Assembly (NCBI GenBank): GCA_010093815.1
Contig: ML996567.1
Strand: one strand, 5' to 3'
Origin: Pseudovirgaria hyperparasitica
Lineage: Eukaryota
Length of the DNA: 64,000 nucleotides
Shown: positions 1-64,000 of the stretch, piece after piece
How the letters are laid out: each line of letters starts with the position of its first letter
Position numbering within the stretch: the stretch's first letter is position 1
Program-made: the position numbers and the translations under genes
Notes under the pieces: generated by a model
Told to the model about the DNA's origin: nothing
Database searches by the model: none
The model's input: only the letters and a program-made list of their open reading frames with translations

Positions 1-520
1 ATCCGGGCTAAGGTTTACCCGCGCCGAGAGGTTTACTAGGGGCGCATTTTATTCGTATTAAGGTCTTTCTTTTAGGCGTTCTTTACACGGTTTCTCACAC
101 GGTTACTATACTACTAAGGGTAGTAGTTCTATGGGCCGGGGAGGTATATATAGAAGGCCGCTCCTATAGCCCTATATATATGTGTCCCTAGCTCGATTAC
201 ATGGCTTTATTATATATTTAAGGAGGGCGTTTTCCTTGGTCATTCTACTCGGCACGCTTCCCCCATTACTAATATTCGACTATTCGACCTTTTCTTACGT
301 TCATGGGCCTCTATGGGTATTGATTATTAGGCTTAGCTATTAAAGAATTAATTAAGAGTATTATATAGACCCGTCCTATCGTAAAAGAGAACTAATAAGA
401 AGTCGTGCGTTCAAAGAGAACTTATAATACCTGGGAGAGATACTTGTGAGTTCGTCGCGACTACTATACTAGGAACACAGCCATTTACTCAAGGGACACA
501 CGTAGCGATGGCTCACCACA
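1..520. mobile_element. Terminal part (probably LTR) of an unidentified RIP-affected element inserted into the family A Gypsy RT
   Basis: Ends in ...GCTCACCACA at 520. Sequence from 521 (ATACGCTTAGAAGG) matches the uninterrupted RT region of the paralogous copies near 54368 and 63893. Confidence 0.6.
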
Positions 521-3257
521 ATACGCTTAGAAGGTGCCTAGCGCGTTAGTTAGTCTAAAAGGGACTATAGTATACTTAAAGTATCTATAACGGGTCCTAA
601 AAGCCGTTTTCTATTCGTCACCTTTCTTAATACGAAGGTAATAGTAGACGTTACATAGATCGAGCTTAGTAAAGATCTTTACGCGTCCTAGTCTATTAAT
701 AGACTTAGAGATAAGAGATAGTAGATAACGATTCTTTCGTATAATATTATTTAGGCTACGGTAGTTAATATATAGATAGAGGCTCCTATTCTTCTTCTTT
801 ATAAAGAGGATTAGAGCTCCGGCTAGAAATATACTAGACCTAATCTATCCTTACGTAAGGTTCTTTTTAATATATTCTTAAAGGGCTTATAACTTAGGTT
901 CTAAAAGAGGGTAGATAGGTCTATATAGAGGTTACTAGCCGTCTTTAAGATTAATAGTAAGGTTAGTAGATTAGTATTAAGGTAGTTTAGAGAAATCGAT
1001 TGCTAACGCGATATATTAGTATATTTTATACTAATATAGTAGGTTTTCATCTACTTTAATACTAAGCTCGCTATTTTACGTAAGTAAGAGTATATAGATA
1101 GTAGAGATCGCCTTCTTATAATCTTTCTAGAATTATTTATCGTTAATAAGCTATACTAGTTCCTATTAAGGTAGGTTTATACGCTAGCTAGCTATCTTCT
1201 TAAGGAAGTCTAGTTTTAGGTTATATTTCTTAAGCTACGGTATACCTAGAATTATATTAAAGGGACTATCTACTACGATAAAGGTTAAGTAGTAGAGTTT
1301 CTATTTCCCTCCGCTATCCTAGATACCGTATTTAATAGTATAGATACTATATAACTTAATAGAACCGTTAATACTATAGAATATAGTATCTATTAGAGCT
1401 TAGATATTGGCGTTAAGTTCTCGTGCTCGTTAGATCGATATAACGTTAGTAGCCGATCTACTATTAAGTATTATAGTCTAATATTATCTATAAGAGACCT
1501 TGATAGATCTAGTCTATAGTTTAATATACTATTTAGCGGATTACCCCTCTATTATAGTCGCGCCTATAAGTCGCGAGGGTTTCTTATAGGCTATTAGTTT
1601 TTTATATTCTATACTAGGTAGTTAGACGTGATATATCCTAGCTACTAGTACTTATAGTATATAACTAGTTAGTTAGTTATATTAGTACTTAGTAGCTTCC
1701 CCAAACGGTACTTAGGTACTATATAGCCTATTCTACTATAGGTATAGTAAGTGACTTTAGATTATTTATATAAGTCGGTTCTTATATCTTAATATATTAA
1801 TTAGTAGGGAGATCCATAATACGATCCGTGTGGTTTTAAATTCGAGACGTAGTAGTAGCCTTATAACATCCCGCGAGATCTATTACTAAATCGGTTTTAG
1901 TTAGATAATTTTACGTTAGATTAGATTATTAGAGATAGTTATATACTAGCACGGCGTTAATTATTTATTATATACTAGTATCGCTCCGCGAGATTTATAA
2001 GAGCTTAGAGGTCTATAGAGATTATTATTATAAGGTCGAGACGGTCCTTTATATTTAGGGCGAGGGACCGTTTAAAGTCGTCGTACTATTAAATTATACG
2101 ATCTTCTTTAGCTTCTCTCTAGAGAGGCCGAAGGTATTTAAGGAGTTATAACGGTAACTAATTATCTCGTTATTAAGTCTTAAAGATATAGCCCTAGGCC
2201 TAGTCGTGTTATTTAGCCCTATCGCTAAAATATTAGAGGAGAAATTCGGTGAACGTGTCCTAGTTATAGGTATCCTTAGAATATTCGATTCGGTATACTA
2301 TCTAACATTCTAAAGGCGTCGGGTCGAGGTAGTTCTAGACGAATCTAATTTTATTACTATCGTTCGTAAATAGATAGAAGAATCAGCTATATTAGTAAGT
2401 CTATACGTGGAAACTCTTTCTACTTTTACTATTAAAGTAAGGTAGTTTCTTAGGTTAGGGTAATTAGGATAGTAGTAGACTAGGATAGATCGTTTTAGTT
2501 AGTATAGATCTATATAAATATAGATTAGTTATTACTAGAACTAAAGTATATAATATAGCTTTAAGTCTCGTAGTATATTCTTAAGCTTCATTAAGTTCGC
2601 GTAGTTATTACTTAAGTTAAATCTATTATTACCTCTCTTCGTGTAGTCTAGTATATACGTTATTATAAGGTATAGTTAATATTAGGCGATTCTAATAGAT
2701 TAACTTATTAATATTAATAAGGTCTAGCCTTATATTAAGGTTAGGTCTAGTATAGTTCGAACTAGACCGAGATAGAGTATAATAGACTCTATTCTTATAT
2801 TCTATAATATCTTCTATAGTTATACGGAATATTATACGAGTTATTAGTATGATAGTCTATAAGGTATAGTTATCGGTAGAGATAGTTATAGATAGACTAT
2901 TCTCCTCGTTTAGATTAGGAGAAGGTCTACTATAAGAGGCGGTACCACGAGTATTATAATAAGTAGTTAGAGCTATTTCTATAAACTACCGTCGTGCTAT
3001 ATAAAGAGAAATTAAAATATAAGAATTATAGATATAGGATAGTAGTCTAATAGGTTATAGAAGGATTTAGGAATATATTTAAAAGGGTAGTCTACTCTTC
3101 TAACGAGGTTAATTTTTAAAGAGTAGAAATTAAGTATATACGGCCTACTTATATAGTAGTCTCGCTTATTCTAGCTGGCTTACCCTAGGTCTACCTATCA
3201 CGGACCGTACTAGACTATAGTATTCTAGTTAAGTCTATCCTAGTGTTAGCCCTAATA
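521..3257 (-). mobile_element. RIP-inactivated Ty3/Gypsy family A copy (5' LTR, gag, protease, RT N-terminal part)
   Basis: Colinear with about 54368-57103, differing mostly by C>T/G>A transitions. Ends in the same 240-bp LTR. Confidence 0.93.
3018..3257 (-). repeat. Family A LTR (240 bp)
   Basis: TATAAG...CCCTAATA (RIP'd TGTAAG...CCCTAACA). Aligns with 48527-48766 and 56864-57103. Confidence 0.92.
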
Positions 3258-3261
3258 ATTA

Positions 3262-3413
3262 TATAAGGAGGTAGGCTCTATATACCAACCAACTATACTA
3301 AAAGGACCGAATCTTAAAGCTACTACTTTAAGGGTGGAGCACACTACTTATATACGACTACTACACACATGTAGAATCAACTGGCAGGCCACGTGCTCCT
3401 CACGTGCCTAACA
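3262..3413 (-). mobile_element. LTR of the TRIM family (152-bp variant)
   Basis: Aligns with 50989-51129 and 51428-51568. Carries an extra 11 bp (CACGTGCTCCT) near its CCTAACA end. Confidence 0.9.
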
Positions 3414-4054
3414 TTCGGCTAGTACTCTACTTAAAGTCGTAGATAGAAAAAGGACTTATTAACTTATAGCCTAAGTCGTAAGGCTAATAATATACTTTTC
3501 TATTCTATACGGTAATCGACTTAACTCGGTAGAGGGTGATTCCATTAAAAAAGCTCGGATTTTAGCTATTTCCTCAGTTTTTGACTTAAAGTCATCTATA
3601 AGTAACTATATTTAGATATACTTATCTCTCGGTTTCTCTATCTCCTTCCTAATTAGGTAATTATTATATAAGCAAGTTAATCTAATATAAGTAATCTTAA
3701 TCCCTTGGCGTAGATTCCAAGCTTAATCTATACTTTTGGGGTGACTAATCATACAATCCTAATCTAGTACCTCGGATTGTATCCGATTGTATATGCTCAC
3801 GTCTGGTCACACCTGCTGCGTGCGCCTCCATGTCGCCGCTCCCTCTCACTCTGGCTCGCATTAGCGATGGGAGCGTATATAAGTACCGTTTGACGAGCAG
3901 ATGTTGCACTTCAGGAGTCCCCTGTCGGCCTTTGTCTTCGGCAGCCAGCGTGAACGGACCATCTATTGCCAAGACAAGCCACTCGGTCTCTAACGCCGAG
4001 AAGGCCGCTATCGAACTCCGGATCGGAAAGCGATACATCGAGCTTTGGCGCAGC

Positions 4055-4796
4055 ATGGACGACAAGGCCAAAGACCTTCGTCGCGCTCTGAGACAATCCC
4101 CCTGGTTCGGATTCGACCTTGATGACACCCTTCACGAGTTCCGAAAGGCCTCCGGCGCCGCCACTACGGCAACCCTAACCCGAATCTCAAACGCCCATCA
4201 AATCGAGATATCTTGCCTGAAATCAGCGTACTCGAAGATCCTGTCCCAGGGAACGTCCGGCGCCTTCAGCGACGGCAAGACATCTCACCAGTACCGCCGC
4301 GAGCGCTTCTCAGCCCTGCTCGCAAGCTTCTCTCTCACTGCCACTGCCAACAGCCCAGAATTCCTCGCCGGACTCCTTGACACCTACGAGCACACCCTGA
4401 CCAGCATCCTAGAGCTGAAACCGGATGTTCTCGACCTCTTCGTCCAGCTGCGACGGATGGGCAAGAAGATTGCCGTCATCACGGAAGGGCCCGCAGGATG
4501 CGCAAGAGCGCACCATCGAGGCGCTAGGGCTCAGCGACAAGATTGATTTTCTCGCGACTACCAACCGCTTCGGCGTGGCTAAGGTCGACGGACTGTTTCC
4601 CAGAGTCCTTGCGCATTTGGACATCCAGGCGACAGACATGGTCTACATTGGGGATAGCCAGGAACGAGACATGGTACCGGCTATGGAATGCGGCATGCGC
4701 ACGATCCATTACGCCGAGAATGAGAATTTTGATCCTACGGCTGTGCCTGCCAAGTTTGACACTCTTGCAAAGATTGCCCATTTGGTGTCGGAGTGA
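4055..4796 (+). pseudogene. HAD-superfamily hydrolase with a one-base frameshift (pseudogene or sequence error)
   Basis: Motif I FDLDDTL and motif II ITEG are in one frame. PQDAQERT..K..YIGDSQERD (motifs III/IV) continues in another frame after GAAGGGCCCGCAG (~4484-4496). No intron signals there. Confidence 0.8.
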
Positions 4797-5292
4797 GGGC
4801 TTGAGTGTGGATTATTGATTAGCCAATTACACGATTAGGCAAATGGTTGCTGGGCGAAGGATAGTTGACGGGGAACGGAATAGGGGCAAAGGAAGGGAGG
4901 GTCGTAGACTTCTGTTTGAAAGGGGGGAGTTTTCAACGTCTGAAATATAACTGTCTTCTACTGCTGCTGCTGCTGCTGTTGTTGCTGCGTGGTTTCCTTG
5001 CTGGAATTGGTTCGTTGGAGGTGTATGTGTACGGATGTACGTATTTACGTGTTGTTCTTACTTGTGCTTTAGGAATGTTTTATATTGTGTTTTTCTTTAA
5101 CTTCTACTTCTGCTTCTGCTTCTGCTTCATGCTTCTGCTGCTACTTCGTGCTTGGTAGTTAGTATTAGTATCAATCACGCTACTATACGCCAACGCTACA
5201 CATTCACACCTCGATACTCCACGCCAGAAGTACACAGAAACCTCACGTCTATCTAGACATACAAAACCCATCCCAGCACAACCCCATTCACC

Positions 5293-5306
5293 TCACACCC
5301 CCTCCC

Positions 5307-5352
<46 letters not shown>

Positions 5353-6450
5353 ACCACCACCCCCCTTCCCCCCCAAATACCACCCGGGAAACCACCCCAC
5401 AAAAACCCAAACCGCAAGCACAACAGGCACAAACTCCAACCCCGCAAAGAACCCCTCCCGCGTACTAACCCCACTCATGACCCCCCCCGCCGTCTCCGCC
5501 AACCGAAAACAAGTCCTCACATACACCGCCCCACTCGCCCCGACCACCGCGCCGCCGACAAACCTCCTCATCCGCCCGTCCATCGCGCGCCAGCTCCTAC
5601 GTATAAACAGACCGAGAACTACGAAGAAGGCGGCGAAGGTGGCGACTTGGATGGCTAGGCCGGCGAGCAGGATGTTGTTTGGTGTAGTGGGGTCGCGGCG
5701 GTTGGAGTATGCTGTGCCGACGAGGGCGGCGCCGGCGATTTGGATTGTTGTTGTTAGGATGTCGCATGTTATGAAGAGCCATAAGACGGCGCGGGGGCCG
5801 AGGCCGAGGATCTTGATGCCCTTTTTCGCTCGCCCGTTCCCATCCCCTACCCCTTCTCCCCCTTCTCCCCCTTCTCCCCCCTCCCCCACCCCCCCAGCAC
5901 CACCAAACCGCACCATCAGCACACTAACAAGCGTGTAAATCGCAGCAGAGATAAACACGGGCGCGGTGACGATGAAAAAGTACTGGATGACAAAGTACGG
6001 GACCGAGTACGGGCTGCGCTGGCTGGAGAGGGTGCGGGCGGCGTAGCCGGTGATTTCAAAGGCGAGGCCGAGCGGGAGGGTGGAGAGGTAGTATGTGCGG
6101 TGGCGGAGGAGGAGGAGCGTGTGGGCGAGCAGGGCGGCGGAGAAGAGGGCGAGGGCGAGGATGCAGAGGGGGAGGGAGGGGGTGTAGCTGGGGTTGTGGG
6201 TTAGGGGTGGATTGGACTGGGGGGATAGGGGGGATAGGGGGGTGTTGGGTGTGGGGTGGAGGAATGGAGGGAGGGAGGGATGGGGGAATGGGGGAATTGA
6301 GGAATCAAGGAATGGGGGAATGGAGGAATATGGGAAGTATATTCAAAATACGTACCCGTAGATGATGATGCAGGAATCATTCGGCCCGCCTGGGTTCGGA
6401 AAGTCGGGATCCACGTAGCCGGTGATGTACGAGCAGTTCCGGCCCGACAT
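5293..6450 (-). CDS. RTA1/RSB1-like multi-TM lipid-translocating exporter family protein, 2 exons (6450-6356, 6187-5293)
   Basis: YG|YTPS start, FEITGYAAR, APVFISAAIY, FITCDILTTTIQIAGAA, GLAIQV, YVRTCFRLAE motifs. GTACGT...CTAAC...CAG intron 6355-6188. The C-terminus runs through a G homopolymer, so the stop is uncertain (5293 or 5253). Confidence 0.88.
5308..5352 (+). repeat. C45 homopolymer (G45 on the coding strand)
   Basis: Direct reading. Confidence 0.9.
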
Positions 6451-7199
6451 GATGAATGATGATGGTGGGCGATGTCGATGTCGATGTCGATGTCGTTGTC
6501 GTTCCACCAACAAACAACCAAAAAAAAAAAACCCTTCGTAAGTTCGACACCTGAACCTCTCCCAACCAAGCCATCCCACGACACTTTATACTCCCGCTCC
6601 TCCCCCAAAGGACCCAAAACAAACCCAGTCAGCCACACGCACCCCATACCACAAATGCCATCACCACCACCACCACCACCATCATCCCGCCTTGGCCTCG
6701 AATAAAAAAGACGAGGAGCGAGCGCATTGATTGATTTTGCCCCTTCGCTTAGCACCGCCATCTCGTATCCGGCAGCCGACAAACTACCCCATCCAGCCTA
6801 GCGCCCGGCGGCAATCTAACAATCTAACCCGCATACAGACGGACCATCTCAGCGCGCGATCGAGATTACGGTGGGGAATCTCAGCGGTGTGTGGCGGTTG
6901 CCCAGGGGGGACAAAAACAAGGCTGAGAGCATACATGCATGCAACTCGCCATCCTCCCAGAGGTCCTCTTGCTCGTATAATCTACCAGAAGCGTAGTAGC
7001 GCGTAGAAGAAAAAAAAAGATACATAGGCCAAAGAAGAAACAATGTCAACCCCCTGATTAGTTATTTTTCGCACATAGAGCGGGATATACATACAAGATA
7101 TATCCTTATTCTTCTTCTTCTTTCTTATCTATAAACGACATGTATACATATCTCTCTCTTTCTCATTAGACACTAGTAAAACTCGAAAGAATTCCATCA

Positions 7200-7307
7200 A
7201 CTACTACTACTACTTACTATATTTCCAAGTTCGATTTCCCTACTTTACTACTTACTACTACCTACCCCCTACCTTCTTTATCTCTTCTTACCCGTTATAT
7301 TAATACT

Positions 7308-7344
<37 letters not shown>

Positions 7345-8155
7345 AAGAATAGATAGATACGGACGGCCTATATTTTTACTATATAAAAAAAAAAAAAAAA
7401 GACTTTATATTAATCCATTAGAACGAGAAGTTGGAAAATAAAGCGAATTTTCGGTCTTCTACCCCGCCGAGAGGAGTTTACTAGAGAGAGTATATAATAT
7501 ATATATGTATATGAAGCCAATCACATACACACATATACACACCCTGTTCTTTACTCCATAGCAGCCTCGTATAATAATCCCAATCCATCTCTACCAACCT
7601 AAACCCACCAACCCAAACCCCCTCCATTCTCTAAATCTATCTACACTCTATCTATCTATCCATCCATCTATCTATACATCCATCCATCCATCCATCCATC
7701 TACCCCATCCATAACAAGAGCACGTACTCTAAACATACATCATCGCCGAAAGAGGACCTGAGCATACATACATACATACATACATACATACATACATCCA
7801 TACATACATACATACATACAAAATCAATGAAATCATGGAAAAAAGAAGAGAAAGGGTACCCAACAACCATGTAAGATGATTTTAGTCATCATTATTATTA
7901 TACCACCATAGCCAAGATGGATAAGAGGAAAACCATAAAAATAGAACGCCCCCCCAAATTCGTGGATTGTGTTGTTAATGCTAATGATGATATTATCATT
8001 CACTCACTCACTCACTTAGTAGTACGCGCAACCAGCCAATGTGGGAAAAAATGGGTAGCAAAACACGTAAAAGATGCGGTTGGCAGACGTTCATTTCTTT
8101 GCATCGTCCTATTAGGGGGTTGGTTCCTCGGGGAGGAACGTAGTAGATACACATG

Positions 8156-8195
<40 letters not shown>

Positions 8196-8650
8196 TACCA
8201 TGTTGTATATACAGCCTCACAATACTTCCATGCCACACACCATGCAGGCCATACCATGCAATGCCACACCATACCATGCGTGCCATAGCCAGTGCCGGCC
8301 ACCAACGAAAGAAAAAAAGGTCGCAAGTCCCGTCTCGTCGTGAAATCGTGGCTTTCATTCATCACAAAGCAGAAGACAAAAAAAGGAGCCGTGCTAGGCA
8401 GGCGGGAAGCGACGACATATTAGAAGAGGGGGAAAAGGGTGCATGAAATGCAAAGTGGAGATTCCAAGCCAAAATAAAAAGGAGAGAGGGAAGGGGGTAT
8501 CAGCCAACAAAGAAAGTAGTACGCCTGAATTATGTATATGTGTGGGTGTGTAATGTCCTCCCCGTCAGGACCATCAGGATATCAGGACGTCAGGACATCA
8601 GGCCATCAGGCCATCAGGACAGGACGCCATCAGGACAGGACATCAGGGCA
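7200..8650. repeat. Microsatellite-dense intergenic/3'UTR region: (TA)n ~7310-7341, poly-A ~7385-7400, (ATCC)n ~7658-7700, (CATA)n ~7763-7819, (CT)n ~8158-8192, imperfect CATCAGGAC 9-mers ~8565-8648
   Basis: Direct reading. Confidence 0.85.
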
Positions 8651-8653
8651 GAT

Positions 8654-11600
8654 TCACGAAATGTAGCGCCCGATGGCGGGATCGATGCCGCCGTCGTCGA
8701 CTTCGACGCTCATGGCGCTCAGGGGATCGTGCTCCTGCGCCTTGGCCCGCTCCGCGTCCTTCTCGCGGGCAATCTTCAGCTTGGCGCGTTCGGCGCTCTG
8801 CAAGGCCTCAATGTAGGTGCGGAACTTGACAATCTCCTTGAGCAGATAGCTGCTCTTCTTCTCCCAGTTCGCCAGCGCCTTGCCGGCATTCGGGTGTCGC
8901 GGGCTAAAGGCGATGAGCATCGGCGGGCGCAGGTCGTTGTGTCGCGCGAGCTCGCTCTCAATGTTGCGCACATACGCCTGCAGCGCGCGCAGCTGGTCGA
9001 CGGCAAGCAGCGTGCTGGCCATCATCGAGCTCACAGGCGGCTTCCACTCGGAAATGTGCACCTTGTCGCCGGGCAGCCGGGCACGGACATTGCCCTGGTA
9101 GTCGAGCGAGCTGCGGATGGAAGACTGCGTGCTCGCGCGCGGAAGCGAAACACTGTTGTGGTGGTGGTTTGTTGCGGCGGCGGCGCTGCTCTCGGGGCGG
9201 ATCAGCGCCGAGTTGATGACGTTCTCGCCCCATCCGTACTCGATGTTGCTGACACCGCCGGTGAGCGGCTCCTTGGACAGGCGGGCGGACCAGTAGTTGG
9301 CGGTCGAGACAAACTCTCTCACGATATCGACGGTGCCGACCTGGAAGAGATGGACGGCGCCGCCGGGCAGCGAGAGGGCCCAGACGTTTGGCCGCGTCTT
9401 GGAGTAGCCTGGCGGGGGCAGGGCGTTTGCAATCGTCTGTCGCAGCAGGAAGCTTCCCATGTTTTCCGCATTCTCCGCCCAGTTGCCACCACCGACGACG
9501 ACGCCGCCGCCGCCGCCCGACAGCTTCGACTTGTTCTTGTGTCGCAGCGACTTGGAGTTCATGCCAAAGGAAAACAGGCGCATGTAGCCCTTTTCAATCA
9601 CGGCAAAGCATTCGCTCCAGCCACGGTCCTTGGCCTTCTTGTCGGGCGCGTCCATGAGATGCTTGTGCTTCAGGATGCCTTCCTTGGCCCAGGGGGCGCC
9701 AGCGAGCTCGAGGCTTTCATCCTCCAGCAGCGGTGCGACCTTGGTAAACTCTTCGCTGCTGAGGGAGTTGGGTATGCCCTCTTCGCGGATGATGGCCTGG
9801 CTGAGCGCGTTGGCGAATCCGATCGACTGCTGGTAGTCGGCCGCGGCAAAATGCGAACCCAAGGAGTCGACAGACATCATCGAGGCTTGCGTCTTGCCCA
9901 GCGAGTACTTGCTCCACGTACTCGACTGGGCCGGACTCCACACGGACTGGTCGTCCAGACTGGTGCGAGACGAGCCGACCGTCGAGTTTGGATAGAGATG
10001 AGGGCGCGAGCGATTCTTCGAGTTGTACCGGGCATGGCTAGTCCGAAAGTCCACCGAACGGCCGCTATAGCTCAGATGCTCCGAGTTTGCCTTGCTAAGA
10101 ACGCTGGGTGTCCGTCTCAGGTGCGAGCCGACAGCCAAGGACTTTGTTGCTGTTGTGTAGGCAGACTGCTCCTGCTCTGCGCCGTAGAGTGGCAGGCAAT
10201 GGTTGCGGATGGAATTATAAAACTCCTTGAGGACAATCTCCACCTGCGTCTCCCAGCCCTTGAGCGGTCCTTCGTATGGTGCCTTGACCAGGACGGTGCA
10301 GTTGTCGGCATGCGCGTTGGCTGCCGGAGCGTCGTCTGAATCTGTGCGAAAGGCAGGCGGTCGGATCGAGAGACGGTTGCGCGATCGCTTGCTTTCCAGA
10401 GAAGGGCGGTCGTTGTTGTTGTTGTTGTTGTTGTTGTTGTTATCTTCGCTGGGTGTCGTGCGCCCCGATCGAGGACGGATCGGCGGGGGCTCTGGGCATT
10501 GCACCCACGGGACAAAGCCTCTCTGCTCCTCTCCGGCCTTGCGGTGGGGATTCATAGCTTTGATCGTGGCGGCAAGCTCGTCCGCTTCGTCTTCTTGTTG
10601 TTGTTGTCGTTGTTGTCCTGCTGTTGCCTCCTCGGCGAGGCGACGCATGGTTGGCATGGTGTTCTTGACAAACTGAGCGCGCGTCATCTTCTGCTCAATG
10701 TCGGCCATGTGCAGATCGGTGTTGAGCAGGAGGATGGAGTAGGTGATGGCATGGACGAGATCGGTACTTTTGAAGCCATTGTTCGGGTTGCAGTCCCACC
10801 AGCGCAGCGCAAACGACGCGAGGACACGATCGACCTGCTGGGTCTCGGCTTTGAGGAGCAGCTTGGTACACATGTCGCGCAGAGCCGAGACGATGCTCTG
10901 GCCAGACCATTCGTAGAGCTCCATGTAGGCCTTGCGAGTCCTGGATGCCTTCTTGGACGCCTCTCCGAGCCAGGCGGCGGCCTTGAACTTGCTGGTAAAC
11001 TCTTCATCACCGCCAAAGATCTTTGCAGCCCTGTCACGATCCTCTTCGGTGGGCTCGTGGTCATCGTGGGGGTCGTGGTCGTCATGTTCGTCGTTGTCGT
11101 GGTCGGTAATATGATTTGGCCGCCCTGCAGCAGCAGCAGCAGCAGCAGCAGCAGCTTCAGTGCTATTGACTTGCACAATGGGTAGGCTTGTCGTAGAATA
11201 AAACTCGTCGGTTGCCGAGCATGGCGAGCGATGGCCGGCGGCGGCAGAGGCAGGTTGGCTGCTCCGCGCATCCTCGTACATGGTCGTCGTTGTCGTCGTC
11301 GGCGATCGCAGCAGCGCGTCCTGGTCCAGCTTCTCGTCGGAAGAGGTCGGCTCTAGCCAGAGACGATTGGCGGCGATGGCGCGCGAAGACTGCTGCTGCT
11401 GCTGCCTGCTAGTGCTGGCGCCCGCGGAACCGACATTCGTGTCGATTTGCTGCAGTTTGCGAAATTCATTCTGCTTGGCACGTTTCTCTGCCGAGTTTGC
11501 CTTTGGAGTCGGCACGTCTGCCGCCGCCGCCGCGGCAGGGGATCGCAATGGAGTGGTGGATGATGATGACGATGACGATGCTGGATGGGTCGGCGATTTC

Positions 11601-13897
11601 GGACCGAGCGTCGACAAGGTCGTTGTAGCAGGCTTGCCGGTCGGTTCTCGGTCTTCTGCGCCGCTGCTGTCGGCCAAGAAGGTGGTGTCTTGCTCGCTGG
11701 CTGGTATGACCTTGCCGCGTTTGACCTTGAGCTTGAGCTTCGGCCCATCCGAGTTCATTGTGTTGTCGAAATTCTTCGCGAGACGGCCGCGAGATGGTGG
11801 TGGGGGATCGTCACTGTAATATTGTTCTGTGCCACCACGCCACGAGTAGTCTACACCCTGTCCCTCGCGTACTCTTCTTGCGTCGTGCTGGGGCATGGGA
11901 GGAGTGTTGTCGTCGTCGTCGTCGTCTGCTGGTTTTGAGTTGCCGCTGTGTTGACGCGGTGCGCTTACAGAGTTGATTCGGGCAGCGTTGTCATCATCAT
12001 GAAGGAACGGATCGATTGCTTTGTACAGGCTGCTGGCACCGGGACTGTCTTGTGGACGATCGACGTTTGCATTCCGGATGGCTTGAAGCTGAAGCGGCAC
12101 CAGGGTGGGTGGCAAGGTCTCGACGACCGACTTCTTGCGGCGGCGAAAGAAGGAGGAATGCTTCTTGTTTAGGGTGGGTGGTGGTGGCGCGGAGACCTGG
12201 GGTTGTTGATGATGGTTAGATGTCTGGTCGGCGGAAGAAGAAGAATGGTTGATGACGGAGGAGGAGGAGGGAGGGGGCGGTTTGGAGAGCGTCTTGGAGG
12301 CCGGACGCCCAACAGTGGCCGGCATATTTCGGGCAGCAGCAGCAGAAGGAGGGCCGTGCTGCATAGTCTTTGGGCGATCGTCCACTCTCTTTGATTCAAC
12401 AGACTGGCCGGCAGTGTGTGGGGGAGGGGCGGCGGCTGGTTGATTATTCTCCTTCCGCGACGAGCCGCCAAAGACTCGACGGAAAAAGCCGGGCTTTTCC
12501 TTGGGCGAGGACTGACTGACAGCAGCAGCAGCAGCAGCAGCAGCGTCAGTGCCGTGCTTCAGGTGGTGGCTCATCACATTCGGACCTGGAGCGATGGGGT
12601 CATGAGCGCCATCGCGAGCGGCTGCTCGGTAGAACTCGTTTGCCTGTGCCATGACGGCAGCATCCGGATATGCACTTCTCGAGGGCTTCCTACTCCTGCT
12701 CGTCGCAGAACGAATGCTGTTTCTTCGCGAGGAGGGAATCTGTGGAGGAGCGCAGATGGGCTGGGGAGGAAATGCGGGAGAGCCTAGGGGTGTATCGCCA
12801 AACCGCTGTGGTCCAGAGTAGACGGTCGGTGAAGGGGCAGCCTCGAAGCTGTGGTAGGTGACGGGTACCGGTCGACCACGCCCCATGACGCCAGACAGGT
12901 CGGCATGAGGGTCGTGAAGAACGTGTTGTTGTTGATGTTGTTGCTGCTGCAGCGGACCACAGTTGATGTCGAGGCTAGCCGATCTATGAACACGGCGTGG
13001 ACGAGGAGCCGTCAACGGCAGCCTCTGACCGTAGTCCATGCTCGAGGAAGCACTGCTCTTGCTGCCCTGTCGTGGACCTCGACTGTGACTTCTTCTTTGC
13101 TGCTGCTGCTGCTGCTCTTGCGCGGCCCAGACAGAGTGTGTATCGGTTGTTGTTGTGCGTGTGGTGTTGAATTTGGAGGTGCTGTTGCTCTGTCGAGTGT
13201 GTTGGTGGTAGTCGGGATAGGTGAAGATGTGGTGGTGGGCAGTAGTAGTAGGATTGGGATCATAGTCGGAGGGATTGGAGGACGAGTAAGTATGGCCACG
13301 AGCTCGAGGCGGTCTTTGAGGAGGCGGAGGATGAGGATGAGGCGCGTAGTGAGTGTCATGGGTGTAGTACTCTTCGTTGTCGTTGTCGTTCTCGTCGTCG
13401 TCGCCGTCATCGTCGTCAAGGGAGGCGTAGGGAGGGACAGGATTAGAAAAGGCGCCGAGGCCGGTGGAAGATATCTGGTCCAAGGATAGCAGCATGTTGT
13501 CGACGACAGAGTCCCTGGTGTGATGATCCATGGCAAGATCATGGGAGTCGCGTGGAGAAGAGTCCATGTTGTCGGACCGATGATGATGATGCTGGTGATG
13601 CTGGAGCTGATGGTGATGATGGCGCTGGACAGGAGAGGCATGGTCGTGAAAGAAGGTTTCGTCAGGCCCAGCGTGGTGGGAATGGAGCTGGCGCACAGAA
13701 GCTTGCCGGATCCTTCTTCCGTCCGCATTGGGCGGTGTCCTCGGCGGCGATTGGTCGCGCATGGCAGCAGCAGACGGCAGTCCGAGCGACGGACCGTCAG
13801 GAGGCTGAAAGGGTGAATGAAGGTTTGACGGAAGGGGAAGTGAGTTGTAGGGATGCGAGCGAAAAGCGAAAGCGGGATCAGACGGCGGGCATGTCAA
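8654..13897 (-). CDS. Sec7-domain + PH-domain Arf guanine nucleotide exchange factor (Syt1/Sec74-like)
   Basis: 1747-aa ORF with Sec7 motifs LKAETQQVDRVL and YSILLLNTDLH, and a PH domain (WAKEGILKHKH...SKTRPNVWAL...TANYWSARLSKEPL). Long low-complexity N-terminus. The true start could be the downstream MRDQ. Confidence 0.92.
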   Translation of the reverse strand: MTCPPSDPAFAFRSHPYNSLPLPSNLHSPFQPPDGPSLGLPSAAAMRDQSPPRTPPNADGRRIRQASVRQLHSHHAGPDETFFHDHASPVQRHHHHQLQHHQHHHHRSDNMDSSPRDSHDLAMDHHTRDSVVDNMLLSLDQISSTGLGAFSNPVPPYASLDDDDGDDDENDNDNEEYYTHDTHYAPHPHPPPPQRPPRARGHTYSSSNPSDYDPNPTTTAHHHIFTYPDYHQHTRQSNSTSKFNTTRTTTTDTHSVWAAQEQQQQQQRRSHSRGPRQGSKSSASSSMDYGQRLPLTAPRPRRVHRSASLDINCGPLQQQQHQQQHVLHDPHADLSGVMGRGRPVPVTYHSFEAAPSPTVYSGPQRFGDTPLGSPAFPPQPICAPPQIPSSRRNSIRSATSRSRKPSRSAYPDAAVMAQANEFYRAAARDGAHDPIAPGPNVMSHHLKHGTDAAAAAAAAVSQSSPKEKPGFFRRVFGGSSRKENNQPAAAPPPHTAGQSVESKRVDDRPKTMQHGPPSAAAARNMPATVGRPASKTLSKPPPPSSSSVINHSSSSADQTSNHHQQPQVSAPPPPTLNKKHSSFFRRRKKSVVETLPPTLVPLQLQAIRNANVDRPQDSPGASSLYKAIDPFLHDDDNAARINSVSAPRQHSGNSKPADDDDDDNTPPMPQHDARRVREGQGVDYSWRGGTEQYYSDDPPPPSRGRLAKNFDNTMNSDGPKLKLKVKRGKVIPASEQDTTFLADSSGAEDREPTGKPATTTLSTLGPKSPTHPASSSSSSSTTPLRSPAAAAAADVPTPKANSAEKRAKQNEFRKLQQIDTNVGSAGASTSRQQQQQSSRAIAANRLWLEPTSSDEKLDQDALLRSPTTTTTTMYEDARSSQPASAAAGHRSPCSATDEFYSTTSLPIVQVNSTEAAAAAAAAAAGRPNHITDHDNDEHDDHDPHDDHEPTEEDRDRAAKIFGGDEEFTSKFKAAAWLGEASKKASRTRKAYMELYEWSGQSIVSALRDMCTKLLLKAETQQVDRVLASFALRWWDCNPNNGFKSTDLVHAITYSILLLNTDLHMADIEQKMTRAQFVKNTMPTMRRLAEEATAGQQRQQQQEDEADELAATIKAMNPHRKAGEEQRGFVPWVQCPEPPPIRPRSGRTTPSEDNNNNNNNNNNDRPSLESKRSRNRLSIRPPAFRTDSDDAPAANAHADNCTVLVKAPYEGPLKGWETQVEIVLKEFYNSIRNHCLPLYGAEQEQSAYTTATKSLAVGSHLRRTPSVLSKANSEHLSYSGRSVDFRTSHARYNSKNRSRPHLYPNSTVGSSRTSLDDQSVWSPAQSSTWSKYSLGKTQASMMSVDSLGSHFAAADYQQSIGFANALSQAIIREEGIPNSLSSEEFTKVAPLLEDESLELAGAPWAKEGILKHKHLMDAPDKKAKDRGWSECFAVIEKGYMRLFSFGMNSKSLRHKNKSKLSGGGGGVVVGGGNWAENAENMGSFLLRQTIANALPPPGYSKTRPNVWALSLPGGAVHLFQVGTVDIVREFVSTANYWSARLSKEPLTGGVSNIEYGWGENVINSALIRPESSAAAATNHHHNSVSLPRASTQSSIRSSLDYQGNVRARLPGDKVHISEWKPPVSSMMASTLLAVDQLRALQAYVRNIESELARHNDLRPPMLIAFSPRHPNAGKALANWEKKSSYLLKEIVKFRTYIEALQSAERAKLKIAREKDAERAKAQEHDPLSAMSVEVDDGGIDPAIGRYIS

Positions 13898-15117
13898 GGC
13901 ATGGACGGGATTGGACGTCCAGTCTTGAACAGAGAGCCGGAAGCAGTCAGTCAGGATGAAGGGTGTAATGCGAAAGAAGACGAGACGACAAGGCCCGGGG
14001 TGGTGGTTGTTGTTGTTGTTGTTGTGGTAAGTGAGGTGGAGCGAAAAGGTCGAATCAATAGTGGGCAGGCGAGCGGTGGAAAGTCAATTGAGGAGGGAGC
14101 GGGCCGTTTCGGAGGGTCTGAGAGTGGTAGTGGTAGTAGTCTGTGATTAGTGGATGGATGGAGAGAGAGAGGGAGAGTAAGGTTTGAAAGGTGGAGTATA
14201 GTTGAGAGTTGTTTCACGGATGGAGGAGAGTGAGTGAGTGAATGAAGAAGAATAGTGTAGTAGCGTATGCAGTGTAATTAGTGGGTGGTGAAAAAAAAGG
14301 CAGAAAGGTCCGGTGGGATCTCAGGGGCAGCCAGCCAGCCAGCCAGCAGCAGCAATTGCGGGCTCCAAACGCGCCAACCAGCGAATGATTAGCTGCCACT
14401 GCCGCGCGAAATTGGGGGGGTGTAGGCGCTAAAGACGACGACGACCCCCCTAAGGTTAGCCCTATATGGCGCCCTATAGCCTGCATACAACCCCCCTTAA
14501 TTACCAGCCAGCAGCCAGCATCTACATAATGGCAGTCTTCTTTCAGACGCATCAATCTTCGCTTGCGTACGGACTAGCTGCATCTGCCGTTCAGGCCACG
14601 AGTCCGGCAAAGTGACTGTGAAAGATGAGAGTGGTGGATATAGTCATCATGTGTGAGGAGAGTGTGCTGCCAACTATTAATTGATTGACTGCAAAGAAGG
14701 TCGAGAAGAAACGGCGGCGTCGTCCACCAAGGCAGCCGGGAAAGCTTAAACGGCATTGGGCGTGCTGGACAGTAGTGGATGGATACATGACGGGGGATTA
14801 CTAAGGTATGCAAAACAGGCAGAAGATGCCTCGAAGTAGCTAGACTACACTCCACACTGGGTCTTTGTCTGCTTCAAGCCATGACTCGGCATAGATTACG
14901 GCGCATGTCAGCCTGGAATTACACCTTCCACCACGACGTACCCGACTAGGTAGCATAGCAGGTATGGCTATAGCAGAAAGTAGATTATGCCCGTTAGCAG
15001 CCCTTATTAAGCTTTTGCAGCTGCAGCCACCACCACGCACTCGCTCCTCTACCGCGCAGTCTGACCGTCCAACGCAGCAACAGAACAGCCCCTTTCTCGC
15101 CCATGGATGGATGTATG

Positions 15118-15169
15118 ATGGACGTATGGACGTATGGACGTATGGACGTATGAACGTATGGACGTATGG
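15118..15169 (+). repeat. (ATGGACGT)x6 tandem 8-mer
   Basis: Direct reading; one unit is ATGAACGT. Confidence 0.85.
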
Positions 15170-16325
15170 CTCGCTGCCCGTCCGTCCGTCGATCCTCATT
15201 CTTGCGTGCTCCTCCACCCTCTCTCGCATGTGCTCATATGTCGCCAATCTCTGCTGTCTCTACTACCGCCATCCTCCAGCATCTGAGCATCATGACCATC
15301 CATGCCTGTCTGTCACTCACACGCGTTTCATCCCCCCGTCGTGCCTGTATCATCATCCATCTCACTCTCTCCACTGCCTGCACTGCCTGCCCCGGGCGCG
15401 AACTAGATCAGCGGGAACAAACGGCCCGCTAACAACTGATTACCTCGGAGGGAGTCTAGGCCAACTCGCAATAATACATACTGTACCTTGCATGCTTCCT
15501 ACCTCACATACATACATACATACCTAGGCACACTACGCTCGCGAATTAGATGCACGCGCTGCTCGTGCTGTTCCTGCGCTAGTATGTATACACACCCTCG
15601 TCCTGTCTGTGCCTTTTTCGCGACAACTGTGTACAGTAGCTGCATATAATATGTAATTAGGACGACGACCTGACCGTGCCGTCTGAAAGACACGTGAGAT
15701 GCCACGCGAGGTCATCCATACGTCCGTCCATACGTCCATGTCCCCCAATCCACAAGCGAACAGGCAGGCAGTTCGAACGTCAAAGCCGCCGCTGCAGCCG
15801 CCAGAATATACGCAGCTGCAGCAGTACCAGTACACATTATACGCACCGGATTTCTTTTCTTTTTGCCCACGTCAATAGTCCGCTGCATACTGCTTCAATT
15901 CAAATACCTATTCCCTTGTCTTGCCCCTAATTACCTAATTACTCCCCTCAACCTCCTGAACCCCTCCAACAGCAGCAACAACAACAACAACAACAACACA
16001 CAACCACCCATCCCTGCCTAACAACACCTTCCTGACATAATTAGCTGACGTGCATGCCAGCCATGACACACGCATGCCATGCCGACAAAGCCGCCGAAAA
16101 AGTTACAGAGTATGACCCAGCAGTCCGAATGCGGTTGCTGCTGCATGTCTAGCTTTGTTTATATACATGTCCAGTGTATATATAGACGTGATGTGGCTTG
16201 GCTTTGACATGTTGGATGCGAACGGATGGCTTGGGTTGGCATGCCGTATTTATCCGGGCGGGCGGGTCGACTGGGTGGGGATGGATATGGAGATGGATAT
16301 GGGTGGAGATGGAGAGGGATCCCTT

Positions 16326-16397
16326 TGCTTGTCTGCTTGTCTGCTTGTCTGCTTGTCTGCTTGTCTGCTTGTCTGCTTGTCTGCTTGTCTGCTTGTC
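16326..16397 (+). repeat. (TGCTTGTC)x9 tandem 8-mer
   Basis: Direct reading. Explains the spurious CLSACLLV ORFs. Confidence 0.9.
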
Positions 16398-17721
16398 CGC
16401 TTGTTTATGCTTGTCTGTGCTTGTGCTTGTTGGATAGCTACTACTGTCTAGCTGTCTGTCACTCACGCAGCTATTGCATGCAGCTGCACATAGCGCGACA
16501 CCGTTAAATATAGCAGACGCACATCATCCTATTCTCTGCTCTTCTACTCCTCCCTTCTAGAATCCCTATTGCGTCCATGCAACGCATAATTACCGGTCCA
16601 AGACCTAATACCTGCCTAACTACCTGGCCTGTCCAGTGCACCCACTTGTCAGGAATGTGTGCCATATGCCATGATATGATACGCACTTGTGCGTTGCCTG
16701 AGGTCGTACCGTCATTCGATGGTGTCGATGGGAGGGAGTTGTATGCGAGCTGGAATTGCTAGGTGGGGAAAGGTGGTGTGAATTGCGCTCGGAGGGGTGC
16801 GGATGGTGGATTGTGGTCAATAGATAGATGGTGTGGGTTTGTTGTTGTGATGCCAGACGAAGCACACGATATCACATCACACACACATCCGTCCACACCC
16901 ACACCCACATCCACAGCGACGCGGAACTGCCACTCTACTCCACCACACACACGCACGCATAAACCCATCATCACAATCCCAATCACCACGCTACCCATCT
17001 CCCATCTCCCACCAAGCCCACAAAGACATGTACCGCACCAGCATAAATTTCCCCAGCCCTCATCGTGCGCAGAAACGACCGGGGGGTAAGTTACGATGCG
17101 ACCTGCACTGTATATCCAATGCATCTCACTCTCCCCTCCGCTTTCCCCTCCGCCTGACCCATTGCGATAGTAGTCACGGCCAACAGAGTGAATATGTGGA
17201 GGGTTACAGTTTTATGAAGAACCGGAAGCTGGACGGTGGGCGGGAAGAGCTTTTATAGTGCTTGTGGGAAATTTTCATCGAGTGGTCTGTGCGGGACTTG
17301 GCACATGTCTTGGCGCCTCAGGGTATGGTGCCTTGGTGCCTGGGGACTTGGTGCCTGAAGACTTGGTGCCTTAATGCCTGGTGGGGCTCGATGCTCGTGA
17401 AGTTGTGACGACATCGCGTTCACTCTCGTCCCTTCGCTCAACTCCACCTCAAAGCCACGACACCGTATATACTTCATAATTAGCAGCAACAATTAATACT
17501 ACCAAATCTAGTCTCCACTCTCCACTTCAGTACTCATCACATCTAACAACCACTGCCTCAACCAACCGCCCGCTCAACACCTGCCCCGCATACCATGACC
17601 TTCAATTACATCATATCGACTAATACACACCGTCCATACCATACTACCTCATCCATCCATCCACCCGTACTCGCTATATACACCTCCCACAAACCTCCCA
17701 TGTAGACACCCACCTCCCATC

Positions 17722-18753
17722 ATGTCCTCCACCGTCATCCTCGCCTTCGACGCCTACGGCACCCTTCTCTCCCCATCCACCATCACAAACACCCTCGCCG
17801 CCCACGTCAACCCGGCCAAAGCCCCCTCCATAGCCTCCGAATGGCGCCGTCTCCAGCTCGAATACACCTTTCGCCTCACAAGCATGGGTATACCTCTCAT
17901 ACCACCACCACTACCATACACACCCACACCCACAACAAGACCAAGAACAAGACCGACTAACAAACCAGGCAAATACAAGCCCTTCCATACCCTCACCCGC
18001 GCCGCCCTGACCCACGCCCTAGCAACCCACAACACCCCTCTCGACACCCAGTCCACAAACGCCATCATGCACGCCTACACCACCACCGCGCTCGCCCCCT
18101 TCCCGGACGTCGTCCCGGGCCTCAAAGACCTCGAGACATACCAACAGTCCCAGCACTCCACCTCCCCGCCCATCAAAGCAGTAATCTTCACCAACGGCAC
18201 ACGGGAAATGATATCCACCGCCCTGCACTCCACGCCCGCCCTCACGCCCTTTTTATCCACCCTCTTCCATCCCTCTAGTAACAACACCAACACCAACACC
18301 AACAACACCAACGAAAACAACACCATCTGCCACCCCTCCAACGACCCCATAATCACCGTCGAAGACACAAAAAAATACAAGCCCGCACCCGACGTCTACC
18401 TCCACCTCGCGCAGCAAACCGGCAAGACGACGAGGGCGCAAATGGCCGATGTGTGGCTCGTGAGTGGGAATGCGTTTGATGTTGTCGGTGCGAAAGCCGT
18501 GGGCATGCGGGCTTGTTGGGTGGATCGGGAGGGGGACGGGTGGGTTGATGGGTTGGGTTTTTGTGTGGGGGGTGAGGGGGGGGATGGGGATGGGGCAGAT
18601 GGGGATGGGGCAGATGGGATTGGCGTAGATGGGAACGGGGATGGGAATGGGGATGGTAGGCCGGATGTTGTTGTTAGGGGTGTGGATGGAGTTCTTGATG
18701 CTGTGCTGGGGTATCTGAGGGGGACGGGGACGGCGAGAGTGGTAGTTGGGTAG
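17722..18753 (+). CDS. Haloacid dehalogenase type II-like HAD hydrolase, with an 81-nt in-frame intron at 17888-17968
   Basis: FDAYGTL, WRRLQLEYT, IFTNG, YKPAPDVY, LVSGNAFDVVGAKAVGM motifs. GTATAC...GACTAAC...CAG intron. Confidence 0.9.
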   Translation: MSSTVILAFDAYGTLLSPSTITNTLAAHVNPAKAPSIASEWRRLQLEYTFRLTSMGIPLIPPPLPYTPTPTTRPRTRPTNKPGKYKPFHTLTRAALTHALATHNTPLDTQSTNAIMHAYTTTALAPFPDVVPGLKDLETYQQSQHSTSPPIKAVIFTNGTREMISTALHSTPALTPFLSTLFHPSSNNTNTNTNNTNENNTICHPSNDPIITVEDTKKYKPAPDVYLHLAQQTGKTTRAQMADVWLVSGNAFDVVGAKAVGMRACWVDREGDGWVDGLGFCVGGEGGDGDGADGDGADGIGVDGNGDGNGDGRPDVVVRGVDGVLDAVLGYLRGTGTARVVVG

Positions 18754-19096
18754 AGTTTGTAAATTTGATACGTCTCCGGCAGGTATATATATAAGAAGTC
18801 AGAACGCTGATATCACCACCTAATTAATACCCATTTATCCTGTCATCCATACATTCACCGAATAGAACCAGACAATGGCAAACCAAACCTTAGATTGGCA
18901 AAAGAACAAGGTAGGTCATGTACAACTCCGCCACTTCTCGCGCGATTGAGCGTGTGGCAGACACAATAAGATAATATACATATACCACTACGTACGCTAC
19001 GTCAAAACGTGTATGCATGACACCCGACTGCCGCAGATACATCTGCCGCAGATACATCTGCTACAGCTACATAATCTCCACAACCTCTTCTTTCAA

Positions 19097-22000
19097 TCAA
19101 ACCGGCATCATGCCAATCCCCCCACCACCACCGCCCAGAGCTCGTCTATGCATCGACGACCCTCCACCACTATGTCTCTTGACAGCAGCCGCAGCCGCAC
19201 TCCTCCCCTTCTTAAAACTGCCCCCTGCCCCCGACGACGACGACGTCCTGGATCTCGCTCCACCACCACCACCACCAGTCTTGAACCCCTTCTTCCACTG
19301 TCCACGGGCGGCGCCACCACTACTCGCTGATGCTGCTGCTGCTGCCCGACCTTTTGTCTGTGCGGCACCACCGTGACGCGCATACGGATAGGCGGGGCGT
19401 TGCTCGTAGGCCGCTGCGGACATGTCGTGGTAGACCATCGCGTTGTCTCGCTCCCGCTGGCGGTCCGTCTGCTCTCGTCGGCCTCCCTCTGCGGGTCTGT
19501 CTGCGGGACGACGGGAGTTGTTTGAAAAGTAGCCTGATGTCTGCAGCGGGCCTGAATCTTCTTCTTCCTCGTCATCATCATCGTCGTCGTCGTTGTCGTC
19601 GGCGGTGAGATCAATGTCGCTGCCAAACTCCTCGTCCGAGCAGAGATCGATCACGTTGACGATCCGCTTGTTGGGATCCTCGACAACCTCCTCGCCCTGG
19701 CGCGTGGCATCGTCGTAGAAGGTCTTGTACTTCTCCAGGATCCGCATGATGCGTGCGCCGTGCGCGTCGATGCTCAGCTGGGAGATGCCCGGTATCTTCT
19801 CCATCGCCTTCAGGTCGGCCGGCCAGTTGACTGCCATTTCGCGGAGCACCGTATCCGAGAACGGCTGCGAGCGCAGCTGCAGCTGGTGGCGGATCTTCAT
19901 GCATTCCTTCTTCCCCTCCGCCACGAATTGCTCCACAATGTCGGCGTGCACATCATCGAGCTCTGCCATTCTTGCGTCCAGAGTGATTGGCTCACTCAGC
20001 CTCTTGGCCGGCGCCTTGCGGTGCGCTCTGGCCGATCGGGCGGCAGCTTGGAACGCATCCTCGTCATCGCTCTCCTCCCGTATTGGCTCGTGGTCTGGCA
20101 CAACAAAGCCTTCGTCGTCGTCGTCGTCTTCCTCGTCCTCGCACACGCGACGCTTCTTTACTGCATTGCGCCGTGAGGACATCTGGACGGGCGAGGACAC
20201 ATTGGTCGATATCGGCATTGCCCGAGCAGCCTTCACCCCAGTGGTAGACTTTGCTGCTGTAGCTGCTTTCTTCTTGCTTGTCTTCTTCGGCCCGAGCTTA
20301 TCCACCACTCTAGATGCCCGAGGCGTCACACGCACTTGTAGTTGCACAGGAACCTTGCCTTCTAGGAATGCACGGAACCTAGGTCCAATCTATGCTTGAT
20401 CAGCTCTGTCATTGTGAAAATTGCCCAAAAACCTTACCGTCAGGTAGCTGGTGGCAAACCCCTTTGCATTCACCACGCTATACTCCTGCAACGCGTTCTC
20501 GCTTATCAGATGGTAAAAGAGACGTTCAAGGTCTTCGCGAGCTAGATCAGACCCCTGCCCATACTCCTCTAATCGATTATGACCTCGATCTGTGATAGAC
20601 TTGTTCTTTGCACCACGAAAGACGTCGACGCAGTGCAGAAGCGTGAATCCGTTTCGGTCAGTCACCTGCTTTTTCAGAATATCAACCAAGCGTATGGCAC
20701 CTGCGGCGTATTCAGAAAAGTCTACCATCTCGAACCTGGACGATGATCTGCAGTTATCGCACGTCTTGCGGCATTGAGAGGCTGTAAAGGGCTCGTTGAA
20801 GTACAGAAGTACCTGCGCCCTGCGGCAGTCGCTCTGGTTCTCGCAGAATTGAACGACTTTGCGGAGCATCTGGTTCTGCCGATCCTTTTGCTGTCGGTCG
20901 CCTTCGCCGTCATCGACCATCTTCTTGAGCGTTACAGCATCTTGATAGCCATAGAAGAGAACGCACTCGGATTTCTTGCCATCGCGTCCAGCTCGCCCAG
21001 TCTCCTGATAGTAGCCTTCCAGACTTTTAGGTATACTGTGATGTATGACAAACCGGACATCCGGCTTGTCGATGCCCATGCCGAAAGCGATTGTGGCCAC
21101 GACAATGTGGATCTTGCCTGCTTGCCAGTCTCGCTGCGTCTGACTCTTATCAGCCGGCGTCATTCCAGCGTGGAAGTGACTGGCTCTCATGCCGTGCTCC
21201 TTGGTCAGCTTGGCCGCCACGTCTTCACACTTCTTCCGCGACAGACAGTATATGATGCCACATTTGCCACGGTGCCGGGCCTTGATGAACTCGACAATCT
21301 CGCCGAGAATCCCTCGAGACTTCTTTCGAACCTCATACTCCAGTCCAGGTCGATTGAAACTCTGTGTCAAGGTTTTGCAGTTTCCCATTCCCAGATTGTG
21401 ACGAACATCGACCTTGACATTCTCGGTAGCGGTGGCAGTCAGCGCCATTAACGGCACGCCCTCAAACTGTTTCCGAACCTCGCCCAGAGCTTTGTAGTCT
21501 GGCCTGAAGTCATGACCCCATTGACTGACGCAATGTGCCTCGTCAATGACCAGCCTTGCCAAAAGGCCGTTATTGTACAGGTCATGCAGCGCTCGGACTG
21601 TGCCAGGACTGTTGCTGAGCAGCTCAGGCGTGACATAGAGCATACTGATGTAATCTTCCACCCTTGAATCCCTCAGGGCACTGGTGACGAAGTTACGATG
21701 CTCTCGTGTACTTTCGCCATTGATAAAGAAGGCCGCGACTCCTAGTCGGTCTTTCAAGTGAGTCACTTGGTCTTCCATGAGACTCAGAAGAGGTGAGACC
21801 ACGACTGTGACCCCACGAGTTTTCCCAGACTTGACAAGAGCCGGGAGTTGGTAGCAGAGAGATTTCCCGCCACCAGTAGGCATGAGAACAAAGACGTCTC
21901 GCCCAGCCAAGGTCTCGTTGATCGCTTCCTCTTGATGTGGACGAAAGCCCTTCATGTGGAATGTATTCTTCAGCACTCGGTGTACTTCTGTCGTCCATTT

Positions 22001-24439
22001 ATGCCGTTGTTTCGGGCTGCTTCCTTTTGCTTGTGACTTGCCTTGCGTGCTATGCTGTGAGGCGTACGGCTGTTTGGCCTGATTTCCAGAGCTTTCTGAT
22101 AGAATCTTGCTCGGCCTGTTCAACGGAATCGCTGGCTTTAAAAAGGGATTAGGTTGGGGTACAACCCGATGTGGTTCAATATTTTCAGTGGCAGAATCCG
22201 GAATCTCTGCGAATATTCCTTCTTCGTCCGAATCCCCGTACGTTTCCTCTTCGTCGTCACTGATTGAATGGACTATGCCACCCATGTTGTGAGTGAAGAC
22301 TTGATTTTCAAACAGGTTTGCATCGTCCTCGAAACCAGCCTCATGGACGTACTGTTTATTCCTAGTAGGGGATGGGTTTCTGTGGGATGGCGCTTTGTGA
22401 GGTATTTGCTGCAAAGGGCTCTGTCTTCCGGACTGGTCTGGTCGCGGAATATGGCTGGTTTTTCGACTATTGATAAAGTTGTCCGCTCCTCCAGTTTTGA
22501 TTTGAGCATTACCTGCATATTGTGTCTGACGAATACCGCTCGAACTCAGCACAGGCTCGGGTCCCACACCGTTGAATGGGCTCACTTGCGTCGAGTGCAC
22601 CATCACTCGAGTAGGTTTGGATGGATCACGCACGTTCCAGATGTGCCCTGTGCTGTCAATGATTCCCAGCTCCTGCAGCGACATGAAGATGGTTGCCGAT
22701 GTCTTCTTAATACGGTTTGTGAGATCTCTGTTTTCATCACTCTCCGCTTGTTCTGGCATACCACCTTCACTGAAGACTGCCTGTAAATTCTGCCAAAGCT
22801 TATCTTTTCTCTCTACATGACGTCTATGCACTCTTGTCAAGCGCTGTAACGACTCAAGTCTCTGAAGGCGGACTTTGATTTTATCAGTCTGGGCGGCCAA
22901 ATCGGGTGCAGAAGTACCGGTGAATTCTTGTTCAAGGGCTTCTTCCTCTAGTTGATCAACTCTCGCTCGTGCTTCGTTGACCAACTCTTGCATTTCCGAG
23001 TCAGGCCAGCCAACGAAGATATCGACTTTGGCTTTCTCTTCCATAGACAAGCTAGTCGTGCCTATGCTTTGGGAACTGAAGATGGGTGTCTTCGTGGGAT
23101 CAGACACCATGCGGTTTGCATCAGCAGCAGGGTCAGCCTCGTTTCTTCGCAGTAAGAGTGCAGACTCGACTTCTTGCACCATCTGAGCTTTCTCGGGGCT
23201 TTGGCTTCGTACTCTAGGCGGCGGCGCCGTACACAGCGGAGATTTTGTTGGACTTCCAAGGTTCGTTCTGACTGATTGACCGGCCGGCTCAGTGGTTCGT
23301 AGCGGTTTTCGCGGAGAGGAAAAAGTTTTGTTTTGGGGTTGAGCTGTCTCTGGTTCGTGATCTGACATATCGATGTCGTACTCGTCTTCCGAATCTTCAA
23401 CTACCCGCGCCTTTGCTCGGACTTGAGGTTTCTTAGACTGTTCGACGGTATGTATAGTCTTTGGTGGAGTGTGCCTAGGCGATGGAGGTGCATTAAGACT
23501 TTCGGTCCCGTCGGTAATCCGTGTGCCTGATGCTAATCGACTGGGGGACTTTCTGGAGCTCGTGCGAAACAGAACCTTTCCTTCGATAACACATTCCTCG
23601 TCATCGTGCCCGTCAAATAATGATTCGTCATATTCATCGAGTGCAGCATCAAAAGGAGCTACGTCTGCTTGCAAGACAGGACGAGACCGCGCGACTGTTG
23701 AGTACGGCGGCGGGGGGTCGTTTGGCTGGTCGAAGTCGTCGATTGAAACAAATTCTGCCCTTGAGGGGCTAGAAAGCTCTCGAGTGAGAAGTCTTTCGTC
23801 CTTGATCTTCTTTGGTTTATGACGCCTGGATGGTGTATCGAATCCATATTCCTCGCTCGTTCTCTTCTTACTGAGCTGTGATTTGGCGGGGCGCTCCTCT
23901 GTCAGATCAACGGTGTGAAATTTGTGGGAAGGAGTAGGTGGCAATTGATGTATGTCTATGGGGTTTGCTCTCTTCTTGTAGGGTCCTGGCTCGGTTGGAG
24001 AAGCGTCCTCTATGGGTCTTGTGAATTGGCGCTCGGCATTCTGATGAAACTTCTTACCCTCCCCAACAACAGCTCCTCGATGGCCCTGCGTAGCCTTGAT
24101 GGATGTAGACTTGACGTCTGGCGAAGCAAGCATCAGCATTCGAGGCTTCGAAGCAGAGCTGGGACCAATCTTGAGCCTGGCCATGTCGTCCACAGACTGT
24201 TCCCCGCCACGGTGCGGGGCACCCTGATTCTCCTGATGTAGATGATCCCTCCGAGATGATGTATCATTGTCTCGAGCAATATGGGTTACATCGGTAGCGG
24301 GGATGTCGTTCTGAAGCGTCGCAGAGCTTGGGTAGCTCTCGAATGAGCGAGTGGCGCGCTGTTGGGTTGATGGAGGAGGAATGAATGGTTTTGAAGACAG
24401 AAGCCAGGTCAAATGCTGTCTCAGGTTATGACTTGTCAT
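19097..24439 (-). CDS. SGS1: RecQ-family DNA helicase (Sgs1/Rqh1/MusN), 2 exons, intron 20437-20390
   Basis: MPTGGGKSLCYQLP, DEAHCVSQWGHDFRPDY, ATIAFGMGIDKPDVR, YYQETGRAGRDG, RQC Cys cluster, and an HRDC-like segment in exon 2. The GTAAGG...GCTGAT...TAG intron joins the frames. Confidence 0.95.
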
Positions 24440-24926
24440 CTGGAGCTCTCATACTGTCGAGTGTGAGTCTCATCGGCACCGTCCCGAATCAAAGAGCATT
24501 GGTCGTTATGGGCACGGATTCGTGATAGGTCGAGCTGGTTGAGAAGTAGTCGTGACTTCGCCGCGTCGCGTGGCTTAGCGCGAGGCGATCAGGCATAAAC
24601 ATCGCGCACGCACGTGATGGTGGCAAAAGTCTTTAATATGTGTTTGTCTGGCCTCAATCACTTCTCGATAGCCTAGACGCATATATCATGATGATTACAT
24701 GGTCTGCTATGTTGCCGCATGCAACTATGAACGAGGTTATCTGGAGTGCCTGCGTCCTGAAGTCTGTCTTAGCCGTGGAAACTGCCCGGCCGACACAATT
24801 TGACTCGCGCTGATCTAACTAATTATCAATCTATATTGACCTTTAGAGGAAATTACTCGAACGCTTTAACCCCTGGACAACGTTATATTGTCATTAGTAT
24901 CATCTCACTATACTCACAGAAGACCC

Positions 24927-26471
24927 ATGACAACATCAATATCGACCATGCAGTCCTTACGATCATTCCCAAACGTCCAATCTCTAATCGACAGACTTCT
25001 CGATAGTGCTGTTCCTGGCGAGGTTCTCCCAAGCCAGCAAACGCTTGCTGAAGCACGAAACCAGCTCTTCAAAACTCTACCATCGAACGGCATAGGTCTG
25101 GAAAGCACCATTGAACATCTGACCCGGTATATCAAACCAGCACTCAATGGCAACAGCCTCACAGCTAATTACTATGGCTTCGTTACCGGAGGATCCACCG
25201 CGGCAGCATCTCTGGCAGACAATCTAGCTACATTGTATGACCAGAACGTACAAGTCCATCTGCCCAACGAAACAATCGCCACTGACCTCGAGGACGCAGC
25301 ATTACGCATGCTCTGTAGTCTCCTTTCTCTGAATGCCGAGGAATGGCCACATCGAACCTTCACTACCGGTGCAACAGCCAGTAACGTGATAGGTCTTGCA
25401 TGCGCCCGCGAGGCCGTCATCTCCAAGCACCTCACAGCGAAGGGCGCATATTCCGTGTCATGTGTTGGCGAGACTGGTCTGGTCAAAGCCATGCGCGAGG
25501 CTGGCGTAGAGGACATCCAAGTCCTAACGTCAGCACCACATTCCTCCCTCAGCAAAGCAGCCAGCATACTCGGCTTAGGAAGGTCATGCATTAAACTCAT
25601 CGGCCACGAGAACGCACCGCATCTCATAGACCTTGCCAAACTGGAATCCGCGCTTCAAGAGCCCAATGTTGCAAGTATTGTGGCAATATCATGCTCTGAA
25701 GTGAACACAGGCAAATTCGCAACCCATAGCGAAAGCCACATGCGTGAGATTCGCCACCTGTGCGACCGCTTCAATGCTTGGGTACATGTCGACGGGGCGT
25801 TCGGCATCTTCGCACGACTCCTGACGGATGCAGATGACGCTTCTCTCATCCAGGCTTCTTCCGGAATCGAACTCGCCGACTCCATCACCGGAGACGGTCA
25901 TAAACTCCTCAACGTTCCATATGATTGTGGATTTATACTTACGCGTTCCCGTTCAAACGCTGAGCAGGTCTTTCAAAACCCGAACGCGGCATATCTCAGT
26001 GGAGGCGCAGCGAGCGACATCGCATCCCCCCTTAATATTGGCATCGAAAACTCACGTAGGTTCCGTGCTCTGCCAGTCTATGCGACTCTCGTGGCATACG
26101 GCCGCCATGGCTACGCAGAGATGCTAGAGCGCCAGGTAAGACTGTCACGTGGCATCGCGAAGTACATAACAGAAAGTGCACACTTTGAGCTTCTGCCAGA
26201 GAGAACCGTAAAAGAAGGCATCAAAGATAGCTTCGATGATGTATTCATTATCGTACTCTTCCGCGCACGAGATGCATCTTTGAACGATCGGCTAGTGGAT
26301 CTGATAAAAGCGACGGCAAAGATATACGTTTCTGGCACTGCATGGAAGGGTCTGCCAGCATGTCGTTTCGCCGTATCAAATTGGGCGGTTGAGCCAGAGC
26401 GTGATCTCCAGCTGATCACGTCGGTCCTTGAAGGCATCGTACACGACTGGAAAAGTAGGACTGCTGCATAA
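24927..26471 (+). CDS. Group II pyridoxal-phosphate-dependent decarboxylase
   Basis: FTTGATASN, HSSLSKAA, WVHVDGAFG and DGHKLLNVPYDCG (PLP lysine) motifs. Single exon. Confidence 0.92.
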   Translation: MTTSISTMQSLRSFPNVQSLIDRLLDSAVPGEVLPSQQTLAEARNQLFKTLPSNGIGLESTIEHLTRYIKPALNGNSLTANYYGFVTGGSTAAASLADNLATLYDQNVQVHLPNETIATDLEDAALRMLCSLLSLNAEEWPHRTFTTGATASNVIGLACAREAVISKHLTAKGAYSVSCVGETGLVKAMREAGVEDIQVLTSAPHSSLSKAASILGLGRSCIKLIGHENAPHLIDLAKLESALQEPNVASIVAISCSEVNTGKFATHSESHMREIRHLCDRFNAWVHVDGAFGIFARLLTDADDASLIQASSGIELADSITGDGHKLLNVPYDCGFILTRSRSNAEQVFQNPNAAYLSGGAASDIASPLNIGIENSRRFRALPVYATLVAYGRHGYAEMLERQVRLSRGIAKYITESAHFELLPERTVKEGIKDSFDDVFIIVLFRARDASLNDRLVDLIKATAKIYVSGTAWKGLPACRFAVSNWAVEPERDLQLITSVLEGIVHDWKSRTAA

Positions 26472-27457
26472 GTACCCGCTCGTGCTTCCATACGTAATCA
26501 TTAGCCTTGATAGACACTACGCCATATACATAAGAACCCCAACAATAGCCACTCATTGGACAGTTTCACTGTCAGCTGTGCCATGGAATCTCTCTGGAAC
26601 AGAGTCTCCACTCTTAGCTTGTCTGCTTTCACGAGCCTGACGATGGACCCTATGTAGGGATTCGCACCGGCCCGCTGACCAAGTTGACCTTTGCCGGCTG
26701 TGGTAAAGCGGCGTTGATTGTATTCCTCTGAACATTGTATGGTCAGGGCTGGCACCAATCGCGGAGCTTGCACGACCGAGTGCGATCTGGGACAAAGAAG
26801 ATAGTTTGTAGCGTGAGGCCACTAAATGTATGAAGTAACGTCGTGGGTCAGGCTGCGTGTTTGCCAATAAGCTGACTTGGTAGTTCGTATATAGCTATGG
26901 ATATCCGGCGAGGGGTATCTTGAATTTCTGGCATGCTGACTCGTGCTTACGCTTAGGCGTACGTCACTTCTCAGTGTCTCTCGAGTCCTGCAACAGCAGG
27001 TAATCTATATTCGTGCCATAAGTGATGTTAAATGCAGCGAGTACTCGCCATAGTGATGTGACGTCCATTGACTCAACACTAAATGATATAAGTCTCGCTA
27101 GGCTTCAGGGTTCATCTCACGGCCTCTAGCTGTTTTCGTCATCCAACGCCGTCTGTAATATGACATATTACTGCAGCATGAACAGGCCTCCCCGTCCGAA
27201 CAAGAAAGTTGCTTCACACCTAATGAGTTAAGGTTCCCCGCAACGAGCCTTCCAGTCCTGATCATTCCTGCGTCGTACTGTCCCATTTCGTGTGACCGAT
27301 GACGTATGTCTTTCATCGAAACATAAGCGTGAGTGATACAAATAGCCTCCACCTCAGCGCGAATCCATTTCTTGTTCATCTTCCACTCCAACCTCAGACA
27401 ATCTTCACACTTTACCAACTTGAACTCCAACCAAACTAACCCTCAATCTCGATCATC

Positions 27458-27828
27458 ATGACTGACGCCGGCCGCAAGGATTTCTCCACCAGTACGTCGA
27501 GTGTCTCACGCAAGCTCTTCATGCTCTAACACCTTCACAGAGGCGAAGGAGTCTATCATCCCAGACTCCACCAAATCCACCCATACCAAGGCCAAGGAAG
27601 ATATCACTGATGCCGGTGACAAGGTCGTACGGTAAGCAAGGTCATTACTTTACTTCTTTATTCCGTCATCTCATCATCGATAGTGGTATTCAGCCCGACG
27701 GCAGCAAGTCGCACACTCAAGAGGCCAGCGACAAGATTGGCCGCAGCAAGGACCGAAATGAGCACGGTACCTCTGGAGGTGGCATCGGTGAGAAGATCAA
27801 GGACGCTCTTCACATCAACAAGAAGTAG
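27458..27828 (+). CDS. HSP12: Hsp12/Hsp9-family small stress protein, 3 exons (27458-27491, 27541-27631, 27684-27828)
   Basis: Spliced product MTDAGRKDFSTKAKESIIPDSTKS...RGIQPDGSKSHTQEASD. GT..AG introns keep the frame. Confidence 0.9.
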
Positions 27829-28964
27829 AGTGGTCCGGACGACTGATGGATAGCATCGAAGTCGTCTCAAGCGGGAGATCTCGTTGAAAGCGTAACTACA
27901 CCTGATGACGGCCTGAGACTTTACTTTGTACTGTTAGCACGATGATACCACTGAAGTAATTTTACCTTTTCTCTCAATACATTTACTACTATGCTTTAAC
28001 TATAAATGCAAACGGTCCTTGTAATGGTTATGTCAATGGTCCAGCAGTTAAGACGCGTAGTCATATTCACAGTGTATTGCCACGACATCAGGTAAGCCAG
28101 TCGCCTAGCCTGGTAGCCAGCGAGATGAACCATCAAGCATGAGATGTGACAGTCGGCACATGCAAAAGAAATGATTAAGATGCAGGCCAGTGTACTATGT
28201 ATACTGAAGATACAAGGCAGAACCCTTGCAAGGCTTGTAGCCATAACAGAGCCCTGAAGCTAAGCTTTTGATGGAGGCGCCGGCGCCAAACAAAGCGGAT
28301 CAAAAGGGGAAAAGGAGCAATCGGACGGCGGAAAGAGCGATACTGATTGGGCGGAGAATGGGGAGGCAGGAACAGAAACGTGGGAAGTGACGTGTGAAGG
28401 GTCTCGAGTCGCCCGGTAGTCCGAGCGTTGCGTTGCTGCGACTACCCAGCCACACCAAAACACCCAGCCATCACCAACCTCACCATTTCCAGATGCACTG
28501 CACTCTGCGGAAAAAGGACAGCCACCGCAGTTTCGGACAATTCTTCCTACTCTCCACACAGAATAAGCTACATCTCTCTTTGCTCTAACATCTATCTCAA
28601 CAGTCTTGATCTATCTCAAAAGTTCAACTTTCTAACCCTTGAGTTAAGCGCAGGGTCGAACATACATTCGCTACCAGACTTTGGATAGTTTCATTCCTGA
28701 GCTGCAAGTCGGGAATTGCGTACATTCCGATCCACCGCATCTATCGCTACATTTCTCCATACCTCTTATTTTGACATTCCTCATACGACACCCCACATTC
28801 CTCGCATCGCCAGACAGATCGCACCCAGAGACGGCAGCCGTCTCACACGGCATCGGCTGCATCCCTCGACGGACAGCTCTCTCCGTCCCTCGGGAGCCGT
28901 ACGAGGAACGAAGGGATAGTATAGAGTCAAGCAAGGAAGAAGGGAAAGGAGAAGGGCAGTCGCA

Positions 28965-29934
28965 ATGGCGAACCTCAGATTTGCGGTTAGCATGCAGAGT
29001 ACGTAGTCGCCCCAACCCTCCATATCTCAGGACCAGATTACTAACATAACACAGGGCTGATACCATTCCTCGGCTTTCATCACCTTCTCATGATCCTAAT
29101 CGCCAATGCCATCATACTACTTTGTGAGTCTCAGACCCTACTGCGCAACAATCCAATGCTAATGACATTCCAGCACTCCTCCTAGCAGGTTGCTCCTCAA
29201 CATCACCTCTCATCCCAGGAATATTCCTCATATCCCTCTACTACGAAAACTATGCACCCACATACGATCCCGCGCAAGTGGATCCTGGCGTCACATCCGC
29301 CATTGCAAACATTGTTGGGCAAGCTTCAATGGAGGTTAGAGTCGGATACTTCGGTCTCTGTGTCAACCCTGATGGCGGCAGCTGGCTATGTACGAGCAAT
29401 GCCACATCCCTGGCACAGCAAGTTAGCGTAGACCAGGATCCACTCAACCTGATCTGGGTCGCGAGTACATTCAAGGATAGCATTGTCTTTCCGTACCTGC
29501 TGTAAGTCAATGCATTCGCCATAACCATCCGCTCTTTGACTGACCTTTCCAATAGGATCGTAGCAATTGTTCTCGCATTCTTCACCTTTATCCTGCTTGC
29601 CACATTTCCGGGCTGGCACGAAGAGCGTGACGCAACAACCGGTTCCGACGTCGATGTAAAGCCGTTCCCATCTCGACCTGTCTCACAGATTGCTCTCGCT
29701 CTGATCTTCGTCAGCTCCATCTTCGTGCTTGTATCTGTATTGTGGCAACACACTGCATCCGTAGCAGCAGCGACAGTAGCCCAAGATCTAGGCAATGGGA
29801 GTGTGAGAAGTGGGGTCGGAACAGCTGCCATGGTGCTTGGTTGGTTCGGCTTCGTGCTACTCATAATAGTCACGATCGGTCTCTTGGTCATCATAATAAG
29901 CATGGTCGTTCTGGACAGACTGACGGACGACTAA
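28965..29934 (+). CDS. FIG1: Fig1-family Ca2+ influx / membrane fusion protein, 4 exons (28965-28998, 29055-29123, 29174-29501, 29556-29934)
   Basis: LLAGCSS, VRVGYFGLC...WLC claudin-like motif, PFPSRPVSQ, LWQHTASVAA. Canonical introns keep the frame. Confidence 0.9.
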
Positions 29935-30461
29935 GAAGACGATGTCATTAGGGGGAACAATGCTGGACGTTATATATGGGACGCAGACATACGACAAAAT
30001 AATGGGTTTCGATGACGACAACGTACAAAAGAAGGAAGAGATCGGTTCAACGAGATGGTGGAGGTCCATTTCTGTTCATGAGCGTGCATAAACTTATTCC
30101 CCCTTCATGTCTTCCTATTTTCAGTACTTGGGAAGCGCGGACGCAGATTCGTCATATCGGTGCTACGATGCCACCGACGCGCTGGCATATGAGCTCGGAG
30201 TTACTGGGTGGGACACTTTTGAAGTTCAACTGATGGGGAATGCAATGGCGATGTATCCAGCCCAAGCCGCCTGGGAACTGTACGTATATAGATGACCCAT
30301 GAGATGGGACCGAATGAATTAAAGATTGAACAAAGCTCGACAAAGGCCCTGAATGATATTATATTATTGGATCCGTGATTGATGGTGCTGTCCTTCGTGA
30401 ATAACTGCTCATCCACTGCTCATCATCAACTGCTCATCATCAACGGCTCATCATCGTCGCT

Positions 30462-33196
30462 CTACGTACTCCCACTCCGACTGATTCCACTCCCCATACT
30501 CCCCACGTCATCATCCTCGTCCATATCCTGCTCAAACGCCAACCTACCCACATTGAACAGCCCCTCAGCCCACTCCGCAAACGCCTCGGCATCCCAAACC
30601 TCATCGTCCCTACCCTTGCCCTTCTTCGGCAAGCCTTTGCCATTTGCCCTGCTCTGCGCCACATAGCGATCATGGAAAGTCTCGTAGAGCTCAATGACCC
30701 GGTCTTGCACTGCGGCGACAAGGGTCTCGCGTGTGCGCACATCGTCGATATACTCCTCCAACCGCTTGCGCATAAACGGCGTTTCCTTCTCCATGGCGCT
30801 GCGCACAAGCTGTGTAGCGGCATGCGGATCGAACGACTTTTTCGCCTGTGCACCTTCTGAGACGGCCGCGGCCATGCGAGTAGCAAAGGAGTTTGTGAAT
30901 TCGTTGATGACAGTGCGGAGTTTACCGTCGAGCTCGGCTTTGGCATCGAGCATGTTCTCGACTACTTTTGGGACGAGGCCGCCGCCGACGAGGCGCATCA
31001 AATTTGCGGGGTTGAAAAGGCCGCCGCGAGATCGGAGTTCGTGGAAGGTCGAGGTCATGGATGAGAAGTCGAAGCCGACTTCTGGGGTGACGAATTCAAT
31101 GTCGAAGGCGACAATTTGTTGTTTGAGTAGGAGTAGATGTTTGATCAGGAAGAGGTTGGCGTCAGTAGGGGAGGAGCGCTGGGAGATCTGGGATGCTGCG
31201 TTATGTAGGGAGAGCGTCGTCTGGTGGACTATTTGATGAGCAAGGTCGTCGAAGACGGAGGACTATAGAGAGATGTTAGTGAAGCTATGAAGTAATGAAA
31301 GGGCAAACATACGTGGACAAGGCGGTAGATCTTGCTGAGAAGCCATATTGCCTTACGCATCGTTGGATACCAGTCTTGGTACGCATTGAAGTTGAACGCG
31401 CTTAGGCCGTCTTCTTCTGACTCGACAATCATGGTTTGGGGGAGGACACCGTTCTGAGAGCCTTTGCGACCAGATAGGGCGGGCTGGGCTGACAAAGTCT
31501 TGAGTTTAGCATTACGATCGAATCGGCCGGGATAGTCGAGGTCCTCTGGCTTCGGCCTATATTGCTCAATGTCTGTCTTCAGGACCCCCAGTGCGAGGAA
31601 TACAAGTCGTGTCTGAGCATCTTCTAGTGCCGAGTGTATCAAAGCTGGAAAGTTGAGACGACTCCGATCTAGAGGGTCCTCTTCCTCCTCATCTGGGTCT
31701 ATATATCGGGTCTGGATGAAGGTGCAGAGCTCGCAAAGTTTGGTCATCTGTGTTTCGTGTATGATACGGGGCCGAAGATGGTCGAAAAGGGGCTCGCATA
31801 ACGATTCGAGAAAGTGATATAGTCTTCCATCAGTCTCAAACCATTCGAACCACAGCTCATATTCGTCAACAAGGATGCCCCGCAAGAAGCTTATGCTACT
31901 CCTTGCAAAGGCGACGAGGTCTTTTGACGTGCTTGGAGCCAGCGCAATTTCCCCCATCTCCTTTGAGACGATAGGCAGTATCAACCTGCCCCGGGCGGTC
32001 GAATAGCTTTGGTACAATTCGTTCATCAAACTTTGATATTCTGCTTCTGTACCAGCTTCGGCGTTCGCTGGTACCACAGCACGTTTTTGTATTTGGAGAC
32101 CTAGTTGTTTCAGTTCTGGGGCACCGACCCTGAATTTGGCATACAGAAGAGCAGACATAGTGGTCTCGTTGAGTTGCCTATCTGCAATTCGTTTCGACAC
32201 ATCGGCAGCTATCTCTCGAAGAGCATTGGTGATGTGTACACGGATCAATGTGAGTCCTCGCGTCAGAAGTAATCGGTACCGAGATCGGTATGTGGCCGCT
32301 TCGCGGTGGCTCGGCTGGCACATATTAGTAGAGGGCAAAGCTTGCACACGAATACATACATGAGATTCCATGTATTCCAAGCAGCTGTCGAGGTTCTCCA
32401 GCATGTCCACATATTCTTTTCGTCTCACGTGGTTTCCAGCACCGGGGGCATTCAACCTGCGTGTGATCGGCTCAAGGTATGCATAGTACCGCAAATTATC
32501 TTCCACTTCATCTGCAAGCTTAACAATGCGCCTTTGATCGTGGACCAAGCTCTCGCATTGTGTCTGAAAAGCAGTAGTCTGGTGTTCTACGGCCTTGAAT
32601 GAGTTCGAGAGAGATACTAGGTTCTTTAAAGCAGAAGATGTGTCGAGGAGCAGATTATCCAAATGCGACTTTGTGAGGCTCAGTTGGTCATGATATAGTC
32701 TTCAATTGACGATCAGCAGGTCACACATTCAAGCATATCGGGTCTCATACCGATACTGCTCATGGCTCGCATCTAGCAGCTCATCGCTGATATCTCCATA
32801 CCATTCCGTAAAGTCAATTTCAGTCTTAATTTGGTCTCTTGTCCTTTTCTTTGCCTTTTCTGCCTCGCGTTCCTTCTCATGCTCTTTTCGAACGTGTGCC
32901 CTGACCACATCGTAAAAGTCGCTGTAGGATTTCGCACGCCGCGCAATGGTAGCTTCTGGTGGCCCAATCGTATCTGTAAGTTCCTCAGGTATCTCGGGTA
33001 TACCGACTGCGGTCTCGACGTCAGCTGAAGTGCCATCCTACAACGATTCATCAATAACGTAGAGCTCGCGCAGGCTGATTGCAGAGCTTACGTTTGGTTG
33101 CTTCAGTAGACTCTCGCGACGTTTGTGGCCCTTCGACTTGTCCTGCTGGGTGCTAGAGCGAGGGACGAATGCATCATACCAACTCGCTTCATACAT
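30462..33196 (-). CDS. COG3: Conserved oligomeric Golgi complex subunit 3 (Sec34), 5 exons; introns 33091-33038, 32750-32700, 32359-32315, 31312-31263
   Basis: YLEPITRRLNAPG, LLYAKFR, LRPRIIHE, DAQTRLVF, WYPT..KAIWLLSKIYRLV, FLIKHLLLLKQQIVAFDIE. GT-AG introns link the ORF pieces in frame. Confidence 0.92.
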
Positions 33197-33564
33197 TTTC
33201 CAGAGAGAGGAGGGAGGTTGATGGCGCGAGCGTGAAGGCTCATTTCCCGTTCACTCTGCTGTAAATAGCTGTATGCATCTCAAGCTGGCCTGAAACTCCA
33301 AGATGTGGGGGTTTATGCCTGAATGCCTGCATGCCTGAATGCGTTGTCTGTGGTGCTTCTTATTGGACTAACAGACGCGACTAGCTTGCATCTCTATGAC
33401 GCTTTTAGGTCTGGGGAAATGCTCTAAGCGTCCCATGGAATATTGATCCATCTCCGCGCAACGGCTTACGATCAGCTATGTCTGCCTTCTGGTTTGCCCT
33501 TAATGCCATCATGCCATAATTCTTTCTTACTGCTCTTTCCACGCTTCGATTGTCAACTTTCACG

Positions 33565-35340
33565 ATGCTCAAATCAAGGCCAATCGCACAGGCAGCCTCG
33601 GCCATAAAGATAAGCTCTCGAGGGTTTCATCCACATCCTGGAACCGGAGACACAAGAGTTGCAACAAGGGTGTATTCACCATATGCTGCACGGCGACAAC
33701 AGCATTTTTTCAGATCAGTGGCCACAGTCATAGTCCTTGGATCCTTTGCCACAGCATGGCAGTGGTCGCGAGAGTTGCACGCTGAGGAACCACCAGCGGC
33801 CAACGAGCCACAATTCGAGAAGCCAAGGAAGAAGGCTTCGTCAAAGGAAGAGAACAGGGACATCATAAGCTCTCAGCACCTCCAAGTGCGACGGAGTTGG
33901 GAGAATCCAGGCGTGTATGCTTGGGGATCGAACGCTGGAAAGGTTGTCGCTCCCGACTCAAACGAGCCATTCATAAAAACAGCCCGCCGAATACCATACT
34001 TTGATGGCAAGGTTTTGAGGGATGTTAAGCTTGACAAGACGTATGGAGCTGCTATCGATGACAAAGGAGACCTCATACAATGGGGTACGCAGTTTTCTAC
34101 GGAGGACTACACACCACAAGTTACCCTGCGCCACAAAGACCTCGTTTCCCTGTCTCTCTCCCGCGACCGTATCATAGCCTTGAGCTCAAATGGCACAGTA
34201 TACAGCATTCCGGCCTCCAAATCTGACCAACAAGCCGGCTCCAAATGCCAGGAAAGCTCCTGGGTTCCCTTCTGGACGTCACGAGCCAGTATTAGCTATC
34301 GGAAGATCGAACCCTCGAACCTTGCTTGGGGCGAAAAGATCTCTTCTGTGTCTTCTGGAATCGAGCATGCCCTACTACTTACTACTAAAGGCCGTGTCTA
34401 TTCCTTCGCCTCCGCTTCTGACACATTTCCCTCACGCGGCCAGCTGGGCATTCCCGGCCTTTTATTCCGTACGCGACCAGCAGGTCCTGCTGATCAACCT
34501 CACGAGATCACCACTCTCCGCGGATTCCCTATAACACAAATTTCTGCCGGCGACCATCATAGCCTAGCCGCCGATCGCGATGGTCGTGTCTTCGCGTTTG
34601 GTGATAACTCTTTCGGCCAGCTAGGTCTCGACACATCCGAGCCGTCTTTTGTCGACACTCCGGCCTTGGTGCCCCTCACACGTCTTTACTCTGGCACATC
34701 ACAGGTCCCGCGTGTGACGCGTATCGCAGCAGGTGGGACGAACAGCTACTTCACTATCGACGCAACACGGGTAGCCTCTGCTGCAGACGACGAGTCTGAA
34801 TCGCGCTCAGCGCGTCTGGCAATGGGACGCGTGACGGCCGATACCTGGGCTTGTGGGCAAGGTATCTGGGGTGCACTCGGCAACGGACGATGGACGCATG
34901 TCGCGTCTACCCCTGTCAAGATTCCCTCCCTCTCTGGCCTTTACGAGTATGACGAGGCTGCCAAGCAAGCCATCCCAATCCGCCTAGCACGTCTCTCAGT
35001 CGGCACAAACCACGTCGCAGCAGTCATGGACAACGTGACAGAAGTCTCGGCAGCTGACTCGAGGTACGCGAGTGAAAACGCCACGAATTGGGGCGCAGAC
35101 ATCCTATTCTTCGGGAACAACGAGTTTTACCAGCTCGGCACGGGCAAGCGGAATAACGTGAGCAACCCGGTGTATATCCAGCCACTGGATGCCGTAGCGG
35201 AGCGGAAGGTGCGTGGCAAGGAAGAGCATCGTTTTCAGATCACGCCGAAGAAGAAGGTCAGCGTGAATGGCAGGAAAGTCGAGATGGAGCAGAGAGTGGA
35301 GTGTGGAAGGCATGTAACGGCTGTGTACTCTGGAGTATAA
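33565..35340 (+). CDS. FMP25: Mitochondrial RCC1-repeat protein, Fmp25-like
   Basis: Basic N-terminal presequence, one TM segment, SWENPGVYAWGSN, RCC1 repeats (ISAGDHHSLA..DGRVFAFGDNSFGQLG), ending VECGRHVTAVYS. Confidence 0.85.
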   Translation: MLKSRPIAQAASAIKISSRGFHPHPGTGDTRVATRVYSPYAARRQQHFFRSVATVIVLGSFATAWQWSRELHAEEPPAANEPQFEKPRKKASSKEENRDIISSQHLQVRRSWENPGVYAWGSNAGKVVAPDSNEPFIKTARRIPYFDGKVLRDVKLDKTYGAAIDDKGDLIQWGTQFSTEDYTPQVTLRHKDLVSLSLSRDRIIALSSNGTVYSIPASKSDQQAGSKCQESSWVPFWTSRASISYRKIEPSNLAWGEKISSVSSGIEHALLLTTKGRVYSFASASDTFPSRGQLGIPGLLFRTRPAGPADQPHEITTLRGFPITQISAGDHHSLAADRDGRVFAFGDNSFGQLGLDTSEPSFVDTPALVPLTRLYSGTSQVPRVTRIAAGGTNSYFTIDATRVASAADDESESRSARLAMGRVTADTWACGQGIWGALGNGRWTHVASTPVKIPSLSGLYEYDEAAKQAIPIRLARLSVGTNHVAAVMDNVTEVSAADSRYASENATNWGADILFFGNNEFYQLGTGKRNNVSNPVYIQPLDAVAERKVRGKEEHRFQITPKKKVSVNGRKVEMEQRVECGRHVTAVYSGV

Positions 35341-35835
35341 GCCGCGAAGGAGGCGAAGGTGATGTCTCCGAGCAGACTGAAGTGTCAGCAACAGGAGGGC
35401 ATTATCAGTGTTATTAGCGTTCTCACGGCCCCATGTCATGTAAATAGTATTCCGTCCATTTCGGTCATGTATTGATCCTTAACGATATGCTACATACTTC
35501 TAAAGATATTCCTGAGCAGAGAATCATGACCGTCATACCAATCTAACAAGATAAGCCCAAGACAACACTATGTCCCATGTTAAATCAGTCCCTCTCTCGA
35601 AACTCCTTCGCTGTCCCTCCTCTCATCTCTCTACAAACCAACCCTCTGAAAACATTACACCCCTATCAAATCCACAAACCTATCTCCACATTCGTCCACT
35701 CCTCCACTATCCCCAACATGAGTGCCCATCCAGCCCCCTTAAGACCGCACCCAAAACTTCCCCAGAAAGTCAACACAACCCCCCCGCAAAAAAATCGCCG
35801 AGGAAAAAACAGCTCAAAAAAAAAAAAAACACAAA

Positions 35836-35939
35836 AGGCTCAGGTCAGGAATCGAACCTGCGCCTCCGCCACCCTTGCGGATATTTGGTCTCCGGTGACC
35901 TTACTTCGGTGGTGATTCTAACCACTGAACCATCGCACC
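35836..35939 (-). ncRNA. tRNA-like Pol III locus (degenerate tRNA gene or tRNA-derived ncRNA); anticodon not assignable
   Basis: A-box TGGTTCAGTGG, D-arm GTTC/GAAT, B-box/T-loop CAGGTTCGATTCCTG, downstream T-runs. The acceptor stem pairs poorly and there is no U33. Confidence 0.65.
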
Positions 35940-36995
35940 TGGGCTTGGATGCAGACTTGAAAACGAGGATTATAATGGGTGTTTTTTCTTTGTTGGGGGA
36001 GGGAGTGGTGTGTGAAGGGAGGAAGGCAAGTGGAGGGATGGAGGGTGTGGTGTGTGAAGAGAGAGGGGAGTGCGCGTGAACAGTGTTTGTGTTGTGCTGT
36101 GTCGTGTCACCTTGTCTTGCGCCGTGTTGTTGTGTTTCTGCGTTCACCGATCTGTCTGTCTGGCTAGCATGAGGAAAAGAACAATAACACCAATGAATCT
36201 CACCCAATGCGATCTAAACCCTATACCCAACCACGCTCCCCCTCCCTCCCTCTTTCATATATACGAAGCTCCTACCACGCCACGCCACGACTCCTTTTTT
36301 CTTTTACCCAACGACACATCAGTCTCCGACAAGTCAAGTCTGTCTACACACAGACACACACATGCACACACCGCACACGTCAATCCACCCACGCCATATC
36401 TCCACCTGTATCTTGTAACTTTGTCTTTCTTTGCTTTACTTTCTTGGGAAGAGACCTGCTTTAGCAACATGGGTGGCACGTCGTACGTTGCAAGCGATAA
36501 GCCGCACAATGTGTATCTGGGAGCTGATCAACGATATCAGCGCTCGTACGTCTGACTTTGATGTGTGATATCTCGAGATACGGCATGAGGTGGTGTTGAG
36601 CGTTGTGTCTGTCTAACAGGATGATCGTGAACTAGAGGGGGAGTAGAATGTTTGCGAAGATTGATATTGGTATGACAAAAGGTAGTAGTTAAGTAGAGCA
36701 AAGAGATGTGAATGCGAGAGAACTGTGTGTGTGACATATATGTCCATGGTATACAGAGGTGGAAACCAGAAAAGGCAGAGTGTAAACATGGGCCAAGGCC
36801 CAGTCAGAGGACGATGCTTTATGCATCATCGCGTGTATTATATAATATCGTAGTAGAATAGTCAGACCCGCCTTCTACTCAAGACACGAAAACGGCTCTT
36901 GTGAACCCCATGCCATCCCATATATGCGCTATCATTACCGAAATCGCTAATTTCAAAAACAAACTCCTCTTCCCATGATCAGAAACCATCCACAT

Positions 36996-39173
36996 CTAAA
37001 AGCTAAACAGGGCATTATTCTTCCGCCCGAACGGATATACTAACAGCGCACTAACAAACAAGCCCACACTCAGGCCAACAGCAACCTGGATCATCTGTGC
37101 ACCCACACTGAAGCTTCTGTACAGGTTCTGCTCGTACACAGTCTGCGCCTCCAGCGTACCGTTGTTGAAGAGTGGCGTCTCAATGCCCGCAATCAAGCCA
37201 CCTTGTGCGCTCAGTCCTGAGGGCACCAGGACCATAATACCGGCGACGACGGACGCAAATGCAAATGCGCGCCGCGAGCGCGCGTACAAGTGACCCAACA
37301 TGCCTAGTGTCAGTGCTGATGCAGTATTTGCGACTTGCGAGGTTGCATTTGCAGCAACAAAGTAGTTGACGAGATACGCGGCGCTGCCGAAAATCATCTG
37401 GACGGGTATTTGACGCGGGCGGGAGCGCAGTACAACGGCCTGCATAGCTATGAAGAACGGCACAAGCACAATTTTCCATTTCGGGTCCACAGATCGTGGG
37501 CAAGTGGCACTTGTTGTGGCGTGGGCATCGGCTGAACCCCAGAGCTGAGAGCCGACATTGATACCGTACCCTAGGAAGAGCGAGTATATGACAGCGTAGA
37601 AGAGTCGGGTAGCACCGGCGGTGAGCGACTTGGCTTGAAGTTCGAGGGCGCCGCAGAGCACAATGTAGCCAGGGAGGATCATAGTGATAGACGACTCAGC
37701 GATTGCACCGAAACAAAAGTACTTTTGCGAGCCCCCGCCACCGATGGATGCAATGGCGCGGGCAGCAAAAGATGTGACCAGTGCAGCCGATACCTCAAGC
37801 ACATTGGCGTAGAGTGGGTTGCGAGCAGCTGCAATGACTTGCAGAAAGCCGACAATTGAGCCAAGAACAAGGGCAACGGGCATGTCCGTCCAATATCCAT
37901 TATAGGCCCATACACAAGCCGACATGGAGGCGAGACCGTAGAATGGGACAATCCACCACGGCCTGTAGTAAGGGGGCCCATTCAGGACATCCATGAGTTC
38001 TGTTGTGGCTTCTTCCACATTAATCTCTTGGCGAACCACCTTCTTGTATATCTTGAATGCTTCTTCGAGACAACCAACGTCAAGACCTTGAGCTTTCACA
38101 AGAGTAGTGTATGATTGGCGGGTCAGTGGGTCGTTATGATCCGGCGGATTGATGAAGCACACTTCTGTACAGCCGACCAGATAATTGATGCGCCCATCGA
38201 GATCACAGACCTTGAATAACTGCAGGATATACTCCTCTATACGGTGCGAAGGCGCACCGTACAGCATGAAGGCATATGTCAGCAGCAGACACAACGTCCT
38301 GCGATTGTTGATATCAGACTTTGCAGCAACATATTTAGCTTCTCGACTGCCTGTACCGTGTTCGATCTTCTTCTTCATGGCCTTTAATGCCTTTGTGAGC
38401 TCTTGTGGGTCCAATCCATCTTGAAATCGCCTCCACGGTGTACCTGGTGTGGAGGGACTAGTTGGCGGACTTGTGACGTTTGGTGTGGATATACCACTAG
38501 GAGGCGCTGTGGAACCACCTAATGTCGACTGCGAGTTGTTCCTCGAATGGAGCCGGAAACCTGGACTAGAGAGTAGCAGACCCGATGATATGATAGTTGA
38601 AGTGCTATGGCGACGTTTCTTCTGGAGCTTCTTCAAGGTTCGTATGTCGATGCCCGAGTCACCCATGAACTCAGTGGGGTCTCTCCTTTCTGGTACGGCA
38701 CCAAAGTCGGCGCTAAAGTCCTTGCAGAACTCTCTCACCCTTTGCCATACTGACGTAGGCTCTGGATCTACTACATGAGGTTCCCCAATCTGTTTCTCTT
38801 CATCGCCAGCATCCAGCTGATCCTCCTTGTCTTTCATCAGTCTGCCCGTGAAGCGCCTTTCGAGCTTTTCGGGCTCGTCTGGGAATCTTGCATGACTGCG
38901 TTGTCGAGGCGGGAGCCCTGGACGAGCTGGTGTAGTTGCTGCTGGTGTATCTGGTAGAGACACGCTGTTGTTTCTCCGAGTCGGACTGCCATTGTCCGGT
39001 AATGAGAAGTATGACTGAGATGGGTCTCTGATGGGTGTTATGACCTCGTCGATATGTGCAGCGGGTGGCTGACTGAGAGTGCCGATGGCTTCAAAAGGCG
39101 GCTGATGTGCAGAGCTTATGCCCCTCGGACGTGATGACGGAGCATTATCGGGACTCGTTTCGTGCGTAGTCAT
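36996..39173 (-). CDS. Prm10-like ThrE (DUF1212) family membrane protein
   Basis: AFMLYGAPSHRIEEY, VKAQGLD, ILPGYIVLCGALELQ, RLFYAVIYSLFLGYG, MIQVAVGLSVGLF. Start taken at the first ATG. Confidence 0.88.
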   Translation of the reverse strand: MTTHETSPDNAPSSRPRGISSAHQPPFEAIGTLSQPPAAHIDEVITPIRDPSQSYFSLPDNGSPTRRNNSVSLPDTPAATTPARPGLPPRQRSHARFPDEPEKLERRFTGRLMKDKEDQLDAGDEEKQIGEPHVVDPEPTSVWQRVREFCKDFSADFGAVPERRDPTEFMGDSGIDIRTLKKLQKKRRHSTSTIISSGLLLSSPGFRLHSRNNSQSTLGGSTAPPSGISTPNVTSPPTSPSTPGTPWRRFQDGLDPQELTKALKAMKKKIEHGTGSREAKYVAAKSDINNRRTLCLLLTYAFMLYGAPSHRIEEYILQLFKVCDLDGRINYLVGCTEVCFINPPDHNDPLTRQSYTTLVKAQGLDVGCLEEAFKIYKKVVRQEINVEEATTELMDVLNGPPYYRPWWIVPFYGLASMSACVWAYNGYWTDMPVALVLGSIVGFLQVIAAARNPLYANVLEVSAALVTSFAARAIASIGGGGSQKYFCFGAIAESSITMILPGYIVLCGALELQAKSLTAGATRLFYAVIYSLFLGYGINVGSQLWGSADAHATTSATCPRSVDPKWKIVLVPFFIAMQAVVLRSRPRQIPVQMIFGSAAYLVNYFVAANATSQVANTASALTLGMLGHLYARSRRAFAFASVVAGIMVLVPSGLSAQGGLIAGIETPLFNNGTLEAQTVYEQNLYRSFSVGAQMIQVAVGLSVGLFVSALLVYPFGRKNNALFSF

Positions 39174-41547
39174 GCCGTGGTAATGCGTAAAGACAAGGAT
39201 ATCCTGGCAAAGCAACAAAGGATGGTAGGAGACCCGTTCTATATCGAGACGCCGGATAGAAATGCTGGAGAGAACGCTGGACGATGGAAATCAAGAAAAG
39301 GCAGGACAAACGGGATGCGGGACGATAAGAAGACCACGACTATATGAGTCAGGCAGAAAAAAAAACGCAGGTTGGGTTGCCATGAGCAAACACGCAACTA
39401 CCTACCTGCGAGCTTAGTAGCCACTTGGACAGGGCAGAAAATAGCGGTAGTTCCTTCTCGAAGGATATCAGGATCCAGCGAGCGAACCGACAAGATACGA
39501 ACGGGACGAAACGTGGGCCCGGACGCGTAAATGAGTTGGGCAGACCGACGGAGCGGATACATATCGGTGGGACATGAGTGGGACATGTGTGGGTATCTGG
39601 CGTGAACGATGGAATTATCGTTTATAAAAGCTTGTCGGAGACAAGCGGACATTGATTAACGTCCAAGAGACCGAGGCCCAGACAGAGCCATCTCGACTGA
39701 TGGCTGTGATGATGGCGAAGGAGACTGTGACATTGGTAATACTTGTGGTATTTGTGGTGGTATTGGGTGAAGTGAATGAAGGTGGTGGTGGTTGTGGATC
39801 GAAAAGTTTGACGGGTCAATATTGCTATTATTGCGTGCGAAAGAATGCGACAGTGTACGCTAGCCTGTTTAGGTATAGATACCTCATTACTAACGGTCAA
39901 TCTAGCTCAGATGGGGAATTCCGCCACTGTATTTCAGCGACTGATAAGCTCCCGTTGTTTTTTCATTCGACAATTACTAGTCTTGTTACTGCCTGAGGTG
40001 TCGATAGGGCTGAAGGAGCTTGCAAGTTATGACGCGGCTGACATCAACAACCAATCAAACCACTCATGTTGCCACAACACCACAACACCGTATCCATGCT
40101 GAGTCTGTCACTGTCCATCGAATGGTGAATAAGACCTCGCATGCGCTCTGATCTTCAATTTCGACAACATGAACGTGTGCCGAGCGCCATTTACATTGAA
40201 TGAGCCCGTTCGTCTACTCACCGCGGCTGATACGCGCCGGGATACTGATGCATGCATATGCATTAGCGGGTACAGCCTTGTGGAGCTCTCCGAGTCTCTG
40301 CCATGATTGTGGAGAACTTCGGCGTGATGCATTTGCTGCGTGGAATTGGGAGATGCTGGACGTACTATTATCCACCTCATGCCTCGATGCATACAGTTCT
40401 TTGCCTCGGTGTCGGGCGGCTGCTCTCGTGCTATGTGCGTTTGTTTGAAAATTATGTGCAGTCTGTCTGGGCTCTGTTCTTCTTACAAAGGGTATCCATG
40501 CAGACAGACGTACGTACCAGCAGAGCGTACGTGAGCAACTTTCTCGGGCAGAATGTGTCTCAGTGAACAGATCCTGTTGAGCACAGCCTCCACATTTTCT
40601 CCCTTCTCATACCCTGACACAGCATCCTGCAATATGCTGATGGAAAAAGGCTATTATATTATCATCATAGTCCACACAAATACAAGCCTTACGGAGCCCA
40701 CATACAATCACACGCACCAGCCATATCCTGCCGCGACCCAGTACCCGCGCGCGACACAGACGCCGAAAATACCAGGATATACAGCCGACAAAGCCCCCTC
40801 CTAGCAAAGGCAGCCATGTTTGTAGAACGTTGGGCTGAAATACCTAGGTATTCGGTATCAACAAAGGTGATGCTAGTAAATATACATTCCTTTAAGATTA
40901 GACACTCGTCACTAGAATCCTTCACGGTCATAAAGCACCCACAATCTGATATCCATCGCCCAACGCCAAAGCCTGTCACATCTATTACCGTCAGAGAGTC
41001 GCTGTCGGCCGAACAACGAAAACGTCGATGGGTTCTCCTAGAGCCCCGGCAAGAAGACCACGCGTTGACAAAATGCCAAGAGTCTCTGCAGCGGTCCACG
41101 CCTACTAGAACGAACCGATCAATACGTATTTCAGTACATGGTCCTGTTAGAACACATGCCGCCTATCCGTCTGATCTAAGAGATCAAGGCGCAAGGGCTG
41201 GCGTACTGTACCTGTCAAAACGTACGTAAACAGTACAGAGCCAAACCGGTATCGTCTACCACTAAAGAGATCTACTCACCAGTCAGGGGTTTCTGACAAC
41301 GAAGACCTGCCAACTCTGCTCACATCCGAGCAAATGACCCAGCTGAGAAAAATTAAGATGGCGTCTACAACCTTCGATAAGCCTGTCCTTTAAAAGCAAT
41401 GTCCGAAGGACGGTTGCAAGTACAACAATCCCATAAACGCCGAGAAACTCGACAAATGTATCGCACAACTTCCTATTCATATCTCGAGCTGAGTTAGGAT
41501 GTTTTGGATAGAACAAAGAGTATGAAGGTGGATTGCTATACAAAGAC

Positions 41548-42430
41548 TTATGTCAGTTCAGTATTTCGCGAACTTTCGCGCCAGCGCTGGAATCCTGAGA
41601 GGTCGTCCTTGAATCCACTCTCCATCAGCGCTTGTGATAGTAATCTTGTCCACGCCCATGCATCCTCTCCTTTCAAGATGAATCCGCAGCTGAGATGCGG
41701 CTTCGTAGCGATCCAAAACCGTGGGTAGAACGCAGCGTGCTCCCAGTCCAAAATGCCAGAGGCTTTCCCATCAAGGATAAGAATGTTCGATGAGGAGAGA
41801 TACTTCTCCACACTAGTCAAATGAAGAGGCGCAAGGATTCTTCGCTTCCAAGAAGGCTCGTCGTGACAAGATGGTGTCATGATGGGCATCAGCAATTCCA
41901 CAGCCTGTTGCAGTTTTCAATGAATCCGATGTGATGGTCGCCAACATTTCGCAGTAACCTGCTATTTCAGTCGCGATTTCCTTGTGCTGTGCTGCTGATA
42001 GCGAAGACCACACCCTCTCAAGTAGTGTTCCTGGCATTTGGTGGAGTACAAGATACGACCTGGAGAGTTCGGGTTCGTTCCATGCGTATAAGACTTTCGG
42101 AAGTGGGATGCCCTCAAGCCTCTCCTCTACGAAATCTATTGTTTCGTTCTCCAGCTCCGTGCCTTCTTGCCAGCTCTTCACTTTAAAAAATGCTCCACCA
42201 ATGTTCCAAACAGCACCCGAGGTTCCAGAGTTGTATACGGGTGTCATCTCCTCTGTTTCCACTTGCATCGATTCAGCAGGACGAAGGCAAAACGTGTCCA
42301 TGTTTTGGTCTTGCCAGTGGGCGAGAGCGTCCTCGGGAATCTTGGAGACCTTCTCGCAGACGATTGAAGTCCCAATCTTCCAAGCATGATCTCCAACCTT
42401 GTAAATGGATCGCCCGATGGGCGGATCCAT
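41548..42430 (-). pseudogene. Aminoglycoside-phosphotransferase/choline-kinase-like gene, frameshifted and lacking the HxD catalytic motif
   Basis: VWNIGGAFFKVK, E.ETIDFV, IPLPKVL are in one frame. EPSWK...SNILI...GILDWEHAAFYPRFWI is in another (shift near 41890). No HxDL precedes SNILI. Confidence 0.75.
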
Positions 42431-42633
42431 TTCACTGTGATATTAGTAAACTCAGTCTACGATGACCGGGCTGTATGACTTACCAAAACATTATTTCGAG
42501 AGATCGCAGAGGAGCCTAGTAGACATGTTAGAATGCTTGTGTCCAAGAAAGCTAAGCATATAGGTGATTCTGAGTATATCTTTCGAGAAGGTTGTGACCG
42601 GGAAGAGTGCGCATAGTGGTTTGCGACCGTTTA

Positions 42634-42988
42634 CAGTCGGATCTCGTTATGACGATATCAGTTATATCGACAATCTCGGTATAACGATAGGGCTAACTAC
42701 CATATGAAATAGAATACATACTTTTAGTAAATGCCGACGTTTAATTGGTCTTCTTCTTTTACACCTATCTATTATTATATTGACTCGTACATAGATATAG
42801 CATAGGTATCAGTAGGGTTAAGAGGAGGCCCTTAATACCTAGTATTAGGGACTTATATAGTCTAAAAATGGAGGTAGCTAATCAACGCCCAGGGGCCTAG
42901 CTTATATAAGAATTAAATATATGATAATCTTCTTATGACGATAGATTCAACGCAGCGGTCTTCGTATCGTTATAACGAGATCTAACTG
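42634..42988. mobile_element. 355-bp MITE of Tc1/mariner (pogo-like) type
   Basis: 24-bp TIRs, CAGTCGGATCTCGTTATGACGATA versus right-end reverse complement CAGTTAGATCTCGTTATAACGATA (transitions only). TA at both flanks (42632-33, 42989-90). Confidence 0.88.
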
Positions 42989-43093
42989 TACGCGTTTAGC
43001 CACGTGAAGAGCCACTAGAAAAATGCAGTGGCCCAAGATATTGAATTGAACATGCCAAGAGCATAATTGCTTAGGATAAAAGTGGTTACTAAT

Positions 43094-45075
43094 TGTTGTC
43101 GGAAGGCACTTTGAGTAAGAGACACTGCTTCCTAAACGGGACTAGTGTCTAAACGGTTAAATAGCTTCGACTCTGTCTCCTAGAACTTAGTTCTCTATAT
43201 ACTTATAGAATATACTTAATAACCTTAATTACGTCTCCATTTCTCTTATAATAGATTATAAGCCCGGTACTTTACTATAAAAGCCTTAAAACACCTCTTT
43301 ATTAATAAAAACTATTATATTTTAATAAAAAATAAGTCCCTTTTCTAAACTTTAAGTTTTAATATTAACCTTATTAAAGTTTTTACTTTAACTACTCTAT
43401 TAACTCTCTGCCTCTATATTATTCTTACCGTTCTTCTACGTCTTTTACCCTTACTACCTTCCTTATAAATAAGTAATAAGTAGAAAGAGTCGGAATAAGA
43501 AACTATTAGTTCTATATAAAGAAAAGAGAAGAAACTTAAGGAACTTAAGGAACTTATTAATAATAAACATGTCTATTAACTTTAAACTCGATCTATTCTC
43601 TCTATCTAAGCTATCTTTAAGAGGAGAAAATTTCCCTAAGTAGAGATTAGCTTAGATAATCGTATTTAAATATATATAATTATAGATAATAGTCTCTAGT
43701 AGAGTTATTAGACCCTTTAGTACTAGAGTTACGGATTTATATATAGATATAATAGATTAGAATATAAAGGATAATAAGGTAATAATTATATTACTCTTAT
43801 TAATATATTAAGATCTTATTATAGATCTTACTTCCTATAATATAGTAGTAGCTATATAGAGTTATCTATTATTATATTTTAACTATAATATAGATAATTC
43901 TTTAATATATCTATTTAGATTACTTACTAACCTCCGCTATAAAGACGGAGAAGATATCTATAAATATATTAATAACTTCTATTATACCTAGATGCGAATA
44001 GTAAAAAGATATACTACTTTATCTTATATAGTTATAAAAGTAATACGTCTAATCTTTAAGTCTAAAGAGATTAAGGGCTTATTCTTTCTCGTCTTATTAT
44101 CTAATACTATAGACTATATTATTAATAATTTATCTACTCGAGATATATTACATTTTTAAGATATTAAGCTAAAGATACTTAATCTAGCTAAGAAATATAG
44201 TATTAAGCCTAATACTATAGGGTATAAGGCCGGTTATAAGGGTAAGTCTAGTTAGCCTTCTAAGTTAAAGAAGTCTAACTCCGCCTCTATCTCTTCCTTA
44301 GATACTAAGTATACCTAGTATAAGAAATATAGCTTCCCTTCTAAAGGCTATAAGTATTAGAACTACTATAAGCTTAAGGCTTCTAAGAATAATAATAAGT
44401 CTAAAGGTAAGTCTAAGAATAAGAAGTCTTCCTCTAAAAAGGACTTCTTAAGTAAGTAATAAAAAGCTAATAAGGCTAAAGTTATTAAAATTTTAGATTC
44501 TAAATCTAACTCTAATAATAATATCGTTAGTTTCTTTGTAACTATAGCTAATATAAATAGTAAGCGATCTTAAGTAGTAAGTTAGCCTCTTATTTTAGTA
44601 ATATTTTTAGACCTAAGTATTAAAGCTATTAGACTTCTTATAAATTCTAATATTACTACGGATATCTATAATTAGATTTTTAATTCTAGAGTCTTAAGAT
44701 ATATATTAGGCTATATAGATAACTTCTCCTCTCTAGAACCGCGTAACTTAGATAATATATTAATTACGAATTATTAGAAGATTCCGATTAATAGTATTAG
44801 AATAGTTTTCTTAGATTATATTCTCTTAGATAGTTCTATAAAAAAGGTTAAACTTACTAATATTCTCTTTAGTAAGTAACTAAATTCTATACGCCTTTTC
44901 TTCTAGTTATATATTAGAAATTAAGAGTATAGTTTAAGAGTAAAAGGGAATAATCTCTTCTTATATAACTACTACGGATCTAAAGTAATATAGGTAAAAT
45001 TCTATAAGGGCCTTATAAAGATTCGCCTACGCTATATATCTCCTTCGCTTCTATTATATACTATAGTATACTTTA
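43094..45075 (+). mobile_element. Truncated RIP-mutated Ty1/Copia retrotransposon (5' LTR 43094-43253, PBS, gag, protease)
   Basis: LTR starts TGTTG. It is followed by GATTATAAGCCC (RIP form of the Copia PBS GGTTATGAGCCC). Gag ATG ~43568, zinc-knuckle remnant ~44310-44368, W-I-F-D-S-G-A-S-R-H-M protease remnant ~44673-44705. Cut off by the family C LTR. Confidence 0.85.
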
Positions 45076-48000
45076 TATTAGGACTTAGCCTTAGGTAGGA
45101 CCCGACCTACACGTACCTTAGCTAACAGGGTTAGAAGGTAACGTGAAGGGCGGTAAATAGTTACGTACTAGATAGATTAGCGTCCCTTTATATATATACT
45201 CTTAGATTCCTACTAAAAGGGTTCGGTAGTAATTTATTCTATAATAGAATATACCCTATTATTCTATCTAACTATACTACTATCTAATAACTCTATGCTT
45301 ATATTCGAATTACTCCCTATATAGTACTATAGTTAAGATAGTCTAACTAGAACCGAGAAGGTCGACACGATCTACTATAGGGATAAGTAATACTATATTA
45401 AATAATAGGGATCCTCTATAATTAGTATTAATCCTAGCCGTTTCTAACCGAGAAGTAGAAATATTAGACCGAATTACGGAGCTTTTAGATGAAGAAATAG
45501 TAGAGACGCTAAGTAACGTCTAATAATATAAAGCCGGATAATAAGTCGTGGTAGAGCTACGTAAGGTATTATAATAAACTATTACTAAACTTTAGGAATA
45601 TATCGCGAATTAGGCTTAAGAGATTTAAACCCTTAAAGAATAGGTAGAACGCGCGAAACTCCTTATAAAGAGACGAGAACTTAAGGAGTCTCTTAAAGAA
45701 CTACGCCGAACGATAGTAGGTAGACGACTTCCTATACTAATTTAGGCGGAATTAGTTCACCTACTATTAGAGTTATAATAATCTACTATATACCTAGCCG
45801 CTTCGTTACTAATTTACCCTACTTCTTCTCTAGATATACTAAAATCTAAAGACCTAACTATATTTATAGAGAAGAACTAAAAGGAGTAGAAAGACTAGAA
45901 GAGAGACTACGAAAAGTACTTCCTCGATAACCCTCTACTCTTTTCTACTAAAGTATAACGTATTTCGTTCGGAGAACGATATCTAGGCTTATAATCCCGC
46001 GATTAATAGGATAGATAGAAAGAAGTATAGCTACTATCTACGATAACCTAGGAATATTTAGCTATATTTATACTAAACACCCTCGGAACGGATAGAGAAC
46101 GTGAAAGAAAGGTACTATCTAAGTTAAGAAGCGTAGTATAATAACCGAACTAGACACCTACTTAACTACTATAATACCTCTAAAACCTATAGAATAATAT
46201 CCCTATACTATAGAAAAATATTCGTATATTCTAGTTTCGCGAAGTACTACTTCCGTTAATCCGCGAAAGACTAGAAATAGTATTATTAAGTTTTAACTAT
46301 CTATATAAATTAGAGAAGAAAGCTAATAAATACTACCGCATCCTTAAGGAACGTAGCTCTCTAGGTAAAACCGATAAACCCTATACGGGTTAGAAACGAG
46401 GTCAATCGAATACGTTTAATTAAGAGTAACCTTACTATAATTAGTACTAGAAGAGCGTAAATCGGGGTAGAAACGCGTTAAGAGGATACTAAAATAATTA
46501 AGGCGGTACTTCTTAACGTAGAAAAGGATAAGGCATAGGCTTAAATATAATACCTATCGTAAAATAGTAGGATTATAGCGCACTTTATTACTATAAGTAT
46601 AGAGAAATAGAATATATTTCGCCTAACTATAAGAATCCGAAAAAAGAGTAGGCTAGTATACGAGATCTAACCGCGTTCTTAGCTAAATTATATATACTTA
46701 GAAGGAGCCGTAGCGCCTTCCGGTAAGTAAAGACCTAATATTACTAAAAGTATTATTACCTATAGTAAATGGTAATAAAACTATATAGGCCCTCGTGGAT
46801 ACTAGTATAGAAGATAACTATATTTCGTCGATTCTTATAAAGGAGTATAGATTATCGTATAATCTTAGTAAAGTTAGCTAAACTATTATAGTTAATAGAT
46901 ATAAAGTTAGAACTTTAGGTAAAGCTATAATAAATTACGAAGTTTATAACTCGAAGATAATAAAATAGTAGATGTCTAATAAATTTATCGTGGCTAATAT
47001 TAGCTAATAGAATATAATTCTAGGGATGCCTTAGCTTAGACGCCTAAACCCTATTCTTAATTTTTAGAAGGAGATATTAACGTTTTAATAATACTATAGT
47101 AAATTATACTAGTAAGTTATAACTATTAGTAAGGAGGTATAGAACCTTACCGTACGGACCCGATTATTACTAATCTATCTTACGTCCTTATTAATTATTA
47201 ATAAAGATAAGAATAATAGTAATAATCGGGGCGAAGACATACTATCTAATATATATTCGTAGTATACGGATGTGTTTTCGGTAGAAGATACGTTACTTCT
47301 CCCTAATTACGGGCTATATAAGCTAAAGATCGAGCTTAAAGAGGGAGTAGACGTCTCTTATAGTCTACTTTACCTACTTTTAAGACTAGAACTCGAAGTT
47401 CTTTATAAATATATTAAAGAATACCTTAGAAGAGGCTAGATACGTCGTAGTATATTATCGGCTAGTATATCTATTCTCTTCGTAAAGAAGAAAGACGGAA
47501 GTTTATATCTATACGTTAACTATCGGGCACTAAATATAGTAACTAAGAAGAATCGTTATCTATTACCGCTAGTTAGTAAATCTTTAGACTAATTAATAAA
47601 GGTAAAGTACTTTACGAAGCTAGATTTATAAGATATATATTACTAGCTTTAAATTCGTCGTGGAGATAAGTGGAAAACTATATTTCGGACTAGATATAGT
47701 TATTTTAAGTATACTATTATACTATTCGGGCTAATAAATACGCTAGAAGCGTTTTAAGGATATATTAATACTATACTTATAGGATTACTTAATATGATTT
47801 ACGTAGTTTATCTCGATAATATACTAATTTACTCTAATAGTATATAGAATTATAAAGAATACGTGAAATCAGTGCTAAATTATCTAAGGTAGTATAAACT
47901 CTATATAAAATTATCTAAATACGAGTTTTACTAATAAGAAGTTAGGTTTCTCGGCTTTATCATAATATATAGCGGCCTAAAAATAGAGCCGGAGCGTGTA

Positions 48001-49253
48001 AAGACTATCATAGAATAGCTAGAACCTACTACTATACGTTAAATTAGAATATTTATAGGTTTCGTAAACTATTATTATAAATTTATTATAGGCTTCTTAT
48101 AAATTACGGCGCCGCTTAATAAACTTATAGAGAATGGCGGTAAAATCTCTATAGATAGGCGAGTATAGCGTAAAGCTAAGTTAGTCGGGATATAGTTAAC
48201 ACTAGAAGCGCGAGATACGTTCTAATTATTAAAGAATTACTTTATAACTACGCCGATTCTTAGGCATTTTAATTCTAAGAAGTATATTTAGGTTAAAACT
48301 AACACGTTAGAATTCGTAATTACTAGAATTATTAGTTAACCGTATAAAGATATAAAAGATAAGGTATAATAGTACCCGGTCGCCTTCTTTTTCTATAAAA
48401 TAGTAGATATAGAGACGTGTTATAATATACACGACTAGAAACTACTCATAATTATTAAGAGTTTTAAGTAATAGTAATATTATTTAGAAGGCTCCGTACA
48501 TTAGATCGAATTATTATTAGATTACGTATAAGGATTATAGACGTAGAATAGTAGTCTAACAGGTCATAGAAGGATTCGGGAATATATTTAAAAGGGTAGT
48601 CTACTCTCCTAACGAGGTTGATTCCTAAAGAGTAGGAATTAAGTATATGCGGCCTACTTATATAGTGGTCTCGCTTATTCTAGCTAGCTTAATCTAGGTC
48701 CACCTATCACGGACCGTACTAGACCATAGTAGTCTAGTTAAGTCTATTCTAGTATTAGCCCTAATAATATCCTTCTTCTTTTTATGCTTCGCCCTAAAGT
48801 ACTTAGCTATATATAAATCTATAATTCTATAAGCGTTATGTTTATACGTGTATCTAATTAAATCCATATAACGTTATCGATAGTCTTTACATTAGTAAAC
48901 TTAAGCTCTAGTTTACTTTTATTTATATACGCGCTTATCCCTTACTTTATAGCTACTGCCTTAGAGGTAGCTCCGCGGGTCATGTAACCGCTATATTAAC
49001 TAAGCTTATATTTAGTTCTCTTATTCTAAATTTTCTTCTCTAGTATATCTACCTTACTCTTAAGGTAAGTCGTTAATTCATATACTATCTCCTTTAGTTT
49101 AGATCTATTCGGGTCTAGAGTAGTCTATTTTTATTAGAGCTGGTCCTATATAATCCATTCGCGTTATTACGGTTACTAATTTAGCTTTTTTAATCGCCTT
49201 TAAGACTAAACGAGTATTCTACTCTTAGATCTCTAGCTAACGTGTATATATAG

Positions 49254-50558
49254 ATATCTAATACTAGTTCTATTCCTAAGCCTGCCTCCTCCTCTCGTAA
49301 GACTCGCTCTAAAGGGATTACCTCTACCCCGGCTACACCGGCTAAAAAATCCACTTATTATAGTAGTATAAAGGCGCGCTCTAAGTTAGAGAAGAAGGTA
49401 GCTAAGGCTACTACTACTATTACTACTAACGTGGCCACTAGTCGCTCTAATCTAGGTAATCCTAGTACTAGTATTGCGGAAGAGATAGCTATAAAGCCTA
49501 CCTACACCTACTCGCGCCGTCTATCTACTCTACCTCCTTTAGAGAATGAAGAAGATCTTATTATAGACGATAATCGAGAGTTTACGCCTTCGCCGCCTCG
49601 CTCTAAACGCCGTTCCTCTTTTTAGTCTAATATAGACTAACTTAGTCGCTCTAGGTTCTTTTAGGACCTTAATATTTACTCTAAACCCAGCCCTAGTAAT
49701 AATAAGGCCTAGGTCGCCGAAGATACTAAACGTAGTCGCGGTTTACGCTATAGGAAAACAGCGAACTACGGTTTAATATACTTTAAGTATATTAAGGCTT
49801 ACGCTACCGGCTCTAAATATCTCTTCTACTCTAACTCTAGTATTAGCTACTACTCTACTAACCGCGATAGGCCTATACGTCTAATCTTTAAGCTCCCTAC
49901 CTACTACCGCCGCTATACCGTCCTTAGTAAAGTTTATCTTTAGGTAAGTCTATTAGACTATTTTAGTCTAGGGTAATCTAAAGTTATCCATGCTAATACG
50001 TTTTTAGGTTTCTATTTATATATAAGATATATATAATAATCTTCGCGTCCGCGAGACTCTCGGCGGTTCTAGCGGTTACCTAGCTTCTATACGTAGGGAG
50101 TTTAGGGAGCGCTATAAGCTCTTCCTAGAGGTTATTAAAGTGTAAGTTTAGAAACCGTTAATTATTATTAACCTTAGCTTATAATTTTTAGTCGCCGCGA
50201 GATTCCTAGCGCTTAGGCTACCTATTCTAGGGAGTCGGTTTTAGCTACTAAGGCCGTAGAAGAGATTCGTACTATTCCTTCCCGTCCGCCTCGTACTACT
50301 AACGGGTCTTATAAGAGATCTACTAGTTCTCCTTCTAAGTTACCTTATAAGAGGGTATATATTCTATTCTAGATTATTCTAGACCGTGTTAGCTAACTTT
50401 AGGTCTAGTCGCTCCGCTCTAGCACTTAGTCGTCGTCTTACTAGGCTCTAACCGAGCGCGTGGTTACTCTAGAGGATAAGGTCTCTAACCTCCGTCGCTC
50501 TATTACTCGGTTAGTTTATCCGCTATACTCTAAGAGTAATAATAAGATAGAGGAGTAG
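49254..50558 (+). pseudogene. Antisense 4-exon accessory gene of family A (exons 49254-49943, 50008-50141, 50192-50354, 50403-50558), about 380 aa, Zn-cluster-like plus coiled coil, RIP-mutated
   Basis: Frame is kept across three GT..AG introns with branch-like motifs. Internal stops are only TAA/TAG (RIP products). The start is ATA (presumed RIP'd ATG) directly after an acceptor. Confidence 0.75.
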
Positions 50559-50809
50559 CTCTATGGCTCTGTTTGCTAGGGTTTCTATATAGTATATATT
50601 GGCTCTATCTACCTAGTTTCTATCCGTTTTAGTCCTTTTTAGACCGTTTAGATACCTATCTACTAGTTTTCTAGTAATTTAATTCTTAACTTAATGATAT
50701 TATGTGCGTTCTTATTTATTCTATGACTATTGAATTTTAGGTTCTAATTTCCTTTAAGTTACTTAAGTATAGGCATTATATATAAATTAGTTTATCTCTC
50801 TAAATTATA

Positions 50810-50859
50810 TTAGAGTACCCGAACTAGTGGCCTAGTAGTTATTAGTTCGGGTACTCTAA
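50810..50859. repeat. Inverted repeat / hairpin with a 17-bp perfect stem
   Basis: TTAGAGTACCCGAACTA ... TAGTTCGGGTACTCTAA. Confidence 0.85.
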
Positions 50860-50988
50860 CCTTTTATATTATATATCACGAGTTCAATTCCGTAGTGGGG
50901 TACCTTTTTAGTTTCTTAGTCCCATGTTCTTCTCGTGTGTAATGGTCTATATTAGTCCATTCTAGACTTCTCTATGTTATTCTATTAT

Positions 50989-51568
50989 TGTAAGGAGGCG
51001 GGCTCCACGTACCAACCAACTATACCAAAAGGGCCGAATCTTAAAGCTACTGCTTCAAGGGTAGAGCACACTACTTATATACGACTGCTGCACACATGTA
51101 GAATCAACTAGCAGGCCACGTGCCTAACAATATCTCCCCTTTTCGAAGGCGCGTGTCCTCACGCGTCGTGGGCATGCTACCTTACGAAAGATAAACTAAA
51201 CTAGCCGTAACGGGCCTAGTATAAACGATATGCACACACAACTAATACTCGCAATGCCGCCTCTAGCACTAGACACGCTAACTTACCGTAGTAACGTTAC
51301 TACCATGTTATCCGTTACGTGTATAAAGTATATGTGACGTGGTAAGCTAAACGGAATCGTGCGAAATTTAATAACGGTTAACTAGACCGAGAGTTGAACC
51401 CGTGACCCCGTAGTAGCTTTAAGATTATGTAAGGAGGCGGGCTCTACGTACTAACTAACTATACTAAAAGGACCGAATCTTAAAGCTACTGCTTTAAGGG
51501 TGGAGTATACTACTTATATACAACTACTACACACATGTAGAATCAACTGGCAGGCCACGTGTCTAACA
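50989..51568 (-). mobile_element. TRIM (non-autonomous miniature LTR retrotransposon), 580 bp
   Basis: 141-bp TG..CA LTRs at 50989-51129 and 51428-51568, 298-bp non-coding interior. ATTAT TSD at 50984-88 and 51569-73. PPT AAAAGGGGAG on the minus strand. The empty site is visible in the paralog at ~61071-61090. Confidence 0.93.
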
Positions 51569-54500
51569 ATTATGATATATCGCGTCGCGTGCCTATAACG
51601 GTTATTTACGTTTTCTTCGCGTTTAGTAACCGTATATCGCTTAAATTATAGGGCTACCTTATAGAGTTTTCCTAGTATGCGTTTAGGATTTATGATTCGA
51701 CACTTCGTTTTCTATAGTATTCTTCTTCTTTTTATAACGGCCCTAACGGTACTAGGTTTACGGTAGTAACGTGTTATCCTATAACCTCTATTTATATATA
51801 GCTATCGCGGTACTTAAGATATGTACCATAGGTTCCTAGGTATCCTTATTCTCGGTATAGTTCTTCTAATAGATTTAATACTTTTAGATACCGTTCTCGT
51901 CGAGCCTATATTCGATAATATAGTCTACTTCGTACACGTCTAGTCTATCTTAGGGTATAATAGAGTGTAATTACACGTTTATATATTTATACACGTTAGG
52001 TCGAAACCTTTTAAGTAATAAGATATAGAATACGTTATAGACTTTCATGTCGTTTCCTAGGTCGAGCTTATAGACTCTTATACTAATATAACGTTTAATT
52101 TAGAAGGGACTAGTCATTTTATAATCGAGCTTTTTATTCACTCGCGACGTTTATATATTACGGACGTTAAGGAGAACTTCGTCTCCCTCCTCGTACGCTT
52201 AATCTTTAACTAATCTATTATAGTACTTTATATATAACTTATTCGCTTACTAGATTATTACGCGATAGTTACGTGTGGTTTTAAAGATTTTAATTGCCAG
52301 TTCCTACGCGTGGACGTTAACATCTATTATTCGGTCGAACTAGACCGTGTAAGGTTCGAAACCTATCCTTAGACTACGTTCTAGGTTCGCCTAGAAGGGC
52401 GTGACACCTATTATACTATAACGACTATTATTATACGCGAATTCTACTATACTTAGTAGAGAGGCCTAGTTATCTTATTTAAAATTATAGAATGCACGAA
52501 GGTAGGCCTTAAGCGTTTAGTTCTATTACTCTATCTAACTATCTATTTATAGATGGAATACTATTAACATGTTTCTATTTATACCGGCTATTTCATAGAA
52601 TAACGTCTAGAATTTAGATATAAATATACTCCCTCGGTCCGTAACGATCCTTTTTAGTATACTATAGACCTTAATAATCTTATTCTAGAATACTTATACT
52701 AGTTCTTTTAATGTAATCGTCTTCTATATAGGGACGTACCTAGATATCTTTATAAGTCTATCCACGATAATAAGAATTAAATTATAACTTATTCTAAGCA
52801 TCTCGCTTGGAGGTAAGTTAACTATAAAATCTATAGTAATATCTTCCTATATAAAGAGGGGGACTAGTAGAGGCTGTAAGTTCCTATATAGCTTATACCT
52901 AGGTGCCTTTATTCTTTAATAAATCGGATAAGTAGCTATCCATTCTTCGACGTACTTAGGTATATCTTTCTAAAAATAGTACTAACGAATTAAGCTTAGG
53001 GTGCGTATATACCCGAAATATCCTACTAGGTTAGCGTTATGGTATCGGCTAACTATAGTAAATTATGCGTTGCCCGTCGGTATATAGTACTTTCTATTAT
53101 AGTAGAGTAAGCCGTCCATGAAGGTCTACTTATAGTCTACTTCGGTCTATAATAACCTATCTTACTATATTTTACGTAACTTTAAAACTATTAGGTCTAT
53201 CTTTTATAGATCTATAATTAACTAGGCGAGGTCTACTTAATATATACGCCGGGTACTATCGCCCTCCCTAATAGCGCTGATAAATGGCTCGCTAGGGACT
53301 TCGGTACCGCGTCTTTAGTTACCGGCTTTAGTCTTATAAATTTAATTACCGGCATTAGCGTTAGTATCTCGCTAATCGTCGGATAACTTATTATCTAACC
53401 TCGTCCTTAAGAGTTAGGCCTATAGCTACTATAATTCTAGGCGCCTTCTTTATAGTTAGGTCTTCTTAATATTCTATTAGCTAGGTTTATACTTCTAGGT
53501 CGATGGTAGATTATAAAGTAGAAATTTATAAGCTACTTAGCCTATCGAACCTATCGATGATTTAAAACCGTCGTGCTTATAAACCCCTTTAAGTTATAGT
53601 AATTAGTTAGTAACTTAATATTATATATAGTACCTTTAAGATAATATCGCTACTACTTAAACGACTCTACTATTACTAGTAGCTCTTGGTTATAAATAGT
53701 ATATCTAGTCTTAACGTCGGCCATCTTACGCGAGAAGAACGTAACTAGATACTATTAGACCTTTTTAGACTCTATTAGTCTAGGCTAGGAGAGTATACCC
53801 GAGATTATAAATTCTAATATATTAGTTTCGACGCGAATAGATTTAGTTAGGTCGAAGTATACTAGTAATAGGGCGGTTATAAATGCTTCTTTAATCTTCT
53901 CGAAGGATGTTCTTTCGACCTTAGTTAATTTAATAGATTATAATTCGATATTACGCTGTTTCTGTCCACCATAGACCGTAATAGACGAGTTAGTAGTAGT
54001 AGTGCGTGTATTAAGTGGTGCGGCTAAACGGGAGAAGTATTTAATAAATTTTTAGTAGTAGTTGGCGAAGCTAATAAAGACACGTATGTCTCGAACGGAT
54101 TTTGGTTTAGGCTAGTCTATAATAGTAGTAACTCTATCTCTCTCTATGGTTATACCTTAATTAGTAATAACGAAGCTAAGAAAGTTAATATAGTCCTAAT
54201 AGAACTCGCATTTAGATAGCTTAATATATAGCTTATACTTTTCTAGCCTATCTAGGACTATACGTACGTGCTAGATATACTTCTCCTCGTTATCTAAGAA
54301 GATAAGAATGTTATCTAGGTACACGATATATATCGTGTCGAGTAGGCCTACTAGCGCGTTATTAATATATACTTAGAAGGTGTCTAGCGCGTTAGTTAGT
54401 CTAAAAGGGACTACGGTATACTTAAAGTATCTATAACGGGTCCTAAAAGCCGTTTTCTATTCGTCGCCTTCCTTAATGCGAAGGCGATAGTAGGCGTTAC

Positions 54501-57500
54501 GTAGATCGAGCTTAGTAAAGATCTTTACATGTTCTAGTCTATTAATAGACTTAGAGATAAGAGGTAGTAGGTAACGATTCTTTCGTGTAATATTATTTAG
54601 GCTATAGTAGTCGATATATAGATAGAGGCTCCTATTCTTCTTCTTTATAAAGAGGATTAGAGCTCCGGCTAGAGATATACTAGGCCTAATCTATCCTCGC
54701 GTAAGGTTCTTTTCGATATATTCTTAAAGGGCTTATAACTTAGGTTCTAAAAGAGGGTAGATGGGTCCATGTAGAGGTTACTAGCCATCTTCGAGATTAA
54801 TAGTAAGGTTAGTAGGTTAGTATTAAGGTAGTTCGGAGGAATCGATTACTAACGCGATATATTAGTATATTTTATACTAATATAGTAGGTTTTCGTCTAC
54901 TTTAATACTAAGCTTACTATTTTATATAAGTAAGAGTATATAGATAGTAGAGATTACCTTCTCGTAATCCTTCTAGAATTATTCGTCGTTAATAAGCTAT
55001 ACTAGTTCCTATTAAGGTAGGTTTATACGCTAGCTAGCTGTCTTCTTAAGGAAGTCTAGTTTTAGGTTATATTTCTTAAGCTATAGTATACCTAGGATTA
55101 TATCGAAGGGACTATCTACCACGATAAAGGTTAAGTAGTAGAGTTTCTATTTCCCTCCGCTATTCTAGATGCTATATTTAATAGTATAGGTGCCGTATAA
55201 CTTAATAGGACCGTTAATGCTATGGAACATAGTACTTATTAAAGCTTAGATGTCGGCGTTAAGTTCTTATGCTTATTAGATTAACATGACGTTAGTAGCC
55301 GATCTACTATTAAGTATTATAGTCTAATATTATCTACGAGGGACCTCGATAGGTCTAGCCTATAGTTCGATATACTATTTAGCGGATTACCCCTCTATTA
55401 TAGTCGCGCCTATAAGTCGCGAGGGTTTCTTATAGACTATTAGTTTTTTATATTCTATACTAGGTAGTTAGGCGCGATGTATCCTAGCTACTAGCACTTA
55501 TAGTATATAACTAGTTAGTTAGTTATATTAGCACTTAGTAGCTTCCCCGAACGGTACTTAGGTACTATATAGTCTATTCTATTATAGGTATAGTAAGTAA
55601 CTTTAGGTCGTTTATACGAGTCGGTCCTCGTATCTTAACGTGTCGATTAGTAGGGAGATCCACGATATAATCCGCGTGGTTTTGAATTTAAGGCGTAGTA
55701 GTAGCCTCGTAACGTCCCGCGAGATCTATTACTAAATTAGTTTTAGTTAGATAATTTTACGTTAGATTAGATCATTAGAGATAGTCGTGCACTAGCGCGG
55801 CGTTAATTATTTATTATACGCTAGTATCGCTCCGCGAGGTTTATAAGAGCTTAGAGATCTATAGGGATTATTATTATAAGGTCGAGATAGTCCTTTATAT
55901 TTAGGGCAAGGGACCGTTTAAAGTCGTTATACTATCGAATTATATAATCTTCTTCGGCTTCTCTCTAGAGGGGCCGAAGGTATTTAAGGAGTTATAATAG
56001 TAACTAATTATCTCGTTATCGAGTCTTAAAGATATAGCCCTAGGCCTAGTCGCGTTATTTAGCCCTATCGCTAAAACATTAGAGGAGAAATTCGGTGAAC
56101 GTGTCCTAGTTATAGGCATCCTTAGGATATTCGATTCGGTATACTATCTAACGTTCTAAAGGCGTTAGGTCGAGGTAGTTCTAGGCGAATCTAATTTTAT
56201 CGCTGTCGTTCGTGAATAGATAGAAGAATCGGCTATATTAGTAAGCCTATATATAGAAACTCTTTCTACTTTTACCATCGAAGTAAGGTAGTTTCTTAGG
56301 TCGGGGTAATTAGGATAGTAGTAGACTAGGATAGATCGTTTTAGTTAGTATAGGTCTATATAAATGTAGATTAGTCGTTACTAGAACTAAAGCGCATAAT
56401 ATAGCTTTAAGTCTTATAGTACGTCCTCGAGCTTCGTCGAGTTCATATAGTTATTACTTAAGTTAAACCTATTATTACCTCTCTTCGTGTAGTCTAGTAT
56501 ATACGTTATTATAAGGTATGGTTAACGTTAGGTAATTCTAACGGATTAACTCGTTAACGTTAATAAGGTCTAGCCTTATATTAAGGTTAGGTCTAGTATA
56601 GTTTAAACTAGACCGAGATAGAGTATAATAGACTCTATCCTTATATTCTATAATATCTTCTATAGTTACACGGAATATCGTATAAGTTATTAGTACGATA
56701 GCCTATAAGGTATAGTTATTAGTAGGGGTAGTTATAGGTAGACTATTCTCCTCGTTTAGGTTAGGAGAAGGTCTACTATAAGAGGCGGTGCCACGAGTGT
56801 TATAATGAGTGGTTAGAGCTATTTCTATAAACTACCGTCGTGCTATATAAAGAGGAATTAAAATATAAGGATTATAGACGTAGGATAGTAGTCTAATAGG
56901 TCATAGGAGGATTCGGGAATATATTTAAAAGGGTAGTCTACTCTCCTAACGAGGTTGATTTCTAAAGAGTAGGAATTAAGTATGTACGGCCTACTTATAT
57001 AGTGGTCTCGCTTATTCTAGCTAGCTTAACCTGGGTCCACCTATCACGGACCGTACTAGACCATAGTAGTCCAGTTGAGTCCATCCTAGTGTCAGCCCTA
57101 ACATTACGTAAATCTATATTACTTTATATTAACTAAGGTCCTTAATCGCCGATAAGTACGTTAGGCTAAGTAGATATTAATATTTAACTTTAAAATCTTA
57201 TATAAAGCTAGAAGAGAGAATAAAGCTAATCCTCTATCGCGGCGTAAAGATTATAAGAAATCGTTATAGAATAACGTAGATAGTTAGTATAAGTTAGACT
57301 ATACTATACTTTAGATACTATAAGACTAGTTATCTAATAGAATACTAGAAGCTAGAACACTTTCGGCGATTCTCCGCGGGAATTAGAGCGGGTATTAAGT
57401 AATCTAAATAAACGTCTAAGAAACTAAGAAAACCCTCGAAGACTTAATTAAATCTACCTAGAATTCCGATATATTAGTAAAGAAAGTCATAAGCATAAAA

Positions 57501-59346
57501 GGAAGCGCTATAGATCCGCCATAGTTATTAAGGTAGGAACGACGATCAGACGCGATCTACTTCTAAGGCCGACTCTATATACCGGAAGACGGCTTACGAA
57601 TCGATGTTTTAAGGGAATAGTATAATTACGCGTTAGTAGGGCACTTCGGCATTATAAGGACGGTCGATTTAATCCGAAGGACGTACGACTAGCCGGGTCT
57701 TTATAAATATATAAAAGACTACGTAAAAATGTATAACGTTTGCCAGTATACGAAAGTGTATAGATACTTACTATATGGCGAATTAAGGCTATTACCTATA
57801 CTAAAGGAGGCATAGAAGGAATTATCTATGGATTTTATTATAGATCTACCCCTAAGTAAGTATTCTAGGTATATTTATAATAGTTTACTTATAGTTCTAG
57901 ATAGATTTACGAAGATGTTATACTATATCTCTATAAGAAAGATAATCCAAGCACCGGATCTTATAGATATACTACTCCGTGATGTAGTTCGGCTCTATAG
58001 TATACCGAATGGTATAGTTTCGGATAGAGGTCCGTAGATAACGTCTAAATTTTAGAAGGATTTCTACTATACGCTAGGAATCAAGCGGAAACTTAGTACT
58101 ATATTCTACCTATAAATAGATAGGTAGACGGAGCGGTAGAATTAGATAGTCGAGGCGTATTTACGTGTATATTATAACTATAAGTAGAATAACTAGGTAA
58201 AGTTAGTCTGTATCGCGGAATTCGCGTATAATAATAGCCGATATACGTTAACCCACGTAAGTCCGTTCAAAGTAAACTTCGGTCGGAACCATAATGCGTA
58301 GTTCTTAGGGACTTAGTTCAAAGTAGAACGATCTAACGTTAAAGTAATAGAAATTACTATAGAACTATTCTAAACGTAAAGAAGCGTTATAAAGTTACTA
58401 TAAGATACTACGAATTATAGTAAATCGCACTATAATAAGGGTAGAAAACCCATGATCTTTAATGTTAGGGACAAAGTTTTACTAAATAGCAAGAATATTC
58501 GTAGTATTAGGCCAAAGAAGAAGCTTAACTATATAATGATAGGTCTATATAAGATTACTCGTGTAATTAATAACTAGGTATACGAGTTATAACTCCCTCC
58601 TACGTTAAAGATATATAATATATTCCATATTACGCTTCTCGAGCCATTTCATGCCTTATTATTACCGGATCGTTCTGAATAGATACTACATGAAGTAGTT
58701 ACGTAAGAAGGTATAGATATCTACGAAGTTAAGTAGATACTTAGCTAGTAACGCGCCGAAGATGGCACGTAGCTATATAAAATTCATTAGAAAGGATATA
58801 ATTCTAACGAAGATACTTAGGAACCTGTAATAAACATTAGTAAAGTAGCGATATTAGTATATAAGTAGCGATTGGTAAAGGAAGCCGTAGAATCACGGAG
58901 AATTATGCTAAAGTACGGCGATTCGACGTTTTTTAGTATAGTTCGGCGCCGAGAACGGCCGCCTAAAAGGAAGAAGGTAAAAGAGACATAGATCTTTAAA
59001 ACATTCTAAGGAATTAAGGAACTTCCTTAGAAAGTTTAAACTTAGAACTTTAAAAAATTTAACTAAAAAAGAGACTTAGAAAAATGATTTACTAAGAGAA
59101 ATGGACATCGAAAATCGGTGCCGATTAGTATAGATTAGTATAGATTACTAAAGAGATTAAAGAAGTTATTATTAAAGAAAGATAAAATTAAGAAAGCTAA
59201 AAGAAAATATAAAGATCTATATAGATCTATATAAACTCGTACTAATCTATCTAGAAGAAGTAAGATCGCTTTAAAATTAAAACCGAAAAACTAAAACGCT
59301 AGATAAAAGAGATATATTAGTACCGATCGGTATAGATCTAAACCGA

Positions 59347-60328
59347 TTAAGTCGGAGTAGGAGTAGAAGTACTAATTACCGCGATAGTTACATCTAATTC
59401 CTTCTGCTGGTTCTTATTTAGTATAGTATAGAGCTTTATAATATAAGTCTCTAGCCTTTCGTTCCGACGCTATAAATTCTATATAGCGTGCCTTATAACT
59501 ATGAACTCCTCTATAGAAACCTATAGAGCGGCGGGACCCGGGACGGAGAGAGACGGACCAGCGCGGGCACGCTAAGAATTATATAAATTAGCGAAAAGAT
59601 TTAACGATTAGTATAGAACCATATACCTTTAGTATAGAAACTTCTAGATTAGAGCTATCTTCCCTAAATTTACGGCTCTTTAGCACGCGCGAGGAAGAAA
59701 CCTTAGCCTTTTTACTAGAACCTTTTCTAGGAATTCTAATATCGCTAGTATATAGAAAGAAGTCCGAAGTAGTAGAGATTTTAGTACTATTATAGAGATT
59801 AATATATATTAGTAAGAATCTATAACGATTTAAGAAAAACGATATTACCTAGTAATCGCGGTAATAATAGCTATAGTAGATTCTAATAAATCCTTACGGA
59901 TCTTATTAGAATCGTACTCCTAGGCGTAACTCTTACCTTAGGTATATAGCTCGTAGAAAGCCTTCTCTAAGGCGTTACGATCGGTAGTACTACGCTCCTT
60001 ATCGGTAGGGGTTACTAGAGGCCTAGTAGTAATCTATACCGATATAAGTAAATCTACGTAAAGTTCTTCGAACTTAATTAAATACCTATAAGTAATAACG
60101 CTTCTTAGTCATGTAAGTACCGTATATTATAGATTTAGTACTACCGTGAGTAATATACAACGGAAAGCGACAACCATAATAATATATAGCTAGATTATTA
60201 GAGCCCGGCCTAGGTCGGGGTAGATCGATAGCTTTCGACATGTCGGTGACGTATATAAGACAGGGATTATTCGAAGGCGCCTGTTTCCGCGCCGATTACT
60301 TTAGAGCGTCGAGATTTTAGGAAACCAT
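59347..60328 (-). pseudogene. Antisense 4-exon accessory gene of family C (exons 60328-60086, 60033-59849, 59786-59627, 59571-59347), about 270 aa, Zn-cluster-like plus coiled coil, RIP-mutated
   Basis: Intact ATG at 60328. Three 52-62-nt GT..AG introns keep the frame. Two Cys TGT codons survive (60262, 60172). Internal stops are only TAA/TAG. Confidence 0.78.
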
Positions 60329-61040
60329 GTTAAGATTATTATTAATTTATATAGATTATTACGAATTATATTATTACTAGCTAAGGACGGCACGAAAATT
60401 AGTAAATTGCGTAAATCGCACTAAATTATAGTAAATCTATATAAATCTATATCTATAAGGATCGGGTGATATATCTAATAATCTAAAAAACTCTATAAAG
60501 AGTTAAGAAGTTTTTTAAAGAAAGGAATATTTCTAAGAAAAGATTTTAATATAGGTAGCACCCGGGCTTACCTAATTATATTACGTGATACGCTAGGCCT
60601 AATTAGGTAATCTCACCTATGTAAGAAGTTAAGATGGATAAAATTTGGTTTATTAGGAAAACGCTTATATAAATCTTAGATCGGCGAATATTAGTAAGTA
60701 TCTAAGACGAAGCGTAGAGAACGACTAAGGTCTTACGAGACTTAGGATAGGGATATAGAGATAGATAATAATCTAGGTCGCTAAGGGTAGCTTCCTAGAG
60801 GGAAGGGATAATTATTAGGACTTAGCCTTAGGTAGGACCCGACCTACACGTACCTTAGCTAATAGGGTTAGGAGATAATATAAAGGGCGGTAAATAGTTA
60901 CGTACTAGATAGATCGGCGTCCCTTTATATATATACTCTCGGATTCCTACTAAAAGGGTTCGGTAGTAATTCGTTCTATGATAGAATACACCCTATTGTT
61001 CTATCTAACTACACTACTATCCAATAACCCTATTCTTATA

Positions 61041-64000
61041 ATATTAGTCTATTCTAGACTCTTCTATATTATTCTATTATGGTATATCGCGTCGCGTTCC
61101 TAAAATGGTTATTTACGCTTTCTTTGCGTCTAGTAACCGTATAACGCTTAAATTATAGGGCTACTATATAGAGTTTTCCTAGTGCGCGTCTAGATTTCCT
61201 AGTTTAGCACTTTATTCTCTACGGTATCCTTCTTCTTTTTACGACGACCGCGATATTACTATACTTATATTAATAATACGCTATTCTATATCTTTTACTT
61301 ATACGTAGTTATTATAGAACTTAAGATATATACCGCTAGTTCCTAGGTGTCCTTGTCCTTAGTATAGTCCTTCTAATAGATTCTATATTTCTAAATACCG
61401 TCTTTATTAATCCTATGTTTAATAATATAGTCTACTTCGAACACGTCTAGTCTATCTTAGGGTATAATAGAGTGTAACTATACGTTCATGCGGCCATACA
61501 CGTTAGATCGAAATCTTTCGAGTAGTAAGACGTGGAACATATTATAGATTCTTATATTACTTTCTAAGTCGAGCTCGTAGACTCTTATACTAATATAACG
61601 TTTGATTCGGAAGGGACTAGCCATTTTATAATCGAGCTTCTTATTTACTCGCGATGTTCGTATATTACGGACGTTAAGAAGGACCTCGTCGCCCTCCTTA
61701 TACGTCTAATCCTTAGCTAACCTATTATAGTACTTCGTATACGAGTTATTTACTTATTAGATTATAGCGCGATAGTTACGTACGGTTTCGAAGATTTTAA
61801 TCGCTAATTTCTAAGCGTGGACGTTCACGTCTATTATTCGATTAAATTAGACCGTCTAAGGCTTAAAACCTATCCTTAGACTACGTCCGAGATTCGCCTA
61901 GAAAGGTATAATATCTATTATACTATAACGACTATTATTATATACGAACTCTACTATACTTAGTAGAGAGGCCTAGTCGTCCTACTCGAAATTATAGAAT
62001 ACATGTAGATAGGCCTCGAGCGTCTAGTTCTATCGCTCTATCTAGCTATCCATCTAAGGATGAAATACTATGGATATATTTCTATTTATACTTACTATTT
62101 CGTAGAATAACGTCTAGAATTTAGACGTGAAGGTACTTCCTCGGTCTATAACGATCCTTTTTAGTATACTATAGACCTTAATAATCTCGTTCTAGAACAC
62201 CTACGCTAGTTCTTTGGATATAATCGTCTTCTACACCGAGATATACCTAGATATCTTTATAAGTCTATCTACGATAGTAAGAATAGAATTATAACTTATT
62301 CTAAGTATCTCGCTTAGAGGTAAGTTAACTATAAAGTCTATAGTAACGTCTTCCTATATAAAGAGGGGGGCTAAAAGAGGCTATAAATTCCTATATGGCT
62401 TATGCCTAGGGGCCTTCATTCTTTAATAAATCGGATAAGTAGCTATCTATTCTTTAACGTACTTAGGTATATCTTCCTAAAAATAGTACTAACGAATTAA
62501 GCTTAGGGTATGTACATACCTAAAGTGTCCTACTAGGTTAGCGTTATAGTATCGGCTAACTATATTAAATCGCGTGTTACCCGTTAGTATATAGTACTTT
62601 CTATTATAGTAAAGTAAGCCGTCTACGAAGGTCTACTTATAGTCTACTTTAGTCCGTAATAACCTATCTTACTATATTTTATATAACTTTAAAACTATCG
62701 GGTCTATCTTCTATAGATCCATGATTAACTAGACGAGGTTAATTAGATATTCATGCTAGATATTATCGCCCTTCCCGACAGCGCTAATAAACGGTCTACT
62801 AGGGACTTTAGTACCGCGTCTTTAGTTACCGGCTTTAGTCTTAGAGATTTAATTACCGGTATCGACGTTAGTATCTCGCTAATCGCCTAATAACTTAAAA
62901 TCTAACCTCGTCCTTAAGAGTTGGGCCTATAGCTACTCTAGGACCCTATAGCTACTATAATTCTAGGCGCCTTCTTTATAGTTAGGTCTTCTTAATATTC
63001 TATTAGCTAGATTTATACTTCTAGATTAATAGTAGATTATAAAGTAAAAGTTTATAAGCTACTTAGCCTATTAGACCTATTAACGGTTTAAAACTATCGT
63101 GCTTATAAACCCCTTTAAGTTATAGTAATTAGTTAGTAACTCAACGTTATATATGGTACCTTTAAGATAATATCGCTACTATTTAAACGACTCTACTATT
63201 ACTAGTAGCTCTTGGTTATAGATAGTATATCTAGTCTTAATATCGACTATTTTACGTGAGAAGAACGTAACTAGATACTATTAGACCTTTTTAGACTTAG
63301 TTAGTCTAGGCTAGGAGAGAATGTCTAAGATTATAAATTCTAACGCGTCGGTTTCGACGTGGATAGGTTTAGTTAGGTCGAAGTATACTAGCAATAGGGC
63401 AGTTATAAATGCCTCTTTAATTTTCTTAAAGGAGGCCCTTTCGCCTTCTAATAATTCTATAGGCTATAATTTAATATTATACTATTTCTATCTACCGCGG
63501 ACCGTAATAGACGAATCTATAGTAGTAGTACGCGCGTTAAGCGGTGCTACTAGCCAGGAGAAATACTTAATAAATTTTCGGTAGTAATTAGCGAATCTAA
63601 TAAAGACACGTATATCTTAAACCGATTTTAGTTTAGGCTAGTCCACGATAGTAGCGACCCTATTCCTTTCTATAGTTATACCTTAATTAGTAATAACGAA
63701 GCTAAGGAAGTTAATATAGTCCTAGTGGAACTTACATTTAGATAGCTTAATATATAGCTTATATTTTTCTAGCCTATCTAGGACTACGCGTACGTGCTAG
63801 ATATGTTCTTCTTTATTATTAGAGAAGATAAGAATGTTATCGAGGTATACGATGCACGTTATATTAAGTAGACCTACTAGCGCGTTATTAATATACGCTT
63901 AGAAGGTTCCTAGCGCGTTAGTTAGTCTAAAAGGGACTACTATATACTCGAAGTATCCATAACGGGTCCTAAACGCCGTTTTCTACTTATCGCCCTTCTT
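61041..64000 (-). mobile_element. Third family A-like Gypsy copy (chromodomain, integrase, RNase H, RT), runs off the window
   Basis: Colinear with about 50949-50988 plus 51574-54470, without the TRIM. Shows some non-RIP substitutions and an 18-bp insertion near 62935, so probably a sister subfamily. Confidence 0.9.

Follow-up and report, generated by a model that had tools for sequence, protein, structure and literature searches.

Probable remains of a spliced antisense accessory gene between pol and the 3′ LTR in two RIP-mutated chromoviral Gypsy elements of Pseudovirgaria hyperparasitica

Two nested chromoviral Ty3/Gypsy retrotransposons of Pseudovirgaria hyperparasitica, here called A and C, each contain a degenerate spliced gene which reads in antisense direction to gag-pol. 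Stop counts, a codon test robust to RIP, and the geometry of the splice sites indicate that the antisense strands at these places were once protein-coding; the case is strong in element A and moderate in element C. All visible copies are dead; their Gln and Trp codons are all stops and the start of gene A is mutated. We favour, with a confidence slightly above even, the explanation that in either element RIP has left only the dead remains of an antisense accessory gene from the class of antisense additional ORFs between pol and 3′ LTR. Described members are brtn of the Boty elements of Botrytis as well as the plant genes of Grande (gene23), RIRE2 and Retand (PMC7264820, PMC8365987). As this class has already been described, the finding is interesting, not extraordinary. 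The study follows up a first-pass annotation of 64,000 nucleotides of contig ML996567.1 (GCA_010093815.1); this whole stretch is referred to as the window.

The two retrotransposons and their setting

From 42.5 to 64 kb the window is AT-rich, with a GC content of 0.30-0.39, and beyond position 42465 only one ORF of at least 80 aa is present. This region harbors the nested elements A and C, both heavily RIP-mutated. Element A is located on the minus strand (48527-57106) and was delimited by its LTR pair. Its LTRs (3′ LTR 48527-48769, 5′ LTR 56864-57106) have a length of 243 nt each and are 93% alike. Pol extends from the RT domain to the chromodomain (51791-54648), and Pfam matches on the minus strand include RVT_1 (E 1.5e-20), RT_RNaseH, Integrase_H2C2, and SH3_Tf2-1. 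Element C, on the plus strand (45076-61040), was delimited by its LTR pair (228 nt, 92% alike) and is split by element A at 48526/57107. Its 5′ part (45076-48526) comprises the 5′ LTR (45076-45303) followed by gag, RT, and RNase H; its 3′ part (57107-61040) comprises integrase, SH3, chromodomain, the spacer with gene C, polypurine tract, and the 3′ LTR (60813-61040). The plus-strand Pfam matches are RVT_1 (E 3.4e-17), RT_RNaseH_2, Integrase_H2C2, rve, and SH3_Tf2-1. Both chromodomains are sub-threshold matches (A: ~51791-51934, minus strand, E 0.0039, 17.5 bits; C: ~58722-58847, plus strand, E 0.00046, 20.5 bits) with respect to the Pfam Chromo cut-off of 25.1 bits. The polypurine tracts were called by eye, in A on the minus strand at 48770-48783, where a plus-strand pyrimidine run adjoins the 3′ LTR, and in C on the plus strand at ~60797-60808.

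The first-pass annotation had described an interval of ~2 kb between chromodomain and polypurine tract with a four-exon antisense gene in both elements. This is borne out by spacers of 1.8-2.2 kb and by coding chains of 1143 nt (A) and 813 nt (C). The elements are related, being 40% identical from integrase to chromodomain; no nucleotide similarity was found between their pol-to-LTR spacers. Element A has in addition received a miniature LTR element of ~577 bp (50989-51570), located outside gene A. The insertion possesses terminal repeats of ~140 nt (direct repeats of 143 nt, 90% alike) and a 5-bp target duplication, and its empty site is found in another family-A copy. The joint 50983 to 51569 is present in DNA runs.

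Within the window the gene regions of A and C occur in one copy each, and the other family-A pieces (1-3266 and 61041-64000) are devoid of the gene A region. Contigs from the DNA runs cover all 30 bins of 48770-60812, and the spacers are as deep as pol in these runs, depth not being equal to copy number. In run X1, 850 of the 872 listed kinds of difference are transitions. The data suggest that the gene-bearing spacers are part of the repeated unit.

Gene models and former coding sequence

Both genes lie in the spacer that separates the end of pol, with its chromodomain, from the polypurine tract; they read towards pol and have three short spliceosomal introns in the coding part. Introns in this orientation survive retrotransposition because they are reversed in the element's own RNA and thus not spliceable.

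Gene A, on the plus strand, is a frame chain of four exons with lengths of 690, 134, 163, and 156 nt (total 1143 nt, a multiple of three), separated by GT..AG introns of 64, 50, and 48 nt. Exon 1 (49254-49943, 230 codons) begins with ATA, as expected for an ATG after RIP. It contains 5 stops in 230 codons, compared to 42 and 49 in the worst frames, and its purine/pyrimidine coding score ranks second in the whole AT-rich region. Ser, Thr, Pro, and Lys abound in the first 160 residues and Tyr in the last 70. Intron 1 (49944-50007, phase 0; GTAAGT ... CTAAT ... TTTTAG) is followed by exon 2 (50008-50141), with one stop in 44 codons and the model register top in the purine/pyrimidine test, and by intron 2 (50142-50191, phase 2; GTAAGT ... 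TTTTAG). Exon 3 (50192-50354) is basic and Ser/Thr-rich (K+R 12/55, S+T 15/55). For intron 3 (50355-50402, phase 0; donor GTATAT) an alternative acceptor exists at 50408, giving 54 nt, a better branch-site distance and one in-frame stop fewer. Exon 4 (50403-50558) encodes four heptads (50448-50513) with Leu at all d positions and V, V, I, L at a. Leucine heptads turn up often when this DNA is translated in six frames (14 four-Leu runs), and among these runs the one in exon 4 is the only stop-free one with charged residues in between.

Gene C, on the minus strand, is likewise a four-exon frame chain, of 243, 185, 160, and 225 nt (total 813 nt, a multiple of three), with GT..AG introns of 52, 62, and 55 nt. 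Exon 1 (60086-60328, 81 codons) starts with ATG, and Tyr, Cys, and His are frequent among its last 36 residues. Intron 1 (60034-60085, phase 0) has a weak donor, GTATTT, and no clear branch site; a stop-minimising search prefers other introns in this gene, including a different pair at intron 1. Exon 2 (59849-60033) contains 2 stops in 61 codons, with the model register top in the purine/pyrimidine test. Intron 2 (59787-59848, phase 2; GTAATA ... ACTAAT ... TAG) also has a poor donor, as does intron 1, and is the sole GT..AG of the right length class on the minus strand there. Exon 3 (59627-59786), without a stop in 53 codons, is again basic and Ser/Thr-rich (K+R 13/54, S+T 17/54), followed by intron 3 (59572-59626, phase 0; GTATAT ... 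CTAAT ... TAG). The heptad repeat of exon 4 (59347-59571) carries I, L, L, L at d and F, I, N, I, L at a; it is one of six matches to an a/d zipper pattern in the region.

Upstream of both starts, 5′UTR introns of 189 and 191 nt had been proposed. The corresponding GT..AG stretches do exist, in A on the plus strand (49065-49253; GTAAGT ... CTAAC ... TAG) and in C on the minus strand (60381-60571; GTAAGC ... ACTAAT ... TAG), but each is only one of several acceptable pairs: one of three in A, and one of five in C, which all use the only good donor ahead of the ATG. In run X3 this donor of C is crossed by an unspliced contig, which counts neither way.

The best frame chain with up to three introns was searched for with free choice and compared to 1000 dinucleotide shuffles. 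The best chain of gene A has 8 stops and was equalled in 0/1000 shuffles. Gene C has 6 stops and was equalled in 16/1000 shuffles (p 0.016) and in 2 of 126 natural windows that exclude the genes. Stops per 50 codons amount to 1.44 in A and 1.66 in C, in comparison to 2.3-3.6 in the true pol frames of the same copies and an all-frame mean of 4.86. RIP consists of transitions only and therefore leaves the purine/pyrimidine pattern intact. A codon test on this pattern, for which host genes of the window served as training set, ranked the true pol frame top in four of four controls. The spliced models reach 0.066 (A) and 0.058 (C) bits per codon, versus a 99th percentile of 0.049 in 414 windows, and in 7 of 8 exons the model register or its exact complement is clearly top. 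The test is blind to strand, as the complement scores 28.1 versus 25.3 for the model in A.

Alternatively, there may have been no antisense protein gene, the frames mirroring a sense-strand ORF located after pol or resulting from a chance choice of GT..AG pairs in TAG-rich RIP DNA. The strand-blind test is compatible with this, and a pol frame and its exact complement are about equally open in RIP DNA (32 vs 30 and 28 vs 38 stops). Acceptable short intron candidates arise about once per kb per strand, and gene C reaches only p 0.016. However, the models pass through three register changes, and on the sense strand a GT..AG of the needed length class is absent at two of three junctions of A (introns 1 and 2) and one of three of C (intron 3). 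The best sense chains contain 15 (A) and 11 (C) stops against 8 and 6, and the shuffles never matched gene A. Exon by exon, the model frame has fewer stops than its complement, with equality in one case. Canonical GTAAGT donors and CTAAC/CTAAT branch sites are found exactly at the register changes; GTAAGT, with a frequency of 0.56 per kb per strand, is the donor of two of the three coding-part introns of A and of its candidate upstream intron. We consider the absence of an antisense gene quite unlikely.

Relationship of the two genes and nature of their product

The annotation had pointed out that both genes share intron phases 0/2/0, exon 3 of 163 versus 160 nt, the intron 3 donor GTATAT, and an exon 1 ending in Y-x2-Y-x6-Y-L-TAG|GT, all of which agrees with the gene models. 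The only two occurrences of Y..Y......YL plus stop in 42,598 six-frame residues are those exactly at the two exon-1 ends. With regard to the annotation's proposal of one regulator family, the genes share their architecture and this motif, but the overall protein alignment is not significant. Local BLOSUM62 comparisons gave z -0.17 (265/500 shuffles as good) and z 1.30 (59/500), z 0.53 after saturating RIP in both proteins, and z -1.0 to 0.4 for exons 1-3; exon 4 alone reached z 2.5 (13/500 as good). A whole-length purine/pyrimidine alignment was not significant either (z 0.79, 69/300 as good). A collinear purine/pyrimidine codon alignment gave z 2.31 (11/300 as good) and places introns 2 and 3 of the two genes within 1-3 codons of each other. 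Each gene was read from a single copy only, and homology, which would rest on shared architecture and one motif, is unproven.

Two unrelated acquisitions in the same permissive spot, with coincidence or convergence in architecture, would be in line with the missing protein similarity, given that the gag regions of the same elements do align (z 9.8 in the protein and 4.45 in the purine/pyrimidine comparison). Exons 1, 2, and 4 are of very unequal length in A and C (690/134/156 vs 243/185/225 nt), and the spot between pol and 3′ LTR is described as hosting additional ORFs in many unrelated families (PMC7264820). The identical phases, an exon 3 within 3 nt, and the exclusive exon-1 motif argue against separate origins, as do the zippers in the same exon with a register matching around N-L...R-L and the weak collinear alignment. 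Separate origins thus appear unlikely to us. Under the preferred explanation of an antisense accessory gene, the genes of A and C would go back to a common ancestral gene of these related chromoviruses, their divergence now being past ordinary sequence recognition. Searches for relatives were negative: phmmer with exon 1 of gene A returned no match among 1.84 billion representatives, word-index searches found none, tblastn against 66 metagenome Gypsy loci gave a best E of 1.3, and no Pfam domain was detected in either gene.

As to the product, the translated models point to a basic, Cys/His-rich, leucine-zipper protein. The basic, Ser/Lys/Arg-rich exon 3 and the heptads of exon 4 noted in the annotation agree with composition and heptad registers. 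Tyr, Cys, and His together are enriched at the exon-1 ends (A 13/70, p 0.024; C 10/36, p 0.0026) over a pol baseline of 10.2%. The pol frames of these copies contain 0.24% Cys, 1.2% His, and 8.8% Tyr; RIP is thus saturated, and in single copies a TAY codon may go back to Cys, His or Tyr. The annotation had taken the motif for a Zn(II)2Cys6 cluster of the Gal4 type, its cysteines changed to tyrosines. TGY to TAY is indeed a standard RIP change, Y-x2-Y-x6-Y has the spacing of a half-cluster and occurs twice in A, both exon-1 ends are enriched as stated, and like these fungal factors the models have a coiled coil further downstream, as is usual for Gal4-type proteins. However, CAY to TAY, from His, is equally expected, and the Tyr-rich segments match neither PF00172 nor any other Pfam family at E up to 10, nor do the exons. 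The halves in A lie 19 residues apart, in contrast to 5-12 in the family formula, and the first is without basic residues. Gene C has a single half with Y-x2-C-x4-Y-x2-H upstream. The full six-Cys spacing is not found. The zipper follows the motif at ~115-135 residues, a distance about ten times longer than in Gal4-type proteins and no short linker. A Zn(II)2Cys6 regulator is therefore very improbable, and this part of the annotation is not upheld.

The antisense RNA itself could also have been the working product, pairing with the element RNA and feeding or tuning small-RNA silencing, with a secondary or short-lived frame. Antisense transcripts from LTR elements have been discussed in this role (PMC7264820), and Botrytis Gypsy elements are described as major small-RNA sources (PMC8365987). 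An RNA-only function would maintain neither a codon periodicity above that of pol nor frame-preserving phases and an amphipathic heptad repeat, and we regard it as highly improbable.

For the accessory protein we favour, composition suggests three putative parts. The end of exon 1 would contribute a patch rich in Cys and His with a potential for zinc binding; a basic region rich in Ser, Lys, and Arg would carry clusters resembling nuclear import signals; and a leucine zipper of four heptads would serve pairing. From these parts we take the product for a possible dimeric regulator, located in the nucleus and binding nucleic acids, which may have controlled expression or integration of its own element. 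The promoter of the gene would be located in or beside the 3′ LTR.

Comparison with known antisense genes

The closest parallel by description is brtn, an antisense gene of Boty-like Gypsy elements in Botrytis cinerea and Sclerotinia reportedly described by Zhao et al. 2011 (Virology 417:248). The annotation had named this gene correctly (PMC7264820, PMC8365987); brtn is also described in PMC4227169 and PMC5987419. Compared by these descriptions only, brtn likewise is an extra antisense gene between pol and 3′ LTR of an ascomycete chromodomain Gypsy element and has no known domain. Boty copies include intact ones, in contrast to the RIP-dead copies here, and unlike in the brtn case the gene is present in two diverged families of a single genome. 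Plant counterparts are found in maize Grande (gene23), rice RIRE2, Silene Retand, and Phaseolus PvRetro13 (PMC7264820). According to that source, they share place and orientation in Ty3/Gypsy elements, lack database similarity and are suspected of a regulatory role; they are present family-wide, the gene23 product is nuclear, and the antisense gene has a promoter of its own upstream. The plant systems differ in belonging to non-chromoviral lineages without a sequence link, and the exon-intron structure found here is not in their definition as given there (PMC7264820).

The models also resemble a retroviral gene, HBZ of HTLV-1, in layout, not in descent. Transcribed from the 3′ LTR in antisense direction and spliced, HBZ encodes a bZIP factor. 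It has in common with the models an antisense position near the 3′ end of a retroelement, a spliced mRNA, and a leucine zipper; HTLV-1 is a vertebrate retrovirus, and there is no homology. In bZIP proteins the basic region must abut the zipper, whereas no basic region abuts the zippers of A and C, which are preceded by Ser-rich or Gly/Pro-rich residues. HBZ nevertheless provides a model for how such an antisense gene could regulate its element, and an antisense promoter in the 3′ LTR of HTLV is mentioned in PMC7264820.

Two nested chromoviruses in RIP-mutated DNA

The DNA is divided into a GC-rich block at 4-42 kb and AT-rich blocks with a GC content of 0.30-0.39 on both sides of it. The genes of the GC-rich block are ordinary fungal ones (Sec7 GEF, RecQ helicase with HRDC, ThrE, RCC1, PLP-dependent decarboxylase, COG3 and RTA1). 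This block is intact (4000-42500) and has sharp borders to the two AT-rich, RIP-mutated blocks, an isochore-like arrangement. The AT-rich blocks are nearly devoid of open frames, whatever start rule is used, and one of the 13 ORFs of at least 80 amino acids overlapping 40-64 kb lies beyond 42465. Searches of 42-64 kb with ARAGORN and Rfam gave no matches. A RIP-mutated fragment at 43140-45075 looks like Copia-type LTR and gag sequence (family assigned by eye); it holds the block's top windows in the purine/pyrimidine coding test described below, and the 5' LTR of element C truncates it.

Element A (48527-57106, minus strand) is bounded by LTRs of 243 nt, which are direct repeats and 93% alike. 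It is inserted between positions 48526 and 57107 of element C (45076-61040, plus strand), whose LTRs are direct repeats of 228 nt and 92% alike. With stops translated as X, the minus strand of element A yielded Pfam matches to RVT_1, RNase H, Integrase_H2C2 and SH3_Tf2-1; the plus strand of element C matched these domains and, in addition, rve. In both elements Chromo follows SH3 (E 0.0039 in A and 0.00046 in C), with 17.5 and 20.5 bits against a Pfam cut-off of 25.1 bits, as is expected for RIP-damaged copies. Both thus show the layout of chromoviruses, with reverse transcriptase, RNase H and integrase in Gypsy order followed by a chromodomain. From integrase to chromodomain they are 40% identical, and therefore represent related yet well separated chromovirus families.

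The spacer between chromodomain and polypurine tract measures 2.2 kb in A (secondary insertion excluded) and 1.8 kb in C. The first-pass annotation, made from the sequence alone, had described the interiors of the two elements as dissimilar, and the spacers are indeed without nucleotide similarity. Further family-A copies at 61041-64000 and 1-3266 show 76-92% and 90.6% likeness to the full copy, and both lack the spacer; the window holds no second readable copy of either gene region. The 3' LTR of element C adjoins one of these copies precisely where the spacer would start, so that either element C or a rearrangement removed the antisense-gene region of that copy.

The secondary insertion in A is a miniature LTR element of ~577 bp (about 50989-51570) with a 5-bp target duplication. 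It has TG...CA ends, two terminal repeats of ~140 nt that are 90% alike and an interior of 297 nt, and its GC content of 0.45 marks it as far less RIP-mutated than its host element. A solo repeat of the same kind (about 3262-3400) adjoins a further LTR of family A at the beginning of the window. Between the end of the antisense gene and pol, the spacer of A also contains a 51-nt palindrome (50810-50859) which is 82% complementary and has no ARAGORN or Rfam match.

Contigs from four sequencing runs were placed on 48770-60812 at 80% likeness. Two DNA runs of one sample yielded 37,417 and 13,075 matching contigs, which cover every bin, the spacers as deep as pol, this depth being no measure of copy number. 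Among the kinds of difference listed for run X1, 850 of 872 are transitions. These data fit high-copy, RIP-diversified families with the spacer as an integral part. The DNA runs also contain the empty site of the miniature LTR element and joints of its repeat elsewhere in A and C; two runs of unknown kind cover this element at a depth of 52-146.

Evidence for spliced coding sequence opposite to gag-pol

In each spacer a chain of four exon-like frames runs antisense to gag-pol. Gene A (49254-50558) falls in the interval from the LTR edge (48769) to the chromodomain (51791), gene C (59347-60328) in that from the chromodomain end (58847) to the LTR (60813). The exons measure 690, 134, 163 and 156 nt in A (sum 1143) and 243, 185, 160 and 225 nt in C (sum 813), both sums being multiples of three. 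The introns of 64, 50 and 48 nt (A) and 52, 62 and 55 nt (C) have GT..AG borders throughout and phases 0/2/0 in both genes. Intron 3 starts with GTATAT in A and C, possibly the RIP product of the common donor GTATGT. Exon 1 of each gene ends with Y-x2-Y-x6-Y-L-TAG immediately 5' of the donor. On re-check, all coordinates and counts of the first-pass annotation for the two models were reproduced, and the four-exon antisense architecture, the intron phases, the exon 3 lengths and the GTATAT donor which it had reported were confirmed. In intron 3 of A, an acceptor six bases further on (50408) suits the branch site better and takes out one stop. Introns of 189 nt (A) and 191 nt (C) upstream of the genes are candidates.

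The models contain 11 stops in 381 codons (A) and 9 in 271 (C), all of them TAG or TAA. Per 50 codons this corresponds to 1.44 (A) and 1.66 (C), compared with 2.3-3.6 for pol read in its true frames in these copies and an all-frame mean of 4.86. Since the introns could have been chosen freely in the first-pass annotation, low stop counts might come from the choice itself, and a control was run in which a dynamic programme freely selects any three GT..AG introns of 45-75 nt and minimises stops. For A the free search reached 8 stops, compared with 18.9 +/- 2.8 in shuffles, none of 1000 being as low. For C it reached 6 stops, compared with 11.2 +/- 2.2 in shuffles, with 16 of 1000 as low; among natural windows outside the genes A and C, only 2 of 126 matched this value. 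The introns of the free search coincide with the three places of the model in A, not in C.

A second line of evidence is immune to transitions. RIP causes transitions only, and the purine/pyrimidine string of a copy is therefore that of its ancestor. A purine/pyrimidine codon model was trained on the window's unmutated host genes, and in four of four RIP-saturated control segments it ranked the true pol frame first. The spliced models score 0.066 (A) and 0.058 (C) bits per codon, which exceeds pol as well as the 99th percentile (0.049) in a set of 414 similarly sized windows. Exon 1 of A includes the second and fifth best 100-codon windows in the entire AT-rich block.

The coding strand has to be judged from splicing, because neither stop counts nor the purine/pyrimidine test can separate a frame from its complement. 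The latter test is blind to the exact complement (25.3 versus 28.1 for A), and so are stop counts, with 32 versus 30 and 28 versus 38 for pol frames and their complements. The register shifts three times, and a gene on the sense strand would lack a GT..AG intron of the required length class at three of the six junctions (introns 1 and 2 of A and intron 3 of C). The best sense-strand chains have 15 (A) and 11 (C) stops, compared with 8 and 6 on the antisense strand. There, the register changes fall at GTAAGT donors, a hexamer found 0.56 times per kb and strand, with CTAAC or CTAAT branch sites.

The antisense exon chains are thus a genuine observation that clearly exceeds chance. The spacer of A firmly qualifies as a former spliced coding sequence, and that of C probably once held one as well. 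Every copy seen is inactivated. Expression of RIP-silenced copies is not to be expected; no RNA run is listed as containing the stretch, and no joints at the predicted introns occur in the four runs, of which the two of unknown kind (X3 and X4) give 8 and 4 contigs.

Kinship and predicted product of the two genes

The first-pass annotation had proposed that both genes belong to one family. Overall protein comparison does not bear this out: local alignment of A with C is at chance (z -0.17 and 1.30 in two tests) and gives z 0.53 after RIP has been saturated in both, compared with z 9.8 for the gag regions of the same two elements. On the other side stand the common phases, an exon 3 length differing by one codon and the shared end of exon 1. 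In 42,598 six-frame residues the exon-1-end motif occurs four times if no stop is required and twice with the stop, both of the latter being the exon-1 ends of A and C. These ends are enriched in Tyr, Cys and His taken together (13 of 70 residues in A, p 0.024; 10 of 36 in C, p 0.0026) relative to a baseline of 10.2% from RIP-adjusted pol. A transition-proof codon alignment is collinear along nearly all of C (z 2.31, 11 of 300 as good) and places introns 2 and 3 of both genes within 1-3 codons of each other, with negative controls at z -0.6 and -0.1.

The basic exon 3 and heptad-like exon 4 noticed in the first-pass annotation were found in both genes by composition and heptad registers. Exon 3 is basic and Ser/Thr-rich, and exon 4 encodes a four-heptad zipper whose core can be aligned (z 2.5, 13 of 500 shuffles equal or better). 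The d positions are occupied by L, L, L, L in A and by I, L, L, L in C, which has in addition an Asn at one a position. Heptad leucines are common in this DNA, with 14 such runs in the region, and for this reason argue only weakly for kinship by themselves. Taking these points together, we consider common descent of genes A and C reasonably likely.

As to the product, similarity searches gave no assignment. Pfam detected no family on the exons of either gene (E up to 0.01), and phmmer found no match for A exon 1 among 1.84 billion representatives. A exons 3-4, C exon 1 and C exon 4 served as queries for word-index searches restricted to longer proteins, which returned nothing at E up to 1, and a stop-free stretch of 76 residues had no usable match in the ESM Atlas. 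A metagenome scan by integrase-chromodomain alignment delivered 66 Gypsy loci that are all distantly related, with 22-42% identity over the best aligned segment, and the antisense proteins matched none of them (best E 1.3); the ORFs inspected in 15 of them were nothing like the antisense genes. Viral contigs likewise contained no match to these proteins.

The first-pass annotation had read the Tyr-rich segments at the exon-1 ends as a RIP-mutated Zn(II)2Cys6 cluster, for which the formula is C-x2-C-x6-C-x5-12-C-x2-C-x6-8-C. This reading was not upheld: in a search with E up to 10, neither segment matched PF00172 or any other Pfam family, at a sensitivity lowered by Tyr in place of Cys, and the spacing is outside the formula in A and C. 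Even if any Tyr, Cys or His is allowed as a ligand, A offers two halves separated by 19 residues and C a single half. In the pol of these copies, Cys makes up 0.24%, His 1.2% and Tyr 8.8% of the residues. RIP is saturated and both TGY and CAY become TAY; a TAY codon may thus conceal Cys, His or Tyr, and among the 40 differences listed of 956 in the contigs none falls at the candidate ligand codons. A bZIP protein was rejected as well. No basic region abuts the zipper in either gene, the preceding residues being Ser-rich in A and Gly/Pro/Ala-rich in C, and Arg or Lys codons are not convertible to Ser by RIP transitions. From the Cys/His-rich patch, the basic stretch with import-signal-like clusters and the zipper, we hypothesize that the product may have been a nuclear, dimeric, nucleic-acid-binding regulator.

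Antisense genes in Gypsy elements

According to the review PMC7264820, antisense additional ORFs located between pol and the 3' LTR are relatively frequent among the Gypsy elements of plants, as in Grande, RIRE2, Retand and PvRetro13, and Boty of Botrytis and Sclerotinia is the non-plant example. The review describes their products as being without known function or clear database similarity, reports one of them to be nuclear and mentions transcription from the ORF's own promoter (PMC7264820). The antisense gene brtn of Boty is assigned to the BcGypsy1 subfamily in PMC8365987, which also mentions additional ORFs predicted for other LTR families of Botrytis. A Monilinia transcript with 63% identity to the BRTN protein is recorded in PMC5987419. 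The first-pass annotation had named an antisense brtn gene in Boty, which agrees with PMC7264820 and PMC8365987. In our literature search, the brtn line was the only report of an antisense gene in LTR elements of fungi, which is no proof of absence elsewhere.

Genes A and C both lie in the segment that separates pol from the 3' LTR, on the strand opposite to gag-pol. They are two dead additions to the known aORF-3R class and are probably related to each other. A wider scenario, which we regard as rather unlikely, would be an ascomycete chromovirus clade, possibly including Boty with brtn, that carried one ancestral antisense multi-intron gene predating the split of A and C. Such a gene would encode a zinc-binding, basic nuclear protein with a leucine zipper, the retrotransposon equivalent of antisense regulators in complex retroviruses, with the element's own LTR or host silencing as its target.

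For RIP-saturated DNA such as that at 42700-64000, the purine/pyrimidine codon test can recover coding registers, and the exon structure together with the exon-1-end motif provides handles for locating live copies in fungi that lack RIP. If one such gene is common to two diverged families of fungal chromoviruses and its intron positions are kept, it is old and was under selection, and what it encodes would be an accessory protein of retrotransposons and not an annotation oddity.

Follow-up and report, generated by a model that had tools for sequence, protein, structure and literature searches.

The 64,000-nt stretch of DNA analysed here (the window) probably contains an antisense accessory gene of the class of Boty's brtn, killed by repeat-induced point mutation (RIP). 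Specifically, a plus-strand gene model at 49254-50558 lies in a minus-strand element, in the interval from the end of pol to the polypurine tract and 3' LTR, and the model is antisense because its frame runs on the plus strand inside a minus-strand gag-pol element. With moderate confidence, we regard it as what remains of an accessory gene inactivated by RIP in a Ty3/Gypsy retrotransposon of chromovirus type, the host fungus being Pleosporales-like.

The element that hosts the model, referred to as family A, is inserted in, and interrupts, a plus-strand Gypsy element (B). Its features are the following:

48527-57103, minus strand: complete Ty3/Gypsy element (family A), with an LTR pair and a 5-bp target duplication
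48522-48526 (left copy) and 57104-57108 (right copy): target-site duplication TTACG, the same pentamer at both element ends
48527-48770, minus strand: 3' LTR, with ends TA..TA
48771-48784, minus strand: polypurine tract, a 14-nt purine run in the reverse complement that directly abuts the 3' LTR
50559-50983: spacer between the antisense gene and the pol end, which are convergent; no periodicity (p 0.44)
50989-51568: secondary insertion, a miniature LTR-type element of 580 bp with two terminal repeats of about 143 bp and ends TG..CA
51574-56863, minus strand: gag-pol (RT, RNase H, integrase, chromodomain-like end), from Pfam domains and frames
56864-57103, minus strand: 5' LTR, with ends TA..CA

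The LTRs measure 240-244 bp and are 94% identical (48527-48764 versus 56864-57101); their ends, TA..TA and TA..CA, are as expected from TG..CA after RIP. On the minus strand, pol gave Pfam matches to RVT_1 (2.8e-21), RT_RNaseH_2 (1.1e-15), Integrase_H2C2 (5.4e-7) and SH3_Tf2-1 (6.4e-9), and it ends near 51650. Reverse transcriptase, RNase H and integrase in this order, together with the LTRs, the polypurine tract and the 5-bp duplication, agree with a Ty3/Gypsy host element of chromovirus type. In this mutated copy neither of the Pfam families Chromo and rve attained E 0.01; near 51800-51950 the family A frames show a chromodomain-like string, and by our count PF00385 is present in 113 of the 120 listed relatives of the family A pol piece. 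The 580-bp insertion is flanked by a duplicated ATTAT (50984-50988 and 51569-51573), and the spacer contains a perfect 17-bp hairpin (inverted repeat I2, 50810-50859). None of the published Leptosphaeria maculans repeats (PMC3105345, Table 4) fits an element of about 8.0 kb with 240-bp LTRs, and for this reason family A is left unnamed. Scans for tRNAs and Rfam families in the AT-rich block of the window gave no matches.

RIP is a fungal process that changes C to T and G to A, and the DNA of the model region is saturated by it. The two RIP indices, TpA/ApT and (CpA+TpG)/(ApC+GpT), are 2.43 and 0.11, versus 0.66 and 1.24 in the GC-rich block. All 11 stops of the gene model, 10 internal and one terminal, are TAA or TAG (9 TAG, 2 TAA, 0 TGA), the first codon is ATA, and the product of the 381-codon model is devoid of C, H, Q, W and M. 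We propose that under RIP all Gln and Trp codons would have become stops, the ATG an ATA, and Cys and His codons Tyr codons; by these conversions the window's copy is a pseudogene. Here the antisense gene is dead, so that this copy has no direct effect on host function. The parts of the model are listed below, all on the plus strand:

48785-49253, plus strand: upstream non-coding stretch, the putative promoter region; GC 0.31
49254-49943, plus strand: exon 1, 690 nt, 230 codons, with four internal RIP-type stops and TAG as its last codon
49944-50007, plus strand: proposed intron 1, 64 nt, GTAAGT..GCTAAT (49990-49995)..TAG; GC 0.30
50008-50141, plus strand: proposed exon 2, 134 nt, one stop; GC 0.40
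50142-50191, plus strand: proposed intron 2, 50 nt, GTAAGT..TAG, without a CTRAY branch motif; GC 0.22
50192-50354, plus strand: proposed exon 3, 163 nt, one stop, recognised by frame score and periodicity
50355-50402, plus strand: proposed intron 3, 48 nt, GTATAT..GCTAAC (50392-50397)..TAG; GC 0.29
50403-50558, plus strand: proposed exon 4, 156 nt, three internal stops, a heptad-like C-terminus and the terminal TAG (50556-50558)

After splicing, the exons (690+134+163+156 nt) add up to 1143 nt, or 381 codons, with a single frame kept throughout. The last exon gives the peptide LTERVVTLEDKVSNLRRSITRLV before its TAG. The surrounding region, 48769-50983, is present only once in the window, and no 3-base periodicity was detected over 48769-49253 (p 0.44). 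The coordinates, intron motifs and peptide strings reported in the initial annotation were all found in the sequence as described, and so was its placement of the gene antisense within Gypsy family A, inside a complete minus-strand element and in the interval from pol to the 3' LTR. In position the model conforms to the aORF-3R class of antisense additional ORFs in LTR retrotransposons: a single element, bounded by a pair of LTRs and a target-site duplication, encloses it, it is placed downstream of pol, with the polypurine tract and 3' LTR following it, and its frame is opposite to the gag-pol strand, though broken in this copy by the 10 internal RIP-type stops. The earlier description of one frame running for 230 codons has to be corrected, as exon 1 is interrupted at 49623, 49638, 49662 and 49710 and ends in a TAG codon (49941-49943). 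The other internal stops of the model lie at 50023 in exon 2, at 50214 in exon 3 and at 50406, 50427 and 50442 in exon 4.

That exon 1 once held a protein-coding frame has good statistical support. When the 24.9 kb of AT-rich DNA in the window were read in six frames and all 4837 stop-to-stop stretches ranked, the longest was 49254-49625, with 123 codons (the next has 89), and 49713-49943 (76 codons), in the same frame, came sixth. None of 1000 dinucleotide shuffles of exon 1 yielded a frame with at most five stops, and none an open run of 123 codons. In addition, exon 1 ranks first for 3-base periodicity among 103 segments of 690 nt (chi2 64.8, p 5e-12), and its internal stops amount to about 1.7 per 100 codons, compared to 3-10 in the true pol frames of the same element. 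The longest open stretch, the shuffles and the strongest periodicity together place the coding signal of exon 1 beyond chance.

The alternative that the coding strand is the minus one, and that a third sense ORF, env-like or of another kind, follows pol there, is extremely improbable. Over exon 1, two minus frames do contain just about 2 stops per 60 codons, and sense ORFs after pol occur in three of the related loci described below; however, stops in the plus frame number 0-1 per 60 codons at places where those in the minus frames number at least 2, the best open stretch on the minus strand is 67 codons versus 123 on the plus strand, and the donor, branch and acceptor motifs, as well as the frame shifts, fit the plus strand only.

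It is also decidedly unlikely that there is no gene at all, and that openness and periodicity are by-products of composition (a C/T-rich strand with short ACT-type repeats) in a long non-coding 3' region that by chance stayed open under RIP. The plus strand is pyrimidine-rich (GC skew -0.19, AT skew -0.09 to -0.23), the N-terminal half of the model product is of low complexity, with an ACT run in the DNA, the searches reported below returned neither a homologue nor a Pfam family, and the AT-rich stretch 43920-44840 is periodic as well (chi2 41-53), with no gene identified there. Nevertheless, the openness was matched by none of the shuffles, TRF finds no tandem array within 49254-50558, and stops are less dense than in the true pol frames. 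Furthermore, the same codon-position signature, with a third position rich in T and poor in A, is found in all four exons and is gone in the flanks and introns.

For the three introns and for exons 2-4 the support is of an indirect kind only, coming from the choice of frame in three of three later exons, from GC dips in all the introns and from two GTAAGT sites. A composition model trained on exon 1 picked the model frame each time, with scores of -1.1 for exon 2 (-15.1 and -11.0 in the other frames), +19.4 for exon 3 (-19.3 and -31.1) and +1.6 for exon 4 (-11.0 and -20.2), those of exons 2 and 4 being near zero. This test is partly correlated with stop avoidance, and is therefore not independent of the frame choice made in the initial annotation. 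By stop count, counted by us from the printed translation, the chosen frame of exons 2-4 has no more than a marginal advantage over the others (1 versus 2 in exon 2, 1 versus 2 in exon 3, 4 versus 4 in exon 4, the terminal stop included). The sliding frame track of the composition model shifts at intron 1 and back at intron 2. Periodicity is significant in exon 3 (p 6e-6) and in the spliced exons 2-4 (chi2 32.4, p 1e-5). GC is 0.42, 0.40, 0.47 and 0.46 in exons 1 to 4, compared to 0.30, 0.22 and 0.29 in the introns and 0.31 in the flanks, and splice phases are consistent across the proposed introns.

Taken singly, the introns differ in how well they conform. Only intron 1 fits a strict intron-like pattern; six such patterns occur on the plus strand, four of them clustered at 44242-44675, where no gene is evident. 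The first 30 nt of exon 2 are very AT-rich, which makes the acceptor of intron 1 uncertain, and the low-GC stretch after exon 1 reaches about 50040, beyond the proposed acceptor. The length of intron 3 is a multiple of 3, so that frames cannot test it; its donor hexamer, GTATAT, occurs 44 times on the plus strand of the 24.9 kb of AT-rich DNA, and its branch motif lies 5 nt from the AG.

These features bear on a rather unlikely alternative, in which the antisense gene is real and its exon structure wrong: either exon 1 alone (about 229 codons, to the TAG at 49941-49943) would be coding, or other splice sites would be used, and the downstream "exons" would be 3' UTR, mildly coding-like by chance. 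The near-zero composition scores of exons 2 and 4, the low GC past the acceptor and the single pattern-conforming intron agree with this, as do the concentration of nearly all the statistical signal in exon 1 and the stop codon that ends it immediately before the proposed donor. On the other hand, exon 3 by itself gives a strong signal in the frame predicted for it, the frame switches as introns of 64 and 50 nt require, the GC dips match all three introns, and periodicity is lost beyond 50558. We retain the four-exon model as the preferred reading. Of the intron-containing gene put forward in the initial annotation, the coding frame of exon 1 is thus upheld by statistics, while the introns and exons 2-4 have the indirect backing of frames, GC and phases.

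Searches with exon 1 returned no homologue: a word-indexed protein search yielded 320 candidates, all with E values worse than 0.01, and a metagenome scan gave 423 stretches matching a pattern, 0 of them confirmed. The profile HMM search advised in the initial annotation was equally empty, with 0 HMMER matches at E 0.001 or better among 1.84 billion representatives for exon 1 and 0 Pfam families in the six frames of 48769-50983 (X at stops). RIP alone does not explain this outcome, since the RIP-mutated pol piece of family A still matches 464 proteins at E 1e-10 or better. Comparing the region with the window by tblastx gave 0 non-self matches, that is, no second copy and no gag/pol similarity, and no terminal inverted repeats bound the 2.2-kb region.

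Two candidate protein classes were considered and rejected. For a Zn(2)-Cys(6) cluster protein (pattern C-X2-C-X6-C-X5-12-C-X2-C-X6-8-C), the product has no Cys, and reading Tyr as Cys gives X3, not X6, in the first half; no Pfam match was obtained for the candidate (E up to 1) or for five antisense ORFs of relatives (E up to 10). For a bZIP or HBZ-like protein, Pfam gave no bZIP, and what comes before the heptad is not a basic region but a Ser-rich segment containing three stops. The heptad pattern itself, in the exon 4 product, covers 22 residues of RIP-altered sequence and may be a chance occurrence. A Tyr cluster at 49779-49853, Y-x2-Y ... Y-x2-Y-x6-Y, is unique in 49.8 thousand six-frame codons.

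The antisense region is high-copy in the source genome. In two DNA runs from one sample (X1 and X2), contig pieces covered all 30 bins of 48000-52000, and 11685 and 4511 pieces, respectively, were found at 80% or more. Pieces with 15-26 differences span the LTR/region boundary, and 265 of the 268 differing places between copies in X1 are transitions. The initial annotation had raised the possibility that other copies lack the region or carry frame-breaking indels. The region is present in many copies, and the differences listed include a single indel place inside it, a minority 1-base insertion; these letter-level differences are the best-supported ones, nearly all of them in 51023-51396, with 258 further rows. 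The 580-bp insertion is missing in copies that join 50983 to 51569 (three contigs in X1, one in X2). A few joints skip 977-2317 nt; in our reading, the joint 48768-50991 corresponds to the LTR/L junction seen at about 3259 in the window, and so need not be a deletion form.

Two further runs, X3 and X4, cover only the small LTR element and a 155-nt piece, 50469-50623; they are silent on expression.

Relatives of family A that have escaped mutation were available as 79 related metagenome loci, of which 17 have LTR pairs and a non-negative pol-to-LTR gap. In three of these 17 (L001, L011 and L042) the gap is 1.9-3.0 kb long and holds antisense ORFs, and in two of the three the ORFs can be joined by canonical introns of 47 and 59 nt into frames of 300 and 607 codons. 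The comparison of L011 with L013 gave dN/dS values of 0.04 and 0.08 on two antisense stretches: in this one pair, the antisense ORF is under strong purifying selection. Three other loci (L050, L068 and L074) have sense ORFs of 190-307 codons after pol. When 93 antisense open stretches of the relatives were compared all against all, matches were found only between close family pairs, and hence there is no shared antisense protein family among these relatives. Pfam, at E up to 10, gave nothing usable for their antisense ORFs; in the ESM Atlas the L042 ORF scored at most 0.81 and a 76-residue stretch had no usable match. The antisense ORFs under selection in the unmutated relatives hold C-x2-C-x6-7-C motifs. 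The candidate from the window had a best tblastn E of 0.35 against the 79 loci and no tblastx matches, and after in-silico RIP saturation of both sides its best real match equalled the best match of a reversed decoy (30.9 bits), the pol control giving 363 matches of up to 315 bits.

The lack of similarity to the antisense ORFs of these loci, themselves unrelated between families, agrees with the region being a passenger, namely a host gene fragment or another mobile element's ORF captured once in plus orientation and without function for the element; an example would be a gag-like ORF with a zinc knuckle, captured by an ancestor of family A. Introns are a cellular gene feature, and the Tyr cluster could be a mutated Cys/His motif. 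In its available text, PMC11963269 names transduction as one origin of additional ORFs. The same text states, however, that transduced genes usually occur in one or few copies, whereas the region is found in many. Moreover, protein searches found no host paralogue or homologue, and the window offers neither gag/pol similarity nor terminal repeats of a nested element. We consider a mere passenger quite improbable, bearing in mind that capture and later function are not exclusive.

Under the preferred reading of an accessory gene, transcription would have started from an own promoter in the roughly 470 bp adjoining the 3' LTR and proceeded towards pol. The transcript would have comprised about four exons and three short spliceosomal introns; being antisense in the element's genomic RNA, these introns would never have been spliced out and could thus have survived retrotransposition. 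The predicted product is a basic, Ser/Thr-rich protein of about 380 residues and of no known family. Its likeliest role, as a speculation by analogy with the antisense accessory ORFs of plant elements and retroviruses, is that of a nuclear protein regulating expression or transposition of the element that carries it. A bolder version, to which we give little credence, is that fungal chromoviruses commonly carry fast-evolving, intron-keeping antisense genes for small nuclear, metal-binding or dimerising HBZ-like regulators that tune element transcription or blunt the genome defence of the host, the Tyr cluster being the ghost of a RIP-converted Cys cluster resembling the C-x2-C-x6-7-C motifs of the relatives. 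If true, such genes would have been systematically missed, because repeats are masked before gene calling.

In conclusion, very few fungal retrotransposons are listed as carrying an antisense accessory gene, and a gene of this kind would extend that list to a second fungal class through its Pleosporales-like host. Considered along with the metagenome relatives, among which one pair is strongly selected, it suggests that such genes are commoner in fungal chromoviruses than annotation shows. Antisense orientation would let a gene inside a retrotransposon keep spliceosomal introns. In addition, a coding signal made of openness, periodicity and exon/intron GC contrast remains readable after RIP has removed the Cys, His, Gln, Trp and Met codons.

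Our literature search, supplements not included, found no paper on an antisense gene in a Gypsy element of a Dothideomycete; the nearest counterpart is brtn of Boty, which was reportedly first described in a 2011 paper in Virology. As presented in the accessible parts of later papers, brtn is an antisense gene between pol and the 3' LTR of Boty in Botrytis and Sclerotinia (PMC7264820, PMC8365987, PMC4227169). Both cases concern a fungal Gypsy element, of chromodomain type in Boty and probably also in family A, with an extra gene between pol and the 3' LTR, on the opposite strand and of no known family, a likeness based on position, strand and the description in citing papers. The hosts differ, being Pleosporales-like (Dothideomycetes) for family A and Leotiomycetes for Boty; the family A copy is destroyed by RIP, and three introns are proposed for its gene.

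Antisense ORFs between pol and the 3' LTR are also found in plant Ty3/Gypsy elements, namely maize Grande, rice RIRE2 and Silene Retand, and according to the available portions of the sources they occur in most copies of a family and are suspected of a nuclear or regulatory role (PMC7264820, PMC11963269). Family A shares with them a long pol-to-3' LTR region holding an antisense ORF, whereas the plant elements belong to non-chromovirus lineages. As far as those portions describe Retand, many of its ORFs carry a TRP28 domain (PF04195), while the family A region has no Pfam family, and its pol-to-3' LTR region is 2.9-6.6 kb long, versus about 2.2 kb in family A.

HBZ is a spliced gene that lies antisense near a retrovirus's 3' end and encodes a basic protein with zipper-like heptads. 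Retroviral antisense genes such as HBZ of HTLV-1 are mentioned alongside the plant ORFs in the accessible part of PMC11963269. The family A product has no sequence relation to HBZ and no bZIP match in Pfam; what the two have in common, as a comparison of possible mode and not of membership, is an antisense gene at the 3' end of the element, spliced in the proposed model, and a basic protein with a heptad stretch.

The window combines a GC-rich block at about 4-42 kb (GC 0.47-0.63) with flanking AT-rich DNA at 1-4 kb and 43-64 kb (GC 0.25-0.40). Repeat-induced point mutation (RIP) is a fungal process that changes C to T and G to A, and RIP indices are extreme in the AT-rich DNA: TpA/ApT is 2.43 and (CpA+TpG)/(ApC+GpT) is 0.11 at 49254-50558, compared to 0.66 and 1.24, respectively, in the GC-rich block. 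The features discussed here are the following.

24927-26471, PLP-dependent decarboxylase gene in the GC-rich block
45076-45303 and 60813-61040, plus strand, LTR-like repeats of Gypsy B, with its RT near 47-48.5 kb
48527-57103, minus strand, Gypsy element family A, with a TTACG duplication on both sides
49254-50558, plus strand, candidate antisense gene (exons 49254-49943, 50008-50141, 50192-50354 and 50403-50558)
50989-51568, miniature LTR-type element of 580 bp inside family A, with TG..CA ends and an ATTAT 5-bp duplication (whole 50984-51573)

The best named relatives of the decarboxylase (59-63% identity) are found in Ascochyta, Didymella and other Pleosporales, so that the host would be, on the basis of this one protein, a Pleosporales-like ascomycete.

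Self-comparison and junction reading revealed a nested arrangement at 45-61 kb, in which Gypsy B is interrupted at 48526/57104 by the complete minus-strand family A. The family A LTRs (240-244 bp) are 94% identical, a purine tract directly adjoins the 3' LTR, and the minus strand encodes RVT_1 (2.8e-21), RT_RNaseH_2, RT_RNaseH, Integrase_H2C2 and SH3_Tf2-1 domains. The best minus-strand frames of the RT-RNase H and integrase parts differ, with a switch at 53300-53400, either a frameshift of this copy or a family trait. Once the 580-bp insertion is discounted, the interval between the pol end and the 3' LTR measures about 2.3 kb, with the candidate in its middle on the opposite strand. The candidate region is not bounded by inverted terminal repeats, nor did a tblastx self-search detect protein-level likeness to the rest of the window. 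Between the convergent ends of pol and the antisense gene, at 50810-50859, an inverted repeat with perfect 17-bp arms encloses a 16-nt loop. In Gypsy B, about 1.7 kb extend from the chromodomain end (about 58900-59100) to the 3' LTR. No clear 3-base periodicity was found in this spacer, in which an antisense stretch stays open for 86 codons (59588-59848), ranking third by length in the RIP DNA.

The coordinates, splice motifs and peptides quoted by the initial annotation are all present in the sequence. Its description of a frame running for 230 codons was too generous, since exon 1 contains four internal stops and a TAG at its end; the ATA proposed as a former ATG does stand at the start, whereas the frame is closed by stops. 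The four-exon model spans 1143 nt (381 codons), with 11 stops in total (nine TAG, two TAA, no TGA), and its product lacks any Cys, His, Gln, Trp or Met, the loss that saturating CpA-to-TpA and TpG-to-TpA change produces in TGY, CAY, CAR, TGG and ATG codons.

Despite these stops, exon 1 retains a marked coding signal. Among 4837 open stretches in the six frames of 24.9 kb of RIP DNA, its stretch of 123 codons ranks first and another of 76 codons, in the same frame, ranks sixth; none of 1000 dinucleotide shuffles was as open. Internal stops amount to about 1.7 per 100 codons, against 3-10 in the true frames of this element's pol, and no other of the 103 windows compared has a 3-base periodicity as high; TRF detected no tandem array in the candidate region. 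It is probable that exon 1 was ancestrally coding on the plus strand.

The evidence for the later exons is indirect. Spliced together, exons 2-4 show a codon-position signature like that of exon 1, the third position being rich in T and poor in A (chi2 32.4, p 1e-5). A composition model trained on exon 1 only, a test correlated with stop avoidance, picks the annotated frame in all three later exons, and its preferred frame changes at both intron 1 and intron 2. A clearly positive score is reached by exon 3 only, and stop counts hardly tell the frames apart. Each of the four exons has a GC of 0.40-0.47, each of the three introns (49944-50007, 50142-50191 and 50355-50402) one of 0.22-0.30, and both flanks have 0.31. 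Two donors read GTAAGT, which RIP cannot alter, while the third, GTATAT, is the RIP product of GTATGT but is also frequent in RIP DNA. In addition, intron 2 has no CTRAY motif, the low GC that sets in after exon 1 persists for about 30 nt beyond the proposed acceptor, and only intron 1 fits our own intron-like pattern. The same pattern clusters at 44242-44675 (four overlapping GTAAGT..CTAAY..YAG), where no gene was found; 690-nt windows from 43920 and 44150 show high 3-base periodicity (chi2 41-53), a Lys/Ser-rich plus-strand frame lies within 43900-44850, and no frame of 43000-45075 contains a Pfam family. When intron motifs in this DNA are used as arguments, the stretch at 43900-44850 calls for caution. 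It is quite possible, if a little short of probable, that the four-exon model is correct in its essentials.

Other copies were sought in X1 and X2, two DNA runs of one sample, in which fractions of 0.69 and 0.50 of the region's words are present. Contig pieces placed at at least 80% likeness (11685 and 4511) cover all 30 bins of 48000-52000, and pieces with 15-26 differences cross the LTR/region boundary. Transitions account for 265 of the 268 places that differ in X1 (83 C>T, 85 G>A, 51 T>C and 46 A>G), and among the places listed a single indel falls inside the region: an extra G after position 49806, carried by a minority of the depth. These data indicate a high-copy family whose copies differ by RIP rather than by indels; other copies lacking the region or carrying frame-breaking indels, named by the initial annotation as evidence against the gene, were not encountered where this could be assessed. 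In X3, a further run under the same species label and otherwise without family A, a 193-nt contig matches 50469-50623 (about 92% identity), from the last part of exon 4 into the spacer behind it, and continues unlike the window past the match.

The miniature element consists of two terminal repeats of about 143 bp and a 292-bp core, and RIP has altered it less than the DNA around it (GC 0.44, CpA index 0.59). It is a later insertion into family A: it is missing from a third partial family A copy (61041 onward) and from some contigs of the source genome; in three contigs, 50983 is joined straight to the pol end. A further terminal-repeat copy at 3258-3395 adjoins the LTR of another family A copy, and the repeat is present in other flanks in X3 and in another run, X4.

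Protein database searches and a metagenome scan detected no homologue of exon 1, and the candidate contains no Pfam family. A 566-residue piece of pol from this element, itself RIP-mutated, still matches 464 proteins at E 1e-10 or better, nearly all of them Gypsy polyproteins with a chromodomain; RIP alone, therefore, does not explain the blank. The candidate protein is either fast-evolving or lineage-specific, or unannotated elsewhere. In 79 metagenome loci retrieved by alignment of 15 pol relatives, no likeness to the candidate was found, even with both sides RIP-saturated in silico (best real and best decoy matches both 30.9 bits; pol control up to 315 bits).

The antisense architecture does recur among these pol relatives. 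An LTR pair and a non-negative gap were present in 17 loci, three of which (L001, L011 and L042) have a pol-3' LTR gap of 1.9-3.0 kb with antisense open stretches of 104-369 codons. Downstream of pol, two antisense ORFs are joinable to 607 codons through a 59-nt GTAAGT..TAG intron in L042:6157-8036 (-), and to 300 codons through a 47-nt GTATGT..CAG intron in L001:6066-7012 (-). The sister loci L011:7101-7868 and L013:6901-7778 (-), of a related chromovirus, share antisense stretches in this gap, two with dN/dS of 0.04 and 0.08 (dS 0.54 and 0.82) and a third with 1.28. The two low-ratio stretches look like a genuine antisense gene under selection, which belongs to no known family and has a C-x2-C-x7-C motif. 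No Pfam family was found in the relatives' antisense proteins, including those of L001 and L042, nor any relationship between antisense proteins of different families. Three other loci (L050, L068 and L074; 11.4-12.6 kb of each) carry sense ORFs of 190-307 codons in the pol-3' LTR interval, and a Cys/His-rich string, HWTACYDDYC, is common to the last two.

In conclusion, the candidate, whose position, orientation, residual coding signal, multi-copy status and RIP saturation are established, is probably an antisense accessory gene of a chromovirus-type Gypsy element, inactivated by RIP. Its own promoter would lie in the approximately 470 bp adjoining the 3' LTR, antisense transcription would converge on pol with the hairpin at 50810-50859 between the two, and the three introns would have been retained because they are antisense in the genomic RNA. 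Speculatively, the product would be a basic Ser/Thr-rich nuclear protein that may dimerise through the heptad stretch of exon 4. The sole match in 49.8 thousand six-frame codons to Y-x2-Y..Y-x2-Y-x6-8-Y, a pattern set post hoc, is the Tyr cluster at 49779-49853, which may, equally speculatively, have started out as a cluster of Cys residues; it can be compared with the C-x2-C-x6-7-C motifs of the relatives' antisense ORFs.

In the literature searched, no description of such a gene in Dothideomycetes was found. As cited by PMC7264820, PMC8365987 and PMC4227169, Zhao et al. 2011 reported the antisense gene brtn in the pol-3' LTR interval of Boty in Botrytis/Sclerotinia. The passages of PMC7264820 and PMC11963269 on plant elements place the same class of antisense ORF in Grande, RIRE2 and Retand, with a nuclear, regulatory role suspected. 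The class of antisense accessory genes is already known, and the candidate would represent a further member of it.

Follow-up and report, generated by a model that had tools for sequence, protein, structure and literature searches.

Does the spacer that separates pol from the 3' LTR in a decayed Ty3/Gypsy element preserve the remains of a gene that was read against the element itself, and was such a gene interrupted by introns? The question arises in a window of 64,000 nucleotides (the whole stretch of DNA analysed here, from contig ML996567.1 of Pseudovirgaria hyperparasitica), where an earlier sequence-only reading proposed an antisense gene of four exons at 59347-60328 on the minus strand. 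On the single degraded copy in the window, the proposed four-exon gene is weakly supported and not distinguishable from chance, and that copy is dead, with eight in-frame stops; the minus strand of the same spacer shows modest frame-specific openness together with codon-like phasing.

The host element and its spacer

The host, referred to here as family C, is a RIP-inactivated Ty3/Gypsy chromovirus in which the parts follow one another in the order LTR, RT, RNase H, nested insertion, integrase, SH3, chromodomain, spacer, polypurine tract (PPT) and LTR. Its 5' LTR (45076-45303, plus strand, 228 bp) is 91.7% identical to the 3' LTR with which it pairs (60813-61040, plus strand); the aligned pair begins with TATTAGG, and the 3' LTR has about twice the depth in read run X1, as expected for an LTR. 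The PPT, AGAGGGAAGGGATAAT, lies at 60797-60812 (plus strand), immediately 5' of the start of the 3' LTR, and no clean target-site duplication was seen for the element. Pfam recognised RVT_1 (3.2e-16) and RT_RNaseH_2 (8e-09) among the upstream pol domains. The 3' part of pol (57104-58990, plus strand; integrase zinc finger, rve, SH3_Tf2-1 and chromodomain) resumes past the nested insertion and, in the plus frame from 57000, gave Integrase_H2C2 (1.3e-10) and SH3_Tf2-1 (2.1e-12), with rve (4.8e-06) and Chromo (0.036) under the Pfam cut-off; the chromodomain is also crossed by alignments to homologues carrying PF00385. The 85 pol homologues that were fetched are only 24-40% identical to family C pol, and are thus too distant to carry a homologous spacer. 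The insertion that splits pol is a second Gypsy element, family B (48527-57103, minus strand), with RT, RNase H, integrase and SH3 on the minus strand, LTRs at 48527-48764 and 56864-57101 that are 94% identical, and the target-site duplication TTACG at both sides. The region 42900-45075 was considered as another copy of the spacer of family B and as a retropepsin; it has no similarity to the former and no Pfam support as the latter, and both assignments were dropped. Separately, a contig of run X5 (2840 nt, depth 2604) matches LTR positions 60883-60946 with its last part, and in its flanking letters 9 transitions within 30 nt set it apart from the window, as would be expected of an un-RIPed LTR.

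The spacer runs for about 1.8 kb from the end of pol to the PPT (58991-60796) and contains no known domain in any frame. The candidate gene does lie where it had been placed, antisense to gag-pol, past the end of pol (about 58990) and before the PPT (60797). No second copy of 58246-60812 was found inside the 64-kb window, yet the spacer belongs to a repeat family: the reads of the source organism contain it to the same extent as the 3' end of pol, with even contig cover over 58400-61100 (run X1, 11018 pieces at no less than 80% identity). Tandem repeats of 10 bp occur at 59123-59147, 59207-59235 and 60422-60452. By the usual thresholds, RIP is indicated by a high TpA/ApT and a low (CpA+TpG)/(ApC+GpT); the spacer has values of 1.49 and 0.23, within the ranges of the RIPed DNA of the window (1.49-1.66 and 0.21-0.26) as against 0.67 and 1.24 in the GC block. 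Among the listed kinds of change between the copies in run X1, 126 of 128 are transitions (C>T 44, G>A 49, A>G 16, T>C 17, others 2). The family C spacer is therefore a RIP-mutated repeat.

These copies also bear on the candidate directly. At its first in-frame stop (TAA, 60319-60317) the majority of the other copies read CGA, and at the ATG at 60328 they read ATA, so that the ATG of the window looks ancestral. No indel with a share of at least 10% among the copies was found in the region of the second proposed intron (59787-59848), so that a private indel does not account for the change of frame from exon 2 to exon 3. The stretches 59191-59569 and 59630-59701 are missing from one X1 contig, which we read as a DNA variant rather than as splicing.

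The proposed four-exon model

The letters on which the model was built are as described. The minus-strand ATG is present at 60328-60326, the first after the 3' LTR, and opens an exon 1 in frame '-1' (60086-60328) that reads MVS, a stop, NLDALK, a second stop and SARKQAPSNNPCLIYVTDM, with GCRFP further on, and ends in IYGTYMTKKRYYL and a stop directly before the GT at 60085, with 3 stops in 81 codons. Exon 2 follows in frame '-0' (59849-60033, 2 stops in 61 codons), with codon-like phasing of TA dinucleotides, then exon 3 in frame '-1' (59627-59786, no stop in 53 codons), the most strongly phased segment of the spacer, and exon 4 in frame '-0' (59347-59571, 4 stops in 75 codons including the last). 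The spliced model does come to 271 codons, close to the product of about 270 residues that had been predicted, but it carries eight internal stops in addition to the terminal one.

GT and AG stand at the boundaries of all three introns (60085/60034, 59848/59787 and 59626/59572), and TACTAAT (59814, 59613) and GCTAAT are found on the minus strand, but the three introns are no better than chance expectation and a single one fits an intron-like pattern. Fungal introns typically have a donor close to GTRNGT, a CTRAY branch site 10-40 nt before YAG, and a length of about 45-90 nt. Intron 1 (60034-60085, minus strand, 52 nt, GTATTT...TATAG) has a poor donor, lacks a CTRAY branch and is off this pattern; intron 2 (59787-59848, minus strand, 62 nt, GTAATA...TACTAAT...ATAG) has a donor without G at +5 and is off the strict pattern; and intron 3 (59572-59626, minus strand, 55 nt, GTATAT...CTAAT...TTAG) alone matches GTRHRT..CTRAY..YAG. 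The donors GTATTT and GTAATA cannot be derived from the fungal consensus through RIP-type changes, while GTATAT is one RIP step from GTATGT.

The parse into exons is not unique either, since exons 2 and 4 lie in the same continuous frame and the region of exon 4 is more open in frame '-1' (2 stops) than in the proposed frame (4 stops). A parse that minimises stops picks other introns. On the side of the exact arrangement, a gene of 271 codons at 60328-59347 whose four exons are separated by three short introns and which has a Cys-rich motif in its N-terminal part, we can count the intact GT..AG boundaries, the frame change from exon 2 to exon 3, which a 62-nt intron would explain, the donor, CTAAT and YAG of the third intron, and a TA density of 19-23 per 100 nt in the three introns as compared to 14-18 in the exons. 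Codon scoring with a model trained on the RIPed pol genes also puts the proposed frame first of six in three of the four exons, namely exons 2-4.

The N-terminal motif does not add to this. It had been built by reading TAC codons of exon 1 as former Cys, with two remaining TGT codons as support; both TGT codons are present. RIP may indeed turn Cys into Tyr here, as YNVC stands in the integrase zinc finger of this element at the place where that motif calls for C-x2-C, but by the logic of RIP His (CAY) is an equally possible source of the TAC and TAT codons of exon 1. Among the 40 listed variants (of 144 variable places), none restores a Cys and none touches the Tyr codons of exon 1. A TATA-like sequence, TATATAAG, was likewise reported upstream and is present at 60671-60664 on the minus strand; motifs of its class, TATA[AT]A[AT][AG], occur at a chance density of 2.5 per kb. 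Neither the Cys motif nor the TATA box adds weight to the gene model. Taking into account also that exons 1 and 4 are statistically ordinary, as shown below, we hold the exact model to be quite unlikely.

Openness and intron signals compared with chance

All statistics on the candidate were read from a single degraded copy, and several were tried, of which the best ones are reported here. The best path through the candidate with at most three GT-AG introns contains 6 stops, compared to 9.8 +/- 2.0 in 200 dinucleotide shuffles (P=0.04), and the same openness is reached by 10% of 316 other RIPed windows of 982 nt. The best single frame of 59347-60328 is ordinary (P=0.16, 1000 Markov simulations). 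Stop counts as such barely separate RIPed coding sequence from its antisense, the means being 11.8 and 12.2 per 171 codons. The intron signals are also common in RIPed DNA: TACTAAT occurs at 0.82 per kb per strand and CTAAT at 3.9 per kb, loose GT..CTRAY..YAG patterns reach 8.25 per kb per strand, and the full pattern GTRHRT..CTRAY..YAG has a density of 0.63 per kb per strand, with about 0.7 expected in the candidate stretch.

These figures, along with the chance density of TATA-like motifs, are what would be expected if the spacer were non-coding, i.e. an untranslated 3' region or a regulatory one that contains short tandem repeats, with RIPed DNA over-read as a "gene". Any stop in such DNA can be explained away as a former CAA, CAG or TGG codon, GT..AG and CTAAT abound, and frames with few stops look RNY-like; the shuffled sequences yield spliced paths that are nearly as open as that of the candidate, and the 10-bp repeats are in keeping with such a region. 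We regard this reading as a serious possibility, although with odds short of even. On the other side, retroelements would seldom retain 1.8 kb of useless sequence in all copies, comparable spacers elsewhere hold antisense ORFs, and two further observations, on phasing and on a long open frame, do not fit it well.

Codon-like phasing in the central proposed exons

The nucleotide period-3 structure of the proposed exons was striking at first sight, with an in-frame chi-square of 51, and it was set aside as a sign of coding when it proved ordinary after conditioning on the low number of stops. Per-exon period-3 and RNY scores, with the low stop count conditioned on, gave P values of 0.42, 0.11, 0.44 and 0.26 for exons 1 to 4, and control segments with few stops had mean RNY scores of 0.15-0.27 compared to 0.00 for unconditioned ones. 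The RNY scores of the controls thus rise with low stops, which implies that the periodicity comes along with the selection, as the non-coding reading would have it.

The position of TA dinucleotides within codons behaves differently. Over the four exons, the fraction of TA in phase 3|1 is 0.53 compared to 0.396 +/- 0.046 (combined P=0.0039), and this phasing of the central exons is unexplained by stop avoidance. Exons 2 and 3 drive the signal: in exon 2 the counts by codon phase are 6, 7 and 21, i.e. 21 of 34 at 3|1 (P=0.011 given the low stop count), and in exon 3 they are 1, 5 and 16, i.e. 16 of 22 at 3|1, which none of 41 matched controls equalled. Windows of 170 nt starting at 59610-59670 have a chi-square of 20.2, within the top 1% of 2510 windows. 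Exon 1 is ordinary in both TA phasing (P=0.31) and codon score (P=0.34), and exon 4 is ordinary in TA phasing (P=0.33). With the pol-trained codon model, the score conditioned on the low stop count gives P=0.048, and the score of exon 4 is 0.089. Exons 2 and 3 thus show a codon-like periodicity in the frames proposed for them, and nothing unusual is seen in exons 1 and 4.

A long open frame on the minus strand

The second observation is a frame that the proposed model uses in part only. Frame '-1' stays largely open over 59062-59848 (minus strand), crosses exon 3 and continues past the proposed stop of the gene. Over 59060-59900, 4-5 codons in 171 are stops, which ranks the frame in the top 1-2% among 1634 windows of 513 nt, and the lowest of these windows, with 4-5 stops, fall in seven places, of which four are sense pol domains, two are other ORF-like relics and the last is this frame. 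Windows with five or fewer stops were not found among 334 taken antisense to pol, as compared to 7 of 334 in sense pol, so the frame is more open than all of the antisense windows, which the non-coding reading does not lead one to expect. For the stretch 58850-59831, frame '-1' has 11 stops in 327 codons versus 21.4 +/- 2.9 in shuffles (none of 200 as low), with P=0.003-0.004 (1000 Markov simulations each). A stop-free run of 86 codons would, if anything, be too clean for a heavily RIPed gene, and the lower part of frame '-1' contains 10-bp tandem repeats, shows no TA phasing and has a codon score of -0.067.

TA phasing is strand-blind, and the plus pol frame is also stop-free over exon 3. The signal could thus belong to the plus strand, as a C-terminal extension of pol, a small sense ORF after pol, or an old captured coding fragment that never served the element as a gene. 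Partner frames share the TA phase, the pol frame is free of stops at 59592-59795 (67 codons), and across pol frame '-1' is as an antisense partner low in stops (43 in 583 codons versus 42 in 583 for sense); for a captured fragment, it could be added that clear phasing is limited to about 400 nt. The segment of the spacer with the most pol-like codons also lies on the plus strand (58999-59343, 17.9 bits), but this score probably mirrors A-rich composition. A small local parser with pol-trained scores, which gave 59514-59374 (minus) and 58999-59343 (plus), both with low scores, was discarded as uninformative, being dominated by A-rich composition. Against any of these versions, the plus frames have 12-20 stops per about 171 codons in 59347-59860 compared to 5 in frame '-1', the pol frame meets about 7 stops in about 37 codons directly after 58990, and among the best 45 BLASTP alignments to the 85 pol homologues none runs past 58985, although the query extended about 470 codons beyond that point. 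We consider a source on the plus strand very unlikely indeed.

Searches for homologues

The searches lent no support to an antisense gene through a homologue, a domain or a protein match. Pfam gave no family for the six frames of the spacer at E<=1, nor for the minus frames at E<=10, where Transposase_28 (PF04195), the TRP28 domain of Retand, was also absent. A phmmer search with a 493-residue reading of frame '-1' against 1.84 billion representatives returned no match at E<=0.001, and a word-based search with frame '-0' left none of 267 candidates at E<=0.01. Rfam yielded only a sub-threshold miRNA-like match (24.5 bits versus a gathering score of 90 bits). Degenerate DNA patterns that allow RIP transitions found no match to exon 3 in metagenome contigs and no match to the LTR in metagenome or viral contigs. 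The non-coding reading gains from the lack of both homologue and domain.

A possible antisense accessory ORF as the best explanation

Weighing the central phasing and the open frame against the ease with which RIPed DNA imitates genes, we favor the interpretation that an antisense accessory coding sequence has left a decayed relic on the minus strand of the spacer, and we put the probability of this, with the exact four-exon model included in it, at about 45%. We infer that the candidate may once have been a gene, with its start, exon structure and function proposed on the same footing. The simplest reading would be an accessory antisense ORF of the element, of the type of brtn of Boty. In active ancestors, transcription would have begun from the LTR-proximal end of the spacer, with the start codon at or near the ATG at 60328, and the product would have been a small lineage-specific protein of about 170-270 residues that may have acted on the expression or transposition of the element itself. 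If there were introns, retrotransposition would not remove them, the genomic RNA being of the opposite strand.

Boty offers the closest parallel. Like the family C candidate, the gene brtn belongs to a fungal chromodomain Ty3/Gypsy element and is an extra gene lying antisense between pol and the 3' LTR (2011, Virology 417:248, as cited in the relevant passages of PMC7264820, PMC8365987 and PMC4227169); the review among these sources describes such additional ORFs in general as having no similarity to known proteins. The protein searches gave no sign of homology, and, in contrast to Boty, every family C copy seen is RIP-mutated and the candidate is known from its sequence alone. Among plants, the passages on Grande gene23, RIRE2, the TRP28 ORFs of Retand and PvRetro13 describe antisense ORFs in a long spacer between pol and the 3' LTR, often with short tandem repeats, and propose a regulatory role (PMC7264820, PMC11963269). 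These, however, are Tat/Retand elements and not chromoviruses, with spacers of 2.9-6.6 kb and ORFs that are intact in recently active copies, and the TRP28 domain is present in 97% of Retand clusters, whereas the family C spacer has no Pfam family.

A more remote parallel is found in vertebrate retroviruses. The HBZ gene of HTLV-1, which has a spliced form, lies opposite gag-pol near the 3' LTR, as does the candidate. Retroviral antisense genes differ in belonging to vertebrate viruses, in having proven proteins and in bearing no sequence relation to the candidate, for which there are sequence statistics alone. The plant papers invoke such genes as a model for a regulatory role.

If the antisense accessory ORF of family C was real, fungal Gypsy elements would have, next to brtn of Boty, a second kind of antisense accessory gene. 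The method also matters beyond this locus: in RIPed DNA, low stop counts, RNY periodicity, GT-AG pairs, branch-like motifs and TATA boxes arise easily, and claims of ORFs therefore need un-RIPed copies or controls that are conditioned on the selection.

The nested family B element and its relic

The family B element that interrupts family C contains a similar relic at 49254-50555 (plus strand), which spans 434 codons with a stop-free run of 124 codons, a period-3 signal of p=1e-9 and 112 of 208 TA dinucleotides in phase 3|1. Like the family C candidate, it is antisense to its own element, is placed after the end of pol and before the PPT and 3' LTR, and shows 3|1 phasing of TA. The two spacers have no sequence similarity, at the protein level included. 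It is conceivable, although we consider it unlikely, that families B and C each had their own unrelated antisense accessory gene in the spacer from pol to the 3' LTR, that of family C being spliced; in that case such genes would be a recurrent, independently acquired feature of fungal chromoviruses and not a peculiarity of Boty. Should the family C candidate be genuine, then with the stronger case of family B beside it, antisense accessory genes would appear to be common in fungal chromoviruses and hidden from gene finders by RIP. Of the two, the antisense ORF relic is the clearer in family B, where the signal is much stronger than in family C.

Family C and the position of the candidate gene

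The proposed gene, four exons on the minus strand (60328-59347), lies within a repeat that we term family C. Self-comparison, together with Pfam searches of translations in which stops were read through as X, identifies this host as a Ty3/Gypsy chromovirus on the + strand. Its two 228-bp LTRs (45076-45303 and 60813-61040) are 91.7% identical, and between them, all on the + strand, lie RT (47482-47965), RNase H (48202-48496), the remainder of pol after a nested insertion (to about 58850, comprising the zinc finger of integrase, rve, SH3_Tf2-1 and, weakly matched, a chromodomain) and a polypurine tract (60797-60812) that abuts the 3' LTR. When pol was compared by BLASTP with 85 fetched homologues (24-40% identity), using a query extended about 470 codons past 58985, the alignments among the first 45 matches all stopped at or before that position. 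The candidate therefore sits, antisense, in the 1.8 kb that separate pol from the polypurine tract, here called the spacer. The flanks of the element, CTTTA and ATATT, form no clean target duplication.

The window alternates between GC-rich (about 4-42 kb, 49-59% GC) and AT-rich DNA (1-4 kb and 42-64 kb, 30-39% GC). Read against the usual thresholds of the indices, the dinucleotides of the AT-rich blocks show the mark of repeat-induced point mutation (RIP), with TpA/ApT of 1.5-1.7 vs 0.67 in a GC block, and (CpA+TpG)/(ApC+GpT) of 0.21-0.26 vs 1.24. Self-comparison found no second copy of the spacer within the window. In the public sequencing run X1, 11018 short contig pieces fully cover 58400-61100 at 80% identity or more; the spacer and the 3' end of pol have similar cover, with the LTR at about double, and the differences are nearly all transitions (C>T at 44 places, G>A at 49, A>G at 16, T>C at 17). 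Since its cover matches 3' pol and its copies differ almost only by transitions, the spacer belongs to the high-copy family. The window keeps CG at 59328-59329, 60003-60004, 60226-60227 and 60293-60294, where most other copies read TA, changed on both strands, so the mutation process hits CpG too, and not CpA/TpG alone. The spacer also holds 10-bp tandem repeats of 2.5-3.1 copies (59123-59147, 59207-59235 and 60422-60452). One X1 contig skips 59191-59569 (379 nt) and 59630-59701 (72 nt) and is a structural variant among the DNA copies that lacks the proposed exon 4.

The four-exon model

The signals quoted in the sequence-only reading are all present, namely the minus-strand ATG at 60328, the peptide, GT..AG at the three introns, the TACTAAT and GCTAAT motifs, and TATATAAG at 60671-60664. 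Once spliced, the model runs to 271 codons, among them 8 internal stops. Its first in-frame TAA is CGA in most other copies, and its ATG looks ancestral because most of these copies read ATA there. Of the introns, only intron 3 (59572-59626) fits the full intron-like pattern, which occurs 0.63 times per kb per strand in this DNA, and introns 1 (60034-60085) and 2 (59787-59848) do not, their poor donors (GTATTT and GTAATA) being unreachable from the usual fungal donor via C>T or G>A. Branch-like motifs are common here (TACTAAT 0.82 and CTAAT 3.9 per kb per strand), and TATA-like motifs occur at 2.5 per kb. Exons 2 (59849-60033) and 4 (59347-59571) share one continuous frame, and the exon 4 region is more open in minus frame '-1' than in the proposed frame; thus, several parses fit. 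The shift of frame from exon 2 to exon 3 (59627-59786) is not accounted for by any indel with a share of at least 10% among copies. The exact four-exon structure is improbable.

Coding relic or over-read spacer

It is quite possible that a non-coding spacer has been over-read as a gene. With as many as three GT-AG introns (45-75 nt each) permitted, the best route across the 982 nt has 6 stops vs 9.8 +/- 2.0 in dinucleotide shuffles (n=200, P=0.04), a result that 10% of 316 further RIPed windows match; the best single frame is ordinary (P=0.16). Stop counts hardly discriminate in this DNA, averaging 11.8 in RIPed coding sequence vs 12.2 in its antisense. The in-frame periodicity of the spliced model seems strong at first sight (chi2 51), but controls picked for equally few stops have the same RNY bias, which is why the per-exon P values against them are weak (0.42, 0.11, 0.44 and 0.26 for exons 1-4).

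A modest coding-like signal remains in other measures. TA dinucleotides fall mostly across the codon boundary in exons 2 (21/34) and 3 (16/22), giving a combined fraction of 0.53 vs 0.396 +/- 0.046 in controls matched for low stop count (P=0.0039), and 170-nt windows over exon 3 rank in the top 1% of 2510; phasing is ordinary in exons 1 (60086-60328) and 4. By a codon score that was trained on the RIPed pol genes, the proposed frame comes first of six in exons 2-4 (conditional P 0.048). Between about 59900 and 59060, stops are unusually few in frame '-1', at 4-5 per 171 codons (P=0.003-0.004 for 58850-59831 in Markov simulations). As several statistics were tried, the best of all these P values are too favourable. 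Windows this open, among 1634, occur at seven places: four sense pol domains, two other ORF-like relics and the candidate region. Five or fewer stops were found in 7/334 sense-pol windows vs 0/334 antisense of pol. The open frame continues through the proposed intron 3 and beyond the proposed stop, and its lower part has 10-bp tandem repeats, no TA phasing and a negative codon score.

TA phasing says nothing of strand because TA is self-complementary, and the + strand pol frame likewise lacks stops across exon 3. The + frames nonetheless have 12-20 stops over 59347-59860 vs 5 in '-1'. A sense-strand ORF or a captured fragment is very improbable as the source of the signal. Our leading interpretation, at a probability of roughly 0.45 that includes the exact four-exon model, is that the minus strand of the spacer holds a RIP-killed relic of antisense coding sequence, which in its simplest form would be an accessory ORF of family C.

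Searches for relatives returned no Pfam family on any frame of the spacer, nothing meaningful in Rfam, and no match in pattern scans of metagenome and viral contigs; the '-1' reading (493 residues) matched none of 1.84 billion representatives, and the '-0' reading matched nothing in a word-based search. Precedent for the idea exists nonetheless. An antisense gene between pol and the 3' LTR, brtn, is reported for the Boty-like Gypsy elements of Botrytis and Sclerotinia (Zhao et al. 2011, as cited in PMC7264820, PMC8365987 and PMC4227169). The same spacer holds antisense ORFs in the plant elements Grande, RIRE2, Retand and PvRetro13, where tandem repeats frequently accompany them and no function is known (PMC7264820, PMC11963269). 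The 10-bp repeats of family C recall the tandem arrays described for the Retand spacer in PMC11963269. If real, the candidate would be a further case of these already described antisense genes.

A clearer relic in the nested element, and other observations

A second Gypsy, family B (48527-57103, minus strand, LTRs 94% identical), lies inside family C pol, and its perfect 5-bp duplication TTACG (48522-48526 and 57104-57108) marks one clean insertion event. Its pol ends at about 51900 and its polypurine tract complement (48765-48780) adjoins the 3' LTR. Between the pol end and this tract, next to the latter, on the + strand and so antisense to its own element, lies an ORF relic of 434 codons (49254-50555), 124 of them in a row without a stop. 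Its place and relative orientation are those of the candidate in family C, and at 49254 an ATG may have decayed to ATA. Stops in the surrounding 48950-49931 number 11 per 327 codons vs 23.5 +/- 2.9 in shuffles, and the relic shows period-3 signal (p=1e-9) and TA phasing (55, 41 and 112; p=1.4e-9). It has no Pfam match, does not resemble the family C spacer, and gave no homologue in a word-based search. It is much clearer than the candidate, and is the better brtn-like gene candidate.

This first family B copy also contains two units of about 148 bp, starting TGTAAGGAGG, at 50984-51131 and 51424-51570, 440 bp apart. The unit occurs once beside the LTR of the copy at 1-3.4 kb (3258-3395) and is missing from the copy at 61041-64000; a tandem duplication could explain it, as could a small insertion resembling an LTR or a TRIM.

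Directly upstream of the family C 5' LTR, 42900-45075 (+) is a further frame-specific ORF relic, with 40 stops over 725 codons in frame +0 vs 85 and 109 in the other + frames, TA phasing up to chi2 30 at 44050-44690, a positive pol-trained codon score in +0 only, and no Pfam family. Finally, another public run, X5, includes a contig of 2840 nt whose depth, 2604, compares with about 4-120 for the other pieces. It matches 60883-60946 in the 3' LTR, and its adjoining letters (60853-60946 region) show 9 transitions in 30 nt relative to the window, as an un-RIPed LTR would. A relative of the LTR, un-mutated, high-copy or highly expressed, thus seems to be present in this other data set under the same organism label, which suggests that the deciding sequence is in public data.
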